Source: an uncultured Eubacteriales bacterium
GTDB taxonomy: Bacteria > Bacillota > Clostridia > Oscillospirales > CAG-382
Reading direction: 5' to 3'
Assembly (NCBI GenBank): GCA_934444645.1
Contig: CAKSCV010000009.1
Coordinates: 20,439 to 84,438 of the forward strand
Length of the DNA: 64,000 nt
The notes under the pieces were generated by a model. That model saw only the letters and a list, made by a program, of their open reading frames with translations, had not been told where the DNA came from and searched no databases. The number at the start of each line of letters is the position of its first letter. Positions within the stretch are counted from its first letter, which is position 1. This document shows, piece by piece, positions 1 to 64,000 of the stretch. The position numbers and the translations under genes are program-made.

Positions 1-329
1 GCTTTATCTTGGCAAATGCCAATGCCGCCAATGCCAAGCTTTGCACCGTCGTCCGCAAGAGCGGCAGCGATTTGAACCGCTATCTCACGGAAGACAACGG
101 AGAATTAGCCTTCAATGCCCTTGTAGTCGGCGTTCCGGAAAATGCCGCTTACCTGACCGAAAACCTGCACCTTCGTGCCTTTATCGTTTGCGGCGGCGTA
201 ACCTATTACAGTGCCGTCAAGACCGACAGCGTCTACGGTGCCGTTAAGAGAGTGAGCGCAGACCCGAATTACGAAAACGATCCGTATATCCGGAGGATCA
301 TCGAGCTTTGCGAAACAACAAACGGCTGA
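1..329 (+). CDS. 3' end of an unidentified CDS that starts upstream of the window (C-terminal ~108 aa)
   Basis: The frame is open from the window edge to TGA at 327-329. I recognise no family motif. A small ORF and an intrinsic terminator follow, so it looks like the end of an operon. Confidence 0.5.
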   Translation, partial: FILANANAANAKLCTVVRKSGSDLNRYLTEDNGELAFNALVVGVPENAAYLTENLHLRAFIVCGGVTYYSAVKTDSVYGAVKRVSADPNYENDPYIRRIIELCETTNG

Positions 330-349
330 TACGGAAAAGAGGAATGATC

Positions 350-463
350 ATGAAAAAATATGTTTCGCCTGAAATAGAATTCGAGACCGTTCTTCCCGAT
401 GTCCTGTTGGCAAGCGATTTGATAATCGATATGAGCGGTCAGTATGAGGACGAGGGCGAATAA
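350..463 (+). CDS. Small acidic ORF, 37 aa (MKKYVSPEIEFETVLPDVLLASDLIIDMSGQYEDEGE)
   Basis: ATG at 350 is preceded by AAAAGAGGAA (335-344), and the stop is TAA at 461-463. It lies 20 nt after the upstream stop, and a terminator follows at 495-532. It is below the ORF-track size cut-off and has no homology support. Confidence 0.35.
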   Translation: MKKYVSPEIEFETVLPDVLLASDLIIDMSGQYEDEGE

Positions 464-494
464 CCGTTCTCCCTGCAACTTGTTTCTCCTTTTC

Positions 495-532
495 GACCCG
501 GTTGCCGTTTTTCGGTGACCGGGTCGTTTTTG
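495..532 (+). terminator. Rho-independent terminator after the small ORF
   Basis: The stem is CGACCCGG (495-502) / CCGGGTCG (520-527), followed by TTTTT (528-532). Confidence 0.6.
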
Positions 533-544
533 GATATTTTTGCT

Positions 545-584
545 TCGAAAAAAAGCAGACAAGCATCAAAGCCTGTCTGCTTTC
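545..584 (-). terminator. Terminator of asnA (usable in both directions)
   Basis: The stem is GCAGACA (555-561) / TGTCTGC (574-580), flanked by an A-run and a T-run. On the minus strand the hairpin is followed by TTTTTTT. Confidence 0.55.
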
Positions 585-611
585 AAAATTTCAAAGCCGT
601 TGTGTGTTCCG

Positions 612-1619
612 TTACAGAAGCGGTATGCCGTGCTCCTCGCACGCCTTGACCGTCTGTTCGTCCCAAATGCTCGATTGCACCTCGCCGATGTGCGCACAGC
701 CCATCATGAGCATACATAACCGCGATTGACCGATGCCGCCGCCGATGGTGAGCGGCAATTCGTTCGCAAGCAGCATTTTATGGAACGGAAGCTTGCTGCG
801 TTCTTCGCACCCGGCGAGCTTTAACTGACGCGCAAGCGATTCGGCATCCACGCGAATGCCCATGGAGGACACCTCAAACGCGCGCTCTAACACTTCGTTC
901 CAAAACAGAATGTCGCAGTTGAGATCCCAGTCGTCGTAGTCGGGCGCACGGCCGTCGTGCGGCTTGCCGTTTTTGAGCGCACCGCCGATCTGCATGATGC
1001 AGGCGGTCTTATGTTTCTTGACAAACACATTTTCACGCTCATGCGGCGTAAGATCGGGATACAGTTCTTCAAGCTCTCCGGAGGTGATGAACGCCACTTC
1101 GTTCGAAAGCGTGGTGCGCAGCTGCGGAAAATGTACGTATAAGCGGTCTTTCACGCGGCATATCGTGTCCACGATGGTTTTGACGATGAGCTTGAGATAG
1201 TCGAGATTGCGGTTCTCGCGCGTGATGATCTTTTCCCAGTCCCACTGATCGACATAGATCGAATGGATGTTGTCGAGCTCCTCGTCGCGGCGGATGGCGT
1301 TCATATCGGTATATAAGCCGTTTCCGACTGCAAAATTGTATTTTTTGAGTGCCAAACGCTTCCATTTGGCAAGCGAATGTACGACCTGCGCTTCGGTGCC
1401 GATGGCGGGAACATCAAAGCTTACCGGGCGTTCGTAGCCGTTTAGGTTGTCGTTCAAGCCGCTGTCCTCGGTGACAAACAGGGGAGCCGACACGCGCTTT
1501 AAGTTGAGAGCGGCGGCAAATTCGTTCTGAAAGGTCTGCTTGATATAGGCGATGGCGCGTTGGGTGTCATATTCGTCAAGCACGGGCGCATAGCCTTGGG
1601 GAATCTGAATTTTGTTCAT
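612..1619 (-). CDS. asnA: Aspartate--ammonia ligase (asparagine synthetase A)
   Basis: AsnA signatures are present: VVHSLAKWKR, YVDQWDWEK, APDYDDWDLN..ILFWN, SSMGIRVD and TIGGGIGQSRL. The start was moved to ATG 1619 (MNKIQIP...) behind an AAGGA RBS. The track ORF begins 27 nt further upstream. Confidence 0.9.
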   Translation of the reverse strand: MNKIQIPQGYAPVLDEYDTQRAIAYIKQTFQNEFAAALNLKRVSAPLFVTEDSGLNDNLNGYERPVSFDVPAIGTEAQVVHSLAKWKRLALKKYNFAVGNGLYTDMNAIRRDEELDNIHSIYVDQWDWEKIITRENRNLDYLKLIVKTIVDTICRVKDRLYVHFPQLRTTLSNEVAFITSGELEELYPDLTPHERENVFVKKHKTACIMQIGGALKNGKPHDGRAPDYDDWDLNCDILFWNEVLERAFEVSSMGIRVDAESLARQLKLAGCEERSKLPFHKMLLANELPLTIGGGIGQSRLCMLMMGCAHIGEVQSSIWDEQTVKACEEHGIPLL

Positions 1620-1731
1620 AGAAACGTCCTTCTGACACAGAAACAACGCTGTGCCGCTGTGATAAATGATAAAAACATTTTATCACGTTTCACAGGCTCT
1701 GTCAAGCTTTGAAGGGCATTTTTTCGCGGCA

Positions 1732-2625
1732 TTACAAATTGACTGCGAAAACACCCAAAAACGCAAGTCCCACGCCGCAAAGGCACTTGACCGTGAGCTT
1801 TTCGCCGAAAAACAGCACCGCCATTCCGGTGGAAAGCAAGAGCGCACAGCCATTGGCGAGCGGATAAAGCACCGCGCTCGGCAGATAATGCGCTGCAAGC
1901 GTTTTGGTGAAGCTGTGCAGAAACAGACAAATCGCCATCACACCGATGTAGCCGAAAATCGGTTTTAACACCCGGACGACTGACAGGTCGGCAGACCCGG
2001 ATGACGCTTTGAAAAACGGCAGACAGATTAAAAGCATCAAAAACGCAAATATATAGGTATAAAAGTTGAAAACCGCCGTCGGAATGTCCGGTGCATACAC
2101 GGTGAACAGCTTTTGCGAAAAATCGATGCCGCCGTTGGAAAGACAGAGAAGCAAAAGCGTGAAGAAAGCCGGAAGCGTGAGCTTGGTTTTGATGGAATTG
2201 TTGTAGGAGCATAAAACGAGTGTGGCACCGATTAACAAGACCATGGCAAAAATCTGCGTCGGCTTGACGTGCTCGCCGAAACAGAGAACGCTTCCGATGA
2301 TCGGCACGGTAAAGCCGAGCATTCCGAACACATCGACCAACATATACGCACCTTTTTTGACGGAAAGCAACCAGCTTACCGCCATCACCGAGGTGGAAAG
2401 TCCCGAAAGCAGGCAAATGGAAAGTGTTCTTGCGTCAATGCGAAGTCCCGGAAGCTTTCCCGAAAACAGCACGAGAAAAAAGCCGATGGCAATGCATAAA
2501 AGCATACGCAAAAGGTTCGCATAGATCGCATCGGTTATGCACGCGGTGTGACCGCTGGTCTTTTTGCCGCAATATCCCTTGGTTGCGCCGCATAAAAGCG
2601 AAATGGCTAAAAATACATATCCCAT
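1732..2625 (-). CDS. DMT/EamA-family membrane transporter
   Basis: The product is a polytopic hydrophobic protein of about 297 aa with a two-halves EamA-like layout. The preferred start is ATG 2625 (MGYVFLAISLL) behind GAGGA; the track start is 2676. Confidence 0.65.
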   Translation of the reverse strand: MGYVFLAISLLCGATKGYCGKKTSGHTACITDAIYANLLRMLLCIAIGFFLVLFSGKLPGLRIDARTLSICLLSGLSTSVMAVSWLLSVKKGAYMLVDVFGMLGFTVPIIGSVLCFGEHVKPTQIFAMVLLIGATLVLCSYNNSIKTKLTLPAFFTLLLLCLSNGGIDFSQKLFTVYAPDIPTAVFNFYTYIFAFLMLLICLPFFKASSGSADLSVVRVLKPIFGYIGVMAICLFLHSFTKTLAAHYLPSAVLYPLANGCALLLSTGMAVLFFGEKLTVKCLCGVGLAFLGVFAVNL

Positions 2626-2738
2626 AAAGATATCCTCAAAGCAGTTTTTTATTTTCTCCCAGTATAGCATAGCCATGGCTGAAATGCAAGATAAAAAACA
2701 TGGAGAAAAAAGGCAAATAATTGTATTTTTCAGCTTTT

Positions 2739-3476
2739 TTATTCCGTTTTTCCAAACGCGGACGGCGGCGCACCGTATTTCTTTTTCATGCAGCGCGAAA
2801 AGTATTTTTCATCGGTAAAACCGGCGGCAAAAGCAGCTTCCTTGACAGATATCTGTTTTTCGGCAAGAAGAGATGCCGCAAAACGCAGCCGCTTTTCCAA
2901 CAAATATTGCTTCGGCGAAAGGCCGAAGCTTCGGCAAAAGGCACGCCGGAGCGAGGATTCGCTGAAGCTTCCGGCACGGCAAAGGTCGCAAAGCCGAAGC
3001 GAAGCGTCTTGAAAGTGGTTTTCCAGATAGGAAAGACAGTCTGCCAACCGGGTATCCGTGTGCGGTCCTGCAAGCGTGGCGAGGTCGCAGAGCAGGGTAT
3101 AGACGTCGGCTTTCAGGCGGAAGACGTGTTGGTTTTGCTGCCAATCGTCCAAAAGCTGCTCGAATTTTTCGCGTAAAAAAGCCTCCGCGCCAAACGATCG
3201 GTTTTCGACGTGTGTATAGTTGCAGTCGGAAAGATGCACCACTATGCTTTCACAGACGGAATATTCTACGGTATAATCCGTGCTGCTCGGAATGAACAGC
3301 ACATCTCCCGGCCGTGAAAGAAAGCTCTGCCCATCGATTTCAAACTGCGCTTTTCCGCAAATGCGCAGACTAAGTGCCGCAAATGGCCGTTTTTTGACGT
3401 GAAACAGCCCGTTTTCGTGCCTGAAACGGCCGACAGATAAAATTTGAAAGCATAGCTCATCAAAAGAATATAACAT
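2739..3476 (-). CDS. AraC-family transcriptional regulator
   Basis: The C-terminus carries a double HTH (SLRLCDLCRAGSFSESSLRRAFCRSFGLSPKQYLLEKRL...AGFTDEKYFSRCMKKKYG) and the N-terminus looks like a cupin sensor. The start was trimmed to ATG 3476 (MLYSFDE). Confidence 0.8.
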   Translation of the reverse strand: MLYSFDELCFQILSVGRFRHENGLFHVKKRPFAALSLRICGKAQFEIDGQSFLSRPGDVLFIPSSTDYTVEYSVCESIVVHLSDCNYTHVENRSFGAEAFLREKFEQLLDDWQQNQHVFRLKADVYTLLCDLATLAGPHTDTRLADCLSYLENHFQDASLRLCDLCRAGSFSESSLRRAFCRSFGLSPKQYLLEKRLRFAASLLAEKQISVKEAAFAAGFTDEKYFSRCMKKKYGAPPSAFGKTE

Positions 3477-3604
3477 TTTTATCACCGCTTTCCAGTATAC
3501 AGATAATTGACTGAAAAATCCACCTATTTGAATGAAAAGTCTGTTACAAAACCGTTCGTGTTGGGGTAAAATAACTCTATCAACTTCAAGAAGGCGGTGT
3601 TTGT

Positions 3605-5026
3605 ATGTTTTTTGACGTTCAAAACCTGACAAAACTGACCGGCCGGTATCCGGTCGAAGGAAAAATCCGCGCTGTGGCGCACGCGTCGCTCTGCAAGCCG
3701 GTTTTTGCGGAATACTGGAACAACTTTTCCTACGGACTTTCCGAAATCGAGCTTCTTCCGACCGATTCTTTCACCTTTTGCATCGGTCAAGCACCGGTTT
3801 TGCCGCTTGACGGCGAAAGTTATCGCGTGAGCATTACCGAAAGCGGCGTGAGCCTTGCCGCTTGCAGCGAAAAAAGCCTCATTTGCGGCTTTATGACGCT
3901 CATCGACCGTCTGCTTATGGAACGTGTAAACGGCGAAAGCCGCCTGTTTCTCGACGCCTGCACCTACGGCGAGACGGCATTTATTGCACGGCGTATGGCG
4001 CATTTTTGTGTTTTTCCGGAAACCGAGCTGTGGGAAATCCGGCGGTTTGTCCGTCTGTGTGCATTTTTGCGGTATACCCATTTGGTGATCGAATTCTGGG
4101 GAACGTTTCGCTATGAATGCCTTGATGCGCTTTCGTGGGAACACGCGTTTTCCGCTGATGACCTGCGCGAAATTTTCGCGGAGGCTCAGGATCTCGGCTT
4201 GGAGCTTGTTCCTATGTTCAACCATTACGGACACGCTTCTTCGGGACGGGTGATGCACGGAAAACACGTCGTGCTTGACCGGTCGCCGCAGTATGCATAT
4301 CTGTTCGATGAGACCGGTTGGGCGTGGAATATCGGCTTGCCGGAAACAATCGATTTGCAGAAAAAAATGCGGCAGGAATTGACGGAGCTGTGCGGTGCCG
4401 GTTCATTTTTCCATATCGGCTGTGATGAGATCTATGGCTTTGATTATTCAGAACGTGCCATGGAGGAGATCTGCACCCATATCAATGCCGTCGCTCAAAG
4501 TCTTGCCGAAAGCGGCAGAAAACCCATTTTGTGGGCGGATATGTTTTTGCCGAGAACCTTAAAAAATCAAACCGGAAATACATATACGGCGACGTGTCCG
4601 TCCGAGAACGCGTCCTCTTTTATGCTGTCAAAGCTCGATAAAAACGTGCTTCTTGCCGATTGGCAGTATGACGCGTGCCGATTCCCGGTGGAAACGTCGC
4701 TTTATCTGAAAGAAAAAGGTTTTTCGGTTTTGCTGTGTCCGTGGGATAGGGGAATGAACCGGACGAACGCTTGCCTTGAAACGGCAAAAATTCATGGCCT
4801 TGACGGGATTCTGCATACGACCTGGCACACACTGTCAAACGGTATGCCGTATGTTGCAAAAACGGCGCGCGGCTGCTTTTTGCCTGCCGGTGCGAAGGAT
4901 ATGCGCGATGAGAATCAGGCTCTTCACTTCAACAAAACAGCGGAAATTCTGCGAAAAGTGTATCCTTGCGGCGGCGATTACCGCAAAAGCGGCTGGTCGA
5001 AAAAGGAAATTGAGGATATTGTATGA
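3605..5026 (+). CDS. GH20-like glycoside hydrolase (beta-N-acetylhexosaminidase family), no signal peptide
   Basis: FHIGCDEIYG resembles the GH20 H-x-G-x-D-E catalytic motif, and NHYGHAS and LWADMF segments fit a TIM barrel. The gene is divergent from the AraC gene. Confidence 0.5.
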   Translation: MFFDVQNLTKLTGRYPVEGKIRAVAHASLCKPVFAEYWNNFSYGLSEIELLPTDSFTFCIGQAPVLPLDGESYRVSITESGVSLAACSEKSLICGFMTLIDRLLMERVNGESRLFLDACTYGETAFIARRMAHFCVFPETELWEIRRFVRLCAFLRYTHLVIEFWGTFRYECLDALSWEHAFSADDLREIFAEAQDLGLELVPMFNHYGHASSGRVMHGKHVVLDRSPQYAYLFDETGWAWNIGLPETIDLQKKMRQELTELCGAGSFFHIGCDEIYGFDYSERAMEEICTHINAVAQSLAESGRKPILWADMFLPRTLKNQTGNTYTATCPSENASSFMLSKLDKNVLLADWQYDACRFPVETSLYLKEKGFSVLLCPWDRGMNRTNACLETAKIHGLDGILHTTWHTLSNGMPYVAKTARGCFLPAGAKDMRDENQALHFNKTAEILRKVYPCGGDYRKSGWSKKEIEDIV

Positions 5027-5883
5027 TAAACCTTGTGTATTTGTTCGCGGTGTTTTTCAGCGTTTCACAGTCGGTTTCGGTCAAATATTACCGGCAGAAA
5101 TCCGAGGATGTGCTGCTTTTCAATGCTGTCAAATCGCTTGCCGCGTTTTTGGCGCTTGCCGTGATTTTGGCGTGGAACTTCCGTTTTCACGCACCGACGG
5201 CGATCTATGGCGTCCTGTACGGTGTTTTCCTTGCGATTTCCATGCATACCGGCTACAAAGCACTGTGTTTGGGTCCGATGTCCCTTACCGGCATGATTGT
5301 ATCGTTTTCCGTGATTTTGCCGATCGCATACGGGATCGTGTTTGCACGGGAGAATCCGACGGTGTTTCAGGGTGTCGGTTTGGTATTTTTTGTCTTATCC
5401 GTGGTTTTCACAAGCCTTCGTGCAGGGACGCCTCCCGCTTCGCAAGAGACCTCTGCGAAAGACCGAAAAAAGTGGCTCGTATACGTGTTTCTCACGTTTG
5501 TGGCCAACGGCTTGTGTTCTGTTGTGCAAAAAATGCATCAAAGTGCCTATCCGCACCGGCAGCTTGGCGAATTTGTCTTGTATGCCTGCGGCTTTTGCAC
5601 GTTGGTTTTCGGTGCCGCGTATCTCAAAAAGAGAACGGCACACAACAACGTGTGCGGCATTGGTCTTGCCGGGTTCGCCGGACTTTCCAATGCGGCAGCC
5701 AACTTCTGCACCTTGCTTTTGGCAGGAAACGAGTATGCGGCGGTCATGTATCCGGTCATCTCAGCCGGAACGGTGCTTGCGGCGCTTGTGTGCGGCAGGG
5801 TGCTGTTCGGCGAGAAATTGGGCTTGGGACAGCGGGCGGCTTTGCTCTGCGGCTTGGCGGCAGTGGTGTTGCTAAGATTATAA
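5023..5883 (+). CDS. DMT/EamA-like membrane transporter
   Basis: The product is a 286-aa protein with about 10 hydrophobic segments. Its ATG overlaps the GH20-like stop (ATGA at 5023-5026), which suggests translational coupling. Confidence 0.6.
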   Translation: MINLVYLFAVFFSVSQSVSVKYYRQKSEDVLLFNAVKSLAAFLALAVILAWNFRFHAPTAIYGVLYGVFLAISMHTGYKALCLGPMSLTGMIVSFSVILPIAYGIVFARENPTVFQGVGLVFFVLSVVFTSLRAGTPPASQETSAKDRKKWLVYVFLTFVANGLCSVVQKMHQSAYPHRQLGEFVLYACGFCTLVFGAAYLKKRTAHNNVCGIGLAGFAGLSNAAANFCTLLLAGNEYAAVMYPVISAGTVLAALVCGRVLFGEKLGLGQRAALLCGLAAVVLLRL

Positions 5884-5923
5884 AACAACGAAGCGCGGTG
5901 AAATCATCGCGCTTCGTTGTTTT
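5884..5923 (+). terminator. Rho-independent terminator of the GH20/DMT operon
   Basis: A 14-bp stem, AACAACGAAGCGCG (5884-5897) / CGCGCTTCGTTGTT (5908-5921), runs into a T tract. Confidence 0.6.
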
Positions 5924-5926
5924 CAT

Positions 5927-5980
5927 AAGCCCCCAAAAACCAATCGGCAGCGTATTTTGTCGATTGGTATTTGGGGGCTT
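5927..5980 (-). terminator. Terminator of queA (nested hairpin)
   Basis: The outer stem is AAGCCCCCAAA / TTTGGGGGCTT and the inner stem is ACCAATCG / CGATTGGT. On the minus strand the inner hairpin is followed by TTTTT. Confidence 0.5.
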
Positions 5981-6002
5981 ATGTTACAGATTTATGCATT
6001 CT

Positions 6003-7082
6003 CTAAACAATCAGCATCGCATCCCCGAATGAGAAGAAATGATACTTTTCCTCCACGGCAACGTGATAGGCCTCCAAAATGCGTTCTCTTCCGGCAAGTG
6101 CGGAAACGAGCATTATGAGCGTGCTTTCGGGCAAATGAAAATTGGTGATCAAGCAGTCAATGGCCTTGAATTTGTAGCCGGGATAGATAAAAATCTCGGT
6201 ATTGGCACTCCCGGCGTGCAGAACGCCGTTTTCATCCGTCGCGCTTTCGAGCGTCCGGCAGGAGGTCGTTCCAACCGAAAAAATCCGGCCGCCGTTTTTG
6301 CGAACCTCGTTGAAACGGCGCGCGGTATCCTCACTTACCGTGTAATACTCGCTGTGCATCTTGTGTTCCGTGATGATGTCCTCCTTGACCGGACGGAACG
6401 TTCCAAGTCCGACATGAAGCGTCACATACAGAATTTCCACACCCATAGCTTCAATCTGCTTTAGCAGCTCCTTGGTGAAATGCAGCCCGGCTGTCGGCGC
6501 GGCACTCGAGCCTTCATGCTTGGCGTAGACCGTCTGATAGCGGTCCTTTTCGCTTTCACGGCTGGTGATGTACGGCGGCAGCGGCATTTCGCCGATTTCG
6601 TCAAGCAGTGCGAAGAATTCGCCTTCATAGTCGAATTCGATGACACGGTTGCCGTCGTCGAGGATTTTCGTGACTGTGCCGGTCAGCTTTTTATCAAAAA
6701 AAACGCGCGTGCCTACTTTCATTTTCTTGCCCGGATGGACGAGCGTTTCCCAGCTCCGGTCGTCGAGCCGTTTTAGCAAAAGCACCTCAACGGTGCTTCC
6801 GGAAGGCTCTGCGGCTTCGGTGCCGTCCGGCAGCTTTACAAAGCGTTTGCCGAACAGCCGCGCCGGGATGACCTTGGAATCGTTGAGAACCAGTGCGTCG
6901 CCGGGACGCAAATAATCGATGATGTCATGAAAGTGCCGGTGTTCGAGTGAGCCGTCGTCCTTGTGCAATACCAAAAGCCGCGACATATCGCGCTTTTCGG
7001 CAGGTGTTTGCGCGATGAGTTCCGGCGGCAGATCGTAATGATAATAGGAGCGTTTGAGCAGATTTTCGTTTTCGGTAGCCAT
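6003..7082 (-). CDS. queA: tRNA preQ1(34) S-adenosylmethionine ribosyltransferase-isomerase
   Basis: The product has full-length QueA character: [31 protein letters not shown] and TLHVGLGTF. Confidence 0.92.
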
Positions 7083-7115
7083 ACAAAGCCTCTCTTTTGC
7101 GGAAATTGTAAGATG

Positions 7116-9275
7116 CTATTTTTTTAAGTCGATGAGCAGCGTCAGTTTTTTCTGTTTGGTGACGCTTAATGTGTTGTCTAAGGTGACGGTGCGGTTATCG
7201 ATGTCGCACATTCTGTATCGTCCGCCGAACATGACCCGATACGTCCGATGCGGTGAAAACACCTTGCGCACCTTGACTTCGCCGGCATATAAGATGAGTT
7301 CAATGTAATCGATTCCTAATTCCACACGTCCGTATGCGCCGTCAAAGCTGACAAAGCCGACAAAAACGCCGTCACTTCGCATGAGCGATTCCTCCGGCGA
7401 AAAGGCTAAAAAGCCGTTGTTCTTGTCATAATCGAAGCCGGAAAATGCCGGAATCAGGGAACAAACCGCCATCGCGCTTGCGTATAGATCCTTTTTGCAG
7501 GAAAATTCGAACGAAGCAAACGCACGCGCCAGCGTTTCGCAAAGCGTACATTCTTTTAGCTCGGCAAGCATTGCACAGGCAAAAAAGTCGGGTGTCTGCC
7601 GCTCGGGCGCAAGCAAGGCGAGCTGTGCGGCTGCCTCGGCGAGCTCTTCCTTGGTATACAGCGCATAGGCACACAGCTTTTGCGAAACATAGGCGGAGGA
7701 AAGCACGCGGAGCGGATTTTCGCGGCATCGCAGGGCGGTTTTTTCGGCAAACCGATGCCGGCAGGTATTTAATTTATCAAGATAGGCCATTTTACGCTTT
7801 TTGTCGCGCAATAAATCGGCAATTTCCGTCATGGCGGCGAGAGCCGGTAAAAGCGTGTCGAAAATCATGTCGCTTTCGGGAAGACCCGTGACGGAAGCAT
7901 CAGCTGTCCAAAGCCGCTCGGCTGTTTCCGTAAGCAAGTCGGCCATGAGCGAGATATCCACCCAGTTTTCGGTATAAAACCGTACCTCCGAACAGGTGCG
8001 GTAGGCGTAAAACAGGCGTAAAATCAGGCGAAAACGCGCGGCTGTCTCTGCCGGTGTCAGATCGGTGTCAAACGCCGACGGAACAAAATCCTTGCCGGAG
8101 GAGCGGCCTTTGGCGGTCATCAGATTTTTCAAGGTCAGCACCGTTGTCGGCACGGTGATTCCCGGAAATAAATATTCGAATGCAAAGGAAAGCGGCAAGC
8201 AGCTGTCTTCGCTTTCCTCGGAAATGCCTTTGAGCACACCGAGTGTGTCACGGCGCACCGCCGGATCCTTCACGGCGGCAAGGGAGGATTCGATGAGCGG
8301 CTTCAGGCTTTCCGGCAGACACGTGTCTGAGCCGGCCAGCTCTTGAGCCAATGTGCTTTCGCGGCAAAGTCGGTCAAAATGTGTAAAGCAATAGGAAACA
8401 CAGTCGGAGAGATTTGAAAAATAGTGGCAATAGTAGTTTTTTTCACCGCTTTTGGCAGGACTTTCGGCACAGTACGGAAAGCTCCATGCTGCAACTAACC
8501 GCCGTTTTTCGGTTTTTCCCGGTTCAAGGTGCAGATGAAACGCCAAAATGGCGGAAATGTTCTTTTGTGTGCCGAGTGCCGCCGTGTCGTTCAAAAAACC
8601 GCCGTTTTGGACGAAATGTGCGAAAAACTCGGCATCTTCGGCATCCGGTAAAATCTCAAAGGTGAAATCGGAGGCATCCGATGCAAGACACATACTGCCG
8701 CGCCGCCTTGCCGCAACGCTCGGCGAGGTTTCGGTAAGCAAGGGATAAAACGTGCCGCTTGCCTTGTCGTAGCACGGTTCTCCGTGACCTGCCCAAAAGA
8801 AGGATTTTAGAAGTGCGGCGAACGAAACGGTCAGCGGCTCCTCCGAGCGGTTGGTGAGCGAAACTTCAAAAAATGCCGCCGGAATGCCGGAATCGATGGA
8901 GTTGTGGAGAATAAACGGATTGAAGGCGGTGATGGCAGTATCAATGCCGGAAGAGGCCGTGTCGAATGCGATTTCCGTAAACGGGAAATGCCTCTCAAAG
9001 TGGCAAACCGGTGCGTGCGGAAGGATACGTGAAGCCGGAATTGCTTCCGCCTCCGGATTTTTTAAGACATATCCGGCCGCTTCCGTTTCCGCTGATTTGA
9101 CGCAGACAGCGAACGAAACGGGATTCGAATGCTCGCCCGGATGCTCTTTTTTGGAGGAGCTTTTGGAAAGACCAGCAAACTGTGTGCCGCCGTCGCGGTA
9201 CAGCTTTAAGCAGCCTGTGCCGATACCGCCCAAAAATGCGGTGTTTTGCAGGTAGGCAAGAGTGTTTTTCTGCAT
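7116..9275 (-). CDS. Cytoplasmic GH116-like (glucosylceramidase/DUF608-type) glycoside hydrolase candidate
   Basis: The N-terminal LGGIGTGCLKLYRDGG matches my memory of the GH116 N-domain GGIGTG motif. The protein is 719 aa with no signal peptide, and a strong RBS (AAAGGAGGAG) precedes the ATG. The coding call is solid; the family call is tentative. Confidence 0.45.
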   Translation of the reverse strand: MQKNTLAYLQNTAFLGGIGTGCLKLYRDGGTQFAGLSKSSSKKEHPGEHSNPVSFAVCVKSAETEAAGYVLKNPEAEAIPASRILPHAPVCHFERHFPFTEIAFDTASSGIDTAITAFNPFILHNSIDSGIPAAFFEVSLTNRSEEPLTVSFAALLKSFFWAGHGEPCYDKASGTFYPLLTETSPSVAARRRGSMCLASDASDFTFEILPDAEDAEFFAHFVQNGGFLNDTAALGTQKNISAILAFHLHLEPGKTEKRRLVAAWSFPYCAESPAKSGEKNYYCHYFSNLSDCVSYCFTHFDRLCRESTLAQELAGSDTCLPESLKPLIESSLAAVKDPAVRRDTLGVLKGISEESEDSCLPLSFAFEYLFPGITVPTTVLTLKNLMTAKGRSSGKDFVPSAFDTDLTPAETAARFRLILRLFYAYRTCSEVRFYTENWVDISLMADLLTETAERLWTADASVTGLPESDMIFDTLLPALAAMTEIADLLRDKKRKMAYLDKLNTCRHRFAEKTALRCRENPLRVLSSAYVSQKLCAYALYTKEELAEAAAQLALLAPERQTPDFFACAMLAELKECTLCETLARAFASFEFSCKKDLYASAMAVCSLIPAFSGFDYDKNNGFLAFSPEESLMRSDGVFVGFVSFDGAYGRVELGIDYIELILYAGEVKVRKVFSPHRTYRVMFGGRYRMCDIDNRTVTLDNTLSVTKQKKLTLLIDLKK

Positions 9276-9363
9276 GAAAGCTCCTCCTTTCTTTATAATT
9301 AGGTAATAGGACTATTATTATAGCACAGTTTGCTTGTAAATGCAAGGGCGAACGCAAAGAGAA

Positions 9364-9410
9364 ACACCGTGCGCGGCAAACCTTCCGTTTCGGCACGCGC
9401 ACGGTGATGC
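9364..9410 (-). terminator. Terminator of the pyrR-pyrP bicistron
   Basis: On the minus strand CACCGTGCGCG...CGCGCACGGTG forms a hairpin followed by a T-rich run. Confidence 0.55.
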
Positions 9411-9425
9411 TTTTATTGTAAATGC

Positions 9426-10856
9426 TTAAACGTTGTAGGTGTTTCCTTTCGGAACCTCGTCGCCGCCCTTTTCGGTCTTTTCCACATAGTCACAGCTCGG
9501 GAAAATGATGTTGAGGACGATACCGGCGATCGAAGCAACGGCAAGAGAGGTGATCTTGGCGGTGGCGTTGATCGGAATGGCAACACCGCTGAGGGCGCAG
9601 ACCAAAATCACGGCCGTGATGATGAGGTTGCGGCTCTTGGAGAAGTCGATCTGGTTTTCAATGAGGTTGCGGATACCGATGGCGGAGATCATACCGTACA
9701 GGATGAAGGAGATACCGCCGATGACGGCTGTCGGAATGAGTTCAATGACAGCGGCGAATTTCGGCGAGAAGGAGAGAACAATCGCAAAGACTGCTGCGAT
9801 GCGGATAACTCTCGGGTCGTAAACCTTGGAGAGGGCAAGCACGCCGGTGTTTTCACCGTAGGTTGTGTTGGCAGGGCCGCCGAAGAGGGAGGCAAAGGTG
9901 GTGGCAAAGCCGTCGCCGATGAGCGTGCGATGAAGACCCGGATCTTCAATGAAATTGCGCTTGGTGGTGGAGGAAATGGCGGAAATGTCGCCGATGTGCT
10001 CCATCATGGTGGCAAGGGCGATGGGCGCAATAGCGATGATCGAGCTTGCAATCAGCGCGCCGTTTTTCCAATCAACGCCGCCGAATACGGTTTTCTCCCA
10101 GTGAATCGGCAGACCGATCCAGGCAGCCGATTTGACGTTTTCAAGAGCCGAAACCGAGAACAGCTTGAAGCTTTCGTTGCCGAACATGGCGATGTATTCT
10201 GCACCGTCTGCGGCGGTAATGGTCTGACCGCAGGCAACGGCAAGAATGGCGGCAACGGCACAGGCGCCGAGAACGCCCAAGAGAATCGGAATGATCTTTG
10301 CCATGCCTTTACCCCAAATATTGAAGATAATGACAATGGCAAGAGCTGTAAGTGCAAGAACCCAGTTGGCATCGCAGTTGTTTTTGGCACTGCCGCAAAG
10401 ACTGAGACCGATGGCGATGATGATCGGCCCGGTCACAACCGGCGGGAAGAAGCGCATGACCTTGGATACGCCGACGGCTTTAATCAGCGCGGCAACCACG
10501 AGGTACAAAAGACCTGCAACCGCAACACCGATGCAGGCGTAGGGAAGAAGTTGGGCTTGGGTCATGCCGTTTGCACCGGCAAGCGGAGCGATGGCGCCGT
10601 AGCCGCCTAAGAATGCGAAGGACGAGCCTAAGAAAGCCGGCACCTTGCCTTTGGTCACAAGGTGGAAAAAGAGGGTGCCGAGACCGGCCATAAGTAAGGT
10701 CGTGGCGATGTCAAGTCCGGTAAGAAGCGGAACAAGAACGGTTGCGCCAAACATGGCGAACATATGCTGGAAACCGAGAACAAGCATTTTCGGAACGCCT
10801 AAAACCCTTGCGTCATAAATGCCTTCGGAACCGATGGTGGTTTTGTTTTTACTCAT
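9426..10856 (-). CDS. pyrP: Uracil (uracil/xanthine) permease, NCS2 family
   Basis: The protein is polytopic with NCS2 signatures (FQHMFAMFGATVLVP, NTTYGENTGVLALSKV). It lies directly downstream of pyrR, and AGGAGG precedes the ATG. Confidence 0.85.
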   Translation of the reverse strand: MSKNKTTIGSEGIYDARVLGVPKMLVLGFQHMFAMFGATVLVPLLTGLDIATTLLMAGLGTLFFHLVTKGKVPAFLGSSFAFLGGYGAIAPLAGANGMTQAQLLPYACIGVAVAGLLYLVVAALIKAVGVSKVMRFFPPVVTGPIIIAIGLSLCGSAKNNCDANWVLALTALAIVIIFNIWGKGMAKIIPILLGVLGACAVAAILAVACGQTITAADGAEYIAMFGNESFKLFSVSALENVKSAAWIGLPIHWEKTVFGGVDWKNGALIASSIIAIAPIALATMMEHIGDISAISSTTKRNFIEDPGLHRTLIGDGFATTFASLFGGPANTTYGENTGVLALSKVYDPRVIRIAAVFAIVLSFSPKFAAVIELIPTAVIGGISFILYGMISAIGIRNLIENQIDFSKSRNLIITAVILVCALSGVAIPINATAKITSLAVASIAGIVLNIIFPSCDYVEKTEKGGDEVPKGNTYNV

Positions 10857-10918
10857 GAGTAAAAGCCTCCTGATTTATTTTATTCGCCGACCGCAGCCGG
10901 AAAATATCAAAAGAACGG

Positions 10919-11461
10919 TTATGCCTCGCGTTTGACGATGGTCACTTCGGAAATGCCGTCGTATTCCGGCACCTTCACGCAGATCTGCTCTTTGTGCGAG
11001 GTCGGTACGTTTTTGCCCACATAGTCGCCGCGGATGGGCAATTCCCTGTGACCGCGGTCCACAAGCACGCACAGCTTGATTTTGGAGGGACGCCCGGCGG
11101 CAATCAGCGCATCAATGGCGGCGCGTGCCGTCCGTCCGGTATAAATGACATCGTCCACAAGAATGATGGTCTTGCCCTGCACATCGAAATCAAAGGCGGC
11201 GTTTAACAGCTTCGGCTGGCTGCTTTTTTCGTGCAAATCGTCGCGGTACAGCGTAATGTCGAGTTCGCCGAGGAAGACCTTCATGTCGGAAAACGACGTG
11301 ATTTTTTCGGCAAGCATTTTGGCAAGCGGCACACCGCGGCGCTTAATGCCGACAAGACAAACGGTCGTTTCTTCGGGATTGGTCTCAATGATCTCATGCG
11401 CAAGACGCGAAAGCGTCCGGCTGACAGCATTTTCGTCCATAATGACGGTTTGTTCTGCCAT
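10919..11461 (-). CDS. pyrR: Bifunctional pyr operon regulator / uracil phosphoribosyltransferase PyrR
   Basis: A PRPP-binding motif (ILVDDVIYTGRTARAAIDAL) and PyrR-like overall sequence are present. The start was trimmed to ATG 11461 (MAEQTVIMD) behind AAAGGAG. Confidence 0.9.
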   Translation of the reverse strand: MAEQTVIMDENAVSRTLSRLAHEIIETNPEETTVCLVGIKRRGVPLAKMLAEKITSFSDMKVFLGELDITLYRDDLHEKSSQPKLLNAAFDFDVQGKTIILVDDVIYTGRTARAAIDALIAAGRPSKIKLCVLVDRGHRELPIRGDYVGKNVPTSHKEQICVKVPEYDGISEVTIVKREA

Positions 11462-11504
11462 GGCACCCGGCACTCCTTTCGTTTTCTCCCGCGGCAAACG
11501 GCAT

Positions 11505-11531
11505 AAAAAAAGCCTGTCGGCAGACCGACAG
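11505..11531 (-). terminator. Attenuator terminator in the pyrR leader
   Basis: The minus-strand RNA reads CUGUCGG-UCUG-CCGACAG followed by GC and a 7-U run. It lies about 45 nt upstream of the pyrR start. Confidence 0.6.
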
Positions 11532-11583
11532 ACATAAATCAGCGTTTATGCATAAAAAGGGCATAAAAACACAAATATTATGA

Positions 11584-11616
11584 ACCTTGCCGGCATCCCG
11601 TACCGAATTAAAGGAT
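11584..11616 (-). promoter_or_regulatory. Candidate PyrR-binding stem-loop in the pyrR leader
   Basis: The minus-strand RNA is UCCUUUAAUUCGGUACGGGAUGCCGGCAAGGUU. It has an outer CCUU/AAGG stem, an inner CGG/CCG stem and a purine-rich loop. The architecture resembles the PyrR binding loop as I recall it, but the loop sequence differs. Confidence 0.4.
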
Positions 11617-11629
11617 TTTTACTGTGGCA

Positions 11630-11658
11630 AGTATACCATAAACGGACGCTTTTGTAAA
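11630..11658 (-). promoter_or_regulatory. sigma-A-type promoter of the pyrR leader
   Basis: On the minus strand TTTACA (11653-11658) is followed by 17 nt and then an extended -10, TGgTATACT (TATACT = 11630-11635). Confidence 0.5.
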
Positions 11659-11770
11659 GAGGTTTCGAAACATTTCTTCTTTTTTGCTGTTTTGAACAAG
11701 TTTTAACGGACTTTTTTGGTGCTTTTTACATATTTCGCCTTTTTTCATCAAACCGCGTTCGGAAATCTGC

Positions 11771-11799
11771 TTGACAAAAATCAATATATAGTATATAAT
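11771..11799 (+). promoter_or_regulatory. Perfect consensus sigma-A promoter
   Basis: TTGACA (11771-11776), exactly 17 nt, then TATAAT (11794-11799). It lies 40 nt upstream of the TPR gene start. Confidence 0.65.
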
Positions 11800-11838
11800 T
11801 GTATAAAAATATACGATATATTGTATTGGAGGATGCAT

Positions 11839-12678
11839 ATGCTCGATAAAAGCGATTATCTCGAACCGTGCTGCCCGTTCGACACCGACTTTTACAGGGA
11901 TGCGCCGCAAAAGCAGCCGACGGGACATATTTCCGTTTCGGAAATGCTTTCGCAGATCGACCGTCTGTATGCGCGCGGCGACCGCGATGCCATCGGCAGG
12001 GTGTTAACCGAATACCGCGAAAACGCCGAACGCTTGAACGATATTCACGGAGAGCTTTCGGTGTTAAACGAAATGCTCGGCCATTACCGCATGACGGCAA
12101 ATCCCGAAAAAGGGCTTGCCGCTGCTCGCCGAACGCTGGAATTGCTGCCGCAGGCGGATATTGCCGGGTCTGTGAGTGCCGGAACCATCCTTCTCAATGC
12201 CGCAACGGCCCTGCGGTCGTTCGGAAATGCAGCAAAAGCCTTGCAGCTGTATGCCGAAGCCTGCCGCTGCTATGCGGCACATCTGCCGCCCGAAGACCGC
12301 CGCTTTGCCGGACTCTACAACAATATGGCGTCTTCGTATGACGATGTCGGCGAAACGGCTCATGCCGAGACCTTCTATCAAAAAGCCCTTGCCGTTTTGG
12401 AAAAGTACGATGATCCGGAGGCCGTGCTTGACCGTGCCGTGACGCTGTTGAACCTTGCGCAGTTTTATGGAGCGCACGATGCCGCCGATGCCCGTGCTGC
12501 CTCGTATGCCGAAGCGTCGTTCGCGCTTTTCGAAAAAAGCGACTTGCCGCGCGCATACTATTATGCGCACACCGCCGAAAAATGCGCCGGCGGCTTTGAT
12601 GCGCTCGGCTTCTTTGTGTATGCCGATGCCTTGAAAAGCCGCGCCGAGGCCATTTATAGCGGAGAAACAGACGTATGA
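11839..12678 (+). CDS. Tetratricopeptide-repeat protein
   Basis: TPR-like helices are visible (LYNNMASSYDDVGETAHAETFYQKALAVLEK, LLNLAQFY...). The start was set at ATG 11839, 5 nt after GGAGGA (11828-11833). The track start at 11716 runs through the promoter. Confidence 0.6.
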   Translation: MLDKSDYLEPCCPFDTDFYRDAPQKQPTGHISVSEMLSQIDRLYARGDRDAIGRVLTEYRENAERLNDIHGELSVLNEMLGHYRMTANPEKGLAAARRTLELLPQADIAGSVSAGTILLNAATALRSFGNAAKALQLYAEACRCYAAHLPPEDRRFAGLYNNMASSYDDVGETAHAETFYQKALAVLEKYDDPEAVLDRAVTLLNLAQFYGAHDAADARAASYAEASFALFEKSDLPRAYYYAHTAEKCAGGFDALGFFVYADALKSRAEAIYSGETDV

Positions 12679-13625
12679 AGACACGTATGAAAGGCTTGGA
12701 GCTTTCCCGCGCGTTTTTCGAAGCCTACGGCCGAACGCTCATTGAAACGGAATTTGCGCCGTTTGCCGACCGTATCGCCGCCGGGCTTGTCGGCCCAGGT
12801 TCGGAGCGGTACGGCTTTGACGACGGCGTGTCGGAGGATCACGATTTCTGCGCCGGGTTTTGCCTGTGGATAAGCGAAGAGGACGACAGAGCGTTCGGCT
12901 TTGCGCTTGCCAAGGCGTATCGAAAGCTGCCGGAGACGTTTTGGGGCGTGCCGACCAAAGAGAAGCTTCGCGGCGGCGCATCGCGCTACGGCGTGATGAC
13001 CGTCGAAGATTTTTTCACGCCGCTTGTCGGCAAAAACTTCGCTTCGCTTTCACCGGAGGAGTTTTTGTATACGCCGGAACACTATCTTGCCGACGCATCC
13101 AACGGCGAACTGTTTTACGATAAAGGCGGCACATTTACCAAAATATACGAACAAATCCGCACCGGAATGCCCGAGGATGTGCGCTTAAAAAAACTTGCCG
13201 CAAGCCTTTGCGGTATGGCGCAGGCCGGACAGTACAATTATGCCCGTGCGCTTTCGCACGGCGAAGAGGGCGCGGCCGTGTTAGCTCTTGCCGAATTTGT
13301 CAAAGCTGCCGCCACGGCACTTCACCTGTTGAACGGCTGCCACGCACCGTTTTACAAATGGATGCTGCGGTCGGTTTCACGTCTTCCGGCTCTCGGCAGC
13401 CTTGCGGACAGTCTTGAATATCTGTTGACCGGCGAAAACGGCGCAAAGGGCACGCTTATCAAGGGCGAGATTATCGAGGATGTTTGCACGGGCGTTGCGG
13501 ATTTTCTGCGTCAAAACGGCTTGTCCGATTCGGAAAGTGATTTTCTCGAAGACCATGCCAAAAGCGTGACAAACAAGATTCGCGCCGCGGCGTTTCGCAA
13601 TCTGCCGCTGATGGTTGGGCTGTGA
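12675..13625 (+). CDS. DUF4037-like (nucleotidyltransferase-fold) protein
   Basis: GLELSRAFFEAYG...GPGSERYGFDDGVSEDHDF resembles my memory of the DUF4037 family N-terminus. Its ATG overlaps the TPR stop (ATGA at 12675-12678). Confidence 0.45.
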   Translation: MKTRMKGLELSRAFFEAYGRTLIETEFAPFADRIAAGLVGPGSERYGFDDGVSEDHDFCAGFCLWISEEDDRAFGFALAKAYRKLPETFWGVPTKEKLRGGASRYGVMTVEDFFTPLVGKNFASLSPEEFLYTPEHYLADASNGELFYDKGGTFTKIYEQIRTGMPEDVRLKKLAASLCGMAQAGQYNYARALSHGEEGAAVLALAEFVKAAATALHLLNGCHAPFYKWMLRSVSRLPALGSLADSLEYLLTGENGAKGTLIKGEIIEDVCTGVADFLRQNGLSDSESDFLEDHAKSVTNKIRAAAFRNLPLMVGL

Positions 13626-13752
13626 TTGCGAAGGCTCCTTTGCGAATGTTAACTTTGTGTAAACTGCAAGGCGCAGCTATTGCATTTTACCTATACAGTG
13701 TATTATACTGTTAAAAATAATAGTATACTTTGTACAGGAGATGTAACACACC

Positions 13753-15120
13753 TTGAAAGAAAAACTTAACAAACGGGAGCTTGCCTCCATCGCCGTCATG
13801 CTGTTCGGCTTGTTCTTCGGCGCAGGCAACCTGATATTCCCGCCGACGGTGGGACAGTATGCCGGAAAAAACATTTTACCGGCAACCATCGGCTTATTGA
13901 TCACGGCTGTCAGTCTGCCGCTTTTGGGCGTGGTTGCCATCGGCATCAGCCGCAGCGAAGGGCTTATCGAGCTTTCCGGCAAGGTCGGCGGCGCGTATAA
14001 GGTGTTCTTCACCTGTGCGCTGTATTTGACCATCGGACCGCTGTTTGCCATTCCGCGCTGTGCGGCAACGCCGTTTGATACGGGCGTTAAGCAATTGCTC
14101 GGCGTGACGGAACAAACACAATCGCTGTATTTGTTCCTGTATTCGCTCCTTTTCTTTACAATTGTCCTTGCGTTCTCGCTGTTCCCCGGAAAAATCGTTA
14201 CATGGGTCGGAAAAATCTTAACGCCGGTGTTCCTTGTTTTCTTGGGCGTGCTTGTCATTGCCGCTTTTGTCAACCCCATGGGTTCGATAAGCGCGGTTGA
14301 AGCGAGCGGCAAATATGCGGAAGCACCCTTTATGTCCGGTTTCCTTGAGGGCTACAACACCATGGATGCGCTTGCCAGCCTTGCCTTCGGCATCGTCGTG
14401 GTCACGGCCATCCGTGATTTCGGTGTCACCGAGCCGAAAGCGGTTGCCAAAAGCACGGTCAAGGCCGGTATTTTCAGCTGCCTCATCATGGCGGTCATCT
14501 ATGTGCTTCTTGTGATTGTCGGCGTGCAGAGCCGCGGCCTTTTCGAGGTTTGTAAAACCGGCGGCGAGGTCTTTGCCTTGGTCTCCGAACACTATTTCAG
14601 AAAAGTCGGTACCTTCGTGCTTGCCGGAATTTTCACATTCGCCTGTCTAAAAACGGCCATCGGCCTTGTCACCAGCTGCTCGGAAACCTTCTGCAAGCTG
14701 TTCCCGAAGCTGTTCGGCTATAAGGTCTGGGCGGTCATTTTCAGTGTGGTTTCCTTTATCATTGCCAACTTCGGCTTGTCCTCGATCATTGCATATTCCG
14801 TTCCGGTTTTGATGTTCTTGTATCCGCTTGCCATCACCCTTATTTTGCTTGGCCTTTTCGGAAACCTCTTTGGCCATAACCGCTATGTGTACGGCTTTGT
14901 GACCGGCTTTACGCTTTTCGAAGCCATCTTTGATTTCATTAAAGCACTGCCGGACTTTATCAAAACGGCGATTCATTTCGAAATCCTTGAGCCGGTGTTA
15001 AACAAAGTCTTCCCGTTATACGAATATGGCGTGGGCTGGCTCGTCCCGGCGCTTGTCGGTCTTGTGATCGGTCTTGCCGTGATGTACGCCACCAAAAACA
15101 CAAAGAAAGCCAAAGCTTAA
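13753..15120 (+). CDS. brnQ: Branched-chain amino acid transport system II carrier (LIVCS)
   Basis: The BrnQ N-terminal signature MLFGLFFGAGNLIFPP is present in a protein with about 12 TM segments. The start is TTG behind CAGGAG. Confidence 0.85.
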   Translation: MKEKLNKRELASIAVMLFGLFFGAGNLIFPPTVGQYAGKNILPATIGLLITAVSLPLLGVVAIGISRSEGLIELSGKVGGAYKVFFTCALYLTIGPLFAIPRCAATPFDTGVKQLLGVTEQTQSLYLFLYSLLFFTIVLAFSLFPGKIVTWVGKILTPVFLVFLGVLVIAAFVNPMGSISAVEASGKYAEAPFMSGFLEGYNTMDALASLAFGIVVVTAIRDFGVTEPKAVAKSTVKAGIFSCLIMAVIYVLLVIVGVQSRGLFEVCKTGGEVFALVSEHYFRKVGTFVLAGIFTFACLKTAIGLVTSCSETFCKLFPKLFGYKVWAVIFSVVSFIIANFGLSSIIAYSVPVLMFLYPLAITLILLGLFGNLFGHNRYVYGFVTGFTLFEAIFDFIKALPDFIKTAIHFEILEPVLNKVFPLYEYGVGWLVPALVGLVIGLAVMYATKNTKKAKA

Positions 15121-15147
15121 GAAATTCTTTGATTCCTATACACAGCA

Positions 15148-15185
15148 GACAGAACCGAACAGCCAAACGGTTCTGTCTTTTTTTT
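15148..15185 (+). terminator. Rho-independent terminator of brnQ
   Basis: The stem is GACAGAACCG (15148-15157) / CGGTTCTGTC (15168-15177), followed by an 8-T run. Confidence 0.7.
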
Positions 15186-15206
15186 GCAAAAAATGCAGCT
15201 TAGGGC

Positions 15207-15235
15207 TTGAAAAGATGCGGTAAATGTACTATAAT
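15207..15235 (+). promoter_or_regulatory. sigma-A-type promoter of the nnr operon
   Basis: TTGAAA (15207-15212), 17 nt, then TATAAT (15230-15235). Confidence 0.55.
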
Positions 15236-15289
15236 ATTAAGTTAGTAAGTGAGAAACCCGTCCCGTGCATTCTTAAAGGAGAGAGAGCA

Positions 15290-16807
15290 ATGAAAACCTA
15301 TACGCCGCAGACGATGCAGAAAGCGGAACAGTCTTATTTTGAAAAAGCGGGCGTATCGCCGTTGGAGCTTATGCAAAAAGCCGCCGCTAACGTTTTTTTT
15401 GCGGTTCGTTCCAGGCTTCGTCCGTATGATACCGTCACGGTGCTGTGCGGCAAAGGCAACAATGCCGGCGACGGCTATGAAATTGCACGCCTCATGCGCA
15501 AGGACGGTCGGAATGTGATCTGTGTGAGCGTTCTCGGCGGCGAGCCGACCGTGGAACCGGCGCAAACCTGCTGTAAGGCCTATTTGGCGGAGGGCGGCAA
15601 AATTATCACCGATCCTCGGATTGCGTTAAAAAAGATCGCCTTTTCCACCGTGATCGTCGATGCTGTGTTCGGTATCGGCTTTCGCGGCGAAATATCCAAA
15701 GAAAGCGTTTTGTATCAATATATCGACAAAGCCAATCTGTCGGGCGCGTTCCGCGTGGCTGTGGATGTGCCCAGCGGCGTGCGCAGCATCGACGGCAGTG
15801 TCGGCGGCATTGCCTTTGCCGCGGATTTGACTGTAACGATTTCGGCATATAAAATTGGGATGTTATCCTATCCGGCACGTTTTTACTGCGGAAAAACGGA
15901 GGTTGCGGACATCGGCCTCCCGGAGGCGCTTCTCGATTCGTTTGCCGCAGAGAACTGCGGCTTTGTACCGGAGGACGAGTATGTGAAAACCGTTTTGCCG
16001 GCGCGTCCGCTCATGTCCAACAAGGGCACTTTCGGCAAGGTGTGCTGCATTTGCGGCAGCGAAACCATGACCGGCGCGGCGGTGCTTTCGGTGGGCGCGG
16101 CTTTGCGGACGGGTGCCGGGCTTGTGACGCTTGCTTCCTGTAAGGAGGTCATCGATTGTGTCCGCACGGCCTATCCCGAACCCATTTATGCACCCATTGA
16201 CTGGAAGGATAAAGAAAAAGCCGCTTCCTTCGCCGATTCGCTCGCCAAATATACCACGGTGCTGATCGGCTGCGGCTGGAACCAAAGCGCAGTCAAGACG
16301 GATTTTCTCAAAACCGTGCTGAAAACGGTTTCCGCACAGCTTGTTTTGGATGCAGACGGCATAAATCAGCTGTGTCCCTTCATAGAATTGTTGCGGGAAG
16401 CAAAACAAATACCGATTTTAACGCCGCATCCCGGTGAATTTGCACGTCTTACCGGCTATGATGTAAACTATATCAACGACAACCGGATCGCGTGTGCTGT
16501 GGAGTTTGCCGAAAAATACCGTTGTATTCTGGTCTTGAAGGGCGCCGGAACGGTCATCGCTTCGCCGGACGGACGCTATGCCGTCAACACGACCGGCAAT
16601 CCGGGTCTTGCCAAAGGCGGCAGCGGCGATGTGCTTGCCGGCCTTATCGCAGGTCTTGCGGCAAACCCCTATGTTTCGGCGTTCGATGCGGCTGTGTGCG
16701 GTGTGTATCTGCACGGAAAAGCGGCGGATATCTTAAAGCGGACTGTCTCCGAATACGGGTTTTTGCCGTCGGAACTCGCTTTGGAGGTTGCCAAGCTGCT
16801 TCCCTAA
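15290..16807 (+). CDS. nnr: Bifunctional NAD(P)H-hydrate epimerase / ADP-dependent dehydratase
   Basis: The YjeF N-domain motif GKGNNAGDGY and the C-domain motif GGSGDVLAG are present. The start was trimmed to ATG 15290 behind AAAGGAGAG. Confidence 0.88.
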   Translation: MKTYTPQTMQKAEQSYFEKAGVSPLELMQKAAANVFFAVRSRLRPYDTVTVLCGKGNNAGDGYEIARLMRKDGRNVICVSVLGGEPTVEPAQTCCKAYLAEGGKIITDPRIALKKIAFSTVIVDAVFGIGFRGEISKESVLYQYIDKANLSGAFRVAVDVPSGVRSIDGSVGGIAFAADLTVTISAYKIGMLSYPARFYCGKTEVADIGLPEALLDSFAAENCGFVPEDEYVKTVLPARPLMSNKGTFGKVCCICGSETMTGAAVLSVGAALRTGAGLVTLASCKEVIDCVRTAYPEPIYAPIDWKDKEKAASFADSLAKYTTVLIGCGWNQSAVKTDFLKTVLKTVSAQLVLDADGINQLCPFIELLREAKQIPILTPHPGEFARLTGYDVNYINDNRIACAVEFAEKYRCILVLKGAGTVIASPDGRYAVNTTGNPGLAKGGSGDVLAGLIAGLAANPYVSAFDAAVCGVYLHGKAADILKRTVSEYGFLPSELALEVAKLLP

Positions 16808-16828
16808 CAAATTGTTGGAGGGATAGCC

Positions 16829-17455
16829 TTGTCAAGAACTTTATCCGAAACGCGAAGAAAACCGTTTATGCGCCGCTTGTGTGCAGTGTGTGCCATGCTT
16901 TTGCTTGTGCCGCTGTTGGCGTCCTGCTCGGATACCGCCGGCAAAAAAACGCTGTGTCAAACCCTGTTTTCGCCCTATACCGCCGAAATCGAATTTGCCT
17001 TTGATAAAGACGGCGCATCGGTCTGCGGCAGGGCGCATCTGACGCGCGGCGAAACCGTGCGTATCGATATTCTGTCGCCGGACCCGTTTACCGGGATCAG
17101 TGCCGAAATGAGTGCCGATGACCGTGCGGAGCTAATCAGTCTTTCCTATTCGGGCATTAAGGCGGCACTTCCGAAAAACACGCTCGATAAGCTTGACCTT
17201 ATGCTGTCGTTATTTGCCGACCGCGCGGCTTCATGCGTGGAAAAAATGCCTGCCAAAGCCTTCGAACCCTGCGAGGACGTGTATACCGTCGAAGGGCTTG
17301 CCGAGGTAAAACCATATAAGGTCTCGTATACCTATGCGGATGTGCAGGTGTTGCTTGTGTACGATTGCAAAACCGGCACACCGCTCGATATCTGTGCCAA
17401 GACCGACGGAAGCGCGGCCGAGGTGAAAATAACGAAATTCAAAGGAACGACTTAA
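16829..17455 (+). CDS. Lipoprotein of unknown function
   Basis: The signal peptide carries a lipobox (LLLVPLLASCSD). The start is TTG 16829, 6 nt after GGAGGG, with an alternative ATG at 16868. It occupies the position that ydcC holds next to alr in Bacillus. Confidence 0.6.
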   Translation: MSRTLSETRRKPFMRRLCAVCAMLLLVPLLASCSDTAGKKTLCQTLFSPYTAEIEFAFDKDGASVCGRAHLTRGETVRIDILSPDPFTGISAEMSADDRAELISLSYSGIKAALPKNTLDKLDLMLSLFADRAASCVEKMPAKAFEPCEDVYTVEGLAEVKPYKVSYTYADVQVLLVYDCKTGTPLDICAKTDGSAAEVKITKFKGTT

Positions 17456-17489
17456 CCGTTCCTTCGCCAAACGTGAAAAGAGGAACTTC

Positions 17490-18623
17490 ATGCTGAATCA
17501 TACCGATGTAAAAAAAACAAGAGCTGTGATCGACCTGAATGCGATTGCGCAGAATTATACGCATACCGCAAAAGTTTGTGCGCCTGCCAAAGTGGCTGCG
17601 GTGGTCAAAGCCGATGCTTACGGCCACGGTGCGCTTGCCGTGGCGAAACGGTTGAATACCGTCGGCTGTGATTTTTTCACCGTTTCGAACATCGACGAAG
17701 CGCTTGAGCTTCGCATCGGCGGCATAACGGGGACGATCTTGGTGCTCGGCTATGTGCTTGACGAGTTTTTGCCGGAAGCGGTGGAAAACGATATTTCGCT
17801 TGCCGTGGACACGGCGGCGCATTTGAAAACGATTTTACAGGCGGCTGACGGCAGAACCGTGAAAATCCATCTCAAGCTCGATACCGGCATGAACCGCACC
17901 GGCTTTTTTGCCAAAGGCGACGGTGCGCTGCTCGACGGAGAATTGCTGGAAGCGGCCGCATTGCTTGAAAACCATCCAAACCTTGTGTGTGAGGGCATTT
18001 TCTCGCACTTTGCCGTTGCGGACGAGCCGAATGGGGCTGCTTTTACCGAAAAGCAGTATGCACGCTTTATCGCAACGGTCGAAAAGCTGCGTGCTCTCGG
18101 GATCAAACCGACCTATCGCCACATTTGCAACAGTGCCGGCATCGTGCGTTTTCCGCAGATGCATTTGGATGCCGTGCGCATGGGTGTGACGCTATACGGC
18201 TGCGGCGATTTGGACAGCGCGTGCGTTCCTGCCATGACCTTCAAAACGCGTGTTATCAATGTGCATACCTTAAAAAAAGGCGAAAGCGTCAGCTATGGCT
18301 GTACCTACACGGCAGATACCGACCGGCGGATCGCTGTTATCGGAGCAGGCTATGCCGACGGCTACAAACGCTGTCTTTCGGGCAAGGGCTATGTGCTGTG
18401 CCACGGAAAGAAAGCACCGCTTGTCGGACGTATCTGCATGGATATGGCCATGGCGGATGTGACGGATATTCCGGAGGCTGGGGTCGGCGACGATGTGGTT
18501 TTGTTCGGCAAGGACGGGAACGAACGGCTTTCTGCCGAACAGCTTGCCGCATGGGCGGACACCATTCCGTATGAGATCCTTTGTGCGGTTTCGGCACGTG
18601 TACCGCGCGTTTATGAGAATTGA
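17490..18623 (+). CDS. alr: Alanine racemase
   Basis: The PLP-lysine motif VVKADAYGHG and full-length Alr character (ICMDMAMADVT, IPYEILC) are present. Confidence 0.92.
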   Translation: MLNHTDVKKTRAVIDLNAIAQNYTHTAKVCAPAKVAAVVKADAYGHGALAVAKRLNTVGCDFFTVSNIDEALELRIGGITGTILVLGYVLDEFLPEAVENDISLAVDTAAHLKTILQAADGRTVKIHLKLDTGMNRTGFFAKGDGALLDGELLEAAALLENHPNLVCEGIFSHFAVADEPNGAAFTEKQYARFIATVEKLRALGIKPTYRHICNSAGIVRFPQMHLDAVRMGVTLYGCGDLDSACVPAMTFKTRVINVHTLKKGESVSYGCTYTADTDRRIAVIGAGYADGYKRCLSGKGYVLCHGKKAPLVGRICMDMAMADVTDIPEAGVGDDVVLFGKDGNERLSAEQLAAWADTIPYEILCAVSARVPRVYEN

Positions 18624-18640
18624 AAGTTGAAAGTTGAAAA
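18620..18640 (+). repeat. Three tandem copies of the heptamer TTGAAAG/TTGAAAA overlapping the alr stop codon
   Basis: Read directly from the sequence: TTGAAAG TTGAAAG TTGAAAA at 18620-18640. Confidence 0.85.
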
Positions 18641-18801
18641 TTAGGGGTCAATCGAAGCTTTGTACGCTGATTGTAACTGCGGCAGCCTTTGCCGTCCCTG
18701 TGTAAGGGAGGACGGTGCACGGAGAGTGTCGGAAGCGTTGTGAGGACTGCTGCTGCAAAAACCGGTTGGGACGATAGGAAAGTATATGACGCGATTGTCC
18801 G

Positions 18802-18838
18802 GGCACTGCGAAGAACAGGCTTCTTCACAGTGCCTTTT
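18802..18838 (+). terminator. Rho-independent terminator about 180 nt downstream of alr
   Basis: GGCACTG (18802-18808) pairs with CAGTGCC (18828-18834), and an inner GAAGAA/TTCTTC stem sits inside it. TTTT follows at 18835-18838. Confidence 0.65.
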
Positions 18839-18869
18839 GTTAATTATATGTTACCAATGAAACATACGC

Positions 18870-18898
18870 TTGCATTTTTTCGGTAAAAAGACTATAAT
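18870..18898 (+). promoter_or_regulatory. sigma-A-type promoter of the ATP-grasp/racemase/MurE operon
   Basis: TTGCAT (18870-18875), 17 nt, then TATAAT (18893-18898). Confidence 0.55.
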
Positions 18899-18968
18899 AT
18901 TCTTATCCTGGATTCGTATGCCTGAATCTGAAAATGATCGATATAAAAAAGAAAGGCGGTATCCCGTC

Positions 18969-20177
18969 ATGAAATTTGCAGCAAGGGATTTTCTTCCGGT
19001 TTTGTTCGGAAATGATATCAATGTATACAGCGTCGCACGGGCGTTTTATGAAGCATATCAGGTCAAAGCGCGCGTGTTCGGCAAGGCGCTTATGGGTACG
19101 TGCTACAAAAGCAAGCTGGTTGATTTTACGGAAATAAAAAATTTAGACACACCGGAGATCCTTTTGAACGTACTCAACACATATGCCGCGGAACACGCCG
19201 ACAAAAAGGTGCTTGCCATCGGCTGCGGCGACAACTATGTCAAGTGTCTTGCCGTGAACAGGGATAAGCTTGCCGCAAACGTCATCGCGCCGTATGCCGA
19301 TTACAATTTTCTTTCCGACCTCATGGATAAGGAGAAGTTTTATGAGCTTTGCGAGGCGCACGGCATCGATTTTCCGGAAACCTATGTCTGCACGGCGGAA
19401 ACCTATCAAGCGCTTGCCGTACCGTTTGACGCGCCCTATATTCTGAAGCCTGCCAATCAGGTGGAATATTACAAACACAAATTTGACGGACAGAAAAAGG
19501 TCTTTAAGCTTGACAGCTTCGAAGAGCTGACCGAGACCGTGAAAAAGGTCTATGAAGCCGGGTATGCGGATCATATGATCATCCAGGATTTTCTGCCGGG
19601 CGACGACACCTATATGCGTGTGTTAACAAGCTATTCCGACCGCAACGGCAAGGTCAAGATGATGTGCCTCGGTCACGTGCTTTTGGAGGAGCATACACCG
19701 TATGGCATCGGCAACCATGCCGTTATCATCACGGAGTACGAAAAAGAGCTGACGGAGAAATTCAAGAACCTTCTCGAAAGCATCCATTTCACCGGCTTTT
19801 CCAATTTCGATATCAAGTTTGATAAACGCGACGGAAAATACAAGGCCTTTGAAATCAATACCCGTCAGGGCCGCAGCAATTTCTATGTGACCGGCTCGGG
19901 ACATAACGTGGCAAAGCTGTTGGTGGAGGATGCCGTGTACGGACACGAGCTGCCCGAAGATATTGCCGAGAACGAATATCTGTGGATGGTTGTTCCGAAA
20001 AAGGTGGCGTATACCTATGCGCCTGCCTACAAAGAACGCATGAAAAAGCTGATCCGCGAGAAAAAATACGTCAATCCTCTGTGGATGAAGGGCGATAACA
20101 ATCCGGAGCGCATATTCCGGCTGATCCGCTCACAGCTCGGTCATTTTGTGAAATTCAAGAAGTATTTGGGAAAATAG
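18969..20177 (+). CDS. ATP-grasp carboxylate-amine ligase, candidate D-aspartate ligase (peptidoglycan cross-bridge)
   Basis: ATP-grasp marks are present: ILKPANQ, IIQDFLPGDD, and the E-x-N Mg site in FEINTRQGRSN. The D-Asp ligase role is inferred from the adjacent aspartate racemase and Lys-type MurE. The start was trimmed to ATG 18969 (MKFAARDFLPVLFGNDINVY). Confidence 0.55.
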   Translation: MKFAARDFLPVLFGNDINVYSVARAFYEAYQVKARVFGKALMGTCYKSKLVDFTEIKNLDTPEILLNVLNTYAAEHADKKVLAIGCGDNYVKCLAVNRDKLAANVIAPYADYNFLSDLMDKEKFYELCEAHGIDFPETYVCTAETYQALAVPFDAPYILKPANQVEYYKHKFDGQKKVFKLDSFEELTETVKKVYEAGYADHMIIQDFLPGDDTYMRVLTSYSDRNGKVKMMCLGHVLLEEHTPYGIGNHAVIITEYEKELTEKFKNLLESIHFTGFSNFDIKFDKRDGKYKAFEINTRQGRSNFYVTGSGHNVAKLLVEDAVYGHELPEDIAENEYLWMVVPKKVAYTYAPAYKERMKKLIREKKYVNPLWMKGDNNPERIFRLIRSQLGHFVKFKKYLGK

Positions 20178-20189
20178 GGAGAGGATACC

Positions 20190-20909
20190 GTGAAAAAGCT
20201 TGGCGTTATCGGCGGCATGGGACCGCAGGCAACGGAACTGATGTATCAGAAGATCATCTCCATGACCGACGCGCACTGTGACCAAGAGCATATCAATATG
20301 ATCATCCTAAGTCATGCCGCCATGCCCGACCGCACCGAGGCCATTCGTTCGGGACAAACCGAAACGGTTTTTTCGCTGCTTGCGGAGGATGCAAAGCTGC
20401 TTGAAAACTGCGGCGCGGATTATATCGCCATACCCTGCAACACCTCACACTATTTTTACGAGGAATTGCAAAAGCAGGTGAATATTCCCATTATCCACAT
20501 GGTGCGTGAAGCGGTCAAACGGGTGCATGAGAGGGATACCTCGATCAAAAAAGTGGGACTTCTTGCCACCGACGGCACACTTTTTGCCGGAATCTATAAA
20601 AACGAGTGCGAAAAACGCGGGCTTGAATGCGTGTATCCCGATACCGAAACGCAGAAAATCGTCATGAAAATCATCTATGACCAAATCAAAGCCGGTGAAA
20701 AGGGTTCTATCGACGATTTCGGCGAGATCGATACCTACTTAAAGAAAAACGGCTGTGAAGCGGCGATTCTTGCGTGTACTGAGCTGTCCTGCTTCAAAAA
20801 CTACCACGCGCTCGACCGCTTCTATCTCGATGCGCTTGATGTGCTTTGCGAAGAAAGCGTGCGGCTGTGCGGCGGCAAGCTGAAAACGGCATTTGATTTT
20901 CAAAAATAA
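20190..20909 (+). CDS. Aspartate racemase (Asp/Glu/hydantoin racemase family)
   Basis: The N-terminus reads LGVIGGMGPQAT, and the two catalytic Cys motifs IPCNTSHYF and ILACTELS are present. The protein is 239 aa. Confidence 0.8.
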   Translation: MKKLGVIGGMGPQATELMYQKIISMTDAHCDQEHINMIILSHAAMPDRTEAIRSGQTETVFSLLAEDAKLLENCGADYIAIPCNTSHYFYEELQKQVNIPIIHMVREAVKRVHERDTSIKKVGLLATDGTLFAGIYKNECEKRGLECVYPDTETQKIVMKIIYDQIKAGEKGSIDDFGEIDTYLKKNGCEAAILACTELSCFKNYHALDRFYLDALDVLCEESVRLCGGKLKTAFDFQK

Positions 20910-20927
20910 TAACCGGAGTTTTGAATC

Positions 20928-22415
20928 ATGAAACATACGTTGAACGACTATATAAAGCTGTTAGGCGAAAACAGCTTAATCGAAAAATTAAAGCTTGCGG
21001 ATCCGTCCGCCGCCGTGGAAAATGTCACCTATAATTCCAAAGAAGCCGGAAAAAACACGCTTTTTATCTGCAAAGGTGCGCATTTTAAGGAAGAATACTT
21101 AAACGAGGCTCTGTCGCGCGGCGCGTTCTGCTACCTTTCGGAAACCGAATATGCCGCAGGCGCCGCTTGCATAGTTGTAAGCGATATCCGCCGCGCCATG
21201 GCGGTCGTCTTCGATTATTTTTACGACAGCGTGTGGAAAAACCTCGATCTTATCGGCATCACTGGCACCAAAGGAAAATCCACCACGACGTATTTCATCA
21301 AATACATACTCGACGAATATCTGAAAAGCGAAAATCGGCCGTCCTGCGCCTACATTTCGTCCATCGATACCTATGACGGCGCAGAAAAATTCGAATCGCA
21401 CCTCACCACGCCGGAGGTCGGCGAGCTGTACAAGCACTTTTCCAATGCCGTAAAGGCGAAAATTCCGTATCTTGTCATGGAGGTCTCGTCCCAGGCACTC
21501 AAATATGACCGTGTGTACGGCGTCGGCTTTGATATCGGCGTGTACCTAAACATCGGCGAAGATCACATCAGTTCGGTGGAGCATTCGGATTTTGACGATT
21601 ATTTCGCTTCAAAAATGAAGCTGTTTTCCCATTGCAAACGCGCCTGCGTGAGCCTTGATACGCTGCGCTGCGATGAGGTGCTTGCGGCGGCAAGCGTCTG
21701 CGAAAAGGTGATAACCTTCTCGACAACCGATGAAAAAGCCGATGTTTTTGCCTATAACATCCACAAATCCGGCAACGATACCGTCTTTACCGTCCGCACG
21801 CCGGACTATACCGAAGAAATCACGCTTACCATTCCCGGCCTTTTCAACGTGCAGAACGCACTTGCCGCCATCAGCGTGTGTCTGCTGCTCGGCATTCCGA
21901 AGCACTTTGTGTATGTGGGACTTATGAAAGCGCGTTCCTCCGGACGCATGGAAAGCTATGCCAATGCGGACAACAGCGTGGTGGCTATCGTCGATTATGC
22001 GCATAACAAGCTCAGCTTTGAGTGCCTGTACGATTCGGTGACCAAGGAATTTCCCGGCAGACGCATTGTCACGGTGTTCGGCTGTCCGGGCGGCAAGGCG
22101 TTCCAGCGGAGAAAAGACCTCGGCGAGCTTGCCGGAAAATATTCCGATTTTGTTTATATCACCGAAGAAGATCCGGGTGAAGAGCCGCTTATGCAGATCT
22201 GCGAACAGATTGCCGAACACGTGGCGGCGCAAGGTTCAGCCTATGAGATCGAACCGGACAGAGGCGAAGCCATCCGCAAGGCGATTTTGTCCTCCGGGCG
22301 TGAAACGGTGGTGCTCATCACCGGCAAGGGCAACGAAACCCGGCAAAAGCGCGGCACAAAATATGTTCCCTGTGAGACGGATGTCGCATATGTCAAAAAA
22401 TACTTAAAAGAATTC
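20928..22415 (+). other. MurE module of the fusion
   Basis: It closely resembles streptococcal L-Lys-adding MurE as I recall it (TLFICKGAHFKEEYL, EVSSQALKYDRVYG, DYFASKMKLF). Where DAP-adding MurE carries DNPR, this protein reads EDPG (YITEEDPGEEP). Confidence 0.7.
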
Positions 22416-23294
22416 GATGTGGAGCATAAGATCGACGCGTCGGAAAAAATCAGCGGTTTCCAAAGCGTGCTTCCGGCCTTCCGCAAGCTGTTCGGCAAAA
22501 CGATTCTCATCAAGCTCGGCGGCAGCATTATGGAAAGTGAAAGCGCACTCAAAAATCTTTACGAAGATATCGAAATGCTCAAAATGGTTGGTGCTAAGGT
22601 CGTGCTGGTGCATGGCGGCGGCAAGGCAATTTCGGCGGCTCTTAAGAAAAACGGCATTGTGCCGGAATTCAAGGGCGGCTATCGGGTGACCGGCAAAGAC
22701 GCCATCGGCATTGTCGAGGAGATCCTGTCCGGCAAGGTCAATAAGGCCATCGTGCAGGGACTCAAAGACGAAAATCTGAACGCCTGCGGCCTTTCCGGAA
22801 AGGACGGCGGCCTCATCACGGCTGTGCGTAAAACCATTCCCGAGGGTGATATCGGCTATGTCGGCAATATAACCAAGGTAGAACCGAAGGTGTTAGAGCT
22901 GCTTATGGAAAACGGCTTTTTGCCGGTGGTTTCGCCTGTTTCCTCGTCGGATAAGGGCGAGACGCTCAATGTCAATGCCGACGACGCGGCATTTGCCGTC
23001 GCCGAAGCACTGCACGCGGATACGCTCGTGTTTTTGACCGATGTGGACGGAATCTTACTCGATGTCAACAATACCGATACGCTTGTCAACACGATTTCGG
23101 CGGATAAGGCGGCCGACCTCATCGAAAACGGCTTTATCGACGGCGGCATGATGCCGAAACTAAAGAACTGTATAAACTCCGTCCGGAACGGCGTTTCCGA
23201 GGTGGCTATCCTCAACGGCAGCGTGCGGTATAATTTGGTTTCCTACTTCATTACCAAAGGAAAGATCGGTACGACCATTTCGGAAAAAGGATAA
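20928..23294 (+). CDS. murE: In-frame fusion: Lys-type UDP-MurNAc-L-Ala-D-Glu ligase (MurE) + N-acetylglutamate-kinase-like (AAK) domain, 788 aa
   Basis: A single uninterrupted ORF. The N-terminal ~496 aa carry the Mur ligase P-loop GITGTKGKSTT plus TTPE, MEVSSQ and DYAHN. The C-terminal ~266 aa carry NAGK marks: IKLGGS, VLVHGGG, GYRVT, NVNADDAA, LTDVDGI and GGMMPK. Confidence 0.78.
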   Translation: MKHTLNDYIKLLGENSLIEKLKLADPSAAVENVTYNSKEAGKNTLFICKGAHFKEEYLNEALSRGAFCYLSETEYAAGAACIVVSDIRRAMAVVFDYFYDSVWKNLDLIGITGTKGKSTTTYFIKYILDEYLKSENRPSCAYISSIDTYDGAEKFESHLTTPEVGELYKHFSNAVKAKIPYLVMEVSSQALKYDRVYGVGFDIGVYLNIGEDHISSVEHSDFDDYFASKMKLFSHCKRACVSLDTLRCDEVLAAASVCEKVITFSTTDEKADVFAYNIHKSGNDTVFTVRTPDYTEEITLTIPGLFNVQNALAAISVCLLLGIPKHFVYVGLMKARSSGRMESYANADNSVVAIVDYAHNKLSFECLYDSVTKEFPGRRIVTVFGCPGGKAFQRRKDLGELAGKYSDFVYITEEDPGEEPLMQICEQIAEHVAAQGSAYEIEPDRGEAIRKAILSSGRETVVLITGKGNETRQKRGTKYVPCETDVAYVKKYLKEFDVEHKIDASEKISGFQSVLPAFRKLFGKTILIKLGGSIMESESALKNLYEDIEMLKMVGAKVVLVHGGGKAISAALKKNGIVPEFKGGYRVTGKDAIGIVEEILSGKVNKAIVQGLKDENLNACGLSGKDGGLITAVRKTIPEGDIGYVGNITKVEPKVLELLMENGFLPVVSPVSSSDKGETLNVNADDAAFAVAEALHADTLVFLTDVDGILLDVNNTDTLVNTISADKAADLIENGFIDGGMMPKLKNCINSVRNGVSEVAILNGSVRYNLVSYFITKGKIGTTISEKG
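22494..23291 (+). other. Amino-acid-kinase (ArgB-like) module of the fusion
   Basis: All the canonical NAGK segments listed for the fusion are present. A linker of about 25 aa (DVEHKIDASEKISGFQSVLPAFRKLF) separates the module from MurE. Confidence 0.7.
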
Positions 23295-23307
23295 AGTGTC
23301 CGGCAAC

Positions 23308-23353
23308 AAAAAAAGCTCTGTGTTCTTGAAAAAAACGAGATACAGAGCTTTTT
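23308..23353. terminator. Bidirectional terminator between murE-fusion and the convergent permease gene
   Basis: AAAAGCTCTGT (23311-23321) pairs with ACAGAGCTTTT (23342-23352), with A and T runs on the outer sides. Confidence 0.65.
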
Positions 23354-23362
23354 ATCATTCTT

Positions 23363-24505
23363 TTACCGAAGCTTCAACAGCAGCATAAATCCGATTAGCA
23401 CAAACAGAAACGCAAAGTTGAACGCCGAAAATTCGGCAACGTATTTTCCGGCTTTGTGCGGATTGTGCGCCACATATTCCCGAAAGGTGATTAAGCTTGC
23501 AAGCGATGCGATCAATGTTCCCACGCCGCCGATATTGACGCCGACAAGCAGATCCGGATAATTGTCCGTAAACTGTGAAAGCAAAATCGCCGACGGCACA
23601 TTGCTGATGCACTGGCAAGAAAGCGCACTGAAAACAAGCGTGTTTTTATTCAAAAACCAAGAAAAGAACGTGCGCACCGGCTCTAAGCGCGCCATATTTC
23701 CGGCGAAAATGAAGAAGAATACAAAGGTGAGAAGCAGCGGATAGTCCACCATTCGAAGAGCCTTGCGGTCGGCAAAAAACAGCACGGCCGGAATGAGGAT
23801 AAGCCCGACAACATAGGGAACACCGCGGAATACAATGGCGATGGACAGCGCAAACAGCGCAAGATACAGCACTGTGCGCGGTACACTTAACGTAATGATT
23901 TCTTCGTCCGTTTCCAAAGGTTCCGGCTTGACAAAAACAAGGCAGCACAGCGTGATGAGTGCTACCGAAACTACAAACGGCGGTGCCATGATACGCATAA
24001 ATTCAAGGTTCGGAATATTAAATTTCGTGTATAGATACAGATTTTGCGGATTGCCGAACGGCGTGAGCATTCCGCCGAGATTGGCGGCAATGTTCTGCAT
24101 GATGAAGGTGAACGCCATGTATTTTTTCTTGCCGCAGGTGTCAAGCGTATAGTAGCCGAGCGGCAGGAATGTGAGAAGTGCCATGTCATTTGCAATAAGC
24201 ATCGAGCCGATAAAGGTGATATACACAAGCGCCAGCACACTCATGCGTGCATCCTTGAAAAACGTAACGATCTTGCGTGCAAGCAGATAGAAAAAGCGGA
24301 TGTTTTTGAGTGCACACACGGTTGCCAGCACACAGAACAGACAGGCAAGCGTCTTGTAGTCAAAGTAGGACGCATACGCCTTGTCCGGCGGCACGAGAAC
24401 CATGGTGACAAGTGCCGCAAGAAACGCTATGACCATGACGGTGTTTTTGCGGAAGAATAGGGTAAGCTCGGCAAGAGATTTTTGCGCAAAGAGTCGTTTT
24501 TTCAT
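23363..24505 (-). CDS. Anion permease, ArsB/NhaD-superfamily (citrate-transporter-like) candidate
   Basis: The protein has about 11 TM segments and an overall resemblance to the CitMHS/ArsB-like fold family. The start was trimmed to ATG 24505 (MKKRLFAQ) behind GAGGAA. The family call is tentative. Confidence 0.45.
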   Translation of the reverse strand: MKKRLFAQKSLAELTLFFRKNTVMVIAFLAALVTMVLVPPDKAYASYFDYKTLACLFCVLATVCALKNIRFFYLLARKIVTFFKDARMSVLALVYITFIGSMLIANDMALLTFLPLGYYTLDTCGKKKYMAFTFIMQNIAANLGGMLTPFGNPQNLYLYTKFNIPNLEFMRIMAPPFVVSVALITLCCLVFVKPEPLETDEEIITLSVPRTVLYLALFALSIAIVFRGVPYVVGLILIPAVLFFADRKALRMVDYPLLLTFVFFFIFAGNMARLEPVRTFFSWFLNKNTLVFSALSCQCISNVPSAILLSQFTDNYPDLLVGVNIGGVGTLIASLASLITFREYVAHNPHKAGKYVAEFSAFNFAFLFVLIGFMLLLKLR

Positions 24506-24790
24506 GAAGTTTCCTCGGTTCACCGACAGAACGGAACATTTTGATATTTAAAAAATATCATAGCAAAAATAACAGCTTAAATTATGATAAAAGTATTTTT
24601 ATTTAATTAAAATAATGACAAAATTATCCTCGGTGTTTTTTTCTGCTTGTTTTCCCTGCTTGTTTTTCCTGTATAGGCAGAGGAACCCGGTGTGTTTTTT
24701 GTAAAATGCGGCGCGTTTGCCGTTTCCGGGAGCTTGAAGCAGTTTGGACGGTTATTCAAATCGGTCTGTTTTTTTGCGCAAATCCGTGTC

Positions 24791-24819
24791 TTGCAAAAGT
24801 TTGTGAAGTATGCTAAAAT
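24791..24819 (+). promoter_or_regulatory. sigma-A-type promoter of the nucleoside hydrolase gene
   Basis: TTGCAA (24791-24796), 17 nt, then an extended -10, TGcTAAAAT (TAAAAT = 24814-24819). Confidence 0.5.
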
Positions 24820-24850
24820 ATGTGTAAGAAACGAAAAGGAGATAACTGCC

Positions 24851-25729
24851 ATGGAAAAAATCATCCTTGATACCGATATGGGCTGTGACTGCGACGATGT
24901 CGGAGCGCTTGCCCTTGCTTGCGGCGCACATAAACGAGGCGAAGCGGAGCTTTTAGGCGTTACGCACGCGATCGACAACCCATATGGCCTGCGTTTTATC
25001 GAAAAAATGCTTGCATATTACAATGTGGACGCACCGCTCGGAAAATGCTCCAAAAAGGATTTTCTGAACGATGAGCGTTTTAATACCTTTATAAAGCCGC
25101 TTGCCGACGGTTTGCCGGAAAAGGAACATCCGGACAGTGTAAAGCTGATGCGTGAAATCCTCTCGAAAAACCGCGGCGTGACGTTGGTGACCATTGGTTC
25201 GTTTGTGAATGTTGCCGCACTTTTGACTTCCGGGGCAGACGAAATCAGTTCGCTTGACGGAAAAACGCTTGTGGCGCAAAGCGTAACGAATGTTTATAGC
25301 ATGGCAGGGCATTTTACAAGACCCGATTATGCGGAATTCAACATTGTGTGCGACATTCCCGCCGCGCGTTCATTCGTTTCTCTCTGTCCGGTGCCGGTTG
25401 TATATTGCGGCTTTGAGGTCGGCGAGAAAATATTTACAGGAGCACATTTGCGCGAATGCACCGAAAATCCGCTTTTGCACGATGCCTATGGCTTGTATGC
25501 CGGCCGGGAATGCGGAAACGCCTATCTTCGTCCGTCCTGGGATCCGGCAACGGTCTATACGGCGATTTATCAGGATGAAAATGAGCTATTTGACTATTCC
25601 GACCCGGTAACGGTTACCTTTGATGAAAAAGGAAAGACGCGTGTTGTGCCGGACGGCAAGGATTTGTTTTTGACGCTTGAAAAATCGCCGGATACGGCGG
25701 CAGAAGTCTTAAACAAGCTTATGCGGTAA
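24851..25729 (+). CDS. Nucleoside hydrolase (IUNH family)
   Basis: An N-terminal Asp cluster (ILDTDMGCDCDDVGALALA) is present in a protein of about 292 aa. The start was trimmed to ATG 24851 behind AAAAGGAG. Confidence 0.7.
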   Translation: MEKIILDTDMGCDCDDVGALALACGAHKRGEAELLGVTHAIDNPYGLRFIEKMLAYYNVDAPLGKCSKKDFLNDERFNTFIKPLADGLPEKEHPDSVKLMREILSKNRGVTLVTIGSFVNVAALLTSGADEISSLDGKTLVAQSVTNVYSMAGHFTRPDYAEFNIVCDIPAARSFVSLCPVPVVYCGFEVGEKIFTGAHLRECTENPLLHDAYGLYAGRECGNAYLRPSWDPATVYTAIYQDENELFDYSDPVTVTFDEKGKTRVVPDGKDLFLTLEKSPDTAAEVLNKLMR

Positions 25730-25756
25730 AGTGTGAATCGTTTGTTCCAAACAAAA

Positions 25757-25802
25757 CAAGACGGCTCTTATCCGTTTTTTTCGGATAAGAGCCGTCTGTT
25801 TT
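25757..25802. terminator. Bidirectional terminator (nucleoside hydrolase / GH78 operon)
   Basis: A stem of about 16 bp, GACGGCTCTTATCCG / CGGATAAGAGCCGTC, encloses a T7 loop and is followed by TGTTTTG. Confidence 0.7.
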
Positions 25803-25820
25803 GTTGTAGTTTCGAAAACG

Positions 25821-28800
25821 TTAAGCGATCAAATCGGAATCGATGACTGACTCGGAATCGGTCGGTTCGTTTTCACGTACAATCAGGTTGTCGAAGCGGA
25901 AGCCGACACCCTTTCCGCCGACCGGGTTTGAGTAGAGTATGAACTGGTCGGTCGCGCTTTCTGTGGCATCTGCTGCGACGGTGAAGTCGAATGAAACGTG
26001 CTTCCATTCGCCGTTTGCGGTGATTTTTCCGCTTGAACCGACAACGTGGTCGCGGTTCGTGCCGCCTGCGTCCTTATATTGCATATTGAACTGCACGACT
26101 CCCGTAAAGCCGGAGTCGATAGCCTCGGACGTACCCGAAGAGGCGAGCATTACGTCGCAATCGACCGAATAGGTGTAGCCGGGCTTGACGGTTATGCGGC
26201 AGGTGCTGCTGGTATAAATGCTCTCCGTGTCGTTTTCGGGAAGAGTCTTGTAGCATTTATTGACTTCGTTGTTCGGGTCAGCGGCAATGCTTGTGACCGA
26301 TTTCCAACCGTAGAAATCAAATGTCGTGTTGTCCGCGTCGGCTTGGAACACGATCTTTCGGGTATCGGGCAGGGGATTTTCGCGAACGATAAGGTTATCG
26401 AACAGATAGCCGACGCCTTTTTCGCTGACCGGGTCGGTGTAGAACCGGAATTGGTCATAGGTGCGCACGGTCGAATCCTTCGGAATGGTGAATTCGAAGG
26501 TCCAATGCGTCCATTGCCCGTTTGCCGAAATCTTACCGGTACGTGCGACTACATGGTCTTTTCGTGCGCCGGTGCTGTCGGCATACGGTACGTTGCAGAG
26601 AATCTCGGCTTTGAAGTTTTGCCCGATGACGTTTGTCGTACCGCTTGACGCGATCATGACGTCGCATTCCACGGAATACGTATAGCCGGGCTTGTAGGTG
26701 GTGGCGTGATCGACATACAGCCAAGTTTTGTCGTCATTTTTCGGAATGTTGCTATAGCAGAGGTTGTCTTTGTCGTTCGGGTCGGCGATGATAGTGAAGT
26801 TGCCGTGTCCGACAAGCGCGCCTTTGCCGCTTTCGCCGTCGGCGTAGATGAGAACCGGACGTGTGTCAGGTGTTTTGTTTTCGGCAACCACGATGGTATA
26901 TGAGCCGCCGCCGACCGTGCCGAGGTTGTCGCCGCTTTCGCGCTTCATGCTTTCCGGCAGCGCAAGTGTTGCCGTAATGCCGTTCGGAATGGTGACGTTC
27001 CAGATAAAGGTCTTGTCGTTCTTCTGATAGCTCCAAGCGGATTCGATAAGACCGTGTGCACTCTTGTAGGTGACATCGATGTCCTTCAAATCCTTGAAGA
27101 AATACGGTTTGACGGTGATTTCATCGAAGCCGGGCTTTGTCGCCTTGATACCGCCTAAGTATTCGAAGAACCAGCGCGCCGCGTTGCCGATGGAGTAGTG
27201 GTTGATGCTGTTTCCGACGCCGACCGTGCCGCCCCAGCTTTCGGTAACTGTACCGCCGCCGCTGGTTTCCACCATGTTGATCAGCGACGGATATGTGGTC
27301 TGTGTGACAAGGCGGTAGGCATCGTCCTCGTAGCCGTAATCGCACAGAACGCTTAAAATGTATTCGGTGGACATGAAGCTGGTGGTGAAGTGGTAGCCGC
27401 TTGCCGCAACATATTCATGAAGCTTTGCAGCAAGTGCCTCACGGTTTTCCGGTTCGGCAAACTCAAAGGCAAGCGCATACACAATACCGCTCTGATTTTT
27501 GGAGGAGTAGTCGTTTTCACCGGCAAGATAATACTTGTTGTTGAAAGCGACGCGTGCCTTTTCATATTCGGCAAGATAGCCTGCCGCTTCGTCGGTCTTG
27601 CCTAAAATTTCTGCCATTTCGGCAGCACGCTTATACATGAGCGTGTAGTAGACATTGCAGAAAAATTCGTCGCTGACCCTGCTCGGCGCTTGGTGGTCGC
27701 CGTAGGTGTAAGTTCCATTGGACGGCAGAACGTCGCCGGAGGCAACCTGGTTTCTGCGGTAATTGATAAGCGTTTTGATTTTTGCGTATTTGGAGGCGAT
27801 GACATCGGTGTTTCCGTAGAATTTGTACAGCGTGAGCGGAACGATATAGTCCTCATCGCCCCAGCCGTAGGTGTAGTCGCCGCCCATTTTACGGCCGGAT
27901 TCCGTCCAGCGCTCTAAGAAGCGGTTGTTGTCCATGTACCAGCAGGCGGTGTTGACAAATACCTGCATATCGCCGTTCCAGAAGTTTTTCTCGCGCGTCG
28001 GGCAGTCCATAGGACCTGTCACGATGTTGGAGCGGTAGGAACGCTTGACGGCGTCCCAAACCATGGCAAGACCGGTATGCGAGGTCTCGAAATCGCCGGT
28101 CACATCGAGGTCGTTGTACATTTCAACCTTCTTGACGGTCGAGATATCATACGTTCCGGAATAGCCGGAAACATAGATATAGCGGAAGCCGGTAAAGGTG
28201 AATTCCGGAATATAAACTTCTTCCTTCGCGCCCTTGCAGATGTAGGTGTCGAGGTTGCGCGCACCGTAGCACGCTCTGCCGTCGGCATAGGTGTCCTTGT
28301 AGAAGAAAACGTCGCCGTATTCCGAAACGTTGGCCGTGTAGCCGAGCGTATCCGAACCGTTTAAGGATTCGCAATAGCGGATGAGGATCTGTTCGCCGGG
28401 CTTGGTATTCTTAAGAATCAACTTTACGCGGCCGGTGGAGTTCAGGCCGAAATCGTAGCAGGTCGATCCGTCGGCAAGCGTAAAGATTGTTTTGGCGGTC
28501 ATTTCGTTGTTGATGCGAACCGGTTCGTAATGCTCTTGGGAGCGCGTTTTACCGGTGACAGAGTGTTCTTCGGCACTTGCCCAGCTTCCGGCGTTTAAGT
28601 CGGAGCACCAATCTGCGGTTTCCAAACGTGCGTCGTAGCGTTCGCCGAACTGGATATCGTTTTCAACGCGCGGTGAAGCGGTGACCTGCCAGTTCTTGTT
28701 CGTGCCGATGACAAGGCTTGTGCCATCGGTGTATTCGATCTCAAGCTGCATCATAAGAGAGGGAATGTTGTTGTAGAAAGCACCCCAGGATTCGCTGTTG

Positions 28801-31031
28801 TTGAAGCCGCTTGCAAGCTCTGCGCCGATAATATTTTTGCCGGTGTGAACGAATTCGGTTACATCAAAGACCTGATATTCCGTAAGATATTGCATTGAGC
28901 CGGGAAGAAAACGTGCGTCGGTCACGCGTTCGCCGTTGAGGTAGGGAACATATAAGCCTTGTGCGGTGGCATACAGCGTTGCTTTTTCGATTTCCTTTTC
29001 GGTGAGGAAGCCGCTGCGCATATACATTGCACGCGTGCGAAGCCGCGGATGCAGCTTGGTTTTATGGATTTTTCGAGTACCGGACAGTGTGGTTGTCTGC
29101 CAGCCTTCTTGTTCGCTGTTCGCCCAGAAACCGCACATACTGCTGTTGGTAAAGCCGTTACTCGTATCAAAATTCTCGGTCGTACCGTCGGTGTAGGTGA
29201 CCGAAAGGCAGCCGCGCACACCGGCAAGGAAATGCATGGTGTTATCCGACAGATAGCCGCGGACATTGATGAAGTTTGTGCCGCTTGCAAGGGCGCTTGT
29301 CACATCCTTGACGCCGGTCAAGTGCCAGCCGTTCACCTTTTCGGTCGGAATCTGCGTGTTGCCGATGAATAAGTCGATCGGCAGGCTGCTCTGAAATTCG
29401 ATTTCGGCTTTGGAAACCGTTTTGGAGATGTTAATTTTGCGCTGTAAGTAGTAGCGCGTGTATTCGGTCGGACCGATCCAATCGCCGAGCGGCAGAGTGT
29501 ACGAGGGCATTTCCTCTAAGGTCGCAAGATAGCTTTCGGGCGCGGAAATAAACGCCGCGTCAAACGTCTTTTGGGTGTTTTTTTCCAACTGGATCGTACC
29601 TGCCTTGTCGAGGATTGCTTCTTCAAGCGTCTGACGAACGCGCTCTTCGGGGTCAGCCACGCGCGAAACGAGCGTTTCGTAATCGACCCGGAGAAGCGTT
29701 TCATACGGGCGGAAGAAGCCGCGGCTGTTCACACCGCCTAAAATACCGCTGCGGTAAAGCGCGTAGACGGCTTCATAAAAGCCTTGATAGTCTTCAATAT
29801 CCGGAATGTTTTTGATGGTGTTGATGGCTGTAAGTCCGTCTGCCGGGAGCGCGTTATAGAACATTTCGGCTGCTTCGCCGCGCGTGATGGCTCTCGTGTA
29901 ATCGCCAAAGCCCGAAGTGGGAAGAAGCGAATATGTTTCGGCATAGGCAAGATAGTCTGCAAAGGCAGCGCCCTCAGGGATTTCTGCCGTTTTGCCGGAT
30001 AAGACCGCGTGTAAACGCGATGTGAGAAGAATCATCTCATACGGCGTCATGTAGGTTTCAAGCCCTGCAAGGTCGTCGCCGTTTGCGTCCTCATAAATGG
30101 CGTATAGGCTGTAAGCGCCGGCTTCAGTCGTTGTTACGATCTGCGACGCATCGTCCTTTGCTTTTGACCAGCCGATAAACCGATAGCCGCTGCCGGGAAC
30201 CGAAAGCTTGGGCAGTGCCGCACCCGGAAGATAGCTCTTGTGCGTGTTCGGGAAAAGCGTTTCGAGATCTTTTGCCATGCCGTCGTTCTTGGCTTCCGTG
30301 TAGAAGGTGATGTCGGCATATTCGTCATACCACAGCTCAATGTTGTCGAAGTAGCAGGTCTTGCCGTTGCCGCCCATCATGAATAAATACACGTATTGGA
30401 GCGCGAAAACATTGGAATTGGTGTAGCTCGTTTCCGTAAGACTGGTAGCTTGGAATTCTTCTTTGGTGCAGATGGTGAACGTGTAGGCGTTTTTCTTGAA
30501 AGAATCCGAACCGAAGCGGATGGCACCTGCTTCCGGCGCACCTTCATAGCAGCGGTTGATAAGGAAGCGGCAGCGACCGCTGTATCCTTTGCCGCCGTCA
30601 TAGGCGTGAAAAACAAGCGTATACTTGCCCGGCTTGGAAATAATGTCTTTTTCTCTGCCGAAATTCAGGCGGTAGATCGGGTAATTTGTTTTTCCGAGCA
30701 TGGAAAGCACCTTGCCGTCGCCGACCGGGTTATCGACAATGGTAAACGTCGGATTCGTGCCGTCGCCGTCGCCCGTCCAAACAAGAGACGTGTCGGAAAG
30801 CGTCGCACCGCTTGCGGCATACGGCGAAACGTAGCCGATGTCGTAGCGATAATCGCCGATGCTTGCAGCACCTTCAAAATCCTGCTTCCAGATGAGCTTT
30901 CCGTATTCGCCGGTCGTCGTTTCCATAAGCGGTGTCGCCGTGCCGTTGTAGGATACGGCGCTTACGCCGACAGCGAAAAGCGAAAAACAGAGAACAAACG
31001 CCAAAAGCAGTGTGATGTGTCGTTTTTTCAT
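25821..31031 (-). CDS. Giant secreted multidomain alpha-L-rhamnosidase (GH78), ~1736 aa
   Basis: A signal peptide is present (MKKRHITLLLAFVLCFSLFAVGVSA). The GH78 N-domain pattern (ATLYATAQGLYVPYLNGERVTD...YQVFDVTEFV) and the catalytic-domain motif GPMDCPTREKNFWNGD (~27965-28012) are both visible. The start was set at ATG 31031, 10 nt after AAAGGAGG. Confidence 0.8.
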   Translation of the reverse strand: MKKRHITLLLAFVLCFSLFAVGVSAVSYNGTATPLMETTTGEYGKLIWKQDFEGAASIGDYRYDIGYVSPYAASGATLSDTSLVWTGDGDGTNPTFTIVDNPVGDGKVLSMLGKTNYPIYRLNFGREKDIISKPGKYTLVFHAYDGGKGYSGRCRFLINRCYEGAPEAGAIRFGSDSFKKNAYTFTICTKEEFQATSLTETSYTNSNVFALQYVYLFMMGGNGKTCYFDNIELWYDEYADITFYTEAKNDGMAKDLETLFPNTHKSYLPGAALPKLSVPGSGYRFIGWSKAKDDASQIVTTTEAGAYSLYAIYEDANGDDLAGLETYMTPYEMILLTSRLHAVLSGKTAEIPEGAAFADYLAYAETYSLLPTSGFGDYTRAITRGEAAEMFYNALPADGLTAINTIKNIPDIEDYQGFYEAVYALYRSGILGGVNSRGFFRPYETLLRVDYETLVSRVADPEERVRQTLEEAILDKAGTIQLEKNTQKTFDAAFISAPESYLATLEEMPSYTLPLGDWIGPTEYTRYYLQRKINISKTVSKAEIEFQSSLPIDLFIGNTQIPTEKVNGWHLTGVKDVTSALASGTNFINVRGYLSDNTMHFLAGVRGCLSVTYTDGTTENFDTSNGFTNSSMCGFWANSEQEGWQTTTLSGTRKIHKTKLHPRLRTRAMYMRSGFLTEKEIEKATLYATAQGLYVPYLNGERVTDARFLPGSMQYLTEYQVFDVTEFVHTGKNIIGAELASGFNNSESWGAFYNNIPSLMMQLEIEYTDGTSLVIGTNKNWQVTASPRVENDIQFGERYDARLETADWCSDLNAGSWASAEEHSVTGKTRSQEHYEPVRINNEMTAKTIFTLADGSTCYDFGLNSTGRVKLILKNTKPGEQILIRYCESLNGSDTLGYTANVSEYGDVFFYKDTYADGRACYGARNLDTYICKGAKEEVYIPEFTFTGFRYIYVSGYSGTYDISTVKKVEMYNDLDVTGDFETSHTGLAMVWDAVKRSYRSNIVTGPMDCPTREKNFWNGDMQVFVNTACWYMDNNRFLERWTESGRKMGGDYTYGWGDEDYIVPLTLYKFYGNTDVIASKYAKIKTLINYRRNQVASGDVLPSNGTYTYGDHQAPSRVSDEFFCNVYYTLMYKRAAEMAEILGKTDEAAGYLAEYEKARVAFNNKYYLAGENDYSSKNQSGIVYALAFEFAEPENREALAAKLHEYVAASGYHFTTSFMSTEYILSVLCDYGYEDDAYRLVTQTTYPSLINMVETSGGGTVTESWGGTVGVGNSINHYSIGNAARWFFEYLGGIKATKPGFDEITVKPYFFKDLKDIDVTYKSAHGLIESAWSYQKNDKTFIWNVTIPNGITATLALPESMKRESGDNLGTVGGGSYTIVVAENKTPDTRPVLIYADGESGKGALVGHGNFTIIADPNDKDNLCYSNIPKNDDKTWLYVDHATTYKPGYTYSVECDVMIASSGTTNVIGQNFKAEILCNVPYADSTGARKDHVVARTGKISANGQWTHWTFEFTIPKDSTVRTYDQFRFYTDPVSEKGVGYLFDNLIVRENPLPDTRKIVFQADADNTTFDFYGWKSVTSIAADPNNEVNKCYKTLPENDTESIYTSSTCRITVKPGYTYSVDCDVMLASSGTSEAIDSGFTGVVQFNMQYKDAGGTNRDHVVGSSGKITANGEWKHVSFDFTVAADATESATDQFILYSNPVGGKGVGFRFDNLIVRENEPTDSESVIDSDLIA
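25863..26880 (-). repeat. Two tandem ~168-aa CBM-like modules at the C-terminus of the GH78 protein
   Basis: The two modules align: PDTRPVLIYADG...KPGYTYSVECDVMIASSGT...KGVGYLFDNLIVRENP and PDTRKIVFQADA...KPGYTYSVDCDVMLASSGT...KGVGFRFDNLIVRENEP. A third, related module near the N-terminus ends in FDNIELWYDE. Confidence 0.7.
29620..30050 (-). other. Internal SLH-like segments in the GH78 protein (approximate limits)
   Basis: DYTRAITRGEAAEMFYNAL and YEAVYALYRSGILGGVNSRGFFRPYETLLRVDYETLVSRV resemble S-layer-homology motifs (GI.G...F.P...TR.E). Confidence 0.4.
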
Positions 31032-31054
31032 GAATTGCAAACCTCCTTTATCGG

Positions 31055-34000
31055 TTAAGCGTTAAATGCGTTCTGCAAAAAGGACACCGAAAGGTCAAGC
31101 CAACGCGAATAGTCCGCATAGCTCTCACCGAGTCCGACACCGTGGCCGGCATCGGAAAACGCATGGCATTCAGCCGTTTTCCCGGCGGCTTTTAAGGCGG
31201 CGGTAATCGCTTCGGCGTTTTTGGAAAAATTCACAGCCGTGTCCTTTTCGCCGTAAAAGGCGAAAGTGGACGGCATATCGTCTAAATTGTACGTATAGGA
31301 ATATTTGGCGATTTCCGTTTCGTCGTCTTTTTTGTCGCCCAAGAAGATTTCCGGCATGGTGGGATAGGTGCCGTCGCCGAGCGTTACGACCGGATAGCCG
31401 AGAATGCAGGCGTTCGGATGGGCGTTATACGCAGAAATACTGTCGGAAACGGGTGAAACAAAGGTGTTTGCTTTCTCACAGACGAGCATGGCAAGATGTC
31501 CGCCGGCCGAGAAGCCGCAAACAGCGATCTTTTCCGGATCGATTCCGAAGTCTTTTGCATAGCGGCGTACAAACTGCACGCTGCGAATGCCGTCAGCCAA
31601 AATGGCGTTTCCGTCATAGGGCTTGTAGCGGTAGTTGACTACAAAGGCCGAAATGCCCTTTTTGTTGTACGCCTTGGCAATGGCTGTGCCTTCGCTGTCA
31701 TCGGACAGCTGAAAGTAGCCGCCGCCCGGAAAGATGACGACTGCACTGTCTGCGCCGTCGGCGAGATACGCGCGTATGGTCGCCTGTAAAGTGTCCGCCC
31801 CTTTATCGTACGGAATCGTTCCGCTTTCCCAAAGCGCGATTTTTTCGTGACTTGAAATTTTTGCCATATCGATTTCCTCGTTTTCCCTGCCACCGGTGTT
31901 AACGACGCTGTTCGCGGCGTTTTTTGCAAGGTCGGTCTTGGCGGCAATCTCTTTTGCAAGATACGTTCCGAGAGCTTTTGCACCGTTTTTGTCGGGATGC
32001 GCGCCGTCGCTTGTGGTGTAAGAGAACGAGGGCTTGTCAACGAAAAAGACGTTGTTGTCGCCTAAGGCTTCCACAACCGCTTTGATGTCGGCGTTGTGCA
32101 TACCGGCAAAGGGCGATACCGCGAAGATCGGTGTGTTCGGGTATTTTTCGCGTAGCCGGTTCAAGACTGCCGTGTACGCTTCGGTAAAGGCGGCACTGTC
32201 GCTTGTCGGATCGTTGTGTCCGTGATTGATGACAATCGCTGCCGGAGCCGGCGTTTCGGAAAGCGGCATACCGTTATAAAGCGAATCGATGATATCGAGG
32301 CATTTCGGAACGCCGCCGCTGCCGCCGCGCGTCACGCCGCTGGCACCGAAGCCGTTGGTGTAGGAGACGGCGTTCAACCGGTGAGAAGCGACAAACGGAT
32401 ATTCGTTTGAGGCGGAGTTGCTGTCCGGCGTCGAGCCGGTGCCAAGCACGTTGATGCCCTCGGTAATGCTGTCGCCATAGTAGAGAATGACGGGATTGGT
32501 CGGGAGAAGTCCCGTGATTTTGCCGCCATCCTCAACCTCGGGGCATTCCAAAACAAAGCCCATGGCGCTCGTCCATTTTTCTTGGTATTCGTTGAAGCCG
32601 TCCACGATAATGCGGAAGGTGTGCTCGTTCTCGGAAAGGTTCTCGGCAAGGAGCAAGCGTCCCTCTTTGACGGTCGTCATGCGCTTCGGAAAACCTCCGT
32701 CTGTCGACACGGCAATGACCGGAGCGGGAGAGGCCGTCGAATGGAGCTTTAACCAAACCTTGCTTGTGCCGGAAACCTTGAAATAGAATTCCGCGCCCTG
32801 CGAGAAGGTCGCCTTGCAGGTTACGCCGTTCACATCCTTGTCGAACCAACGACCCATATAGCCGACCGGTTCGGAAATGGTTTGGTAGTTAAGCGCATAG
32901 CTTTCGGGCTTGAAATCCTTGTAGATGTCGGATACGCGGCTTGCAATATAATTTGCCAACAGCTTATAGCCGGTGTAGCCGCAGTGAAGCTCGTCGATCG
33001 GCATGTAGCCGCCGATGTTTTCGTAGGTAATGCCGCAGGCATAATAGTTATCGATGACCGGAAGTCCGTACTTTTCACCGAACTTCTTGATAACGCTTAC
33101 AGTTGTTTCCAAAGACGAGCGGTTTCGTTGGGTAGTGACCGGCGGCGTCATCAGAATGATCTGCGCCCTGCCGTTTGTTCGTTCCATACAGGTCTCGACG
33201 ATACGCGCATAGTAGCCGGTCTGGGTCTTGGCGTAGGAGGCGTAGTGAGAAGCCGCAGTATCGGCATCAATGGTGTCTGTTAACCCATTGTTCGTGCCGA
33301 GCATGATGAGAACGATGTCGGTCTCTTCGGAAAGCGCGACTTTCGAAAGCTGATTGTTGTAGTATAATTCTGCCGAATAGCCGCAGCGGCCGGCGTTTTT
33401 GACGTTCGCTCCCGTGATTTCCGCAAGAAAATACGGATAGCTTTCGGCGTGAACGTTCATGGTCCCTGCCGGATTGGAGCCGTAATCGCCCTCCGTCAGG
33501 CTGTCACCGATACAAACGATGTTTTTGCCTTTGAGACTGTTTTCTTCCTCTTGTTCGACTTGTTCGACAAGCGAAATTTCCGCTGCCGCAACCGATGCCG
33601 GGCGAATGCCGTCCGAAAGCGTGCTTTCAAACGCGATAAAGCGGATTTTGGTTGTATTTTCCGGAATGTTCGAGGCGGTAAGCCGTGTAAAGCCGTTTTG
33701 CGGCTCGGCGGTGACGGCGGACGAAGAAAGATACCGCATGCCGTCGTAATAGACCGCATAGAATGCACGTGCGTCCGTGCCGCTTGCCGGCGTGTAGAGG
33801 CAGTAGGCGCGTTTGTCGGCAGCACCGGTAGAAGCGATAAGCTCAGGTGTGCTTTCGTCGCGCACGATCAGAAGGTCGGGCAGCGCCGAAATGTCGGTGT
33901 TGGCCACCCATTCCTCCGCCGCGCCCTCAAGCGCCGGAACGCCGTTCTTGCGCAAGGCAGCTTCCGAAACAGAGGTGGAAAGACCATCCTCCTTGCCGGT

Positions 34001-35107
34001 GTTATATATATCGGAAAGGCTTGCCGTATTCATGCCGATTCCGGCGGCTTCGCTGATATTTAAGGAAGAAGAGATTCCGGCGTCGCTTTCTTCATGTGCT
34101 GTTTTCGCGTTGTTTGCCGCAACGCCGCCGACAATGCTGTTCGCGCCGGTAAGAGCTCCGGTATTTAACGTATTGACAAGGCTTGCTCCGGACTTGTAGC
34201 CGAGATTGAGTCCCACACCGCCGCCGATAAACGCGGCTTTGGACGTAATACTTCCGCCGTTCTTGGCAAGCGTTATCGTTCCGTTGACGTTCGCGCCTGC
34301 AATACCGCCGGCATAACCCGGATAAACGCTTTCTCCGGAAGCAGAGACTTTGCCTTCGTTTTCCACGCGGCAAAGAGAACCGGTGTTGTAGCCTGTAATA
34401 CCGCCGGCAAACACCGAAATGCCCTCGGCAGCCGCCGTGCCCGAGACGGAAGCGGTATTTATGCTGCCGGTGATAGCGCCGCGGTTTTCACCGGCCATGC
34501 CGCCAATGTTTAAGCGGTAAAGAGAGACTTCGGCAGAAAGCTTTCCGTTTGCAGTGCAGCCGCTTACCGAACCGCGGTTTAAGCCGACGATGCCGCCGAT
34601 ATCCGTAAGATAGGCGGTATCGGAAAGCGTCGCTTTGACCGTTGCCTTGCAGTTTCGGATGACCGTTTTTTTGTCGGTCGTGCCGGCGATGCCGCCGGCA
34701 TAGGCGGTAAAGCCGCTGACATCCGGCGTCAGATAGCCGTCGAACGTGCAGTTTTCGATGACGGTCGTGCCCTTGGCGATCGCTGCGATTCCTCCGACAG
34801 CCGTGCTGCCGCTTGCCGTACCGCGAACGGCGACATTCCGGATCTCGGCGTTTTCGGCGGCGCCGAACAGTCCGGCTTTGCCGCTTATACTTACCGTGTG
34901 ACCGCCGCCGTCAAATTTGCCGGTAAACGGTGCGTCGGATGAGCCGATCGGCGTGAAATCGTCGGGTAAGACCGCGTCGGCGGTCAGTTCATAGCTGCCG
35001 CCAAGATCCGAAATTTCGGACAGATCCGTAATCGGCACAGCGCGGCAGACAAGCGACCCGGCGAAAAACAACGCGGCACTGAGTAAGCATGTTGTGATTT
35101 TTCGCAT
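31055..35107 (-). CDS. Secreted multi-esterase: GLUG-like repeats + SGNH hydrolase + CE2-like beta-sandwich/SGNH + alpha/beta-hydrolase esterase, 1350 aa
   Basis: A signal peptide is present (MRKITTCLLSAALFFAGSLVCRA). A repeated GGIAG/GGIVG/GGMAG region (~34090-34930) is followed by GDSLTEG (33488-33508), GDSITEG (32456-32476) and the nucleophile elbow GFSAGG (31499-31516) with HGGG-like FPGGGY. RBS AAAGGAG. The stop lies 23 nt upstream of the GH78 start. Confidence 0.75.
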   Translation of the reverse strand: MRKITTCLLSAALFFAGSLVCRAVPITDLSEISDLGGSYELTADAVLPDDFTPIGSSDAPFTGKFDGGGHTVSISGKAGLFGAAENAEIRNVAVRGTASGSTAVGGIAAIAKGTTVIENCTFDGYLTPDVSGFTAYAGGIAGTTDKKTVIRNCKATVKATLSDTAYLTDIGGIVGLNRGSVSGCTANGKLSAEVSLYRLNIGGMAGENRGAITGSINTASVSGTAAAEGISVFAGGITGYNTGSLCRVENEGKVSASGESVYPGYAGGIAGANVNGTITLAKNGGSITSKAAFIGGGVGLNLGYKSGASLVNTLNTGALTGANSIVGGVAANNAKTAHEESDAGISSSLNISEAAGIGMNTASLSDIYNTGKEDGLSTSVSEAALRKNGVPALEGAAEEWVANTDISALPDLLIVRDESTPELIASTGAADKRAYCLYTPASGTDARAFYAVYYDGMRYLSSSAVTAEPQNGFTRLTASNIPENTTKIRFIAFESTLSDGIRPASVAAAEISLVEQVEQEEENSLKGKNIVCIGDSLTEGDYGSNPAGTMNVHAESYPYFLAEITGANVKNAGRCGYSAELYYNNQLSKVALSEETDIVLIMLGTNNGLTDTIDADTAASHYASYAKTQTGYYARIVETCMERTNGRAQIILMTPPVTTQRNRSSLETTVSVIKKFGEKYGLPVIDNYYACGITYENIGGYMPIDELHCGYTGYKLLANYIASRVSDIYKDFKPESYALNYQTISEPVGYMGRWFDKDVNGVTCKATFSQGAEFYFKVSGTSKVWLKLHSTASPAPVIAVSTDGGFPKRMTTVKEGRLLLAENLSENEHTFRIIVDGFNEYQEKWTSAMGFVLECPEVEDGGKITGLLPTNPVILYYGDSITEGINVLGTGSTPDSNSASNEYPFVASHRLNAVSYTNGFGASGVTRGGSGGVPKCLDIIDSLYNGMPLSETPAPAAIVINHGHNDPTSDSAAFTEAYTAVLNRLREKYPNTPIFAVSPFAGMHNADIKAVVEALGDNNVFFVDKPSFSYTTSDGAHPDKNGAKALGTYLAKEIAAKTDLAKNAANSVVNTGGRENEEIDMAKISSHEKIALWESGTIPYDKGADTLQATIRAYLADGADSAVVIFPGGGYFQLSDDSEGTAIAKAYNKKGISAFVVNYRYKPYDGNAILADGIRSVQFVRRYAKDFGIDPEKIAVCGFSAGGHLAMLVCEKANTFVSPVSDSISAYNAHPNACILGYPVVTLGDGTYPTMPEIFLGDKKDDETEIAKYSYTYNLDDMPSTFAFYGEKDTAVNFSKNAEAITAALKAAGKTAECHAFSDAGHGVGLGESYADYSRWLDLSVSFLQNAFNA

Positions 35108-35266
35108 TTGTATACTCCTTTCAGCTTGCAGTTTTGGTTATTTTAACAATACCATTATAGCGAAAAACGATGCTTTTGTAAATGCTTTGTTTTTGGAGAT
35201 GTTTAATCATATTTTGGATATTTTTTTGTTTTCCGGGAAAAAAGGCGAAAATCGTTGTTATGTTTC

Positions 35267-35295
35267 TTGACACGGACGGCAATTTGTGATACGAT
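35267..35295 (+). promoter_or_regulatory. Candidate promoter of AraC (uxaC-linked)
   Basis: TTGACA (35267-35272), 17 nt, then TACGAT (35290-35295). Confidence 0.4.
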
Positions 35296-35327
35296 AAAGA
35301 AAAAATGAGCGAAGGGGCGTGCGGCGA

Positions 35328-36215
35328 ATGCAAGAGTTTCGGACAATTCAGATCGACTGTTTACGCTATCTCGGCAGCTATTCCATGGGACACGCCGGGC
35401 AGGGCTGTGTGGATGATAAAACGAAGTTTCTTCCGCGGCATTTTCACGGAAATCAGTATGAGCTTACCTGTATTCTCGACGGCGAGGGTGTTTCCTATTG
35501 CAATGACATACCGCACGAGGTTCATGCGGGCGACGTTTTTGTGTCATTTCCGTATGAATACCATCGGTTGGAGGTCAAGCCGGGAACGGTGCTGTACCAG
35601 CGGTTTGTCACGTTTTCGGTCAATGCGGGAAACTATTTCGAGCGGCTCAACCATTTGTGGCTTGACAACATCGCGCCGGACAAGCGAACCTTTCGCGATG
35701 CGTCTGTGCCGCTGCTCATCGAAGAAATCGCCGGGGAATTGCAGACAGACGATTTATATGCCGCCGAAGTGTTGGAAAATTTGTTGGAAGCCGTGATTTT
35801 GCGTATGCTCCGCGGCATGGCGGACAAAAAACCGCAGAGCCTTTCCGCCAATCCCACCGCTCAAGACCTGTGCCGCCATGTGCAGCATTATATCAATACG
35901 CATTTGTTTACGCTCCACAGTCTGACGGAGGTTGCCGAAGCCGTAAGCTACAATTACAGCTATCTCTCGGCTTGCTTTAAGAAAACCACCGGACAAACCA
36001 TCACCGCCTATTATACAAAAAAACGTTTGGAGGCGGCCAAAGCTCTGATATACGAGCAACAGCTGTCACTTACGGAAATCGCCCGCACACTCGGGTATTC
36101 CGGCATCTATTCGTTCAGCAAAGCGTTTCGCGATTTTTACGGCATTTCGCCGAGCGATTACCGTGACCGGAAATTGCGCGAAAAAGAACGTCTTTATACA
36201 CTTGACCGGTCATAA
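35328..36215 (+). CDS. AraC-family transcriptional regulator
   Basis: The N-terminus is cupin-like and the C-terminus has an AraC double HTH (HSLTEVAEAVSYNYSYLSACFKKTTGQTITAYYTKKRL...LGYSGIYSFSKAFRDFYGISPSDY). The start is ATG 35328, with an alternative GTG at 35319. Confidence 0.8.
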   Translation: MQEFRTIQIDCLRYLGSYSMGHAGQGCVDDKTKFLPRHFHGNQYELTCILDGEGVSYCNDIPHEVHAGDVFVSFPYEYHRLEVKPGTVLYQRFVTFSVNAGNYFERLNHLWLDNIAPDKRTFRDASVPLLIEEIAGELQTDDLYAAEVLENLLEAVILRMLRGMADKKPQSLSANPTAQDLCRHVQHYINTHLFTLHSLTEVAEAVSYNYSYLSACFKKTTGQTITAYYTKKRLEAAKALIYEQQLSLTEIARTLGYSGIYSFSKAFRDFYGISPSDYRDRKLREKERLYTLDRS

Positions 36216-36257
36216 CGCCCGATATTTGTGTAATTCAACTGCGTTGCCGCCGAAAAC

Positions 36258-36286
36258 TTGACTTTTACGTCCGGGTTTGTTATACT
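36258..36286 (+). promoter_or_regulatory. sigma-A-type promoter of uxaC, followed by a palindrome
   Basis: TTGACT (36258-36263), 17 nt, then TATACT (36281-36286). The palindrome CAGATAATATCTG at about 36291-36303 lies just downstream and could be an operator. Confidence 0.5.
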
Positions 36287-36333
36287 ATCCGCAGATAATA
36301 TCTGTATCTTACCGCGCAGAAAGGAAGTTTGTC

Positions 36334-37743
36334 ATGAAAGAATTTATGGGAAAAGATTTTTTGCTTTCCACTCCGACCGCTGTAAAACTATTTGAAGACT
36401 ACGCCGAAAAAACGCCGATTGTGGACTATCACTGCCATTTGAGTCCAGAAGAAATTGCAGCCAACAAGCAGTTCAAGAACATCACCGAAGCCTGGCTCTA
36501 CGGCGACCACTACAAATGGCGCGCCATTCGCGCCTGCGGTTTTGAAGAAAGCCTTGTGACGGGCGGCGCGTCGGATTACGACCGCTTCAAAGCCTGGGCA
36601 AAGACCATGCCGAACCTCATCGGCAATCCGCTTTACCATTGGACGCATTTGGAGCTTGCACGTTATTTCGATATCCATGAGCCGTTAAACGAAGCGACCT
36701 GCGATACGATTTGGGAAAAATGCAATGCTATGCTCACGTCCGGCAAAATGGGCGCACGCGACCTCATCAAGGCAAGCGGCGTCAAGGTCATCTGCACCAC
36801 CGACGACCCGGCTGATTCGCTGGAGTTTCACCGCGCCATCGCCGACGACAAGAGCTTTGAGACGCGCGTGCTGCCGGCGTTCCGTCCCGATAAGGCGGTC
36901 AACATCGAGAAGCCCGGCTTTCAGGAATACATTGCCGAAAAGCTCGCACCGGCCTACGGCAAGGAAATCGCCGATATCGATACACTGCTTGACGCCATGA
37001 CCGCGCGCCTTGACCATTTTGAAGCGCATGGCTGCAAGACCAGCGATCACGGCATGGACTATGTGCCGTTTGCACCCTGCACCGCCAAAGAAGCCGACCT
37101 CATCTTCAAGAAAGCCCTTGCCGGGCAGACGCTCACGGTCGAAGATGCCGATAAGTATAAGACCTTCCTTCTGTCCTTCTTTGCCGGCGAATTTACCAAG
37201 AGAAACTGGGTCATGCAGATCCACTTCGGCGTTATCCGCAACCAAAGTGCCAAGAATTTTGCAAAACTCGGTCCGGATACCGGCTTTGATACCATTGCCG
37301 GCTATGACTGCGTCCGTAACGCACTCAAGCTGCTTGACAGCTTCGAAACGGCTGATCACCTGCCCAAGATGATCTTCTATTCGTTAAATCCCAACGACAA
37401 TGCCGCCATCGACGCCATGTGCGGCTGCTTCCAAGGCAACGGTAAGGGCATCAAGAGCCGCATTCAGCACGGCTCGGCATGGTGGTTCAACGACCACCTC
37501 GACGGTATGCGCGACCAGCTCCGCTCGTTTGCCGCCACCGGCGTGCTTGCCAACTTTGTCGGTATGCTCACCGATTCCCGTTCGTTCTTGTCCTATACGC
37601 GCCATGAGTATTTCCGCCGCATTCTCTGCGATTATCTCGGCGGCCTTATCGAGCGCGGCGAATATCCGAACGATATCGAAGCGGTCGGCAAGATGGTGTA
37701 CGACATCAGCTATCAGAACGCTTACGATTTCTTTGGGTTTTAA
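36334..37743 (+). CDS. uxaC: Glucuronate isomerase
   Basis: The UxaC signature is present (DYHCHLSPEEIA, WLYGDHYKWRAIR, NPLYHWTHLEL, MLTDSRSFLSYTRHEYFRR). The start was trimmed to ATG 36334 behind GAAAGGAAG. Confidence 0.92.
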   Translation: MKEFMGKDFLLSTPTAVKLFEDYAEKTPIVDYHCHLSPEEIAANKQFKNITEAWLYGDHYKWRAIRACGFEESLVTGGASDYDRFKAWAKTMPNLIGNPLYHWTHLELARYFDIHEPLNEATCDTIWEKCNAMLTSGKMGARDLIKASGVKVICTTDDPADSLEFHRAIADDKSFETRVLPAFRPDKAVNIEKPGFQEYIAEKLAPAYGKEIADIDTLLDAMTARLDHFEAHGCKTSDHGMDYVPFAPCTAKEADLIFKKALAGQTLTVEDADKYKTFLLSFFAGEFTKRNWVMQIHFGVIRNQSAKNFAKLGPDTGFDTIAGYDCVRNALKLLDSFETADHLPKMIFYSLNPNDNAAIDAMCGCFQGNGKGIKSRIQHGSAWWFNDHLDGMRDQLRSFAATGVLANFVGMLTDSRSFLSYTRHEYFRRILCDYLGGLIERGEYPNDIEAVGKMVYDISYQNAYDFFGF

Positions 37744-37763
37744 TTTCGAAAACAGAATATAAG

Positions 37764-37803
37764 AACGCGCTGTCCGAAATCGGTTTCCGGACAGCGCGTT
37801 TTT
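37764..37803. terminator. Bidirectional terminator between uxaC and the GRE operon
   Basis: AACGCGCTGTCCG / CGGACAGCGCGTT forms a stem of about 13 bp with an inner GAAA/TTTC stem. TTTT follows. Confidence 0.7.
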
Positions 37804-37804
37804 C

Positions 37805-38614
37805 TTATTTGCTTTGAAGAATTCTGTTCAGTTCGTCGAGCTTTTCTTTGGACGGAACAGCAAAGGACGTCATTTTTCTCTCAAGCGCCGTATATTTGTG
37901 TTCACCCATTTTGTGATAGGGCAAAAGCTCGGTTTTTATCGGCTTGAAAGCGTCAAGAAACGCCTTGACGGCTTTCATGTCTTCTGCCGAATCGTTGACG
38001 TTCGGAATGATTGGAATTCGTATCCAAACGTTTGCCTTAACCTCTAAGAGCTTTCGCAGGTTACTTAAAATCGGTTTGTTGGAAACGCCGACAAATTCTT
38101 TGTGTACGTCATCATTCAACGTTTTTATATCATACAGAAATAAGTCGGTATAAGGAAGCACCCTCTCAAAATTCTCCCATGGAACGAATCCTGCCGTATC
38201 GATGGCGGTATGGATGTGCTCTTGCTTGCACTTTTGTAAGATCTCGCACAGGAAATCGGTTTGCAGCATGCATTCGCCGCCTGAAAAGGTTACACCGCCG
38301 CCGGAGGTTTCGTAAAACGGTCTGTCTTTCTGTATCGTATCAAAAACCTCTTCGACCGTATATTCCTTTCCGCAGATCTGCTTTGCGTCATGAAAACAGA
38401 CAAATTCGGTATTCTTTTCGGTGATGCCTTTGCATCGGCCGCAGCCGGTGCATTTGTCCTTGTAGAATAATATTTGCGGCTTTGGTGATTGACTTTCGGG
38501 ATTGTGGCACCACTTGCATTTCAGATTACAACCCTTGAAAAAAACAGTGGTTCGTATGCCCGGACCATCGACAAACGAATTTCTTTGTATATCAAAAATA
38601 ACTGCTGTATTCAT
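37805..38614 (-). CDS. Glycyl-radical enzyme activating protein (radical SAM)
   Basis: The N-terminus reads VDGPGIRTTVFFKGCNLKCKWCHNPE, with CX3CX2C at 38507-38530. A single Cys-rich insert follows (CTGCGRC...C...C), then GGVTFSGGE. The start is ATG 38614, 8 nt after AGGTGG; an alternative GTG at 38626 abuts the GRE stop. Confidence 0.88.
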   Translation of the reverse strand: MNTAVIFDIQRNSFVDGPGIRTTVFFKGCNLKCKWCHNPESQSPKPQILFYKDKCTGCGRCKGITEKNTEFVCFHDAKQICGKEYTVEEVFDTIQKDRPFYETSGGGVTFSGGECMLQTDFLCEILQKCKQEHIHTAIDTAGFVPWENFERVLPYTDLFLYDIKTLNDDVHKEFVGVSNKPILSNLRKLLEVKANVWIRIPIIPNVNDSAEDMKAVKAFLDAFKPIKTELLPYHKMGEHKYTALERKMTSFAVPSKEKLDELNRILQSK

Positions 38615-38626
38615 CACGGCTGCCAC

Positions 38627-40750
38627 CTATTTTGTGTGCGTTGTTCTTTGTATGATCTCGTCCTGTAAGCCTTCGTTCAAAAACACGAAATAGTCGGAAA
38701 AGCCCGAAACCCGGACGCGCAGATTTTTGTATTTGTCCGGCGTTTTCTTCGCATTGACTAAGTCTTCTTTGGAAACATAGGTAAGCTGAAAATGTGTTCC
38801 ACCCATTTTGAAGTAGGTTTCAAACAGGTAAACAAGTTTTTCAAAGCTTTCATCATTTTTTACTAATTTCTCATCAAGCAGCACATTTGTAACGCTTGGT
38901 CCTGTCAAAATCGCATAAGGGTCGCATTTTGCAACAGAGGATAACAGAGCCGTAAGTCCGTTTCTGTCCTTGCCCTCCGATTGACCGATTCCGAAATTCA
39001 ACATATCGCCGTCAAAGCGCCCGTCGGGCGTCGCCTTGGTATGATCGCCGAAAAATTTGTGATGCTCGTTGTATCCGACAAGATTTCCGAAGACAAGCTT
39101 TTTGTGCAAATAGTTATCGCCGGTGTTCCACCTGTAAAGACTTTCAAAAAATCTGTGCGCCATATTGTTGGAAAGGTCGTCATCGTTGCCGAAAAACATG
39201 CCTTTTTTTAAGAGGTATTCCCGTAATTCGCCGTATCCGTTCCAGTTGTTCTGTAACGCTTCAATAAGCTGCTTCATGGTTACCCGTTTTTCATCGAAAA
39301 CCAACTGCTTTGTCACGGCAAGGGAATCGATGACGTTGGATATGCCGATAAGCAAGCCTACGGCGACATAGGTATCCGTGCCGCCTTGTGTAACGCTTTT
39401 GGCGTTTTGGATGCAGCCGTCAAGAAACATGTTGCTTACCAAATTGCAGTCGCGGCTGCGTATGGACTGCAAGCCTTTTCCGATTTCGTCGGCTTCGTGC
39501 AGATCCTTGTACAGTTCCTCTTGAAATACCGTGTAAAACTCATCGAAGCTTTGGACGTTCTGAATATCGCCGCTGCGGCTAAAAAACGTATTCTGCACAC
39601 AGCGCACAATATTCATCGGATCAAAGCCGAACACGATGCCGCCGGGAAGCGCGATCTCATTGCAGCCGATCATGGTATAGCTTACGGCTTTGCTGTATGG
39701 AAAACCGGTATATTCGGTCAAGCCCTTAATGCGCGGTTCGTCGTTTACAAAGGCAATGCGTTTGTTCGGATCGTTCCGCTCGCAGTTCATCATGTAACGA
39801 AGCACTTCGTGCGGCGTTTTGGCTGTCCAGCGCAGTGAGATCTGCGGAATCCATGTCGGCAGTTCCATAAGCGAATCAACAATCAGTTTTGATAGTTCGT
39901 TGAAGCCGTCCTCACCGTTTTCCAGATAGCCGCCGACGCAAAAGTGTGATTCGCCGCCGCGGTAAAAACGGTCGGAGGATTTGGGGATCCTTGCCTGCAG
40001 CATTAAAAACAGTTCCTGCAAATACGCAGACGCTTCTTCGTTGGTCAGAACGCCGCTTTCGATATCGGCTTTGTAAAAACGATATAAATACCGGTCAATT
40101 AACCCGATACTGTCCGGAATTAAGCCATAGCAGACGTATAAGGATAAAATAGCCTCATAAAAGCTTTTTGCAGGCTTTTCCGGAACATTTTTAAGGGAAC
40201 GGGATAATCTCTCCAAATTTTCTTTATACGTTGCATTGGATACGTTTTTTGAAAGAGCCAGCGCTTTTTCGGAGCATTTGTGAGCCCAGTCGATCACAGC
40301 GTCGCAAATATCCGTCTGGGTTTCCAGAAATTGAAGGGCTTTTTCGTCATCCTTATGATTTTCGATGGATTCTTGGATGATTTTCTTAATACCGACAATA
40401 CCGCTGTTAATGATTTTCCCGAAATCGCCTGCGGAATGCTGCCATTCAAACGTAAGTAAATTGTCAACCGGTTTGTTGTAGAAATTTTTGTCAGCGATTC
40501 CGAAATTGACGTGTCCTTTTCTGTTGAATATGTCTCCTTCCACACTGCCGTCGAAGGTCAATAACCCTGTAAAGGCGGATTCTTCAACAAGAAGCGGTTC
40601 CTGATTCCGGATATATTCGCAGACGCGTTTTGCGGACATTTTTACCGGCGATAAAAATAAGTCGCACCGGTCGTATTCCGTTTTGACCGGATAAACATAC
40701 ATTTGCCCGGCAACGGTTTTTTCGACTAACTTTTTGATTCTCTCATTCAT
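38627..40750 (-). CDS. Glycyl-radical enzyme, PFL2/dehydratase-like, unusually short (707 aa), unknown substrate
   Basis: The C-terminal glycyl motif is LRVRVSGFSDYF (Gly codon 38702-38704). An ATPDGR motif is present, and the Cys loop reads YTMIGCNEIALPGG (Cys codon 39662-39664). The N-terminus begins NERIKKL. The start is ATG 40750, 10 nt after GAGAGGAG; the track start at 40759 is a GTG 1 nt after that RBS. Confidence 0.88.
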   Translation of the reverse strand: MNERIKKLVEKTVAGQMYVYPVKTEYDRCDLFLSPVKMSAKRVCEYIRNQEPLLVEESAFTGLLTFDGSVEGDIFNRKGHVNFGIADKNFYNKPVDNLLTFEWQHSAGDFGKIINSGIVGIKKIIQESIENHKDDEKALQFLETQTDICDAVIDWAHKCSEKALALSKNVSNATYKENLERLSRSLKNVPEKPAKSFYEAILSLYVCYGLIPDSIGLIDRYLYRFYKADIESGVLTNEEASAYLQELFLMLQARIPKSSDRFYRGGESHFCVGGYLENGEDGFNELSKLIVDSLMELPTWIPQISLRWTAKTPHEVLRYMMNCERNDPNKRIAFVNDEPRIKGLTEYTGFPYSKAVSYTMIGCNEIALPGGIVFGFDPMNIVRCVQNTFFSRSGDIQNVQSFDEFYTVFQEELYKDLHEADEIGKGLQSIRSRDCNLVSNMFLDGCIQNAKSVTQGGTDTYVAVGLLIGISNVIDSLAVTKQLVFDEKRVTMKQLIEALQNNWNGYGELREYLLKKGMFFGNDDDLSNNMAHRFFESLYRWNTGDNYLHKKLVFGNLVGYNEHHKFFGDHTKATPDGRFDGDMLNFGIGQSEGKDRNGLTALLSSVAKCDPYAILTGPSVTNVLLDEKLVKNDESFEKLVYLFETYFKMGGTHFQLTYVSKEDLVNAKKTPDKYKNLRVRVSGFSDYFVFLNEGLQDEIIQRTTHTK

Positions 40751-40769
40751 TCTGCTCACACTCCTCTCA

Positions 40770-41501
40770 CTATCGGATGGAATAAGCGCCGTCTATAATC
40801 ACGGTTTCGCCGCAGATCATTCTTGCTTTTTCGTCCAAAAGATACATGGCAAGCGCGGCGACCTCATCGATCGAGGCAAACCGGCCGTAAGGGATCCGGT
40901 CATGCTTCATGGAATCGCCCTCGTGCCAGTTGTTCATTTCGGTCGCTACCGGTCCGGGCGCAATGCCGTTTATGGTGATCCCGTCCGAAGCAAACATTTT
41001 GCCCCAGCCGCGTGTCAGCCCTGTCGCCAGAATTTTGGAACCGCCGTATGCTCCGAAAACCGGTTCTTCGCCGGCAACCGACGTAATGTTCAGAATGTTG
41101 CCTTTTACGGCGTTTTTCAGCATATAGTTGACCGATGCCTGCATGGTGAAAAACACCGCGCTTGCGTTGACATCGATGACCTCCTGCCATTCCTTAGCCG
41201 TTGTCTGCAAAAGACTCCTTTTGTCCCATTCGCTCCGCCGGGCAAAAATGCCGGCATTGTTTATCACAATGTCAAGACCGCCGAGCTTTTCAGCTGCTTC
41301 GCGTATTTTTTCTTCGGCTTTATCGAATTCCGCCGCGTCCCAAACCATGGGGAACACGTTTTTGCCAAGCTCTGCTGCCGCACGTTCAAGTGTTTCTTTC
41401 TTTCTGCCGGTGATAACGACCGCATCGCCGTTTTGCACGAGCTTTTTGGCAATGGCATAGCCGATTCCGCGGCTTGCGCCGGTTACGAGCGCTTTTCTCA
41501 T
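40770..41501 (-). CDS. SDR-family oxidoreductase (FabG-like)
   Basis: Rossmann motif TGASRGIG, NNAG, and catalytic S...YGGSK are present. It is the first gene of the operon, 19 nt upstream of the GRE start, with RBS AAAGGAAAAGGTGG. Confidence 0.85.
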   Translation of the reverse strand: MRKALVTGASRGIGYAIAKKLVQNGDAVVITGRKKETLERAAAELGKNVFPMVWDAAEFDKAEEKIREAAEKLGGLDIVINNAGIFARRSEWDKRSLLQTTAKEWQEVIDVNASAVFFTMQASVNYMLKNAVKGNILNITSVAGEEPVFGAYGGSKILATGLTRGWGKMFASDGITINGIAPGPVATEMNNWHEGDSMKHDRIPYGRFASIDEVAALAMYLLDEKARMICGETVIIDGAYSIR

Positions 41502-41533
41502 ATTTATCCCACCTTTTCCTTTGATTTACTATG

Positions 41534-41561
41534 ATTATATAACGATTTCTGAAAAAGTAAA
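41534..41561 (-). promoter_or_regulatory. Candidate promoter of the SDR-GRE-activase operon
   Basis: On the minus strand TTTACT (41556-41561) is followed by 16 nt and TATAAT (41534-41539). The -35 is weak. Confidence 0.35.
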
Positions 41562-41602
41562 TGCTTGTAAAGGTTGAAATTTGTCTGAAACGGACATTTT
41601 CC

Positions 41603-41631
41603 TTGAAATTTTCAAATGTTTGTGCTATAAT
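41603..41631 (+). promoter_or_regulatory. sigma-A-type promoter of the divergent AraC gene
   Basis: TTGAAA (41603-41608), 17 nt, then an extended -10, TGcTATAAT (TATAAT = 41626-41631). The 9-mer TTGAAATTT occurs twice, at 41574 and 41603. Confidence 0.55.
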
Positions 41632-41668
41632 GCAAAAAAGCAAATGAAGAAGGATAGGTGTTCAAAGG

Positions 41669-42493
41669 ATGCAGAAAATAAACTATGATTTTCCGGATAT
41701 GCCGTATATTAACGACGCAAGGTTCTTTTGCGATACCCTGCCGAAAGATAAGCCGTATAGCGCGCTTGTACCACGAAATCACGAAAGTCTTGCATTTGTT
41801 ACAAACGGAACACTCGGCTATACAAAAAACGGAAAAACCGTTCCGGTCAAAGCAGGACAAATCGTCTATATCGCAAAAGGTTCACTTGACGAAAGCGGCG
41901 CGTATCACTGTGATGCGGTGTCCTATATGGCGGTCAATTTCAACTTCGAGAAAAATGCCGCCTCTTTGCGCAGCGCGTTTCCCTTCAAAACGGTCTGTGC
42001 CGATAAAAACACCTATCCGTACGAAAAGCTGTTTCAAAAAGCCGTGAATGAGTATAGTCTGAATCTGCCGGGAACTCGGATGATATGCAATGGGATCTTG
42101 TGCCAGATGATCGGTATGCTGTATAATGACCTTCGCTTTGACAACATCAATTACAAAATGGCAGGGAAAATTGAAACTGCACTTGATTATTTAAACCGGA
42201 ATTACAGCCGTCCGGATTTGAAGATCGGCGAGCTTGCGGAGATGACCGGTATCAGCGAAAAGCATTTCCGACGTTTGTTTTGGGACATATATCAAAAGAC
42301 GCCGCATGAATTTTTGCGGGATTTTCGCTTGGATAAGGCAGAGCTTCTGCTTTTGAACACGTCAAAACCGATTTCCGCCATCGCCCTTGGCTGCGGCTTT
42401 TCGGATATGTATTCCTTCAGCCACTGCTTTAAGCGGCATTTCGGCGTACCGCCGAAGGTATACCGGGAAAATCGGACGTATCCTTACGGATAA
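41669..42493 (+). CDS. AraC-family transcriptional regulator (divergent from the GRE operon)
   Basis: The C-terminus has a double HTH (LKIGELAEMTGISEKHFRRLFWDIYQKTPHEFLRDFRL...LGCGFSDMYSFSHCFKRHFGVPPKVY) and the N-terminus looks like a cupin. Confidence 0.8.
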   Translation: MQKINYDFPDMPYINDARFFCDTLPKDKPYSALVPRNHESLAFVTNGTLGYTKNGKTVPVKAGQIVYIAKGSLDESGAYHCDAVSYMAVNFNFEKNAASLRSAFPFKTVCADKNTYPYEKLFQKAVNEYSLNLPGTRMICNGILCQMIGMLYNDLRFDNINYKMAGKIETALDYLNRNYSRPDLKIGELAEMTGISEKHFRRLFWDIYQKTPHEFLRDFRLDKAELLLLNTSKPISAIALGCGFSDMYSFSHCFKRHFGVPPKVYRENRTYPYG

Positions 42494-42521
42494 CTGCATG
42501 TACATGGGTGTTGCGGAAAGC

Positions 42522-42562
42522 AAAAAAGCGGCTGCCCCGTATTTTGGGGAGCAGCCGCTTTT
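42522..42562. terminator. Bidirectional terminator (AraC / potD)
   Basis: GCGGCTGCCCC pairs with GGGGAGCAGCCGC (one bulge), flanked by an A6 run and a T4 run. Confidence 0.65.
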
Positions 42563-42577
42563 GGTTTGTGGTTCGTT

Positions 42578-43783
42578 TTAATAATCGATTTTCGAATTCT
42601 TTTTCTTTCTTGCCACATACAGAATGATGAAGATGATAAGGGCAAGAAGCAGAATGAGTGCCAACAGATACACCGGGCTGTCGAACATAGAGGTGCTGCG
42701 GATCTGAAGCCACAGATCCTCCATGTGGCTGTTGGCTTCGTCGCCAAGCATCACAAATGTTTCGGAATTCTCAAGAACCTCGTCGCTCGGCATGATCCGT
42801 TCGTCAACGCCCACAATTTCCATCGCCTCTGTCTGCGGCGTGAAGTACGAGATGAATTCGCAGTTGGCGACGGCGATATCGGTTTCGCAAAGGAAGTTGA
42901 TGAAGGCTTCGGCGGCATCCTTGTTGGTCGTGCCTTTGGGAATGCAGATCGAGTCGATAAACTGGTTGACGCCCTCTTTGGGATAGGAAAACGCAAGATC
43001 TTCGTTGCGTTCCATCATGGTAAGGCAGTCGCCGGCATAGTAGGGAGCGGCATAGGCGTTCTCGTTGGCCATTTTGTCAAATGTCTGATCCATGGCGTAC
43101 ATCTGATTGATGGCTTTCTGTGCTTTGAGCGCATCGGCAGCCTTGTCGATCTCTTCAAGATTTTCCGTGTTGAGGGAATAGCCGAGCTTTTTGAGTGCGA
43201 TACCGAAGGCGTCGCGGCTGTTGCCGAACATAAGGACCTTGCCCTTGAACTTTTCGTTCCACAGGATGTCCCAAGTGCTTGCTTCTTCGGCTGTCACGTG
43301 CTTTGTGTTGTACACAAGACCCACCATGCCCCAGGTGTAGGGGACGGTGTAGGCTCCTTCGGGATCAAAATCGGTATAGCGGTATTTGTCGTCGATGAGC
43401 GAGATGTTCGGGATCTTGTCAAAATCGAGCTTTTCCAAACGATCCTCGTCGATAAGACGGGCGATCATGTAGTCGGACGGGATGATGATGTCGTACTGTG
43501 AACCGCCGTGAACCACCTTGGCATACATATCCTCGTTGGTATCAAACAGCGTGTAGTTGACCTTGATGCCGGAAATTTCTTCAAATTCCTTGATGACATC
43601 AACGCTGTCGTCCGAACCGTCGGAGATGTATTCGCCCCAGTTGTAGACGTTTAAGGTGATTCCCTTGTCACGGAAGGCGGCATAGTAGGCTTCGTCCTCG
43701 ACGGAAACCTCGGCAAAGGCGGCAAAGCTGAAGGTCATAGCCGCCAAAAGGGCAAGCAAGACGGAAAATACGGTTTTTTTCAT
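42578..43783 (-). CDS. potD: Spermidine/putrescine ABC transporter substrate-binding protein with an extra C-terminal TM helix
   Basis: The core is PotD-like (LNVYNWGEYISDG, YDIIIPSDYMIARL). The N-terminal signal peptide has no lipobox Cys (AAFAEVS), and the C-terminus is hydrophobic. Confidence 0.85.
   Translation of the reverse strand: MKKTVFSVLLALLAAMTFSFAAFAEVSVEDEAYYAAFRDKGITLNVYNWGEYISDGSDDSVDVIKEFEEISGIKVNYTLFDTNEDMYAKVVHGGSQYDIIIPSDYMIARLIDEDRLEKLDFDKIPNISLIDDKYRYTDFDPEGAYTVPYTWGMVGLVYNTKHVTAEEASTWDILWNEKFKGKVLMFGNSRDAFGIALKKLGYSLNTENLEEIDKAADALKAQKAINQMYAMDQTFDKMANENAYAAPYYAGDCLTMMERNEDLAFSYPKEGVNQFIDSICIPKGTTNKDAAEAFINFLCETDIAVANCEFISYFTPQTEAMEIVGVDERIMPSDEVLENSETFVMLGDEANSHMEDLWLQIRSTSMFDSPVYLLALILLLALIIFIILYVARKKKNSKIDY
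42581..42679 (-). other. C-terminal transmembrane anchor of PotD
   Basis: The last 33 aa are SPVYLLALILLLALIIFIILYVARKKKNSKIDY, a hydrophobic helix of about 20 aa followed by a basic tail. Confidence 0.7.
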
Positions 43784-43811
43784 AGATTTATCTCCTTAAT
43801 ATGTGATAGGT

Positions 43812-44615
43812 TTAGGCTTTTTTGGCAAGCCCGGCAGCCTTGTTCTTTTCGTTTTCAAACTTCATATCCACAAGATTGTAAACGATGAGTACGGCAAGCA
43901 CACCGACGAAAAGCAGTGTGGAAAGCGCGTAAATGGTCGGCGTGACCTGCTTTTTGGTCATGCTGTAAATGACCACCGGCAGGGTTTGCGAGGTTGTGCC
44001 GGAGGTGAAATAGCTGATGACGAAATCGTCGATCGAGTAGGTGAGTGCCATCAGAAATCCGGAAACGATGCCAGGCATGATTTCGGGAATTACCACTTTG
44101 AAAAACGCCTGCCGGCGGTTGCAGCCGAGATCCATGGCGGCTTCATACAAACTGACGTTTAACTGCCGCAGTTTCGGCAGCACGCTTAAAACCACCGTCG
44201 GCACACAGAAGGTGACGTGCGCCAAAATCAGCGTCGCAAAGCCGGACGTGAATTTGAAGTAAGCGAACAACAGCATGAGCGAGATACCGGTCACGATCTC
44301 CGGATTGAGAATCTGAATATAGGTGAGCGTGCGCATAACGCCCTTGGACATCTTTTTCATGCTGTTCATGCCGAAGGCCGCCGTCGTGCCTAAAATGGTC
44401 GCAAGCACCGATGCGACCAGCGCGACGATGAGCGTGTTGATAAACGCGCCGATGATGGCTTGGTTGCGGAACAATTCCGCATACCACTTGGTGGTAAAGC
44501 CTGTCCAGGTCGCACCCTTGCTGGTGTTGAACGAAAAGACGATAAGAATCAGAATCGGAATATACAGAAAGGCAAAGCAAATGCCGGTGTATATGCGTGA
44601 AAATGTCTTTTTCAT
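43812..44615 (-). CDS. potC: Spermidine/putrescine ABC transporter permease
   Basis: The protein has six TM segments and an EAA-like loop (LYEAAMDLGCNRRQAFFKVVIPEI). Its ATG overlaps the potB stop by 4 nt. Confidence 0.85.
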   Translation of the reverse strand: MKKTFSRIYTGICFAFLYIPILILIVFSFNTSKGATWTGFTTKWYAELFRNQAIIGAFINTLIVALVASVLATILGTTAAFGMNSMKKMSKGVMRTLTYIQILNPEIVTGISLMLLFAYFKFTSGFATLILAHVTFCVPTVVLSVLPKLRQLNVSLYEAAMDLGCNRRQAFFKVVIPEIMPGIVSGFLMALTYSIDDFVISYFTSGTTSQTLPVVIYSMTKKQVTPTIYALSTLLFVGVLAVLIVYNLVDMKFENEKNKAAGLAKKA

Positions 44616-45433
44616 TTGATTGAATCCTCCATTTCATCACTGTCAAACTGGTTGAGGATTCCCATACTGATAAGCACCACGATCATCAGCACCAGCGAAG
44701 TTGCCGAGCCGACATGGAAGCCGGTTCCCTTGAGCTTGAACTGTTCTTCAATGAGGTCGCCGATGAGATAGCAGTCGCTGCCGCCCAAAAGGCGCGAAAT
44801 GATGAACGTGCTCACACACGGCACAAACGTCATGGTAATGCCGGTTGCAATGCCCGGAAAGCTTAACGGCACGACCACCTTGCGGATAACCACCGGCATA
44901 CTGCATCCGAGGTCTTGGGCAGCCTCGATGACGTGCCGGTCGATCTTCGTCATAATCGAAAACAGCGGCAGAATCATAAACGGCAGATAGTTGTAGACCA
45001 TGCCTAAAATGACCGCACCCGAGGTGTTGATAAGCTTTGCCGCAGGCAGTCCGAAAAAGGCAAGAAGGTTGTTGATGATGCCGTTGTCCTCAAGAATGGT
45101 CATCCACGCATACGTGCGCAGAAGAAAGTTCATCCACATCGGCAGCATGACAAGCAGCATAAACACCCGCTGTACGGCTGCCGATTTGCGGCTCATGATG
45201 TAGGCAAGCGGATAGGCGACAAGCAGGCAGATAAGCGTTGCGACAAACGCAAGGCACAGCGATTTGATAAGTACCGGCAGATAGGCGCTGGAATTGGCAA
45301 TGTTGTCAAACGTAAAACGGCCGGTGGCGTTGTCCGAGAAGGCGTAGTAGATAACTAAGACAAACGGAACGATCGTGAAGATCAAAATCCAGATAATGTA
45401 GGGAATGGCGGAAATTTTAGAGCCCCGCTTCAT
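44612..45433 (-). CDS. potB: Spermidine/putrescine ABC transporter permease
   Basis: An EAA-like loop is present ([23 protein letters not shown]). The start was trimmed to ATG 45433 ([12 protein letters not shown]) behind GGGAGG. The 54-aa N-terminal extension in the track overlaps potA. Confidence 0.85.
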
Positions 45434-46520
45434 TTGCCGCACCTCCCTCGAGGTACTCCGCGTCAGGCGTGTCCGAAGCATAGCTCTTGTGCATGATGTG
45501 AATGTCCTCCGGTGTAAGCGCCATGCCGATAAAGGAGCCTGCCTCGGCGGCTTTGGTGGAATGGATCTTCCATTTCGTGCCAAAGCTGTCCACAATCATT
45601 TCAAAGTGAACGCCCTTGAAGGTGACGGTTTCAACCGTGCCGTCTATGGTCGTGCCGTCCGGCTCTTTGACGCGGATGTCTTCGGGACGGATGACCACGT
45701 CCACCGGCTCCATCTTGTCAAAGCCCTTGTCCACACAGACAAAGTGCTTGCCGGCAAATTCAACGTCATAGTCGTCGTGCATAATGCCCGAAACAATGTT
45801 GCTTTCACCGATAAAGCGCGCCACAAAGGCGTTGGCCGGTTCGTTGTAGATGTCCTCGGGCGTGCCGATCTGGTCGATACAGCCGCGGTTCATGACGACG
45901 ATGCGGTCGCTCATGGTGAGAGCTTCTTCTTGGTCGTGAGTAACGTAAATGAAGGTGATGCCGAGCTGTTGTTGCATCCGCTTCAACTCGATCTGCATTT
46001 CTTTGCGTAATTGTAAGTCAAGCGCACCGAGCGGCTCGTCGAGAAGCAACATCCGCGGATGGTTGATGAGCGCCCGTGCAATGGCAACGCGCTGCTGTTG
46101 ACCGCCGGAGAGAAAATCCACTTTCTTTGCGCCGTAGCCTTTGAGGTTGACAAGCTCAAGCATTTCGAGAACGCTCTGTTTTATCTCTTTTTCGGGCGTT
46201 TTTTTCAAACGCAGACCGAAAGCAATGTTTTCAAATACGTTCAAATGGGGGAAAAGTGCGTACTTTTGGAAAACCGTGTTGACCTGCCGTTTGTACGGCG
46301 GAATTTTGTTGATCAGCTTTCCGTCAAAGAAGACCTGTCCTTCGTGCGGCTCGATAAAGCCGCCGATGATGCGAAGCGTCGTTGTTTTTCCGCATCCGGA
46401 GGGACCCAGCAAGGTAATAAATTCCTTGTCATGGATATCGAGATCGATACCCTTCAATACCTGCTCATCGTCAAAATTCATGACAATGTCTTTCAAGCGA
46501 ACGATGACACTTTTGTCCAA
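45417..46520 (-). CDS. potA: Spermidine/putrescine ABC transporter ATPase
   Basis: Walker A (GPSGCGKTT), the ABC signature ([15 protein letters not shown]), Walker B (LLLDEP) and a C-terminal TOBE-like domain are all present. The start is TTG, 6 nt after GGAGGTG. Confidence 0.9.
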
Positions 46521-46660
46521 TCCTCACACCTCCGCGCCGTGTTGCTGTGCGGCGCCTTTCCGACGCTCCGGAAACGGATTTGTCCGAAACGTCTTTTGCT
46601 CTCGCCTTCGTGCAACATTCAGATTAAAGGCAAGAATTTTGCATTTTGCAAATTAAGTTT

Positions 46661-46689
46661 ATAATACATATTCTGACAAAAAAATTCAA
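46661..46689 (-). promoter_or_regulatory. sigma-A-type promoter of the pot operon
   Basis: On the minus strand TTGAAT (46684-46689) is followed by 17 nt and TATTAT (46661-46666). This leaves a leader of about 135 nt. Confidence 0.5.
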
Positions 46690-46814
46690 TAATTTATTTC
46701 GACAGAACTGTTAATAAATGCAAATAAAAAGCGATTATTTTTGAAAACGGATGTCATCTTAAAAAATCGCCGAAAAGTGTCTCAAAACTTCTGCCGCAAA
46801 TGCGTGTTTTGTGA

Positions 46815-46843
46815 TTGACAAAATACTGTTTTTGGGGTAAAAT
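46815..46843 (+). promoter_or_regulatory. sigma-A-type promoter of the cytoplasmic GH78-like gene
   Basis: TTGACA (46815-46820), 17 nt, then TAAAAT (46838-46843). Confidence 0.55.
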
Positions 46844-46894
46844 TAAATGTACGCTACCTATATTATCAAAAAACGGAAAAAGCGAGGAAAAATC

Positions 46895-49030
46895 ATGCAG
46901 TTTTTTGAAAAGGCACTCCCGGTATGGAACACAGCCCTTGCTGACGAACGAAATATCACCGTCGGCCTTTGCAGCGCACCGCTCTGCGCCGGAACCTATA
47001 CCTTCAAAGCTGCGACAAGCGGTTTTTATCACTTGTTTGTCAACGGCACGTTTGTGCATTTCGGCCCGGCGCGCTGTGCACACGGCTCTTATCGCGTCGA
47101 TGAGCTTACGTTAACGCTTACGGAAAACGAAAACCATGTGGCAGTCGAGGTCAACAATTCCTATCTGAACGGCTTCGGACAGCTCCGCCAAAAGGGCTTT
47201 GTTCAGGCAGAGCTTGCCGCTTCTGACGGTACGGTCATTGCTGCCACCGGCAACAGCGGTTTTGACGCCTATATGCTCAAAGAGCGTGTGCGCAAAGTGC
47301 AGCGGTACAGCTTTCAGCGCGATTTTGCCGAAGCATACCGCTTTGAGGGAAATATCCGCGCTTGGCGTGTCGGCCATCCCGATAAAAACGCCGAACCGTT
47401 CACGCCCGGTGAGACGGAACCGAAGAAATTGGTCGAACGCCGTATTCCGATCGGAGACTATCCGGTCATTGTTCCGAAAAGCCGCCTTTGGTACGGCGAT
47501 TTTGAGACCGGTGTCGCGGGCGAGGTCTACAAAGACCGTTCGCTGATCGATTTGCATGACCCGAACGCCGGACTGCTTGAAGGTTACGGCGAAAGCGAGC
47601 TTGATGTGCATCTTTCGGATGAGGCGCAGGGCTTTCGCTATACGACGCGCACCGACGATGTGACGGACTATTCCGGCAAAACAGCTCTTTCGGCCGGAAG
47701 GTATGAAACGCTTCGGTTTGACGGCGAGCATACCGGGCTTTTGGGTGCAACGCTTGTCTGCTATGAGGCGGCTGAGGTCTGCTTTATGTTCAGCGAGGTG
47801 CTGCACGGCGGCGATATTCGTCCCATCGCCGATTGGTGCAACATGATTCGGATCGATATGAAGCCGGGCACCTACGATTTCCGGACGTGCGAGCCGTTCG
47901 GGATGCAGTACCTGAAAATTGCCTGCGTTTCGGGTAAAGCCGATGTGTGCGGCGTGAATCTCACGGCGATTATCTGCCCGGAAAAGATCACGGCAAGCTA
48001 TACCGGCTCCGACCCGGCAACCGCCAAAATTTTCGAAGCCGCCAAGCAGTCGTTCATGCAGAACAGCGTGGACATTTTCATGGACTGCCCGACGCGCGAG
48101 CGTGCCGGCTGGCTGTGCGACAGCTTTTTCACCGCACGCAGCGAACGCTTCTTTACCGGTAAAAACGATATCGAATACAATTTCCTTGAAAACTTCCTTC
48201 TTGCCGAACGCTATCCCAACGTTCCCGACGGTATGCTTCCCATGTGTTATCCGTCCGACCACTACGACGGCAATTATATTCCAAACTGGGCGATGTGGTT
48301 TGTTTTGGAGTTGGAGGATAGGGAAAAGCGTACCGGCGACAAAGCCTTTACGGCACCATACAAAGAAAAAGTGTATCGGCTGCTCAATTTCTTCAAAAAC
48401 TATGAAAACAAGGACGGACTGCTCGAAAAGCTGGAAGCATGGGTCTTTTTGGAATGGTCGAAGGCAAATGAGCTGACGCAGGATATCAATTTCCCGTCCA
48501 ATATGTTATATGCAAAAACTCTGCTTGCCGCAGCGCATCTGTTTGACGATGCAGCACTCGAAGCCAAAGCGAACGCCTTGTTCGACGTCATCCGCGCACG
48601 TTCGTTTGACGGCTCCTTCTTCCGCGACAACGAGGTGTATAACATAGACGGCATCCCGGTCTCTTCCGGCGAACGCACCGAAACCTGCCAGTATTACGCC
48701 TTCTTCACCGGCACGGCAACGCCCGAAACCTATCCGGACCTGTGGCAAACGCTTATCACCGATTTCGGTCCCAAGCGTGCACAAAAAGGCCTGTATCCCG
48801 AAATCTATCCGGCCAATGCCTTTATCGGCAACTATCTGCGGCTTATGCTGTTAGATGAGAACGGCTTATACGAAAAGCTCATCGAAGAAGCGAAGGACTA
48901 TTTCCTGTATATGGCCGAACGAACCGGCACGCTTTGGGAAAACACCGGCGACTACGCCAGCTGCAACCACGGCTTTGCGTCGTATGCCGCGCCTATGCTC
49001 GTTCGTGCCGAAGAAAACCTGAAAAAATAA
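46895..49030 (+). CDS. Cytoplasmic GH78-like (alpha-L-rhamnosidase-related) glycoside hydrolase
   Basis: The motif FMDCPTRERAGWLCDSF parallels the DCP(T/Q)RE..GW motif of GH78 catalytic domains. The protein is 711 aa with no signal peptide. The start was trimmed to ATG 46895 (MQFFEKALPVW). Confidence 0.55.
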   Translation: MQFFEKALPVWNTALADERNITVGLCSAPLCAGTYTFKAATSGFYHLFVNGTFVHFGPARCAHGSYRVDELTLTLTENENHVAVEVNNSYLNGFGQLRQKGFVQAELAASDGTVIAATGNSGFDAYMLKERVRKVQRYSFQRDFAEAYRFEGNIRAWRVGHPDKNAEPFTPGETEPKKLVERRIPIGDYPVIVPKSRLWYGDFETGVAGEVYKDRSLIDLHDPNAGLLEGYGESELDVHLSDEAQGFRYTTRTDDVTDYSGKTALSAGRYETLRFDGEHTGLLGATLVCYEAAEVCFMFSEVLHGGDIRPIADWCNMIRIDMKPGTYDFRTCEPFGMQYLKIACVSGKADVCGVNLTAIICPEKITASYTGSDPATAKIFEAAKQSFMQNSVDIFMDCPTRERAGWLCDSFFTARSERFFTGKNDIEYNFLENFLLAERYPNVPDGMLPMCYPSDHYDGNYIPNWAMWFVLELEDREKRTGDKAFTAPYKEKVYRLLNFFKNYENKDGLLEKLEAWVFLEWSKANELTQDINFPSNMLYAKTLLAAAHLFDDAALEAKANALFDVIRARSFDGSFFRDNEVYNIDGIPVSSGERTETCQYYAFFTGTATPETYPDLWQTLITDFGPKRAQKGLYPEIYPANAFIGNYLRLMLLDENGLYEKLIEEAKDYFLYMAERTGTLWENTGDYASCNHGFASYAAPMLVRAEENLKK

Positions 49031-49060
49031 AACCGATATTTGTGAAAAAGAGGTCTGTCT

Positions 49061-51031
49061 GTGGATCATTTTGAGCTTGTGGCTCCCTATAAGCCGACCG
49101 GCGACCAGCCGGCGGCCATCGAAAAATTGGTATCCGGCATCGAAGGCGGCATGAAGGATCAGACGCTTTTGGGCGTGACCGGCTCCGGCAAAACCTTTAC
49201 TATGGCGAACATCATTGCACGCGTCAACCGTCCGACGCTGGTGCTTGCGCACAACAAAACGCTTGCCGCCCAGCTTTGCAGCGAATTCAAGGAGTTTTTC
49301 CCGAACAACGCCGTCGAATTCTTTGTGTCGTATTACGACTATTATCAGCCGGAGGCCTATATTCCCGGCAAAGACGTGTATATCGAAAAGGACTCCTCGA
49401 TCAACGATGAGATCGATAAGCTGCGCCACAGCGCGACCAGTGCTCTTTTTGAGCGGCGCGACGTTATCATCGTTTCCTCGGTCTCCTGCATCTATACGCT
49501 CGGTGACCCGGAGGAATACAAGAACATGACCGTTTCGGCTTCTCCCGGACTTCAGATCAGCCGCGAAGCCTTTATCGCTTCCCTTGTGCGCATTCAGTAT
49601 GAGCGGAACGACCTGGTGCTTGAACGCAATAAGTTCCGTGTGCACGGCGATACCGTTGAGCTGTTGCCCGCCAATAACGATAAGACCGCGCTGCGTGTCG
49701 AATTCTTTGGCGATGAGATCGACAATGTGTCGGAAATCGATATTGTCACCGGCGAGGTGCTGCACCGCTTGACACGTGCGGTGGTATATCCGGCGACGCA
49801 CTATGTCACCTCGGCAGAAAAGCGGCAGAAGGCCATCGATGAGATCCTTGCCGAAATGACCGAACGCGCTGCCTTTTTCAAGAGCGAGAACAAGTTTATC
49901 GAAGCCCAGCGCATCGAAGAGCGCACGCGCTACGACATGGAAATGCTTGCCGAAATCGGCTATTGCTCGGGCGTGGAAAACTATTCGCGCGTGCTGGCGG
50001 GAAGACCGGCAGGCAGCACACCGTATACGCTTCTTGACTATTTCCCGAAGGATTTTCTTCTGTTCGTGGACGAATCGCACGTAACGCTTCCGCAGGTGCG
50101 CGGCATGAGCGGCGGCGACCGTGCGCGAAAGAAAAATCTGGTGGACTACGGCTTTCGGCTTCCGTCGGCACTCGATAACCGGCCGTTATTCTTCGACGAA
50201 TTCGAAGAGCGCATCAATCAAGCCGTTTTCGTCAGTGCCACGCCGCAGGACTACGAGAAAACGCACTCCGAGCAGATCGTCGAACAGCTCATTCGCCCGA
50301 CGGGACTTCTCGACCCGGAGGTCGAGGTGCGTCCGGTCAAGGGACAGATCGACGATCTTATCAGCGAGATCAACAAGCGCGTCGAAAAGAGCGAACGCGT
50401 GCTTGTCACGACGTTGACCAAAAAAATGGCGGAGGATCTGACCGAGTATCTCGGCAATTACGGCGTCAAATGCCGCTACATGCATTTTTCCATCGAGACA
50501 ATCGAGCGCATGGAGCTGCTTCGCGATCTGCGGCTCGGCGTGTTCGATGTGCTCATCGGCATCAACCTGCTTCGCGAAGGCCTTGACCTGCCGGAGGTGT
50601 CGCTTGTCGCCATTCTCGATGCCGACAAGGAGGGCTTCTTACGCAGCGAGACCTCCCTCATCCAGACCATCGGCCGTGCCGCGCGAAATGCCGACGGCAA
50701 GGTCATCATGTACGCCGACAACATCACCGGCTCCATGCGTGCCGCCATTTCCGAAACCAACCGCCGCCGCAAGATTCAGAAAGAATACAACGACGCGCAC
50801 GGCATCGTGCCGCAGACCGTCAAGAAGGATGTGCGCGATATCATCGATCTTGCCGTGAAGGATAAAGACAAAGACGGCAAGGGCAAAGCGAGAAAAATGT
50901 CCAAGGCCGAGCTTGACCGGACGGTGGCTGAGCTTACCGAGCAGATGAAGGCCGCCGCCGCGACCCTCAACTTTGAGCTTGCCGCAGCTTTACGCGATAA
51001 AATCGCAGGCCTCAAACGGAGCAAAAAGTAA
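49061..51031 (+). CDS. uvrB: Excinuclease ABC subunit B
   Basis: The product has full-length UvrB character: Walker [25 protein letters not shown] and a C-terminal UVR domain ([13 protein letters not shown]). The start is GTG. Confidence 0.95.
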
Positions 51032-51133
51032 AGCGCGTTTTTGGATTGGCTTCACAGAATTTACACATAGCGCGCGTATACTGTTAAAACCGTAAAGGAC
51101 GTAAATGATTTGAAACAAAGGACGTGAACGTGT

Positions 51134-51799
51134 ATGTACAAGCTTTTAGTCGTGGACGACGAACAGAAAATCCGTGAAATCATCTCCAAATACGCCCAGT
51201 TTGAGGGCTACAGCGTCGAAGAAGCACCCGACGGCATGACCGCCATCGATATGTTCAAGGAAAAGGACTATGACCTTGTTATTTTGGATGTGATGTTACC
51301 CGACCTCGACGGCTTTTCGGTCTGCCGCGAGCTTCGCAAGACAAGCCGCACGCCGGTTATCATGCTGTCGGCACGCGGCGAGGAATACGACCGTATCCAC
51401 GGGTTTGAGGTCGGTATCGACGATTATGTCGTCAAGCCCTTTTCGCCGAAAGAGCTGATGCTGCGCGTTTCGGCGGTATTAAAGCGCACCAACAGCATTT
51501 CCGACGATACCTTCGAATACGAGGGCTTAAAGGTGGATTTTGCCGGACGAATCGTGTACATCGACGGTCAAAAGACCGATCTGACGCCCAAGGAATACGA
51601 TCTTCTTTTCTATCTCATCAAAAACAAGGGCATTGCCTTAACGCGCGAGAAACTCATCAGCAACGTCTGGGGCTACGACTTTTTCGGCGACGACCGCACG
51701 CTCGATACCCATATCAAGCTGCTTCGCAAAAATCTCGGCGAGTATGCGCGTCTTATCGTGACGTTAAGAGGAGTGGGATATCGCTTTGAAGCCAAATAA
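51134..51799 (+). CDS. OmpR-family response regulator
   Basis: The receiver domain (LLVVDDE...DLVILDVMLPDLDG) is followed by a winged-helix output domain (LTPKEYDLLFYL...TLRGVGYRF). Confidence 0.88.
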   Translation: MYKLLVVDDEQKIREIISKYAQFEGYSVEEAPDGMTAIDMFKEKDYDLVILDVMLPDLDGFSVCRELRKTSRTPVIMLSARGEEYDRIHGFEVGIDDYVVKPFSPKELMLRVSAVLKRTNSISDDTFEYEGLKVDFAGRIVYIDGQKTDLTPKEYDLLFYLIKNKGIALTREKLISNVWGYDFFGDDRTLDTHIKLLRKNLGEYARLIVTLRGVGYRFEAK

Positions 51800-53405
51800 C
51801 GAAACCAAAACCGCTTCCGGAAAGAGCGGAATGCATATCCGCTGGAAGATTTTTTTCAGCTTGTTCTTTGTTTCCATGCTGATCTTGCTTGTTTTGTGGA
51901 GCTGTCAGGTGCTTTTTATCAGCAGCTTCTATCAGTATGTCAAAACCGGCGAGCTCAAAAGCGCGACCGATGAGGTCATCGCCAACCTTGACAGCGACGA
52001 CAGCGAGGCCATTTTCGAACGCATCATCCTGCAGGGCGATATCAATGTGCGTATCGTCAATACTTCCAACTTGAAAAGCATCTATTCCGGCGGCGACGGC
52101 AGGATATCCGCCACGCACGATATCGGCGATTTCGAGGTGTTAAGACTCTATGACCTTGCCAAAGCAAACGGCGGCGAGGTGTCGCAATACTATACGTATG
52201 ACCGCGAAAACGAAGATTTTTTACAGGGCATCCATGTGACCTTCCGCCATACAGCCGATTCCGAAAGCAAGCAAAACGGCAATTCCTCCGAGGACACAAA
52301 CGGGAATACCGATACCGAAACCGGTGCCACCCGCAAGGAGATCGGCGTGCAGTTTTTCTCGGGACGTCCCGGCTTTTTCCGCAACGACCGCTATGTGGAC
52401 GATTTTCTGTATGCCAAGCTTGCTACGCTTGACGACGGAACCGAGCTTATGGTCATCAGCGACGTACAGGTCACACCGCTCGATTCGACCATCGCCATCT
52501 TAAAGGGGCAGCTTGAAGTGACGTCGGTGTTGGCACTTGCCATTTCACTCATTGTTTCGTTTGTCATCTCGCGCAACATTTCGCGTCCGATCGTGAAGCT
52601 GAACGACGCGGCACTTGAGCTTGCACGCGGTAAATTCGACACCGAGTTTTCCGGCAAGGGCTACCGCGAGATCGAAGAACTCAGCGATACGCTCAATTAT
52701 ACCGCTAAAGAACTCGGAAAAGCAAGTGCCTTCCAGCACGAGCTGCTTGCCAATGTGTCGCATGATCTGCGTACACCGCTTACCATGATCGGCGGCTATG
52801 CCGAGGTCATGCGCGATATTCCTGGCGAAAACACGCCGGAAAACGTGCAGGTGATCATCGATGAAACCAAACGGCTGACCGCTTTTGTCAATAGTATTTT
52901 GGATTTGACCAAATTGCAGAGCGGCTTTGAAACGCTCAAATGCGACACCGTCTGCTTAACCGAAATGCTTGAAAGCATTCGCACGCGCTATTTCAAGCTT
53001 ACCAAAAACGACGGCTATACCGTGGAAATTCAAGCCGACGACGATGCATACGTCGTCTGTGACGAGGCTAAAATTTCGCAGGCATTCTATAATCTTATGG
53101 ATAACGCCGTCAACCATACCGGCGCGGACAAAACCGTTGTCATCCGGCAGATCCTGACGGATAAGAAGGTGCGCATCGAAATCGCGGATTCGGGCGAAGG
53201 CATTGCGCCCGAAGAATTGCCGTATATTTGGGATCGCTATTACCGTGCCAAACAAACGGCCCATAAACGCGCCGTGGTCGGCTCGGGCATCGGACTATCC
53301 ATTGTCAAAAGCGTGTTTGAGCTGCATAAGCTCTTATACGGCGTTGAAAGCGAAGTCGGCAAGGGAACCACGTTTTGGGTGGAATTTGACCGTGTAAAGG
53401 TGTAA
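51786..53405 (+). CDS. Sensor histidine kinase
   Basis: Two TM segments are followed by the H-box ELLANVSHDLRTPLT, an N-box (NLMDNAVNHT) and G-boxes (DSGEGI, GSGIGLSIV). The TTG start overlaps the RR gene by 14 nt; an alternative ATG is at 51831. Confidence 0.85.
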   Translation: MKPNNETKTASGKSGMHIRWKIFFSLFFVSMLILLVLWSCQVLFISSFYQYVKTGELKSATDEVIANLDSDDSEAIFERIILQGDINVRIVNTSNLKSIYSGGDGRISATHDIGDFEVLRLYDLAKANGGEVSQYYTYDRENEDFLQGIHVTFRHTADSESKQNGNSSEDTNGNTDTETGATRKEIGVQFFSGRPGFFRNDRYVDDFLYAKLATLDDGTELMVISDVQVTPLDSTIAILKGQLEVTSVLALAISLIVSFVISRNISRPIVKLNDAALELARGKFDTEFSGKGYREIEELSDTLNYTAKELGKASAFQHELLANVSHDLRTPLTMIGGYAEVMRDIPGENTPENVQVIIDETKRLTAFVNSILDLTKLQSGFETLKCDTVCLTEMLESIRTRYFKLTKNDGYTVEIQADDDAYVVCDEAKISQAFYNLMDNAVNHTGADKTVVIRQILTDKKVRIEIADSGEGIAPEELPYIWDRYYRAKQTAHKRAVVGSGIGLSIVKSVFELHKLLYGVESEVGKGTTFWVEFDRVKV

Positions 53406-53451
53406 AACAGCGATCAATGTGCCGAAAATTTCCTGATGAAGCATAAAAATG

Positions 53452-53495
53452 ACAGCCTCAGCGGCATTTCCGTTTTGCCGCCGAGGCTGTTTTTT
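53452..53495 (+). terminator. Rho-independent terminator after the two-component genes
   Basis: ACAGCCTCAGCGGC pairs with GCCGCCGAGGCTGT (one mismatch), followed by TTTTT. Confidence 0.6.
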
Positions 53496-53560
53496 ATCTG
53501 CCTGCCGGTTTTGTGTCCAAATGTTTGTACATTTGTATGTTCATCGTTACATTTCCCATC

Positions 53561-53589
53561 TTGACAAAAAACGACATTTTTGATAAAAT
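53561..53589 (+). promoter_or_regulatory. sigma-A-type promoter of the polysaccharide locus
   Basis: TTGACA (53561-53566), 17 nt, then TAAAAT (53584-53589). It lies about 90 nt upstream of the first gene. Confidence 0.6.
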
Positions 53590-53679
53590 AAACTATAATC
53601 AACGGTTAAAATGAGGCGTTCGCTATTTGCTCAAAACGTCCGAAACGCCCGAAACGGATAAAAACGGAGGTGAGACCGC

Positions 53680-54870
53680 TTGGTTCGCAGGCTCGAACAA
53701 AGGATTTACCGCATCGCGGAAAAGCTCAAAAGCTTTGATATCGGCATCGCCTGCCTTCTCGGCTGCCTCTATTTTTTGGCCGTTCCGCTTACCATAACGG
53801 TAAACGAATCCGGAAATTCCATGTTAAAGCTGCTCACTCTTCCGATCGGCGGCTATTTTGCGGTCAGTCTCTTTTTTTACCGAAAGAAAATCGAGTTAAA
53901 TCTTGTTCATCTCGGATCGTTTCTGTATCTGCTTACGGTGGTGGCAACCCTGTATGTGGACGGAAGCTCTCTTGCGGTGCGCTATGTGGTCGGCTACCTG
54001 CAAACCTTCGGGCTTATGTTTTTGATGACCATGCGCCGGTATACCGCAAACGAAATAAAAGCCTATGAGCTTGCTCAAATAGGCCTTCTCGGCATTATGC
54101 TCGCCCTCGGCTTTATCGGCGTGGATTGGGGCGGCGGCAGAAACACCTTAAAGCTGTTCGGCGCGACAAGCGATCCGAACTATTTCGTCGGCTTTTATTT
54201 GCTGCCGATGGCGGTGACCTTGAAAAAAATGCGGGAGAGCCGCATATACGCACTTCCGTGTGCGGTGATGTTTGCACTCGGAGCATATATCGTGGTCTCC
54301 TCCGGCTCACGCGGCGGCTTGTTTGCCCTCATCGTCACGGTGCTTGCGTTTGTGTTTTTTTCCGCAAAAAGCGGCAAACAGCGTCTCATCGGCATTGTCG
54401 CCGCTTTGTTCAGTGCGGTGCTTTTCTGGACGGTGATTCTGCCGTTATTGCCGGAAAGCGTTTCGTCGCGGTTTGCACTGCAAACCATCCTTGAATCGCG
54501 CGGCACGGGACGCGTCGATATCTGGATCTCCATGCTTGAAACCATCTCGGAATCGAAATGGGAGCTGTTCCTTGGCCGCGGTGTTTTAGCGCAGCACGAA
54601 TTCTTCTTGGGCGGAAAAATGGCAAAATGGGCGGCACATAACCAGTTTATTCAGGCATTGTACAATCAAGGCATCCTGGGCTTGCTTGCTTTTCTTCTCA
54701 TGTCCTTTGGGGCGGTATTCCGCAATATCAAAAAACGGCCGCATATCGCGGCAGCCATGCTCGGAATGCTTGCGCTTTGCATGACGCTTACCATCTACAC
54801 CAGTATCAAAACCTTTTGGAATTTGCTGATTTATGCGGCTCTTTCATTTGATGAGCCGGAAAAAGACTAA
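53680..54870 (+). CDS. O-antigen ligase/polymerase-family membrane protein (Wzy-like)
   Basis: The protein has about 10-12 TM segments and a Wzy_C-like segment (VVSSGSRGGLFALIVTVL...AHNQFIQALYNQG). The start is TTG, 7 nt after GGAGGTG. Confidence 0.7.
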   Translation: MVRRLEQRIYRIAEKLKSFDIGIACLLGCLYFLAVPLTITVNESGNSMLKLLTLPIGGYFAVSLFFYRKKIELNLVHLGSFLYLLTVVATLYVDGSSLAVRYVVGYLQTFGLMFLMTMRRYTANEIKAYELAQIGLLGIMLALGFIGVDWGGGRNTLKLFGATSDPNYFVGFYLLPMAVTLKKMRESRIYALPCAVMFALGAYIVVSSGSRGGLFALIVTVLAFVFFSAKSGKQRLIGIVAALFSAVLFWTVILPLLPESVSSRFALQTILESRGTGRVDIWISMLETISESKWELFLGRGVLAQHEFFLGGKMAKWAAHNQFIQALYNQGILGLLAFLLMSFGAVFRNIKKRPHIAAAMLGMLALCMTLTIYTSIKTFWNLLIYAALSFDEPEKD

Positions 54871-54880
54871 GGAGGATGTC

Positions 54881-56353
54881 ATGAAATATTCACCCCAAAA
54901 ACCGCAAACGGCAACGAATGTTTTCGAAACCGAAACCGAACCGCAAACGGCGCAAAACGCTTCTTCCCGAAAAGGAAAAGACAAAAGCCGCGGCAAAAAA
55001 CGCCCGCGCTTCAAGCTCGGCTATTCGCTTATCTGCGTGTGCCTTGTGGCGATCGTCGCCGGTGCCAACGTGGCCTTTACCTACTTTAATATGGCCTATA
55101 CCACCGTTTCGATCACCTTTGCGGAAATTGCCAAAGGCTGCAACCCGGACGGCTCGCCGTTTGATATTTACGAGATGTTAAACGATGAGGTCTTGGAAAA
55201 AGCCTGTCAAAAATTAGATAATAAGGTGACACCCGAAATTCTGCGCGAGCACCTTTCGGTGACCGGGATCACCACCGACGGCAGCTTCAATGCCATTTGG
55301 CAGAATGTGCTTGACGGCAACGATACCTATTCGTATTTCCCGTCCAAATACAATATTTCGTATTCCATCGTGTCGGATGCCATCAAAGATGGCGGCATCG
55401 TCGCCTCGGTTCAAGCCTTTTTCCGGCATTTTACGCTGCCGCCGACCGAGCAGATTCTTTCGTGCGTGGCGCAAAGCTATAAAGAATACTATATCGAACG
55501 CTATGTTGTCATAGATTCCGTGTTCGAGGTCGATTGGACAAAAATCGGTGCACTCGATTATTATAACCGGGTAGAGGAAATGGATAACATGCTCAACCGC
55601 GTGGGAAGGTATTTGGAAAAACGCTATGACGGCAATACCAAATACCTCTCCGATTCGGGCGTCAGCTTCGGCGATCTCAGCGCCGAGGTCGCACGGCTTC
55701 GGACCAATGACCTTGGTGATTACAAGGCGTTTGTGATCCAAAACGGCGTTACCGCCGATAAGGATACGCTGTTAAAGCAGTTTCGGTACGTCGCCAAGGA
55801 AAATGCCGAAAAAACCGCCCGCAGCCGCGGCGAATACAACATTATGTTGGAGGGCATTTCGATATATGATCCGCTTGTGACCAAGGTGGTGTTCATTCCG
55901 GCTTTGGATGCCGATAACGTGTTCTATATGAACCGCACCAAAATCGGCATCGATTATTTGGTCGAAAAGGCCGATACGGCAAACTTAAAGGGAGATGAAA
56001 CCCAAAACACGGTGGATTACTGCAATTATCTTATCGAGCAGTTCAGCAGCGTCGGCGGCAATCAAAAATGGATGCGCGAGACGGCCGAGCAAAAATACGC
56101 TGCCGTTAAGGAAAAGATTGATGCACTTTTGGCGAAAGCTGCCGCCGTGAACCAAGAGTATATCGAGAACGTTTCCTATGAAACCGTTTCGTTAAGCCAT
56201 GTCGGCCGCGAAGTCGGTCTTATCTATGTTGTCGTCGAAGTCGTAAAGGTCACGGTCATTTTTTCGGCACTATTATATTTGTGGTGGCTTATCTGCTTAG
56301 GCTTCAAAAAGGCTAAGGCCGGGAAAGGAGAGAAAACGTATGCTGCTTCGTGA
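54881..56353 (+). CDS. Bitopic membrane protein with polysaccharide co-polymerase-like topology, family unknown
   Basis: A basic N-terminal tail is followed by TM1 (LGYSLICVCLVAIVAGANVAFTYF), about 400 soluble aa with a coiled-coil-like end, and a C-terminal TM (VTVIFSALLYLWWLICLGF). ATG 54881 lies behind AAGGAGGA. Confidence 0.4.
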   Translation: MKYSPQKPQTATNVFETETEPQTAQNASSRKGKDKSRGKKRPRFKLGYSLICVCLVAIVAGANVAFTYFNMAYTTVSITFAEIAKGCNPDGSPFDIYEMLNDEVLEKACQKLDNKVTPEILREHLSVTGITTDGSFNAIWQNVLDGNDTYSYFPSKYNISYSIVSDAIKDGGIVASVQAFFRHFTLPPTEQILSCVAQSYKEYYIERYVVIDSVFEVDWTKIGALDYYNRVEEMDNMLNRVGRYLEKRYDGNTKYLSDSGVSFGDLSAEVARLRTNDLGDYKAFVIQNGVTADKDTLLKQFRYVAKENAEKTARSRGEYNIMLEGISIYDPLVTKVVFIPALDADNVFYMNRTKIGIDYLVEKADTANLKGDETQNTVDYCNYLIEQFSSVGGNQKWMRETAEQKYAAVKEKIDALLAKAAAVNQEYIENVSYETVSLSHVGREVGLIYVVVEVVKVTVIFSALLYLWWLICLGFKKAKAGKGEKTYAAS

Positions 56354-57758
56354 TTATTTGTTCGGCATTTTCGAATATCGGAGAATCACGGCGTTTCTCG
56401 TGGCGGTAAGCGTGCTTCTTTGTACTGCAAACTTAAAAATGTCGGAAAACTATACGGCGCAGATCGTCATCAAGTATACCGATCCGCGTGCCGAAGAGGG
56501 GCTTACCGAAAACGGCAGACAAATCAACCCTTATGAGATAAACAGTCCGCTTGTGGTGAAAAATGCGCTGTCGGTGTTGGGCTTGAAGAACGTCAGCACC
56601 GAAGTTGTGTGCAGCAGCTTGACCATCACGCCGATCGTTCCGACGGCGGAGGACGAAAAATATGCCTCTTGGATCGCCCAGTTTTCGGATTACGAAAATA
56701 CCGAGGAACAAAAACGCCATACGGTTTACTATTCGGTAAAATTCACCACTTCTTTAGGCAAGGACTACGCAAAACGCGTGTTGAATGCCGTCATCAGCCA
56801 ATACCGCCTGTATTACGTGGAAAATTACACCTTTAACAAGGATATTACCAATCTTTCGGGCGAAGCCGCCTTGGAGTATGATTACTACGATACGGTGGAT
56901 ATGTTGCGCAAAAAAATCAATAAAAACATCGAGTATCTGACGCAGATCGCCTCCGACGATGTCGATTACCGCTCACCGCAGAACGGCTATTCCCTGACCG
57001 ACCTTGCCGCCGAGTATAAGCTGCTTGCCGAGCGGGACCTGTCGGTTGCTGAGCGGACGGTGGTCGAAAACGGCTTGGCGAAAAACGCACTGTCGCTGAA
57101 GAATACGCTGCAGAACAAAATGACGCTGGCTTCGTATGACATCGAGCTGAACACGAATATGTCGGAAACCCAAAAGACGCTCATGGACGTGTATTCCGAA
57201 AAGAACAAACAGTATCTTTGGGACGAACAGCACGCCATCGACGGTATCTACGGCACCGGCACCGTCGGTTCGCAGGTGCGCGAGAATATCGAACGCAATA
57301 CGGCGTATGTCCAAGGCACCTCGGTGTATGACCGCCTTGTGCTCGATTACGTGCGCTACAAAACCACTGCCTTGAACGCCGAGATCGACCGGCAGCGTTA
57401 CGAAACCGATGCCGCTGGCTTTTCCGACATGTCCGGCAACACCGCGCTTCGCGGCGATTTGGAGAAGCGGCTGCAAAGCACCTGCGACAGCTTTAATGCG
57501 CTGTATGCCCTTACCAAAAAAACGTTGACCGACTATAATTCTTATAAGGCTGCGCAGAGCATCACCTGTATTTCGGGCGTGGTCGCGCATAAAACCGCCA
57601 ATACGATCTTCTTGTATGCCGTCAGCTTTGTGCTTGCGGTGATGATGGGGCTCTTTATCAGCGGCGTTTTGGTGTATATCAAAAGGCGCGAGAAACAGCC
57701 GAGAGCTTCGGAAAATTCGGAAGAATCCCGTTCGCCCGAGAGCGAACAAACAATCTAA
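56340..57758 (+). CDS. Wzz-like chain-length determinant (polysaccharide co-polymerase) protein
   Basis: TM1 (ITAFLVAVSVLLCTANL) is followed by a YTAQIVIKY start typical of Wzz domains, a long helical region and a C-terminal TM (IFLYAVSFVLAVMMGLFISGVLVYI). There is no kinase domain. The gene overlaps the upstream gene by 14 nt. Confidence 0.55.
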   Translation: MLLRDYLFGIFEYRRITAFLVAVSVLLCTANLKMSENYTAQIVIKYTDPRAEEGLTENGRQINPYEINSPLVVKNALSVLGLKNVSTEVVCSSLTITPIVPTAEDEKYASWIAQFSDYENTEEQKRHTVYYSVKFTTSLGKDYAKRVLNAVISQYRLYYVENYTFNKDITNLSGEAALEYDYYDTVDMLRKKINKNIEYLTQIASDDVDYRSPQNGYSLTDLAAEYKLLAERDLSVAERTVVENGLAKNALSLKNTLQNKMTLASYDIELNTNMSETQKTLMDVYSEKNKQYLWDEQHAIDGIYGTGTVGSQVRENIERNTAYVQGTSVYDRLVLDYVRYKTTALNAEIDRQRYETDAAGFSDMSGNTALRGDLEKRLQSTCDSFNALYALTKKTLTDYNSYKAAQSITCISGVVAHKTANTIFLYAVSFVLAVMMGLFISGVLVYIKRREKQPRASENSEESRSPESEQTI

Positions 57759-57783
57759 ACCGGCACAGTAGAGGCAAAACCGC

Positions 57784-58905
57784 ATGAAAAAAGTTCTGTT
57801 TGTTGCGACAGTGGTAAAAACGCATATCCGTGTGTTCCATCTGCCGTATATCCAAATGTTCAAGGAGCATGGCTATCGGACGGTGGTCGCCGCCAAAAAC
57901 GATTTCGCGGACGGCAAGACCGAAATCCCGTATTGTGATACGTTTGTCGATGTTCCGTTTGCACGAAATCCGTTTAGCCCGCGCAATATCCGCGCGTATA
58001 AAATGCTGAAAGCCGTTTTGGAAAAGGAAGATTTCGATATCATCGAGTGCAACACGCCCGTTGCAGGCGCACTCGCACGGCTTGCCGCACGAAAGGCACG
58101 CAAAAAGGGCACAAAGGTTGTTTATATCGCTCACGGCTTCCACTTTTTCAAGGGAGGATCGCTTGCGGCGTGGCTCTTATTCTACCCGGCGGAAAAACTC
58201 CTTGCACCCTTGACGGATGTTCTTGTGACCATCAACAGAGAGGATTACGACGTAGCCGTCAAGCATTTCAAAGCAAAAAAAATCGTGCAGATATCCGGTA
58301 TCGGCGTCGATTTGGAACGCTTTGAGAATTGTCATCCTGACCGCGAAAAGCTCCGAAGCTCCTTCGGCGTGGCAGAAAACGATATGCTTCTCATTTCGGT
58401 CGGTGAGCTGCGCAAATTGAAAAATCACAAAACCGTGATCCAAGCCATGGCAAAAACCGGCAATCCGCATATCCACTATATCGTCGCCGGATGCGGCCCG
58501 ACGGAACAAGAGCTGTATCAAACCGCCGAAAAGCTCGGCGTGCGTGAACGCGTGCATTTGATCGGCTTTCACGACGATATTCCGGAGCTTTTGAAAGCAA
58601 GCGATGTTTTCTGCTTTCCGTCCACCCGTGAGGGAATGCCGGTTTCTTTGACCGAAGCGATGGCAGCCTCTCTTCCGGCAGTGGCGTCCAATGTGCGCGG
58701 CAACCGGGATTTGATCGTCCCGGAAAAGGGCGGTTATCTGTTTGCACCGCACGATGTCGACGGCTTTGCGAAAGCCTTGCAAACCTTGGCAGAGCAGCCG
58801 GAATTACGCAAACAAATGGGTGAATTCAACCGGAATTATGTCCAAAGCTGCGACTTGAAAATCGTGAAACAACAGCTGTCGGATATTTATTTCGGCGCAG
58901 AATAA
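57784..58905 (+). CDS. Glycosyltransferase family 4 (GT-B)
   Basis: The N-terminus reads KVLFVATVVKTHI and the C-terminus has the E-x7-E region FPSTREGMPVSLTEAMAASLP. Confidence 0.8.
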   Translation: MKKVLFVATVVKTHIRVFHLPYIQMFKEHGYRTVVAAKNDFADGKTEIPYCDTFVDVPFARNPFSPRNIRAYKMLKAVLEKEDFDIIECNTPVAGALARLAARKARKKGTKVVYIAHGFHFFKGGSLAAWLLFYPAEKLLAPLTDVLVTINREDYDVAVKHFKAKKIVQISGIGVDLERFENCHPDREKLRSSFGVAENDMLLISVGELRKLKNHKTVIQAMAKTGNPHIHYIVAGCGPTEQELYQTAEKLGVRERVHLIGFHDDIPELLKASDVFCFPSTREGMPVSLTEAMAASLPAVASNVRGNRDLIVPEKGGYLFAPHDVDGFAKALQTLAEQPELRKQMGEFNRNYVQSCDLKIVKQQLSDIYFGAE

Positions 58906-58925
58906 CTTGTAAATGAGGTGAAGCC

Positions 58926-59909
58926 GTGTCTGCGGCCTATGAATACAGCTTTATCGTGCCGGTCTACAACGCCGAAAAGCACCTTGCGGAATGCCTGGAC
59001 AGCCTTGTGAACCAGGGCGAACGGTGCGAGCTTGTGCTTGTGGACGACGGCTCTGCCGATTCGTCCGGCAGGATCTGCGACGCCTATGCCGAAAGCTGTG
59101 AGCGCGTGCACGTCTTTCACCGCCCGAACGGAGGACCTGCCGCCGCACGCAATTTCGGTCTTGAAAACGCGCAGGGTGCATACTGCATTTTCGTCGATTC
59201 CGACGATTTTATCAGCGCAGGTTTCATCGAAAGATTAGAGAAAACCTGCGGCAAAGACAAAGCGGATCTCATTTTTTACAACATCGAGAAACGCTTCGCC
59301 GACGGCCGTTCGGAACCCATGGCGGAGGGCTTAAAAAGGGAACAGATCGCCGGAAAAACGCCTGAAGAGGTGCTTGCCGCCCTTGCCGCCTGCGCCAAAT
59401 TTCCGGCAAGCACGGGCGGAAAAATCGTCAAAACCGCTTTGTTAAACGAAAATCATATCCGCTTTCCCGACAACCTCGTCGGGGAGGATATCGATTGGAC
59501 TTTACAGCTGCTTTATTCTATGAAAAGCGCGGATGTGTTTACCGAGGGCACGTATTTCTATCGGATAGCGCCCGACAGCCGCCGTGCCTTCGGCAGGGAA
59601 AAAAGCGTGGCGGATCAGCTGACCATCCTCGAAAACTGGCTTGAAAAAACCGAAAATCATCCGAACCGGCCGTATTTCCTGTCGTTCTTAGCCTATCAAT
59701 ATGCAATTTGCCTGCCGTTTTACGGTGCGTTGCCGTCCGAAACGAAAGCCGCCTATACCGCGCGTATCAAAAGCTTGCGTTTCCTGTTATCCTATGGCAA
59801 AACGCGGAAAATCCGCTTAATTCGTTTGGCGGTGAAGCTGTTCGGCATCCGAGCGGCATCGCGGCTTTTATATACCTATGTTGTAAAAAGGGATGAAACA
59901 CGTGACTGA
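58926..59909 (+). CDS. Glycosyltransferase family 2 (GT-A)
   Basis: FIVPVYNAEKHLAECLDSL, VDDGSADSS and the DxD motif in FVDSDD are present. The start is GTG behind GAGGTG. Confidence 0.8.
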   Translation: MSAAYEYSFIVPVYNAEKHLAECLDSLVNQGERCELVLVDDGSADSSGRICDAYAESCERVHVFHRPNGGPAAARNFGLENAQGAYCIFVDSDDFISAGFIERLEKTCGKDKADLIFYNIEKRFADGRSEPMAEGLKREQIAGKTPEEVLAALAACAKFPASTGGKIVKTALLNENHIRFPDNLVGEDIDWTLQLLYSMKSADVFTEGTYFYRIAPDSRRAFGREKSVADQLTILENWLEKTENHPNRPYFLSFLAYQYAICLPFYGALPSETKAAYTARIKSLRFLLSYGKTRKIRLIRLAVKLFGIRAASRLLYTYVVKRDETRD

Positions 59910-61005
59910 AAAGAGAAAGAGTATTTTGGTCGCGGCGCAAAATCTGCATATCGGCGGTGTGCAGGCCGCGCTTGTGAATTATCTGAAAGAGCTTTCCCGC
60001 AACGGTTTCTATGACATCGATGTTTTTGCCTTCACCGGCGGCACTTTGCAGGGAAAACTGCCAAAAGGCATCAGTCTTACGTTCGGTGGTAAATGCCTGC
60101 AGCTGTCAGCGACCTCGTTTGATGAGATCCGCCAAAGCGGCCGCGTTTTTGACCGGCTGTTACGTGTCTTTGTGACGGCGTTTGCCAAAACTTTCGGCGC
60201 AGAGCGGTTTTATCGGCTGTGCTTTTGGCATAAGAAGCCGAAAAAAACGTATGATGTCGCTGTTTCGTATTTTACCGATGTCCCGGTCGGCGTGTTCAAT
60301 AAAGGAACCAATCTGTATATTGCCGATTATGTGACAGCCGCCGAAAAGCTTGCCTTTGTGCATACCGATCCGCTTTTGAGCGGCTTTGATAAAGCGTATT
60401 GCCGCCGCATTTACCGGCCGTTTGACAGAATTGTCTGTGTTTCGGATGCTGTTCGTGAAAAATTCAACATATTGCTTCCCGAATATAAAGAGAAAACCGA
60501 AACAAGGCATACGGTGTTTGATGCGGACGAAATCAAAGCCCAGGCGGCGGCGTATGAGCCGTTTGAAAAATCTGCCTTTGACATCGTGACGGTCGCCAGA
60601 ATCGATAACGCCTCCAAGCGCATTGACGGCATCGTCCGTTTGTGCGCACGGCTAAAAGGCTGCGGAAAGACTGCCTTTACCTGGCGTATTGTCGGCGACG
60701 GCCCGGATCGGAAAAGCAATGAAGCCCTTGCCAAGGAGCTTGGCGTTGCGGAGCTTGTCCGCTTTGAGGGACAAAAGCAAAATCCCTATCCGTATATCGC
60801 CAAATCCGATTTGTTTGCGCTGTATTCAGCCTATGAAGGGTATCCGCTTGTCGTCGGCGAAGCGCTCATTTTGCACACACCCATCCTCACGACCGCCTAT
60901 GCGGCGGCAAAGGAGCAGATTCCGAAGGATGGCGGCGTGATTGCTCAAACGGACGAAGCATTTTTCGAGGCATTATGTGCGCGCATTGACGATTCTGCCC
61001 GTTGA
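59893..61005 (+). CDS. Glycosyltransferase, GT-B fold (GT4-like)
   Basis: The N-terminus reads ILVAAQNLHIGGVQ and the C-terminus reads SAYEGYPLVVGEALILHTP. The gene overlaps the upstream gene by 17 nt. Confidence 0.7.
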   Translation: MKHVTEKRKSILVAAQNLHIGGVQAALVNYLKELSRNGFYDIDVFAFTGGTLQGKLPKGISLTFGGKCLQLSATSFDEIRQSGRVFDRLLRVFVTAFAKTFGAERFYRLCFWHKKPKKTYDVAVSYFTDVPVGVFNKGTNLYIADYVTAAEKLAFVHTDPLLSGFDKAYCRRIYRPFDRIVCVSDAVREKFNILLPEYKEKTETRHTVFDADEIKAQAAAYEPFEKSAFDIVTVARIDNASKRIDGIVRLCARLKGCGKTAFTWRIVGDGPDRKSNEALAKELGVAELVRFEGQKQNPYPYIAKSDLFALYSAYEGYPLVVGEALILHTPILTTAYAAAKEQIPKDGGVIAQTDEAFFEALCARIDDSAR

Positions 61006-61068
61006 TTCTTCGACAGCACCTGACGGCACGCATCAAAAACGAAACAAAAACAGAACGGCGGTGTACGG

Positions 61069-62121
61069 ATGAATCCGAAACTCAGCATTATTGTCCCGGT
61101 GTATCGGGCGGAAAAAACGCTTGAAAAATGCCTTGACAGCCTTTTGGCACAGCCTTATAAGGAGATTGAAATCGTGCTTGCGGACGATGCTTCGCCCGAC
61201 ACGAGCGGCAAACTATGCGATGCCTATGCGCAGAAATACGATTGTATCAAGGTGCTGCATAAGGAACACGGCGGTCCGACGCATACCCGCAAAGCGGGAC
61301 TTGCAGCCGCAAGCGGCGATTATATTTCGTTTGTTGACAGCGACGATTATGTCGAGCCGGAAATGTTTGAAGTGATGATGCAAAAAATCACCGAAACCGA
61401 CGCGGACATTTGCATTTGCGGAATCGCCGTCGATATTGACGGAAAACGCACGTCGATGTACGGCGATATGCCGGAAGGCTTGTATGACAAAACACGTTTG
61501 GAACAAGAGGTCTATCCCGAAATGCTGTTTTCGGAAGCCTTGCAAAATCCCCTGATCACGCCGAGCTTATGTAATAAGATTTTTCGAAAGGACATTATCG
61601 AGCCGGTTTTATCGACCGCCGACGACAGCATTTTCTATGGGGAAGACGCCGCCTGCACCTACCCATGTATGCTCGACGCGCAGCGCGTGTATATTTTACA
61701 GAATCGATATTATTATGTCTACCGCCAAACACGCCGGTCTATCACAAAATCCTACGACAAACGGCTGCTTGAAAAAATTCTTGCACTGGTGGATGTGTTG
61801 GATAAGGAGTGCTCCAAACGGCAGTATGATGTGACCGTGCAGCTTGACAATTATGCGGCCGTTCAGCTTTTGTTTGCCGTTCGCAGTGAGCTTCTGCACA
61901 ACAAGGAGCTGCCGCTTGCCGGACGCGTGAAAAAACTGAAAGCCTATTTGTCCGAGCCGCGTTTTGAGCGCGTTTATGAAACGGTTCGGAACGGAAATCT
62001 CGGAAAAAAGGTGAAAACCAAGATACGCCTTGCCGAAAAAAAGCACTTGTATCTGTTATTTTTGTTATGCTTCTTTAAGGAAAAAGTTTTGCAGTTAAAG
62101 GGTCATTACCATGAAGGATAA
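61069..62121 (+). CDS. Glycosyltransferase family 2 (GT-A)
   Basis: SIIVPVYRAEKTLEKCLDSL, ADDASPDTS and FVDSDD are present. Confidence 0.8.
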   Translation: MNPKLSIIVPVYRAEKTLEKCLDSLLAQPYKEIEIVLADDASPDTSGKLCDAYAQKYDCIKVLHKEHGGPTHTRKAGLAAASGDYISFVDSDDYVEPEMFEVMMQKITETDADICICGIAVDIDGKRTSMYGDMPEGLYDKTRLEQEVYPEMLFSEALQNPLITPSLCNKIFRKDIIEPVLSTADDSIFYGEDAACTYPCMLDAQRVYILQNRYYYVYRQTRRSITKSYDKRLLEKILALVDVLDKECSKRQYDVTVQLDNYAAVQLLFAVRSELLHNKELPLAGRVKKLKAYLSEPRFERVYETVRNGNLGKKVKTKIRLAEKKHLYLLFLLCFFKEKVLQLKGHYHEG

Positions 62122-63631
62122 AACGGAAAAAAACAGCCTCGGACGGCAAACGCGTGCCAATCTTGCCGTGTCCGTGCTGTACCAGATCGTTGCCGCCGCG
62201 TGTTCCTTGATCCTGCCGCGGTTCATCTTGCGTGCGTTCGGCTCGGAGGTCAACGGCCTTATGCAGTCGATCAATCAGTTACTCAGCTATACCATGCTCA
62301 TGGAATGCGGTGTCGGCGGTCAGATCCTCGCGTCCTTTTACAAGCCGCTTGCCGATAAGGACGAGAAAGCGGTTTCGGATGTCTTTAATTATTCGCGCAG
62401 CTTTTTTAATAAAATTTCGTATGTATACATGGGCTTTGCGGTGCTTTTGGCACTTACTGCCAAGCAGGTCATCCGCACCGAACATACGTATCTCTACGTT
62501 TTCACGCTTGTGCTCATTCTCGGCATCAGCTATTATTTTTCGTATTACTTTGCTTTAACGCAGCGAATCCTTATCCGTGCCGACCAAAAGATTCGCATTG
62601 TGCAGGGCGTGCAAAGCGTGACGTTGGTTCTCAATGCCGTAATCTGCGTTGCCGCTATCCGTTTCGGATGCGGCATTCATGCCGTCAAGTTAGTCAGCGC
62701 GGTCGTGTTTTTGCTCAATCCGCTGTTTTTCCGCTTTTATGTCAACAAGCACTACCACATTCGTAAGGAACCGTATGACAGCAAACGCACCTTTCCGCGT
62801 AAGCGGGATGCCATGGTGCATCAGATCGCCTTTTTCGTCCATATGAATACCGACATTGTGTTGATTTCGGCGGCTTGCGGCTCGAAAGAGGTGTCGGTGT
62901 ATTCGGTGTATAATGCGGTGCTGTATGCGATTCAGACGTTTTTCACCACCGTGTCGGACAGCCTTTCGGCGGCCATCGGCAATTTTATTGCCAAAGGCGA
63001 AGAAAACGCCTTGCAGACGTCGTTTGAGCTGTATCGAACCGTCAATACCGCGGCGGTGACGTTTGCGTGCGTGGTCGAAGCAATCATGATTTTGCCGTTT
63101 GTGCGCATTTACACAAGCGGGGTTACGGATGCGCTGTATATTCGTCCGCTTTTTGCGTATACCATGATTGCGGCACAGTGGTTTTTCTGCATGCGGATCC
63201 CGTATAACAACACCATTTATGCTGCCGGGCAATATCGGGAAACAAAGCTTGGGGCGTATTTGGAGGTGCTTTTGAATCTGTCGCTTTCGCTTGTGTTATT
63301 AAAGCCTTTTGGCATTTTCGGCGTCGCGCTGGGAACGCTCGTTGCCATGGCGGCAAGAGCCGTATATATGGCTTGGTATCTGTCGAAGCATCTGTTGCAC
63401 CGGAAATTGCGCTTGTTTTTCAAGGATACCGTGCTTCATGCGGCATTTGGTGTGCTTCTTGTTTGGGGCAGCTCCAAAGTGTTGGCGGTCACGGCGGACA
63501 ACCTATGGGTTTGGACGCTATATGCTGCCGGTGTAAGCGTTTGTGTCTTGTTAGCGTTAGTGCTTTTCAATTTGCTTGTGAACCGCAAGACGCTTGCGGA
63601 TTTGCGTAAACGGCTGAAACGGAGGGCTTGA
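62111..63631 (+). CDS. Polysaccharide flippase (Wzx, MOP superfamily)
   Basis: The protein is 506 aa with about 14 TM segments and has polysaccharide-biosynthesis-protein character. The gene overlaps the upstream GT2 by 11 nt. Confidence 0.7.
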   Translation: MKDKTEKNSLGRQTRANLAVSVLYQIVAAACSLILPRFILRAFGSEVNGLMQSINQLLSYTMLMECGVGGQILASFYKPLADKDEKAVSDVFNYSRSFFNKISYVYMGFAVLLALTAKQVIRTEHTYLYVFTLVLILGISYYFSYYFALTQRILIRADQKIRIVQGVQSVTLVLNAVICVAAIRFGCGIHAVKLVSAVVFLLNPLFFRFYVNKHYHIRKEPYDSKRTFPRKRDAMVHQIAFFVHMNTDIVLISAACGSKEVSVYSVYNAVLYAIQTFFTTVSDSLSAAIGNFIAKGEENALQTSFELYRTVNTAAVTFACVVEAIMILPFVRIYTSGVTDALYIRPLFAYTMIAAQWFFCMRIPYNNTIYAAGQYRETKLGAYLEVLLNLSLSLVLLKPFGIFGVALGTLVAMAARAVYMAWYLSKHLLHRKLRLFFKDTVLHAAFGVLLVWGSSKVLAVTADNLWVWTLYAAGVSVCVLLALVLFNLLVNRKTLADLRKRLKRRA

Positions 63632-63632
63632 A

Positions 63633-63671
63633 CGAGGTTTGCAGAACCGCGGGGCTTTCCGGAAAGGGAAA
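63633..63671. repeat. Intergenic repeat, copy 1 (39 nt)
   Basis: CGAGGTTTGCAGAACCGCGGGGCTTTCCGGAAAGGGAAA matches copy 2 at 33 of 39 positions by hand alignment. Confidence 0.7.
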
Positions 63672-63676
63672 GGCTT

Positions 63677-63715
63677 TTTTGCATACTTTTTGTGCTTAAC
63701 AAAAAGTATGCAAAA
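63677..63715. repeat. Perfect 17-bp inverted repeat (hairpin) following repeat copy 1
   Basis: TTTTGCATACTTTTTGT (63677-63693), loop GCTTA, then ACAAAAAGTATGCAAAA (63699-63715). It is AT-rich with no trailing T-run, so it is not a classic terminator. Confidence 0.85.
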
Positions 63716-63826
63716 GTTCCCGACAGGGAACGTCCAAAGGGCGGCTTTGCCGCCGAAAAAATAGCCGCGGAGCGGCAAAAGGATTTAATTTGGTTTGTGC
63801 GAGTTTGTTGTCTGTGTGTGCTGCTT

Positions 63827-63865
63827 CGAGGTTTGGAAAACCTCGAAGCTTCCCGGAAAGGGAAA
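63827..63865. repeat. Intergenic repeat, copy 2 (39 nt)
   Basis: CGAGGTTTGGAAAACCTCGAAGCTTCCCGGAAAGGGAAA. Its first part belongs to a 12-bp hairpin, GCTTCGAGGTTT / AAACCTCGAAGC (63823-63849). Confidence 0.7.
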
Positions 63866-63874
63866 CGAGTTGTC

Positions 63875-63897
63875 ACTTTTTGCATCGTGCAAAAAGT
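63875..63897. repeat. 10-bp inverted repeat following repeat copy 2
   Basis: ACTTTTTGCA, loop TCG, then TGCAAAAAGT. It shares the CTTTTTGCA core with the hairpin after copy 1. Confidence 0.8.
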
Positions 63898-64000
63898 AAC
63901 CAAAAAGCACGCGGGACTCCGTCCTGCGACCTCGATTCAAATCGCCGGTCGATACGTGATTTTTTCTGAAATGACCGGCGTTCATCAGGTAACCGGCTAA

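Follow-up and report, generated by a model that had tools for sequence, protein, structure and literature searches.

An in-frame fusion of MurE with N-acetylglutamate kinase in a cell-wall operon of gut Clostridia

MurE ligases that add meso-DAP carry a DNPR motif and contact the distal carboxylate of this substrate through its Asn and Arg, and a role of an acidic pocket in MurE specificity has also been described (PMC3829189). Mur ligases that share one chain with another enzyme are represented by MurE-MurF of Bordetella (PDB 8F5D / NF008896) and by MurF-Alr (NF008897), in both of which the partners come from the same pathway. N-acetylglutamate kinases (NAGKs) of the hexameric, arginine-inhibited class (T. 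maritima 2BTY, P. aeruginosa 2BUF and Synechococcus 2V5H) possess an N-terminal extension, a helix that interlaces dimers, and an arginine-binding signature comprising an aromatic residue of this N-helix together with Lys196, Glu266, Gly272 and Gly274. In the T. maritima enzyme, Y15 and K196 were reportedly identified as arginine ligands by Ramón-Maiques et al. in 2006. XcNAGS-K mutants at the equivalent F35, E280, G286 and G288 have weakened or no arginine control (PMC2566978). N-acetylglutamate synthase (ArgA/NAGS, both classical bacterial and vertebrate-like) retains a NAGK-derived domain without kinase chemistry, fused to a GNAT acetyltransferase of the same pathway; this dead amino-acid-kinase domain keeps its arginine site and gives the enzyme its architecture and regulation (PMC2566978; PMC3329491). 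Finally, the aslA-racD operon makes the D-Asp bridge, and the systems described, AslA/Aslfm with RacD in Lactococcus lactis and Enterococcus faecium, place D-Asp on L-Lys from adjoining ATP-grasp and aspartate racemase genes; murE is not reported within the operon or as a kinase fusion (PMC4155827).

Within the window, by which we mean the whole 64-kb stretch of DNA that was analysed, a single 788-aa ORF encodes a complete MurE followed by a complete NAGK (Table 1). Pfam places Mur_ligase_M at aa 111-317 (1.7e-37), Mur_ligase_C at aa 339-468 (2e-24) and AA_kinase at aa 524-763 (1.9e-46), while both NCBIfam models exceed their cut-offs, TIGR01085 murE with 296.3 bits against 257.3 (aa 29-483) and TIGR00761 argB with 239.9 bits against 151.3 (aa 525-761), which bears out the claim of the initial annotation that both domains are complete. 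The AlphaFold2 model of the full fusion has a mean pLDDT of 89.4 and a pTM of 0.80. An artefact of assembly or annotation, through a missed stop codon or frameshift between adjacent genes, is a reading to which we give practically no credence: errors of this sort do occur in this type of data, as frameshifted or duplicated tails in four metagenomic variants attest (P0315, P0316, P0357 and P0396), but 19 contigs of independent metagenomes encode exactly this protein, its 90% identity cluster has 205 members, and purifying selection extends across the MurE/NAGK junction. Recovery of the same protein from independent assemblies led us to reject an assembly artefact, and the fusion is genuine and in frame, with neither stop nor frameshift, as had been asserted. 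A wider search for the combination of Mur_ligase and AA_kinase, such as the initial annotation had proposed, found all three domains in more than 120 clusters (90% identity), down to 56% identity, and an intact fusion in 27 of 80 related species-representative genomes, cultured isolates among them, with one further copy interrupted by a contig end. NCBI annotation names these proteins simply 'acetylglutamate kinase', which masks the architecture. The initial annotation knew of no function described for it; our search likewise found no description of a MurE-NAGK architecture in the searchable literature and, in contrast to MurE-MurF and MurF-Alr, no described counterpart in which a Mur ligase is fused to an arginine-pathway kinase.

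Table 1. Features of the MurE-NAGK locus, with positions counted along the window.
Feature	Position	Strand	Description
alr, alanine racemase	17490..18623	+	TIGR00492 341 bits (cut-off 168); Pfam Ala_racemase_N/C
Candidate promoter	18871..18899	+	TTGCAT and TATAAT spaced by 17 nt, identified by eye; the ATP-grasp ATG follows 70 bp downstream
ATP-grasp ligase, 402 aa	18969..20177	+	First gene of the three-gene module; candidate D-aspartate ligase (AslA/Aslfm-like by context)
Aspartate-type amino-acid racemase, 239 aa	20190..20909	+	Second gene of the module; TIGR00035 asp_race 220 bits (cut-off 93); Pfam Asp_Glu_race
MurE-NAGK fusion ORF	20928..23294	+	788 aa plus stop; ATG start; internal stops absent
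MurE half, aa 1-497	20928..22418	+	N-terminal, central ATPase and C-terminal domains; TIGR01085 above cut-off
Amino-acid specificity motif E414-D415-P416-G417	22167..22178	+	Site of DNPR in meso-DAP MurEs
Junction, aa 498-523	22419..22496	+	NAGK N-terminal helix (…ASEKISGFQSVLPAFRKLFGK); earlier called 'linker'
NAGK catalytic domain, aa 524-788	22497..23291	+	TIGR00761 240 bits; 2BTY E = 3e-67

The closest PDB relatives of the MurE half are 8G6P, 2WTZ and 4BUB (~1e-48). Its P-loop, G110-ITGTKGKS-T119, lies in the central ATPase domain, and G113-T-K-G-K-S118 is invariant in both of our alignments (A1 and A2). The specificity motif was placed by alignment to M. tuberculosis and T. maritima MurE and is embedded in the acidic stretch T-E-E-D-P-G-E-E; the fusion MurE family has EED(P/S/A)GE throughout, and in 11 sister species the paralogous MurE encoded immediately downstream has DNPR instead. 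The presence of EDPG in place of DNPR argues against meso-DAP addition, and an acidic pocket without Arg fits L-Lys or L-Orn equally well (PMC3829189). None of the DAP-type equivalog models of NCBIfam reaches its cut-off on the window MurE, and the Lys-type equivalog PRK14022 gives 326.5 bits against a cut-off of 536. Like Lys-type MurEs, the window protein is a full three-domain Mur ligase with a P-loop in which the Arg of DNPR is missing and the pocket is acidic; it differs from them in having EDPG and not DNPA or DDPR, and in bearing a 290-aa C-terminal kinase. Judged by this motif, the MurE half is of non-DAP type, and to that extent the earlier designation 'Lys-type' stands; its preference for Lys over Orn does not, the sequence being compatible with both alike.

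The two halves had been described as joined by a linker of about 25 aa, a view that we revise. Standalone sister MurEs (45-54% identity) stop at ~aa 497-505, and residues ~503-523 of the fusion align with the N-helix of hexameric arginine-sensitive NAGKs, starting at chain residue 10 of T. maritima 2BTY and residue 30 of Synechococcus 2V5H/2JJ4; by sequence alignment the N-terminal extension of this class is therefore present. In the AlphaFold2 model the junction contains helical segments at 504-507 and 511-519 and is the sole low-confidence stretch (pLDDT 57-64). A junction pattern EYD-x-x-H-x-(L/I)D-x-x-EK…LP is common to all fusion subclades and also to the degenerate forms treated below. 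What sets the fusion apart from the hexameric enzymes here is that the N-terminus of the kinase is not free and continues from MurE.

With those enzymes the kinase half shares the catalytic, NAG-binding and ATP-binding residues as well as the class-specific N-helix. The initial annotation had credited it with every NAGK hallmark, and indeed the K of KxGG, HGGG, the R of RVT, NxNAD, TD and GGMxPK are all present (K529, G531, G532, H562-G565, R586, N681, N683, D685, D705, G739-G740 and K744), the corresponding residues being invariant in 29 of 29 fusions (K27, G29, G30, H60, G61-63, R84, N178, N180, D182, D202, G232, K237, G274 and T275 in T. maritima numbering). T. maritima NAGK is the best PDB match, and large indels are absent. 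Estimates of dN/dS are 0.06-0.31 for the kinase half against 0.03-0.26 for the MurE half. A LysZ-type kinase of the lysine AAA pathway was considered and rejected on score, the LysW-aminoadipate kinase model giving 141.9 bits (cut-off 223) against 239.9 for argB.

The arginine-binding signature is not conserved in the window protein, where the equivalent positions are A517 (T. maritima Y15), T699 (K196), Y773 (E266), K779 (G272) and G781 (G274), a comparison that depends on the register of the alignment, Phe518 sitting one position past the Y15 column. Across the 29 fusions, the Y15 position is never aromatic and the G272 position never Gly, while K196 is kept in 10 and E266 in 11. With the signature lost, feedback inhibition of the fused NAGK is probably absent, such that the kinase is probably insensitive to arginine; the loss of the site may predate the fusion. 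A further difference from the hexameric, arginine-inhibited enzymes is that the gene lies outside any arg operon.

The fusion gene is the last of an ATP-grasp / Asp racemase / MurE operon. The racemase is separated by 12 bp from the gene before it and by 18 bp from the gene after, and it also passes the NCBIfam cut-off for cysteate racemase (CuyB). For the ATP-grasp gene, the mechanical ORF beginning with TTG 18870 is overlong, gene calls in relatives being 401-405 aa; its profile matches are weak (Pfam ATP-grasp_3, 8.9e-4; NCBIfam Ddl / CPS-like ATP-grasp), and a search of solved structures with it returned no significant match. Upstream lies alr, across a gap of 345 bp, as it also does upstream of the module in three relatives (L030, L091 and L092). 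Promoter consensus and terminator sites were no commoner in our scan than in shuffled sequence, and Rfam at gathering score detected no riboswitch or T-box, either of which might have revealed the amino acid concerned, in the whole window, the 345-bp gap yielding only a chance-level match. The cell-wall neighbours named by the initial annotation (alr, an ATP-grasp ligase and an Asp racemase) are confirmed, as is its statement that arg genes are absent nearby: among essentially all ORFs of at least 90 aa in the 64-kb window, Pfam detected no further arg or mur gene. Nor was a second NAGK-like sequence found within the ±8-10 kb flanks in any of the 80 species.

A racemase stands between ATP-grasp and MurE in about 50 of the 80 species loci, and the order ATP-grasp, racemase, MurE recurs in every metagenomic context examined, with flanks that vary each time. 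One species (L070) has the ATP-grasp fused in frame to MurE instead, and in the Ca. Fimenecus group and L030 the fusion occurs with neither ATP-grasp nor racemase within 8 kb. The juxtaposition of ATP-grasp and aspartate racemase genes in one operon, here 12 bp apart, is the arrangement of AslA/Aslfm and RacD; the difference is that MurE, the would-be supplier of the acceptor residue, comes next. We know of no AslA/RacD system for which murE has been reported in the operon or fused to a kinase. By analogy with these systems, the product of the ATP-grasp / Asp racemase / MurE operon is most likely a D-Asp-bridged (A4-type) peptidoglycan.

The fusion is old and persists across a large Oscillospiraceae-level clade of gut Clostridia, with carriers in Lawsonibacter, Evtepia, Intestinimonas, Muriventricola, a Pseudoflavonifractor species, Ca. 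Fimenecus and many uncultured relatives. Every fusion belongs to a single MurE clade, and they have a homologous junction in common, which indicates that the fusion arose once. In at least three independent lineages, which amount to 45 or more protein clusters, certain of them containing 500-840 sequences, MurE carries in frame a dead kinase remnant of 150-232 aa, from which the catalytic residues have all gone but whose homology to NAGK extends over its full length (HHalign 96%, E = 4e-9). Two recently inactivated copies (P0336 and P0353) are still 66% identical to intact domains, with every motif mutated. AlphaFold2 predicts a confident α/β domain for a dead tail (pLDDT mostly 80-95); in a Foldseek comparison of the degenerate model with the PDB, MurE matches dominate, so the tail was assessed by profile comparison. 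The dead tails, whose frame stays open as far as the native C-terminus, evolve under relaxed purifying selection, at dN/dS values of 0.10-0.69. Their dN/dS is 2-3 times the MurE value and up to 0.9 between independent lineages, and slow decay may explain part of this pattern. A plain, tail-less MurE is found in several lineages within the fusion clade, from which it follows that MurE can function without the kinase domain; no N-helix relic, which would have proved secondary loss, was recognisable in the standalone MurEs of the clade, the 22-26-aa tails of L029, L040 and L045 being of low complexity. These dead-tail relatives look analogous to the dead kinase domain of NAGS, from which the fusion differs in having a Mur ligase as partner, in not retaining the arginine signature and, in the window, in having an intact kinase.

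To the reading that we prefer we would give an even chance: the fusion would be a working bifunctional enzyme, the kinase half of which is probably arginine-blind and also lends structural support to MurE. Residues 1-497 would be the non-DAP MurE of a wall operon that builds D-Asp-bridged peptidoglycan, and the C-terminal 290 aa a catalytically competent N-acetyl-L-glutamate kinase, drawn from the hexameric arginine-inhibited class, whose N-terminal helix would have been retained to form the junction with MurE. NAGK would in this way be made 1:1 with MurE from the wall operon and not from an arg operon. After the single fusion event the kinase domain would also have become a structural partner of MurE, in stability or oligomerisation, and such a role would explain why folded, catalytically dead remnants are kept in frame and not truncated. 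A narrower version of this explanation, not its opposite, concerns the supply of ornithine: MurE would add L-ornithine, giving an L-Orn-D-Asp (A4β) wall as in Lactobacillus fermentum, and an arginine-blind NAGK would be a dedicated valve, keeping the acetylated pathway running with wall synthesis when gut arginine stops the normal ArgB. We regard this as improbable. Fused proteins usually share one pathway, the step that controls the route to ornithine is that of NAGK (PMC3329491), every fusion has lost the arginine-inhibition signature, and the gene belongs to a wall operon and is never beside arg genes in the contexts examined; furthermore, the selectivity of S. aureus MurE can follow the size of the precursor pool and not the active site (PMC3829189), and walls that combine L-Orn with a D-Asp bridge are already known (PMC4155827). 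NAGK is, however, three steps from ornithine, such that there is no direct channelling, and ornithine can also be obtained from arginine catabolism. Many relatives with the same motif (EEDSGE) and operon have the kinase dead or absent, so that the substrate supply of MurE is independent of the fused kinase, and the MurE sequence itself does not separate Orn from Lys. No Orn-type organism is known to us to have been reported with a MurE-NAGK fusion. The wall type of the carrier genera is uncharacterised (PMC11382707), and the literature searched contained nothing usable on their chemotype.

That the fusion is adventitious, as the initial annotation had suggested among its options, we consider doubtful. 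The only argB would have joined murE through intergenic loss, leaving two independent halves, and the dead tails would be departing pseudogene remnants after the loss of arginine biosynthesis; both halves do look canonical, the tail has been wholly lost several times, constraint on dead tails is relaxed, and shortening is progressive, from 232 to 222, 168 and 152 aa. Were the tail neutral, however, stop codons could arise anywhere past aa ~500 without harm, whereas in at least 45 clusters and in 8 of 80 species the reading frame continues uninterrupted to the homologous C-terminus over dS of 0.4-1.0, and a confident fold is predicted for the remnant. Dead remnants under selection in relatives are not expected of a purely accidental tether with no bearing on function, nor does such a tether sit well with persistence across the clade. 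A regulatory coupling of arginine and wall synthesis, another of the options among which the initial annotation made no choice, may hold, as may a fortuitous fusion with this qualification. We think it unlikely that the NAGK-derived domain is a built-in regulatory and oligomerisation module of MurE, like the dead domain of NAGS, in which the catalytic form would couple wall precursors to ornithine flux (possibly in an L-Orn-D-Asp wall) and the dead form would be a pseudo-kinase holding a MurE multimer or sensing a metabolite. Phosphorylation by the kinase of a peptidoglycan carboxylate, be it the γ- or α-carboxyl of the stem D-Glu or that of D-Asp, for instance in priming amidation or ligation, had also been put forward and is very improbable. 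The place of the gene in a wall operon speaks for it, but the kinase scores 240 bits with argB (cut-off 151) against 142 with LysW-aminoadipate kinases, under their cut-off; it matches T. maritima NAGK best, with no indels near the NAG site, and the NAG-binding R84, N178 and N180 are invariant in 29 of 29 fusions. Moreover, carboxylate activation is part of the reaction of MurE and ATP-grasp enzymes themselves (PMC4155827).

MurE and NAGK are each textbook enzymes; their union, its persistence in a large clade of gut anaerobes that are abundant, and the repeated retention of a pseudo-enzyme are undescribed in the literature searched. As a marker, the fusion points to a non-DAP MurE / ATP-grasp / Asp racemase module that is widespread in Oscillospiraceae and Lachnospiraceae, families of largely uncharacterised wall type. 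Since the host senses DAP-type muropeptides differently from those of Lys/Orn type, through NOD1 and NOD2 respectively, it matters for signalling between host and microbe which wall chemotype these common gut bacteria have. Close relatives provide a natural series of intact, freshly killed, trimmed and absent kinase tails, which can reveal what a fused domain contributes after it has lost its chemistry. If the link to ornithine is true, this would be a wall operon carrying its own feedback-resistant enzyme of a precursor pathway, and if the domain is a module of MurE, it would represent control of a Mur ligase of a kind not described before. The dead kinase copies that have been retained hint at a role for the domain beyond arginine synthesis.

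The initial annotation described an in-frame fusion of MurE with a complete N-acetyl-L-glutamate (NAG) kinase (NAGK, or ArgB) domain, with no stop or frameshift between the halves, and both points were borne out. The gene is a single ATG-initiated open reading frame of 788 codons with zero internal stops, in which the first 483 residues score 296 bits against the NCBIfam murE model TIGR01085 (curated cut-off 257) and residues 525–761 score 240 bits against the argB model TIGR00761 (curated cut-off 151). Judged by curated score and by residues, each half belongs to its family. The identical 788-aa protein recurs on 19 contigs of unrelated metagenomic origin, with ENA human-gut and Hadza samples among the sources, the protein's cluster at 90% identity has 205 members, and the same three domains recur in more than 120 further clusters, with identity down to 56%; together these exclude an assembly artefact. 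Among genome representatives, an uncultured Oscillospiraceae MAG comes closest (77% identity). NCBI annotation calls these fusion proteins ‘acetylglutamate kinase’, and literature searches for a MurE/ArgB fusion yielded nothing relevant.

Coordinates of the fusion, its domains and other features of the window
Feature	Position	Strand	Remarks
AsnA-type aspartate-ammonia ligase	612-1646	-	~19 kb from the ATP-grasp/racemase/MurE module
brnQ		+	Upstream of fusion
Bifunctional NAD(P)H-hydrate repair enzyme		+	Upstream of fusion
208-aa ORF	16829-17455	+	Between NAD(P)H-hydrate repair gene and alr
alr	17490-18623	+	
ATP-grasp protein	18969-20177	+	Start probably ATG 18969; ORF called mechanically from TTG 18870
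Asp/Glu-family racemase	20190-20909	+	TIGR00035, 220 bits
murE-argB fusion	20928-23294	+	788 aa
Mur_ligase_M (Pfam)	aa 111-317 of fusion		
Mur_ligase_C (Pfam)	aa 339-468 of fusion		
AA_kinase (Pfam)	aa 524-763 of fusion		
Glycan-degrading proteins	25821-35107	-	Very large, secreted-type
Glycan-degrading proteins	46847-49030		Very large, secreted-type
PFL-like glycyl-radical enzyme (710 aa)	37805-40759	-	With radical-SAM activase
Surface-polysaccharide gene cluster	53680-63631	+	

The genes for the ATP-grasp protein, the racemase and the fusion are separated by only 12 and 18 bp respectively, are preceded by a gap of 345 bp and are followed by a convergent gene, and hence form an operon. ATP-grasp calls in relatives are consistently 401–405 aa, corresponding to the ATG start, and the TTG falls within a promoter-like TTGCAT-17-TATAAT spotted by eye. 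The racemase also exceeds the NCBIfam equivalog cut-off for the cysteate racemase CuyB (214 versus 190 bits) and, since it passes both the CuyB and Asp-racemase models, automatic annotation could give either name; context favours D-Asp as substrate. The operon resembles aslA-racD of Lactococcus lactis and Enterococcus faecium (PMC4155827), a likeness of gene context that makes the ATP-grasp protein, which has weak family matches, a candidate D-aspartate ligase. No further arg or mur gene was found by Pfam in essentially all ORFs of at least 90 aa across the 64-kb window, in agreement with the earlier remark that no other arg genes lie nearby, and no Rfam family matched in the window. Neither Pfam nor NCBIfam gives a match to the 208-aa ORF; the four closest contigs carry it with 100% conservation, but in more distant relatives it lies outside the module.

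Elsewhere in the window, which has a G+C content of 51%, the glycan-degrading proteins include an α-L-rhamnosidase of 1739 aa that carries a CBM_4_9 domain, a protein of 1350 aa with GDSL esterase and α/β-hydrolase/feruloyl-esterase-like domains, and one further rhamnosidase-like protein, which suggests that the organism degrades plant polysaccharides of rhamnogalacturonan type. The glycyl-radical enzyme adjoins glucuronate isomerase and AraC-type regulators, and the surface-polysaccharide cluster includes a Wzy_C/O-antigen-ligase-like protein, five glycosyltransferases and three 470–506-aa proteins without a family match.

The MurE half (aa 1–497) matches the solved MurEs 8G6P, 2WTZ and 4BUB (E ~1e-48). 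In alignment with these, the position of DNPR, the meso-DAP motif, is occupied by E414-D415-P416-G417, within T-E-E-D-P-G-E-E, and EED(P/S/A)GE is found family-wide in fused, degenerate and standalone MurEs alike. The S. aureus MurE structure indicates that the distal carboxylate of meso-DAP is bound by the Asn and Arg of DNPR; Lys-type MurEs lack this Arg, have an acidic pocket and admit ornithine too, and selectivity in vivo is largely a matter of precursor pool size (PMC3829189). By these pocket rules, EDPG in place of DNPR predicts that this MurE takes a basic diamino acid and not DAP. The original assignment as a Lys-type MurE thus survives in its non-DAP part but not for lysine specifically, L-Lys being plausible and L-Orn equally compatible; the half falls outside the DAP-type group, whose defining DNPR it lacks, and it is no more than a candidate member of the Lys-type equivalog. 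In 11 sister species, a second MurE paralogue with canonical DNPR (30–34% identity) lies directly downstream. These paralogues, of 488–528 aa, begin ~150–1400 bp beyond the non-DAP MurE (loci L029, L040, L045, L047, L049 from Sellimonas caecigallum, L054, L056, L059, L062, L065 and L079). In at least some relatives the non-DAP MurE is accessory to an adjoining DAP-type enzyme, and the pair possibly serve two wall types, such as vegetative wall and spore cortex. The arrangement brings to mind Lysinibacillus sphaericus, whose vegetative wall is of Lys-D-Asp type and whose spore cortex contains DAP.

Among solved structures, the kinase half comes closest to the hexameric, arginine-sensitive NAGK of Thermotoga maritima (2BTY, E = 3e-67). 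Residues 498–523, previously taken for a linker of about 25 aa, instead align with the NAGK N-terminal helix: the 2BTY alignment begins at chain residue 10 and that of Synechococcus NAGK at residue 30, within this helix, and standalone sister MurEs end just ahead of the junction. An AlphaFold2 model of the fusion (84-sequence alignment) has a pLDDT of 89.4 and a pTM of 0.80, and its sole weak stretch is the junction (pLDDT 57–64), as expected of a helix that normally packs on another subunit. When 29 intact fusions were aligned with 2BTY, K27, G29, G30, H60-G63, R84, N178, N180, D182, D202, G232, K237, G274 and T275 (T. maritima numbering) were invariant in all, describing a kinase active site that is intact in sequence. 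The arginine-site signature, by the same alignment, is not conserved. Y15 and K196 of the T. maritima enzyme we take to be arginine ligands. The Tyr15 column, in the N-helix, is aromatic in none of the 29 and the Gly272 column is never Gly, while Lys196 is kept in 10 and Glu266 in 11; the window protein has A517, T699, Y773 and K779 at Tyr15, Lys196, Glu266 and Gly272, with Phe518 adjoining the Tyr15 column, where a register shift of the alignment is possible. In the related XcNAGS-K, arginine no longer inhibits the E280A mutant and inhibits F35C, G286P and G288S less strongly, and the E-x5-G-x-G spacing of these positions equals that of E266/G272/G274 (PMC2566978). The kinase half is probably a working, arginine-insensitive NAGK, and loss of its arginine site may predate the fusion event; by descent it belongs to the N-helix-bearing NAGK subclass, yet it lacks that subclass's arginine site. 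Pairwise dN/dS (Nei-Gojobori) is 0.06–0.31 for the kinase half, the same range as for the MurE half (0.03–0.26). We conclude that the MurE-NAGK fusion in this wall operon is real, ancient and under selection.

Among 1.84 billion representatives at 50% identity, searched exhaustively, the sole additional cluster with a full-length fusion was P0135 (55% identity); the hits ranked below it were standalone MurEs of ~500 aa (45–54% identity). The fusion thus forms a rather compact clade whose sister MurEs are unfused. Two further proteins from this search, P0186 (978 aa) and P0255 (979 aa), apparently contain two MurE-like modules per chain, the second half of P0186 being highly diverged. With an alignment of the MurE half as query, one genome of each species was scanned, giving 80 loci that were sorted by ORF length, NAGK motifs and neighbours. 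Intact fusions of 779–801 aa with all six NAGK motifs numbered 27, plus one cut by a contig end (for example in Muriventricola aceti, Pseudoflavonifractor sp. An85, Lawsonibacter spp., Evtepia, Intestinimonas and Ca. Fimenecus); eight loci had MurE with a 150–222-aa tail devoid of NAGK motifs (Pseudoflavonifractor phocaeensis and a Lawsonibacter MAG among them) and 43 a standalone MurE. At the remaining locus (L070:243-2990, uncultured Oscillospiraceae MAG CAKUBI010000036.1), a 915-aa ORF joins a non-DAP MurE in frame to an ATP-grasp part instead, 34% identical to the window's ATP-grasp over aa 40–409; this is an independent ‘Rosetta stone’ placing MurE and ATP-grasp in one pathway. Strains in culture that have an intact fusion include Muriventricola aceti H5_61 (NZ_JAOQKF01), Pseudoflavonifractor sp. 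An85 (NZ_NFHE01), Lawsonibacter sp. LCP25S3_F5 (JBQKKA01) and Oscillospiraceae 44-34 and 50-16. The order ATP-grasp, racemase, MurE occurs in ~50 of the 80 loci, including Lachnospiraceae (Sellimonas, Dorea, Coprococcus), Anaerovorax and Clostridium aminobutyricum, so that this trio predates the fusion and is more widely distributed. All metagenomic contexts examined showed the trio unchanged between variable flanks, with no arg genes beside it; the Ca. Fimenecus group and locus L030 have the fusion without the ATP-grasp/racemase pair within 8 kb. Odd metagenomic variants (P0357, 835 aa; P0396/P0400, 893 aa; P0315; P0316), one with a ~45-aa internal tandem duplication in the kinase N-lobe and others with C-terminal extensions by read-through or with frameshifted tails rich in Arg, Pro and Gly, probably reflect errors of assembly or sequencing.

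Relatives of 650–719 aa are complete proteins that retain a dead kinase remnant. These tails keep the junction and N-helix (LPAL…), β1, part of helix A and the entire C-lobe; the NAG-binding N-lobe is wholly or partly deleted and all catalytic residues are replaced, and a profile of the tails still matches T. maritima NAGK over residues 10–274 (HHalign probability 96%, E = 4e-9). Searching by homology from one such protein yielded at least 45 dead-tail clusters, some with 500–840 member sequences, as well as intermediates (P0336 and P0353, 735–736 aa) which share 84–86% identity with the closest intact fusion over the MurE half and 66% over the tail. In these, the motif KYGGS reads KYDGG or NWDGG, NCNADD is changed to ECSADD or ECAADE and GGMVPK to GEMIPV or GDMVDK, and the HGGG…RVT segment is missing. 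A neighbour-joining tree of MurE halves places all fusions in one clade, which also holds no fewer than three distinct degenerate lineages as well as several without a tail; this single clade, and a junction homologous between fusion subclades, suggest that the fusion happened once and that the kinase was afterwards repeatedly inactivated, trimmed or lost. Within lineages, dead-tail dN/dS is 0.10–0.69, two to three times the MurE value, and no tail loses the reading frame before the native C-terminus, over dS of ~0.4–1.0; the 215-aa tail of P0285 is modelled by AlphaFold2 as a confident α/β domain (pLDDT mostly 80–95). A neutral relic would be expected to be truncated at the first nonsense mutation; the pattern looks instead like that of a pseudo-enzyme retained for some purpose other than catalysis while partly decaying, a purpose that is not absolute since tail-less lineages exist. 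NAGS offers a parallel in which an inactive amino-acid-kinase domain serves regulation, although the partner enzyme and pathway differ.

We suggest that both halves would carry out their canonical reactions, and that the kinase, transcribed with wall genes and hence free of arg-operon control, would escape arginine feedback also; it may in addition stabilise or oligomerise MurE. As a functional link, the most appealing idea is that the fused kinase guarantees a supply of ornithine for an L-Orn-D-Asp wall. In its favour are the Rosetta-stone argument, the lost feedback control and the dependence of MurE selectivity on precursor pools; but NAGK acts three steps away from ornithine, and relatives with the same MurE motif have a dead kinase or none, so that we regard this link as rather improbable. 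About equally probable is a purely accidental fusion whose remnants are decaying. That the kinase acts on stem-peptide carboxylates is unlikely, given an invariant NAG site and a domain that scores as argB. Known Mur-ligase fusions (MurE-MurF, MurF-Alr) differ in joining partners from the same pathway; the fusion described here is real, and more than a one-off.

Follow-up and report, generated by a model that had tools for sequence, protein, structure and literature searches.

An uncultured Eubacteriales bacterium carries a self-contained four-gene module that combines a regulator, an NADP-type reductase, a glycyl-radical enzyme (GRE) that is short and highly divergent, and an activating enzyme. 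Judged by its sequence, the GRE belongs to no characterised enzyme family and founds, in this analysis, a separate family of short enzymes. We tentatively propose that the AraC-controlled three-gene operon encodes a two-step, compartment-free reductive pathway, in which radical elimination from a small polar diol or polyol would be followed by NADPH-dependent reduction. The 64,000-nucleotide stretch of contig CAKSCV010000009.1 that was analysed (the window) had been described, in a sequence-only reading, as holding a minus-strand SDR-GRE-activase operon that faces a divergent AraC gene, and all four open reading frames were found where that reading placed them:

37764-37800, minus strand: strong intrinsic terminator ending the operon (16-bp stem with 9 GC pairs, 5-nt loop, T-rich tail)
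37805-38614, minus strand: GRE-activating radical-SAM enzyme, 269 aa from its ATG (TIGR02494, 331 bits against a cut-off of 174)
38627-40750, minus strand: GRE of the PFL2/eliminase type, 707 aa (Pfam PFL-like, 270 bits; Gly_radical, 75 bits)
40770-41501, minus strand: classical short-chain dehydrogenase/reductase (SDR), 243 aa, operon gene 1 (Pfam adh_short/adh_short_C2, 162-164 bits)
41534-41561, minus strand: promoter of the SDR-GRE-activase operon (TTTACT, 16 nt, TATAAT; 10/12 against consensus)
41574-41582, plus strand: first copy of TTGAAATTT, where the intergenic alignment is not conserved
41580-41600, no strand assigned: conserved 21-bp block TTTGTCTGAAACGGACATTTT between the two promoters, candidate AraC operator
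41603-41631, plus strand: araC promoter (TTGAAA, 17 nt, TG-TATAAT; 11/12, sigma-70-like with an extended -10 TG)
41669-42493, plus strand: AraC/XylS-family regulator, 274 aa, divergent (Pfam HTH_18, 85 bits, and HTH_AraC)

The operon is tightly packed, with gaps of 19 bp between SDR and GRE and 12 bp between GRE and activase, and has its own promoter, ribosome-binding sites and terminator, the last lying between the convergent activase and uxaC genes. Pfam domains across the cassette comprise PFL-like with Gly_radical, Radical_SAM with Fer4_12, adh_short and HTH_18. The SDR is preceded, 7 nt upstream, by a good ribosome-binding site (AAGGTGGG), and the GRE starts at the ATG at 40750, 10 nt after AGGAG; a longer GTG-initiated frame from 40759 was rejected because every homologue is 707 aa long. 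The strong promoter anticipated in the 167-bp divergent SDR/araC region was found, with the matches listed above on the araC and SDR sides. In an alignment of 14 related intergenic regions, both operon promoter hexamers (CATTTAC and TATAAT) are kept, as are the -10 and TTGAA of the araC promoter. The block at 41580-41600, approximately 20 bp upstream of the operon -35, is the sole non-promoter element conserved at ≥80% (consensus in operon orientation AATGTC..TTT.AAACA), and we infer that it is a candidate AraC-binding site. Two copies of TTGAAATTT had been noted in this region, and both are present, the second at 41603-41611. The pair is not conserved in the related loci and was rejected as a conserved operator, the 21-bp block being conserved instead; the 9-mer occurs four times in the window against 2.3 expected, a count reached in 17 of 100 shuffles, and the first copy is probably a chance match. 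The N-terminal 167 residues of AraC give sub-threshold matches only (Cupin_2, EutQ, AraC_binding), weakly suggestive of a cupin-like sensor domain.

The GRE scores far below all curated family cut-offs and reaches none of them: 283 bits against 1000 for HpsG, its best NCBIfam match, 263 against 1100 for HypD, 253 against 678 for the TIGR01774 subfamily model and 185 against 1109 for PflD. HpsG is also the best sequence match (223 bits) and 6lon the best PDB match (6e-65), and the protein is equidistant from all solved GREs, with identities of ~20-30% to each. Nothing like it is described in a June 2026 review that covers all characterised GREs. The cassette thus remains uncharacterised, as first proposed, and its GRE lies inside no characterised isofunctional family. 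The AF2 model (pLDDT 93.3) confirms the GRE fold; Foldseek returns TM-scores of 0.78-0.85 to all GRE eliminases, with the 1,2-propanediol dehydratase 5i2g as top match and glycerol dehydratase (GD) among the top five.

HplG, PflD and YbiW are structurally as close to the model as the eliminases are, which raises the alternative, to our mind very improbable, that the GRE is an isomerase of this type, converting a cyclic ether or amine, such as an anhydro- or deoxy-sugar without phosphate, by ring opening into a keto compound that the SDR would reduce. The CXE motif and the first chemical steps are common to isomerases, a sugar-derived substrate would be shared with the YbiW/PflD enzymes of anhydroglycolysis, and relatives of the GRE adjoin GFO/IDH/MocA enzymes, a family with anhydro-sugar dehydrogenases among its members; levoglucosan dehydrogenase is weakly matched. 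This alternative is opposed by the PflD score, by the lack of phosphosugar-handling partners here, and by the phosphotransferase-system, kinase and aldolase genes of anhydroglycolysis, which are neither in the cassette nor conserved nearby.

The catalytic hallmarks of the GRE, namely the radical Gly683 (RVSG683F), Cys363 in the Cys loop, followed by Asn364 and Glu365 in an eliminase-type CXE motif, and the partner histidine His105, agree in two independent alignments with GD. A CXE motif with a substrate-bound Glu is common to all eliminases and isomerases (June 2026 review), and the equivalent His160-Glu436 pair of HypD is essential (PMC7077986). Where other GREs contact their substrate, the family carries its own polar or acidic residues, Asp213, Glu267, His269, Asn364 and Gln590. 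Asp213 aligns with HypD Asp278, and Glu267 with GD Tyr339, HypD Phe340 and a CutC Phe, in a mapping that is ambiguous except at His105, Cys363, Glu365 and Gly683 since loops differ by 2-7 residues. Three otherwise conserved positions are altered (Pro to Gln590, Asn to His269, Val to Asn364) and the family forms a long branch, its short cousin P0137 scoring 299 bits to solved GREs against 223 for the window protein; both features would suit a reaction other than elimination or isomerisation, for instance decarboxylation or C-C cleavage. We consider such chemistry, or a cassette that is not one functional unit, barely credible, given the eliminase/isomerase signature of CXE and partner His, the lack of HPAD- or BSS-like small-subunit genes, and a gene linkage that is tight, conserved and accompanied by shared signals.

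The SDR displays the motifs TGASRGIG, NNAG, a catalytic Ser and YGGSK, and matches no NCBIfam equivalog at cut-off. It is predicted to be an NADP(H)-dependent reductase because an Arg occupies the Gly motif and the segment ITGRKKE after β2 lacks an acidic residue, following established SDR cofactor rules. The activase contains the radical-SAM motif CNLKCKWC and a ferredoxin-like insert that is 21 residues shorter than in its relatives, leaving CX2CX2C and the Cys of an FVC sequence, which lines up with the final Cys of motif two. Activases of the related loci L024, L017, L020, L041 and L036 retain two motifs. The single Cys-rich insert reported earlier was therefore read correctly, and the remaining cysteines could ligate one auxiliary [4Fe-4S] cluster only.

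In the pathway we propose, the activase, with SAM and its [4Fe-4S] cluster, would generate the radical at Gly683. The radical would move to Cys363, whose thiyl would abstract hydrogen from the carbinol carbon of a small polar substrate, most likely a vicinal diol or polyol, with a leaving group next to that carbon. Deprotonation of the hydroxyl by Glu365, tuned by His105, would expel the neighbouring group in a 1,2-elimination, and the resulting carbonyl would be reduced by the SDR to an alcohol for excretion, so that the module would serve as an electron sink. The GRE substrate would lie outside those known for GREs, and our leading guess is a small diol or polyol derived from sugar. AraC would sense the substrate through its cupin-like domain and activate the operon from the 41580-41600 block. 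Related loci show no conserved transporter, shell protein or additional enzyme beside the cassette, and two enzymes must therefore suffice.

The same logic operates in the Clostridium butyricum dha operon, on our best reading the closest analogue, where glycerol is converted through 3-hydroxypropanal to 1,3-propanediol. That operon encodes the B12-independent glycerol dehydratase DhaB1, its activase DhaB2, the 1,3-propanediol dehydrogenase DhaT and the regulators DhaS/DhaA. Both systems combine an AraC-type DNA-binding regulator, a GRE dehydratase, an activase and an NAD(P)H-using reductase that yields an alcohol, without a microcompartment, and the CXE motif and the His164 equivalent are kept. 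They differ in several respects: the GREs are 29% identical, and the window enzyme is 80 aa shorter, lacking two loops (GD 276-282 and 464-473) and ~68 residues at the N-terminus; the reductase is an SDR rather than an iron-containing alcohol dehydrogenase; a one-component AraC replaces a PocR-domain sensor and separate AraC-family regulator; and the activase has one auxiliary-cluster site instead of two. The Roseburia inulinivorans 1,2-propanediol dehydratase (PD; PDB 5I2A/5I2G), the top structural match (TM 0.81-0.83), is likewise only 23-24% identical, with different Cys-loop and β-strand residues. GRE-type PD/GRM loci are linked to rhamnose and fucose use (June 2026 review), and rhamnose/fucose genes recur beside the window GRE family; the shell proteins, aldehyde dehydrogenase and phosphotransacylase of GRM loci are absent from the window and related loci.

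These parallels raise the possibility, which we regard as unlikely, that the GRE is simply a highly divergent B12-independent GD or PD and that the SDR replaces DhaT or propanol dehydrogenase, yielding 1,3-propanediol or 1-propanol without a microcompartment. Besides the Foldseek ranking and the dha-like layout, GD His164, Cys433 and Glu435 are conserved, Ser282 and Asp447 are matched in one of two alignments, and the rhamnosidase, fucosidase and RhaA links point to lactaldehyde or 1,2-propanediol. Glycerol and 1,2-propanediol diffuse freely, which would explain the absence of a transporter. However, at 23-29% identity GD and PD are no nearer than CutC, HypD, HpsG and IslA. The Ser282/Asp447 matches are not reproduced in the MAFFT profile alignment, the loop with GD His281/Ser282 is 7 residues shorter, the Tyr339 position is apparently Glu, the middle residue between Cys and Glu is Asn rather than Val, and Asp377 is not kept even in relatives at 48-57% identity.

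Close relatives of the GRE occur in about 40 species-level MAG loci, and the cassette is common in uncultured gut Clostridia; a search for a cultured host found none. Among core loci with readable flanks, AraC is divergent in 25 of 29, the SDR adjacent in ~19 of 29 and the activase in 20 of 27. The quartet recurs in many genomes, as the earlier reading suggested checking. In about one third of core loci the SDR is not next to the GRE; it may be dispensable or replaced there, possible substitutes being an aldo-keto reductase (L035) and a GFO-type enzyme (L032). Distant relatives (33-44% identity), including a Lentisphaeria MAG (L041; GRE 34%, activase 50%, SDR 52%), likewise combine the GRE with an SDR or a different oxidoreductase of the sugar type, in the orders GRE-activase-SDR (P0132), GRE-epimerase-type SDR-activase (P0126) and GRE-SDR-GFO/IDH/MocA (P0122). 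The persistence of this pairing speaks for the elimination-reduction pathway.

The position of the SDR as first gene, seen in most core loci, equally suits a reversed sequence of steps, a doubtful alternative, in which the NADPH-SDR would turn an α-substituted aldehyde or ketone, possibly an amino-ketone or keto-sugar, into an alcohol from which the GRE then eliminates the neighbouring hydroxyl or amine. Sulfoacetaldehyde reductase, which feeds isethionate to the isethionate sulfite-lyase IslA/IseG, provides the model logic, and HpsG, the best sequence match, is similarly fed by a DHPS oxidoreductase. NADP-type SDRs are normally reductases, the carboxylate-rich candidate contact positions (Asp213, Glu267, Glu365, Asp377) would accommodate an ammonium group in the manner of CutC and HypD, and the GFO/IDH/MocA, epimerase-type SDR and RhaA proteins beside relatives make or reduce keto-sugars. 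Gene order nevertheless varies (GRE-activase-SDR in L041, L008, L017 and P0132; GRE-SDR-activase in L026 and L042), the carbonyl formed by the GRE would be left without an encoded sink, and amine-handling or transport genes are conserved nowhere, the adjoining polyamine-type ABC transporter being confined to the window species. The sulfonate-binding Arg189, Gln193 and Arg678 of IslA/HpsG correspond to Leu98, Glu102 and Gly559, and sulfite reductase and TRAP transporter genes are absent here. HypD, the trans-4-hydroxy-L-proline dehydratase, with P5C reductase offers the converse arrangement, an eliminase whose product is consumed by an NAD(P)H-dependent reductase, with the His-Glu pair present and an Asp probably at the essential Asp278 position; its reductase comes from another family, and proline-binding residues are absent from the window GRE (Phe340, for example, is Glu267).

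Pfam searches of nearly all large window ORFs agree with the earlier observation that the usual GRE-pathway partners are absent: no microcompartment shell, aldehyde dehydrogenase, phosphotransacylase, P5C reductase, or sulfite or TMA genes were detected. The sugar link drawn from the uxaC, GH78 and esterase genes survives in a looser form. That neighbourhood is found in the same species only, and some genomes have housekeeping genes on both sides of the cassette. In unrelated genomes, the genes found most often directly beside the cassette are nonetheless carbohydrate-active ones, with 6-deoxyhexose genes (GH78, GH29, RhaA) recurring in four lineages, an enrichment that involves small numbers and no proper background model. 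This weak association with carbohydrate and rhamnose-fucose genes is consistent with a substrate that possibly derives from the L-rhamnose/L-fucose branch, such as lactaldehyde or a 1,2-propanediol-like compound.

Glycyl radical enzymes (GREs) carry out the difficult anaerobic steps behind host-relevant gut metabolites, among them TMA, H2S, p-cresol, skatole and propionate. A point stressed in a 2026 review is that entire GRE clades have yet to be assigned (PMC13450708), and their large number tempers the surprise of finding another. The ORF listing of the window places the four genes of the cassette exactly where the sequence-only reading had put them:

Genes of the SDR-GRE-activase operon and the divergent regulator (window coordinates)
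40770-41501, minus strand, short-chain dehydrogenase/reductase (SDR), 243 aa
38627-40750, minus strand, GRE, 707 aa
37805-38614, minus strand, activase, 269 aa
41669-42493, plus strand, AraC regulator, 274 aa

The operon genes are separated by gaps of 19 bp (SDR/GRE) and 12 bp (GRE/activase), the second of which sets the dedicated radical-SAM activase that marks the superfamily directly alongside and downstream of the GRE. Longer GTG starts are possible in the ORF list for the GRE and the activase; we prefer the ATG starts because these have proper ribosome-binding sites and the GRE homologues are all 707 aa long.

The GRE contains the PF02901 (PFL-like, 270 bits) and PF01228 (Gly_radical, 75 bits) domains, with the glycine motif RVSG683F and the Cys loop MIGC363NE365; in a set of 113 GREs, this Gly and this Cys each show a conservation of 90% or more. 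It falls under every NCBIfam equivalog cut-off tested, with HpsG as the best match (283 bits against 1000), and with HypD (trans-4-hydroxy-L-proline dehydratase, 263/1100), CutC (240/1050), HpfG (200/1000), indoleacetate decarboxylase (196/1100), PflD (185/1109), HPA decarboxylase (150/1150) and PflB (72/994) also below; the broad PFL2-3 subfamily model TIGR01774 gives 253 bits against a cut-off of 678. With no curated cut-off reached, the enzyme stands outside the characterised isofunctional families, as had been proposed. Among solved structures it is about equally far from HpsG, CutC, isethionate sulfite-lyase (IslA), glycerol dehydratase, HpyG, HypD, propanediol dehydratase, HplG, YbiW and PflD (E-values 1e-65 to 1e-40). 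An AlphaFold (AF2) model built on an alignment of 113 diverse GREs reached a pLDDT of 93.3 and a pTM of 0.93, and a Foldseek search with this predicted structure returned all PFL2-type eliminases and isomerases (TM 0.78-0.85, 19-25% identity) with no single standout. A June 2026 review of every characterised GRE includes no SDR-linked enzyme of ~700 aa (PMC13450708). The cassette is the subject of no paper that turned up in literature searches for GREs together with SDR, AraC, gene clusters or sequence similarity networks, and none of these searches tied its neighbourhood to a published pathway.

When 1.84 billion cluster representatives were searched exhaustively with HMMER, the family proved well delimited. 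The search returned 5427 GRE relatives, only ~7 of which (700-713 aa; 723 to 400 bits, 48 to 33% identity) align from residue 1; in three "cousins" of 701-712 aa the alignment begins at about residue 90, and generic GREs at no more than 290 bits come next in the ranking. In a 90%-identity collection, the clusters at 80-89% identity number well over a hundred and are uniformly 707 aa long, and a GTDB scan with one genome per species returned 43 loci, 40 of them with a GRE at least 61% identical to that of the window. The hosts are uncultured Clostridia, Eubacteriales or Oscillospiraceae MAGs from human (Hadza, Nepal and others), buffalo and chicken guts, together with one Lentisphaeria MAG whose GRE is 34% identical. 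Neither a cultured host nor an informative protein name was found among the cluster members looked up, and a plasmid search yielded generic GREs only, all below 30% identity. One short cousin, P0137, scores ~300 bits against solved GREs versus 223 bits for the window GRE. These comparisons place the GRE on a long branch and define it as a new, well-delimited family within a known superfamily. Its architecture is its own: the N-terminus is shortened, the Cys loop carries CNE, contact residues are remodelled, the activase probably has one auxiliary cluster and the partner is an SDR. A 785-aa GRE relative (P0148) has CNN in place of CXE on the Cys loop and IKVGGY in place of RVxG at the radical site, and is possibly a non-canonical GRE.

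Pairwise phmmer and profile MAFFT alignments to the C. butyricum glycerol dehydratase (GD) agree on four matches: His105 with His164, Cys363 with Cys433, Glu365 with Glu435 and Gly683 with Gly763. C363-N364-E365 is invariant in both the core, the close relatives of the window GRE, and the extended family, as is His105, the counterpart of GD His164 and HypD His160, throughout the family. The CXE motif and this His form the acid-base core of eliminases and isomerases (PMC13450708; PMC7077986). The GRE thus carries the sequence marks of 1,2-eliminases/isomerases, and such catalysis is predicted for it. A ring-opening isomerase would share these marks and is a reading that we consider very unlikely; chemistry of some other kind seems scarcely probable at all.

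The possibility that the enzyme is merely a very divergent glycerol or 1,2-propanediol dehydratase (PD) appears unlikely. It shares the four catalytic positions with GD; against this, its identity to GD (DhaB1) is only 29% (206-213 bits), and its score against the TIGR01774 subfamily model lies below the cut-off. Residues 276-282, 464-473 and ~68 of the N-terminal 160 of GD are absent, and the two alignments disagree around the glycerol-binding positions His281/Ser282, Tyr339, Asp447 and Tyr640: phmmer pairs Ser282 and Asp447, MAFFT does not, and the loops there differ by 2-7 residues. Against a GRM-type PD, annotation of nearly all large ORFs of the window revealed no microcompartment shell, aldehyde dehydrogenase or phosphotransacylase gene, and these partners are absent from the related loci too. 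P5C reductase and sulfite or TMA genes are likewise missing from the annotated window ORFs, which bears out the claim that the usual partners of GRE pathways are lacking.

With P0137 as a bridge to the HypD, PD, CutC and HplG alignments, Asp213 probably occupies the position of the essential Asp278 of HypD, where GD and PD have His, and Glu267 probably that of GD Tyr339, HypD Phe340 and a Phe of CutC. Column statistics against 95 generic GREs identify Trp103, Asp213, His269 (generic Asn), Tyr275, Asn364 (generic Val) and Gln590 (generic Pro) as family-specific. FEWQHS, PDSIGLIDRY, RGGESHFCVGGY, MIGCNEIALPGGIVFGFDP and FGNLVGYNEHHKF are invariant in the core (at least 65% identity), and Asp377 is already changed in a 57% paralogue and a 48% relative; from this, the core appears to be a single isofunctional group whose pocket is polar and rich in acidic residues. 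To a pathway in which the reductase acts first, possibly with C-N elimination given the acidic pocket, we assign a low probability. Two substrate classes were dropped. A sulfonate was ruled out since the IslA-type Arg/Gln triad is absent (Arg189, Gln193 and Arg678 correspond to Leu98, Glu102 and Gly559), and a hydrophobic compound such as a steroid, which would explain the lack of a transporter, was provisionally set aside on the weak evidence that contact positions hold polar or acidic residues specific to the family.

The partner enzyme is, by its motifs (TGASRGIG, NNAG, catalytic Ser and YGGSK; adh_short 162 bits), a classical SDR with a complete catalytic set. It has an Arg in the glycine motif and a basic GRKK after strand 2, where an acidic residue is absent. 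Under established SDR cofactor rules, such features mark NADP(H) enzymes, usually reductases, and the protein is predicted to be an NADP(H)-type reductase. No curated NCBIfam equivalog matched it, its nearest solved relatives are FabG-like, and a homologue search gave names no more specific than "SDR family NAD(P)-dependent oxidoreductase". The AraC regulator has the usual double HTH (HTH_18, 85 bits) and a cupin-like N-terminus with weak, sub-threshold matches only.

The activase, at 331 bits to TIGR02494 (cut-off 174) and with a CX3CX2C radical-SAM motif, is on this evidence a bona fide GRE activase. It lacks the TIGR02494-type pair of CX2CX2CX3C motifs for two auxiliary clusters. Alignment with the activases of four related MAG loci (L024, L017, L020 and L041) reveals that the core-family protein has lost 21 residues of the ferredoxin-like insert; both motifs are kept in these four and in L036. 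Of the cysteines, a CX2CX2C remains, together with one that aligns with the final Cys of motif 2. In the two-cluster ferredoxin fold, such a set provides the ligands of exactly one cluster, and we infer that the activase would hold one auxiliary cluster. The single Cys-rich insert noted from the sequence is thus confirmed, and this naturally trimmed activase offers a test of what auxiliary clusters are for.

We counted gene order over 40 core loci, L007 being included after inspection. A divergent AraC gene is present in 25 of the 29 loci with a readable upstream side and an SDR lies directly upstream in ~19 of them, while an activase follows the GRE in 20 of the 27 with a readable downstream side. 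Where both flanks are readable (20 loci), 13 have an adjacent SDR and 10 the full SDR/GRE/activase/AraC quartet, so that the quartet does recur in other genomes. Clustering of all flanking ORFs detected no other conserved gene beside the cassette. Two SDR-less loci have another oxidoreductase: a GFO/IDH/MocA enzyme stands beside AraC in L032, and in L035 (7832-8935) an aldo-keto reductase fused to a 4Fe-4S dicluster (ferredoxin) domain adjoins AraC and may substitute for the reductase. Distant relatives show further arrangements: GRE-activase-SDR-cupin in the Lentisphaeria locus L041 (SDR 52% identical, GRE only 34%), AraC / GRE-activase-SDR adjoining a CUT1-type ABC system (P0132, 33%), GRE, epimerase-type SDR and activase (P0126, 38%), and RhaA-AraC-GRE-SDR-GFO/IDH/MocA (P0122, 44%). 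The pairing of GRE and oxidoreductase is old. By its score of 670 bits, the RhaA of the last cluster (L063, 246-1496) is a true L-rhamnose isomerase.

In MAGs of the same or a sister species (L053, L023), the flanks are 90-98% identical to the window, and araC with the intergenic region (41524-42423) and the 5' part of the GRE gene (40025-40624) are 73-81% identical. Many copies of the SDR protein elsewhere are 97-100% identical, against 89-93% for the best GRE match; the pattern suggests that alleles were exchanged, or that recombination took place, inside the cassette. Several loci, L026 included, hold more than one GRE gene. Tandem paralogues 74% and 56% identical to the window GRE occur in L017 (5469-9881), and L022 is arranged likewise; in L008 (10001-22300), three different GRE genes, accompanied by activases and AraC-like regulators of their own, form a "GRE island".

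Immediate neighbours vary among genomes, and carbohydrate genes dominate.

Carbohydrate-related genes near the GRE in the window and in related loci (L numbers)
GH78: near the window cassette
Complete five-domain GH78 alpha-L-rhamnosidase: L043, 7178-9859, same strand as and directly upstream of a distant (32%) GRE relative
GH29 fucosidase: L030
GH123: L019
GH20: L037
GH2: L036
GH13: L007
NamZ: L015, L047
PfkB kinase: L004
ROK/NagB: L016
KDPG aldolase: L029
Heparinase-like lyase: L020
GH39-like protein: L041

Other loci have purely housekeeping contexts (EF-Tu/EF-G, MatE, Fe-hydrogenase, flavodoxin, PolC, gdhA/Trk, PBP5/ligA). Genes for 6-deoxyhexose use (GH78 twice, GH29 and RhaA) occur in four independent lineages, a recurrence that by rough estimate exceeds chance and serves as a lead. 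The window itself contains two GH78-type genes, a 1350-aa multi-esterase, GH116-like and GH20-like genes and uxaC (611 bits), alongside asnA, queA, alr, uvrB, a branched-chain amino-acid carrier and EPS glycosyltransferases. On the minus strand at 25821-35107, a 1739-aa GH78 rhamnosidase with a CBM stands beside the 1350-aa protein, in which esterase domains of the GDSL lipase, Abhydrolase_3 and Peptidase_S9 types are combined; these two genes, uxaC and a second AraC regulator (35319-36215) together look like a rhamnogalacturonan or pectin-type degradation set. The dominance of carbohydrate genes weakly favours the suggestion of a sugar-derived substrate in a looser form; uxaC accompanies the cassette only in the same species. 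The same is true of a PotABCD-like polyamine ABC transporter (42578-46520, minus strand; ATPase 560 bits to the spermidine/putrescine model, PotD-like binding protein) ending 85 bp from the araC stop, which we accordingly rejected as a substrate uptake system of the cassette. Elsewhere in the window, a 788-aa ORF (20928-23294, plus strand) shows an unusual fusion of Mur-ligase middle and C-terminal domains to an amino-acid kinase domain, adjoined by an Asp/Glu racemase and an alanine racemase.

The chemistry of the cassette we infer throughout from sequence. Its most economical reading is a self-sufficient module in which the GRE would perform a radical elimination and the SDR would then reduce the product with NADPH. 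In its architecture the cassette comes closest to the C. butyricum dha operon, with a PocR-domain sensor protein, an AraC-type regulator, a GRE, an activase and an alcohol dehydrogenase. Since the cassette needs no dedicated transporter or downstream enzyme, the substrate would be small and either freely permeant or made inside the cell, and the product would be excreted. An elimination and reduction module acting on a new sugar-derived diol or polyol is our tentative preference, held with slightly less than even confidence. We regard as evenly balanced the broader proposal that the GRE acts on a substrate new to GREs, for example a 6-deoxyhexose- or other sugar-derived polyol or amino-polyol bound in an unusually acidic pocket. 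With the NADPH-dependent SDR it would then form a reductive pathway of two enzymes that uses no compartment and is widespread among uncultured Clostridia of human and animal guts, and its activase would demonstrate that activases of this class can work with a single auxiliary Fe-S cluster. The family is a good target: it is abundant, with hundreds of 90%-identity clusters in human, buffalo and poultry gut assemblies, it is confined to uncultured gut Clostridia, and its cassette is minimal. That restriction also means that it can be reached only by a sequence-led approach, and four genes are ideal for heterologous reconstitution. Once found, the substrate would add a new GRE function and expose an electron sink or a cross-feeding route, so far unrecognised, among gut bacteria that degrade fibre.

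The SDR gene is preceded by a promoter with a 10/12 match, araC by one with an extended -10 and an 11/12 match, and a terminator with a 16-bp stem lies 3' of the activase gene. Both promoters, the ribosome-binding site and one 21-bp block, TTTGTCTGAAACGGACATTTT (41580-41600), are conserved in 14 aligned intergenic regions. The sequence-only reading had singled out two copies of TTGAAATTT here. Both are real, but the pair is not conserved in related intergenic regions, the count of the 9-mer is not above chance, and one copy is merely the araC -35; the pair was thus ruled out as the operator in favour of the 41580-41600 block, the likely operator, which lies ~20 bp upstream of the operon -35. 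A small inverted repeat, TGTC-N7-GACA, lies at 41582-41596 inside this block and was also flagged on the plus strand by the terminator scan.

Follow-up and report, generated by a model that had tools for sequence, protein, structure and literature searches.

Glycyl radical enzymes (GREs) run host-relevant reactions of the gut, among them the formation of TMA, H2S, p-cresol and skatole and the use of hydroxyproline. The 1,2-eliminases and isomerases of this superfamily are defined in a 2026 review (PMC13450708) by just a "CXE motif", with the Glu two residues past the thiyl Cys, and the isomerases have the CXE motif, the His and the fold in common with the eliminases. According to the same review, the Cys loop of pyruvate formate-lyase (PFL) and TdcE must carry a pair of adjacent cysteines (C418-C419), the C-S lyases (IslA/IseG/HpsG) possess an Arg/Gln/Arg triad that binds the sulfonate, typical activases of non-PFL GREs have eight Cys, arranged as two CX2CX2CX3C motifs, in a ferredoxin-like insert, and entire GRE clades are still unannotated (PMC13450708). 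PMC11489063 offers a precedent, HpfG/HpfD, for a GRE eliminase coupled to a reductase of its product.

We analyzed a 64,000-nt stretch of DNA from an uncultured Eubacteriales bacterium (hereafter, the window) and found an intact gene for a GRE, an oxygen-sensitive radical enzyme, within the open reading frame 38627..40759 of the minus strand. The GRE superfamily and the CXE motif are already known; the gene falls into an uncharacterised compact C-N-E clade with a conserved module composed of a short-chain dehydrogenase/reductase (SDR), the GRE and its activase, together with an AraC regulator. The coding part of the frame starts at an ATG at position 40750 and comprises two features relative to glycerol dehydratase (GD) and propanediol dehydratase (PD):

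38627..40750, minus strand: GRE catalytic subunit, 707 aa, with PFL-like and Gly_radical domains (stop codon 38627-38629 included)
40583..40750, minus strand: clade-specific N-terminal stretch of ~56 residues, in place of ~115-120 residues at the N-terminus of GD and PD, and without a sequence hit among solved structures

The ATG is preceded ~8 nt upstream by GAGAGGAG as ribosome-binding site (RBS). Over 100 homologues with 80-89% identity share the length of 707 aa, and the same N-terminus (MNERIKKL...) was observed in homologues across 79 loci. A GTG start at 40759 (710 aa) was discarded, and the ATG was preferred because of its RBS spacing and the length of the homologues. The gene is strongly conserved and is no chance reading frame.

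The protein matches the Pfam domains PFL-like (PF02901; E 7e-80) and Gly_radical (PF01228; E 9e-21). It presents the characters of the superfamily: a PFL-like barrel, a C-terminal glycyl radical domain with RVxG, a thiyl Cys and an adjacent radical SAM activase. The predicted structure (pTM 0.84) has low confidence precisely at the Cys loop (pLDDT < 50 at residues 364-375) and the glycyl radical domain. The top Foldseek matches are propanediol, hydroxyproline and glycerol dehydratases (TM ~0.8), nearly equaled by HplG, PflD and YbiW (TM 0.76-0.79; 19-23% identity), and the leading HMMER matches are HpsG (6LON), CutC and IslA. None of the NCBIfam equivalog cut-offs was reached (HpsG, HpfG, HypD, CutC, IAD, HPAD, PFL and PflD-type models), all scores being far below: the top model, HpsG, gave 283 bits against a cut-off of 1000, another gave 240 against 1050, and HypD gave 263 against 1100. 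The cut-off of the PFL2-3 subfamily, which spans formate C-acetyltransferase and glycerol dehydratase family GREs, was likewise not reached (TIGR01774; 252.8 bits against 678). For GCNE-type GREs of such a length, neither NCBIfam, PDB and database names nor the literature gave a function, and our literature search yielded no paper pairing GCNE with glycyl radical and none characterising an SDR-GRE-AraC module.

Alignment and motif searches located the following active-site elements, all on the minus strand:

39638..39673, minus strand: Cys loop MIGCNEIALPGG, residues 360-371 (motif location and alignment)
39662-39664, minus strand: codon of Cys363, the thiyl Cys by alignment
39659-39661, minus strand: codon of Asn364, the X of C-X-E
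39656-39658, minus strand: codon of Glu365, the catalytic Glu by alignment
38687..38713, minus strand: Gly loop RVSGFSDYF, residues 680-688, with the codon of Gly683 at 38702-38704
39017..39034, minus strand: ATPDGR motif, residues 573-578 (motif location)
40436..40438, minus strand: codon of His105, clade-invariant, aligning with the general acid His164 of GD
40109..40114, minus strand: codons of Asp213-Ser214; Asp213 is invariant and particular to the clade, Ser214 is the aligned counterpart of Ser282 in GD
39620..39622, minus strand: codon of Asp377, spaced 14 residues from the Cys as is Asp447 of GD, kept only in the subclade of the window (FGFDP)

The initial annotation had described a GRE with a G-C-N-E loop, a glycyl motif and ATPDGR and had considered the radical hallmarks intact; all three motifs were recovered at these positions, and the Cys encoded at 39662-39664 matches the thiyl Cys of solved GREs. 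The sequence C363-N364-E365 corresponds to the CXE motif of 1,2-eliminases and isomerases. Cys363 and Glu365 align with C433 and E435 of GD and also with the Cys/Glu pair in the GCvE, GCiE and GCtE loops of CutC, IslA and HpsG (residue numbers of these pairs from PMC13450708), and Gly683 aligns with the G763-type Gly of GD. Gly683, Cys363, Glu365, His105 and Ser214 are invariant in 51 members of the clade; D377 is not. H105, S214 and D377 match H164, S282 and D447 of GD, the general acid (on the first barrel strand) and substrate ligands of this C-O eliminase, by sequence alignment only. The loop that carries His281 in GD is deleted here, and Tyr339 of GD is probably without equivalent too.

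The initial annotation had also taken GCVE as the uniform loop of characterised eliminases, which does not hold: IslA presents GCIE and HpsG presents GCTE, and therefore X varies among the characterised enzymes. Across 125 diverse GRE representatives the X position is highly variable; Val occupies it in 43 and Asn, the second commonest residue, in 18. Asn364 is a clade-defining residue; candidate roles are to touch the substrate or to pack onto the Gly loop, and the initial annotation had proposed a related but distinct proton handling. Several columns are enriched in association with Asn364 (D213, Q303, F519 and others), an association confounded by shared ancestry. Three polar residues, D213, H269 and Y275, are clade-invariant and absent from other GREs. 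By eye, Ser/Thr also appeared enriched ahead of the radical Gly, a reading on which we do not rely.

Relative to the solved eliminases and isomerases (785-846 aa), the protein shows the deficit of ~80-140 aa that had been proposed initially, and the proposed N-terminal trimming is also borne out. Indeed, about 67 of the roughly 95 missing residues are N-terminal: 105 residues lie ahead of the conserved His compared with a median of 172 in GREs of at least 780 aa, and homology of the clade profile with GD and PD begins only at query position ~57-60 (116 in GD, 122 in PD). The N-terminal 112 residues gave no match against PDB, and the clade profile alone stretches homology, to about residue 57. 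The short length is a real trait of the clade, yet it is unexceptional among uncharacterised GREs: 51 of the 125 full-length representatives measure 690-759 aa, and such sizes are common among uncharacterised clusters. Both the GCNE motif and the short length fall inside the range over which the superfamily naturally varies.

Proteins of the clade measure 700-713 aa, and C-N-E, H105, D213, S214 and H269 are invariant among them; the invariant acidic residues include D213 and D219. The clade comprises more than 1,700 database clusters (E ≤ 1e-20), and its members come from uncultured gut Clostridia and from Verrucomicrobia/Lentisphaeria MAGs. Sister subclades are tied to M20 peptidase, phosphotriesterase-family, beta-lactamase-fold, CapA-like and GDSL hydrolases, and short signatures that follow the Cys loop (FGFDP, GSNSK, GSAQE, GGNT) vary between subclades along with different accessory enzymes, the partners being SDR, hydrolase and FAD-oxidoreductase. 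Where GRE paralogues stand in tandem, each has a separate AraC.

In the window, the module is ordered as a divergent AraC regulator followed by SDR-GRE-activase:

41669..42493, plus strand: AraC-family regulator, 274 aa, divergently transcribed (domain and family matches)
41534..41561, minus strand: promoter-like site TTTACT-16-TATAAT upstream of the SDR gene (consensus match only)
40770..41501, minus strand: classical SDR, 243 aa, first gene of the operon (domain and family matches)
37805..38626, minus strand: GRE-activating radical SAM enzyme, 273 aa from GTG 38626 (TIGR02494, 331 bits against a cut-off of 174)
38507-38530, minus strand: CX3CX2C motif of the activase
38372-38452, minus strand: degenerate five-Cys ferredoxin-like insert of the activase (CX2CX2C-X11-C-X7-C)
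37764..37800, minus strand: intrinsic-terminator-like hairpin after the activase (16-bp stem, then a T-rich tail)

An SDR gene lies upstream of the GRE in the subclade of the window, and a divergent AraC was observed in 55 of 80 loci. The arrangement SDR-GRE-activase with divergent AraC is kept in a different genomic context and across a subclade of at least 61% identity. The comparison of loci revealed no conserved transporter or further pathway gene with the module. An Rfam scan of 35000-43000 yielded no riboswitch or leader RNA. An antisense frame over the SDR gene (40734-41534, plus strand) was discarded as an ORF-picking artefact. The true start of the activase is likely the ATG at 38614, 8 nt past AGGTGG. 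Its best model is the HypD-activase (337 bits against a cut-off of 425), and its five-Cys insert departs from the eight-Cys type described for non-PFL activases, whereas most activases of the clade have a compact eight-Cys insert. The SDR reached no equivalog cut-off; its matches are FabG-, glucose-dehydrogenase- or butanediol-dehydrogenase-like, the top PDB ones being FabG-like. The operon is bordered by UxaC and GH78 genes both in the window and in the closest relative, but because they are absent beside the module in other genomes we did not use them for substrate assignment. The hosts are plant-glycan degraders with GH78, GH28, GH95, UxaC and BD-FAE.

Our preferred reading, to which we give about an even chance, is that the gene encodes a functional compact GRE of the CXE type (eliminase/isomerase-like), most likely dehydrating a diol- or polyol-like substrate to a carbonyl that the SDR then reduces. 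As its family matches show, the adjacent activase is a member of the family responsible for installing the glycyl radical, predicted here to be on Gly683. By homology, the radical would pass from Gly683 to Cys363, whose thiyl radical would take a hydrogen from the carbinol carbon of the substrate. Glu365 would deprotonate the hydroxyl of that carbon and the vicinal leaving group would depart with help from His105. The carbonyl product would be reduced with NAD(P)H by the SDR encoded upstream, and the AraC regulator presumably induces the operon on substrate. The dhaB1-dhaB2-dhaT system follows the same dehydratase and reductase logic. The SDR is generic and could act before rather than after the GRE. 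In favour of the dehydratase reading are the aligned catalytic set, the activase score, the fold matches, the conserved operon, the replacement of the sulfonate ligands of IslA by E102 and G559, and the HpfG/HpfD precedent. The missing counterpart of His281 (and probably of Tyr339), the clade's own D213, H269 and Y275, the score under the TIGR01774 cut-off, the low model confidence at the Cys loop and glycyl radical domain and the lack of a conserved transporter or pathway gene count against it.

Since isomerases share the CXE motif, the His and the fold, elimination and isomerisation are indistinguishable by sequence. A GRE isomerase of the YbiW/PflD/HplG type is unlikely. Such an enzyme would open a cyclic ether or amine, for example an anhydro-sugar or a cyclic amino acid, by hydrogen abstraction and Glu-assisted heterolysis, and the SDR would then reduce the keto product. 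The structural matches to HplG, PflD and YbiW are nearly as good as those to the dehydratases, and unusual sugars are plausible substrates since the hosts degrade plant glycans. However, the flanking glycan genes are not conserved with the module, the loci do not contain the aldolase, kinase and PTS genes typical of anhydroglycolysis, and the identity to known isomerases is just 19-23%.

It is rather improbable that the enzyme conducts a chemistry, or acts on a substrate class, new to GREs, such as amide- or ester-conjugated or peptide-derived compounds, with Asn364 and D213/H269/Y275 as a distinct apparatus. The hydrolase partners of the sister subclades, the clade-invariant polar residues, the score below the PFL2-3 cut-off and the tandem paralogues with an AraC for each are consistent with this possibility. 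Yet the subclade of the window is accompanied by the SDR only, the canonical His/Ser/Cys/Glu(/Asp) set of dehydratases is kept, and the hydrolases may just free a conventional hydroxylated substrate. A broader version, which we consider similarly doubtful, is that the GCNE clade forms a new functional class of compact GREs, whose self-contained, AraC-controlled "plug-in" modules diversified among fibre-degrading bacteria of the gut to act on compounds from the diet or the host. Some of these might be conjugated through amide or ester bonds, which is conceivable because of the hydrolase partners in sister subclades; Asn364, D213, H269 and Y275 would back an undescribed reaction or substrate, and the N-terminal trimming would change the canonical dimer interface or remove it altogether.

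A C-N or C-S lyase of the CutC or IslA/HpsG type, acting on an amino alcohol or hydroxy-sulfonate and followed by SDR reduction of the freed aldehyde or ketone, is quite improbable. HpsG, CutC and IslA lead the HMMER matches, the HpsG model leads in NCBIfam, and the invariant D213 and D219 are possible ligands of an ammonium group. However, the Arg/Gln/Arg sulfonate triad is not found at two aligned positions, where Q193 and R678 of IslA correspond to E102 and G559 (R189 falls outside the reliably aligned region). Moreover, sulfite reductase, microcompartment shell and amine-handling genes are not conserved nearby, and the equivalog scores are far under the cut-offs. Finally, PFL (formate C-acetyltransferase), the label suggested by database names such as "pyruvate formate lyase family protein" and by the PFL-like name of the Pfam domain, is extremely improbable, as the G-C-N-E loop has no adjacent cysteine pair, TIGR01255 gave 72 against a cut-off of 994, and PFL structures align only to the C-terminal ~180 residues (E 1e-15).

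This GRE overturns no concept. The clade is nonetheless a good target for deorphanisation: it is large and compact, with a minimal activase and small regulated modules. Its range, confined for the most part to uncultured gut Clostridia and Verrucomicrobia/Lentisphaeria that degrade fibre, adds to its value, and the pairing of subclade signatures with accessory enzymes gives handles for substrate guesses.

Among the known systems, the isomerases YbiW, PflD and HplG (8ID7, 8ID0/8YJO and 7VUA) have the CXE motif and the fold in common with this GRE, and PflD (~765 aa) is the shortest characterised relative; the loci here differ in having no aldolase/sugar-phosphate context. HpsG/HpfG (DHPS sulfolyase and dehydratase; 6LON) and the isethionate sulfite-lyases IslA/IseG (7KQ3, 5YMR) are the top sequence matches and share CXE, with Thr (HpsG) and Ile (IslA) as X, neither being Val. 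They differ by the sulfonate Gln and Arg, replaced here by Glu102 and Gly559, and by their length, this GRE being ~100-120 aa shorter and below their equivalog cut-offs. The trans-4-hydroxy-L-proline dehydratase HypD (6VXC) is a top structural match whose activase model is the best for the activase of the window, and HypD with its reductase follows the GRE-then-reductase logic proposed here; its identity is 23%, the cut-offs for HypD and its activase are not reached, and no P5C reductase gene is present. The B12-independent glycerol dehydratase DhaB1 with its activase DhaB2 (Clostridium butyricum; 1R8W/1R9D) and the GRE propanediol dehydratase of Roseburia inulinivorans (5I2G) have the same fold (TM ~0.8) but only ~24% identity. 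The GRE of the window is 80-136 aa shorter than these, mostly at the extreme N-terminus, has Asn instead of Val at X and has lost the His281 loop; an SDR serves as its proposed reductase, a microcompartment is lacking, and TIGR01774 scores below its cut-off. In return, H105, S214, C363, E365, D377 and G683 are positionally equal to H164, S282, C433, E435, D447 and the radical Gly of GD, the activase gene is adjacent, and a reductase gene lies in the same operon, its analogue in the dhaB1-dhaB2 system being dhaT.

The open reading frame at 38627..40759 (-) is real, and translation from the ATG at 40750, with GAGAGGAG about 8 nt upstream, yields a glycyl radical enzyme (GRE) of 707 aa. This is the length of more than 100 homologues of 80-89% identity, and the N-terminus (MNERIKKL...) is conserved in relatives from 79 species-level genomes, in agreement with this start. 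Pfam recognizes the PFL-like (E 7e-80) and Gly_radical (E 9e-21) domains, and the three radical motifs of the initial annotation were all found where it had placed them, as read from the sequence:

39662-39664 (-), codon of Cys363, in the Cys loop MIGCNEIALPGG
residues 573-578 (-), ATPDGR
38702-38704 (-), codon of Gly683, in the Gly loop RVSGFSDYF

In HMMER alignments to solved GREs, Cys363 falls on C433, the thiyl Cys of glycerol dehydratase (GD), and Glu365 on E435, its catalytic Glu; the two also match the catalytic pair in the Cys loops of CutC, IslA and HpsG. This agrees with the earlier designation of Cys363 as the thiyl Cys. Ser214 aligns with GD Ser282, Asp377 with GD Asp447 at an identical 14-residue spacing, and His105 is the equivalent of GD His164. 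The protein thus has a full and conserved set of catalytic residues, and we consider it highly probable that this protein is an active GRE of the CXE type.

The initial annotation had singled out the G-C-N-E loop on the premise that characterized eliminases carry GCVE. The same alignments show GCVE in CutC and GD, but GCIE in IslA and GCTE in HpsG, making the loop less unusual than thought. A superfamily review of June 2026 describes the CXE motif as common to eliminases and isomerases: Cys abstracts hydrogen, Glu either deprotonates the substrate hydroxyl or forms a hydrogen bond with it, and X is given no role (PMC13450708). Among the 125 full-length representatives nearest the query (50%-identity level), 43 have V at X and 18 have N; A, W and I account for 7 each, and G, T, Q, S, L, M, F, Y, E, H, D and C are seen as well. 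Seven clusters with Asn (724-785 aa) lie outside the query's clade. Within it, Asn364 is invariant across 51 sequences down to 31% identity and in all members at 79 loci, which makes it a clade signature, surely under selection. The AlphaFold2 model (pLDDT 81, pTM 0.84) has a pLDDT below 50 over residues 364-375.

The reported shortness is real, solved eliminases and isomerases having 785-846 aa. In the query 105 residues lie before the conserved His, where GREs of at least 780 aa have a median of 172; from that His to the C-terminus the figures are 603 and 630, so that about 70% of the loss is N-terminal. The proposal of trimmed N-terminal or peripheral helices thus holds for most of the deficit, the remainder being small internal deletions near residues 134, 212, 255 and 269. 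Because homology in the clade profile reaches only to residue ~57-60 (GD 116, PD 122, propanediol dehydratase) and the first ~56 residues have no match among solved structures, the missing segment is the helical region at the extreme N-terminus. The conserved dimer interface is made by the helices ahead of the barrel (PMC13450708), and the trimming may affect oligomerization. Compact GREs are not rare (690-759 aa in 51 of the 125 representatives). PDB 38la_A, a chain of 687 aa named "formate acetyltransferase", matches the query only weakly (E 1e-7, 34 bits); a structure therefore exists for at least one compact GRE-like protein, though not for a near relative of this clade.

The protein belongs to a large uncharacterized clade (hereafter GCNE). 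An exhaustive representative search recovered relatives at full length (700-713 aa) down to ~33% identity, and a word-indexed search 1,750 clusters at E<=1e-20. Nearly all hosts are gut MAGs, from humans (Hadza, Nepal), ruminants or chickens, and they include Acutalibacteraceae, Oscillospiraceae, Ruminococcaceae, Ca. Ornithomonoglobus, Kiritimatiellia, Lentisphaeria and Verrucomicrobia. Databases name the members no more specifically than "pyruvate formate lyase family protein" or "hypothetical protein". No NCBIfam equivalog cut-off was approached (best, HpsG, 283 versus 1000), and the TIGR01774 PFL2-3 subfamily cut-off was missed (253 versus 678). The model lies at about the same distance from the dehydratases of propanediol, hydroxyproline and glycerol as from HplG and CutC (TM ~0.8, 20-24% identity). 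Our literature search found no paper on GCNE with a glycyl radical, nor on an SDR-GRE-activase/AraC module (SDR, short-chain dehydrogenase/reductase). Family models, names and literature thus give no assigned function for a GCNE-type GRE. This is a distinct compact subfamily, without a characterized member, within a well-known enzyme kind, and its substrate is probably new. The loop and short length are genuine clade traits but stay within the variation that is known, or readily seen, in the superfamily, which makes the clade a good lead for deorphanization rather than a surprise.

The gene is the second of an operon:

41669-42493, AraC regulator, divergent from the operon, with its own promoter-like site
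41561-41534 (-), promoter-like site
40770-41501 (-), SDR, first gene
38627-40750 (-), GRE
37805-38626 (-), activase, passing the curated GRE-activase cut-off
38372-38452 (-), ferredoxin-like insert of the activase, five Cys (CX2CX2C-X11-C-X7-C)
37800-37764 (-), terminator, 16-bp stem

All four genes recur together in a Hadza/Nepal gut contig whose flanks are entirely different; across 80 loci, the divergent AraC is found in 55 and the activase in 54. A 266-aa ORF at 40734-41534 (+), antisense to the SDR gene and longer than it, misled a longest-ORF gene picker and is probably spurious. Most activases of the clade keep a compact eight-Cys insert (CX2CX2CX3CP...CX2CX2CX3CP). The insert of the window's activase is degenerate, and its Cys would suffice for no more than one auxiliary cluster; the five-Cys form also occurs at loci L003, L005, L006, L007, L011, L014, L033, L035, L040, L052 and L062.

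The wider surroundings contain:

25821-31040 (-), GH78 alpha-L-rhamnosidase with CBM, 1739 aa
31055-35107 (-), GDSL + BD-FAE esterase, 1350 aa
36277-37743 (+), glucuronate isomerase UxaC, with its own AraC at 35319-36215
42578-46520 (-), ABC importer beyond the AraC gene (solute-binding protein, permeases, ATPase with TOBE domain)
46847-49030 (+), second rhamnosidase-like protein

The two rhamnosidase-type genes, the esterase and UxaC serve plant-cell-wall functions and indicate that the host degrades pectin or fibre. They are not conserved with the module in the other genomes compared. The importer recurs in the closest relative (L014) but not at the other loci, so its link to the module is unsupported.

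Across the clade, E/D102, W103, H105, D213, S214, D219, H269, Y275 and C363-N364-E365 are invariant. The strand following the Cys loop (residues 372-379) varies, as do residues 618-624, and both fall into subclades that track accessory genes:

window's subclade (>=61% identity), GCNE[IL]A[LM]PGG[IM]VFGFDP, SDR upstream
second subclade, GCNEPAFLGAITGSNSK, M20 peptidase, phosphotriesterase-family, beta-lactamase-fold and CapA-like hydrolases, SDR downstream
third subclade, GCNEVAFPGGIYMGSAQEN, no partner
Verrucomicrobia/Lentisphaeria subclade, GCNEPAFQGGISLGGNT, adjoining an FAD_oxidored protein

A constant core with a variable strand suggests one shared chemistry acting on different substrates. 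Tandem paralogues are frequent, each with its own AraC, and several paralogous GCNE-type GREs of different subclades share a genome or even a locus (L010, L025 and L039, three contigs of one Ca. Ornithomonoglobus MAG; L026, L029, L061, L065), which suggests a substrate-diversified repertoire.

A second compact GRE family (720-762 aa, 21-26% identical to the query) stands in tandem with GCNE GREs:

L005:15109-17343, L015:11083-13308, L039:2341-4512, L043:13692-15905
L061:3129-5321 and 11154-13316, L080:12876-15164, L026:763-3003

Its Cys loop is GC[YW]E or GCWG/GCWD and its Gly loop RV[CA]G[WF][NS], mostly RVCGWN; Pfam confirms PFL-like and Gly_radical for two copies. Copies usually have their own AraC, some also GDSL esterase and EamA transporter genes. 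At L018 (~3800-6500), a long GD/PD/CutC-like GRE (892 aa, GCVEPQKSGKTEGWHD) with its own short activase adjoins a GCNE GRE. Outside the query's clade, representatives P0169, P0215 and P0254 replace the radical Gly by Thr or Ala (RVATYS, RVAAYS, RVATWT) and probably represent the type of aminoacyl radical enzyme reported in PMC11528403.

By homology to GD, PD and HypD, the Gly683 radical would generate a thiyl radical on Cys363, which would take H from the carbinol carbon while Glu365 deprotonates the substrate hydroxyl; a vicinal leaving group would depart with the help of His105, as with GD His164, and Cys363 would hand the H atom back. The correspondence of Ser214 and Asp377 to GD Ser282 and Asp447 favors dehydration of a small diol- or polyol-like substrate. 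The enzyme may instead be an isomerase, a reading that stands because isomerases have every feature tested (PMC13450708). A sulfonate substrate is disfavored, since the sulfonate-binding Gln193 and Arg678 of IslA are replaced by Glu102 and Gly559. Pyruvate formate-lyase chemistry is ruled out by the single Cys on the loop and the model scores. We give about even odds to an eliminase working with a reductase; the SDR would probably reduce the carbonyl product. Such dehydratase-reductase logic is known from glycerol dehydratase, which works with 1,3-propanediol dehydrogenase, and from HypD, paired with P5C reductase. The pairing of HpfG with HpfD (PMC11489063) follows the same logic.
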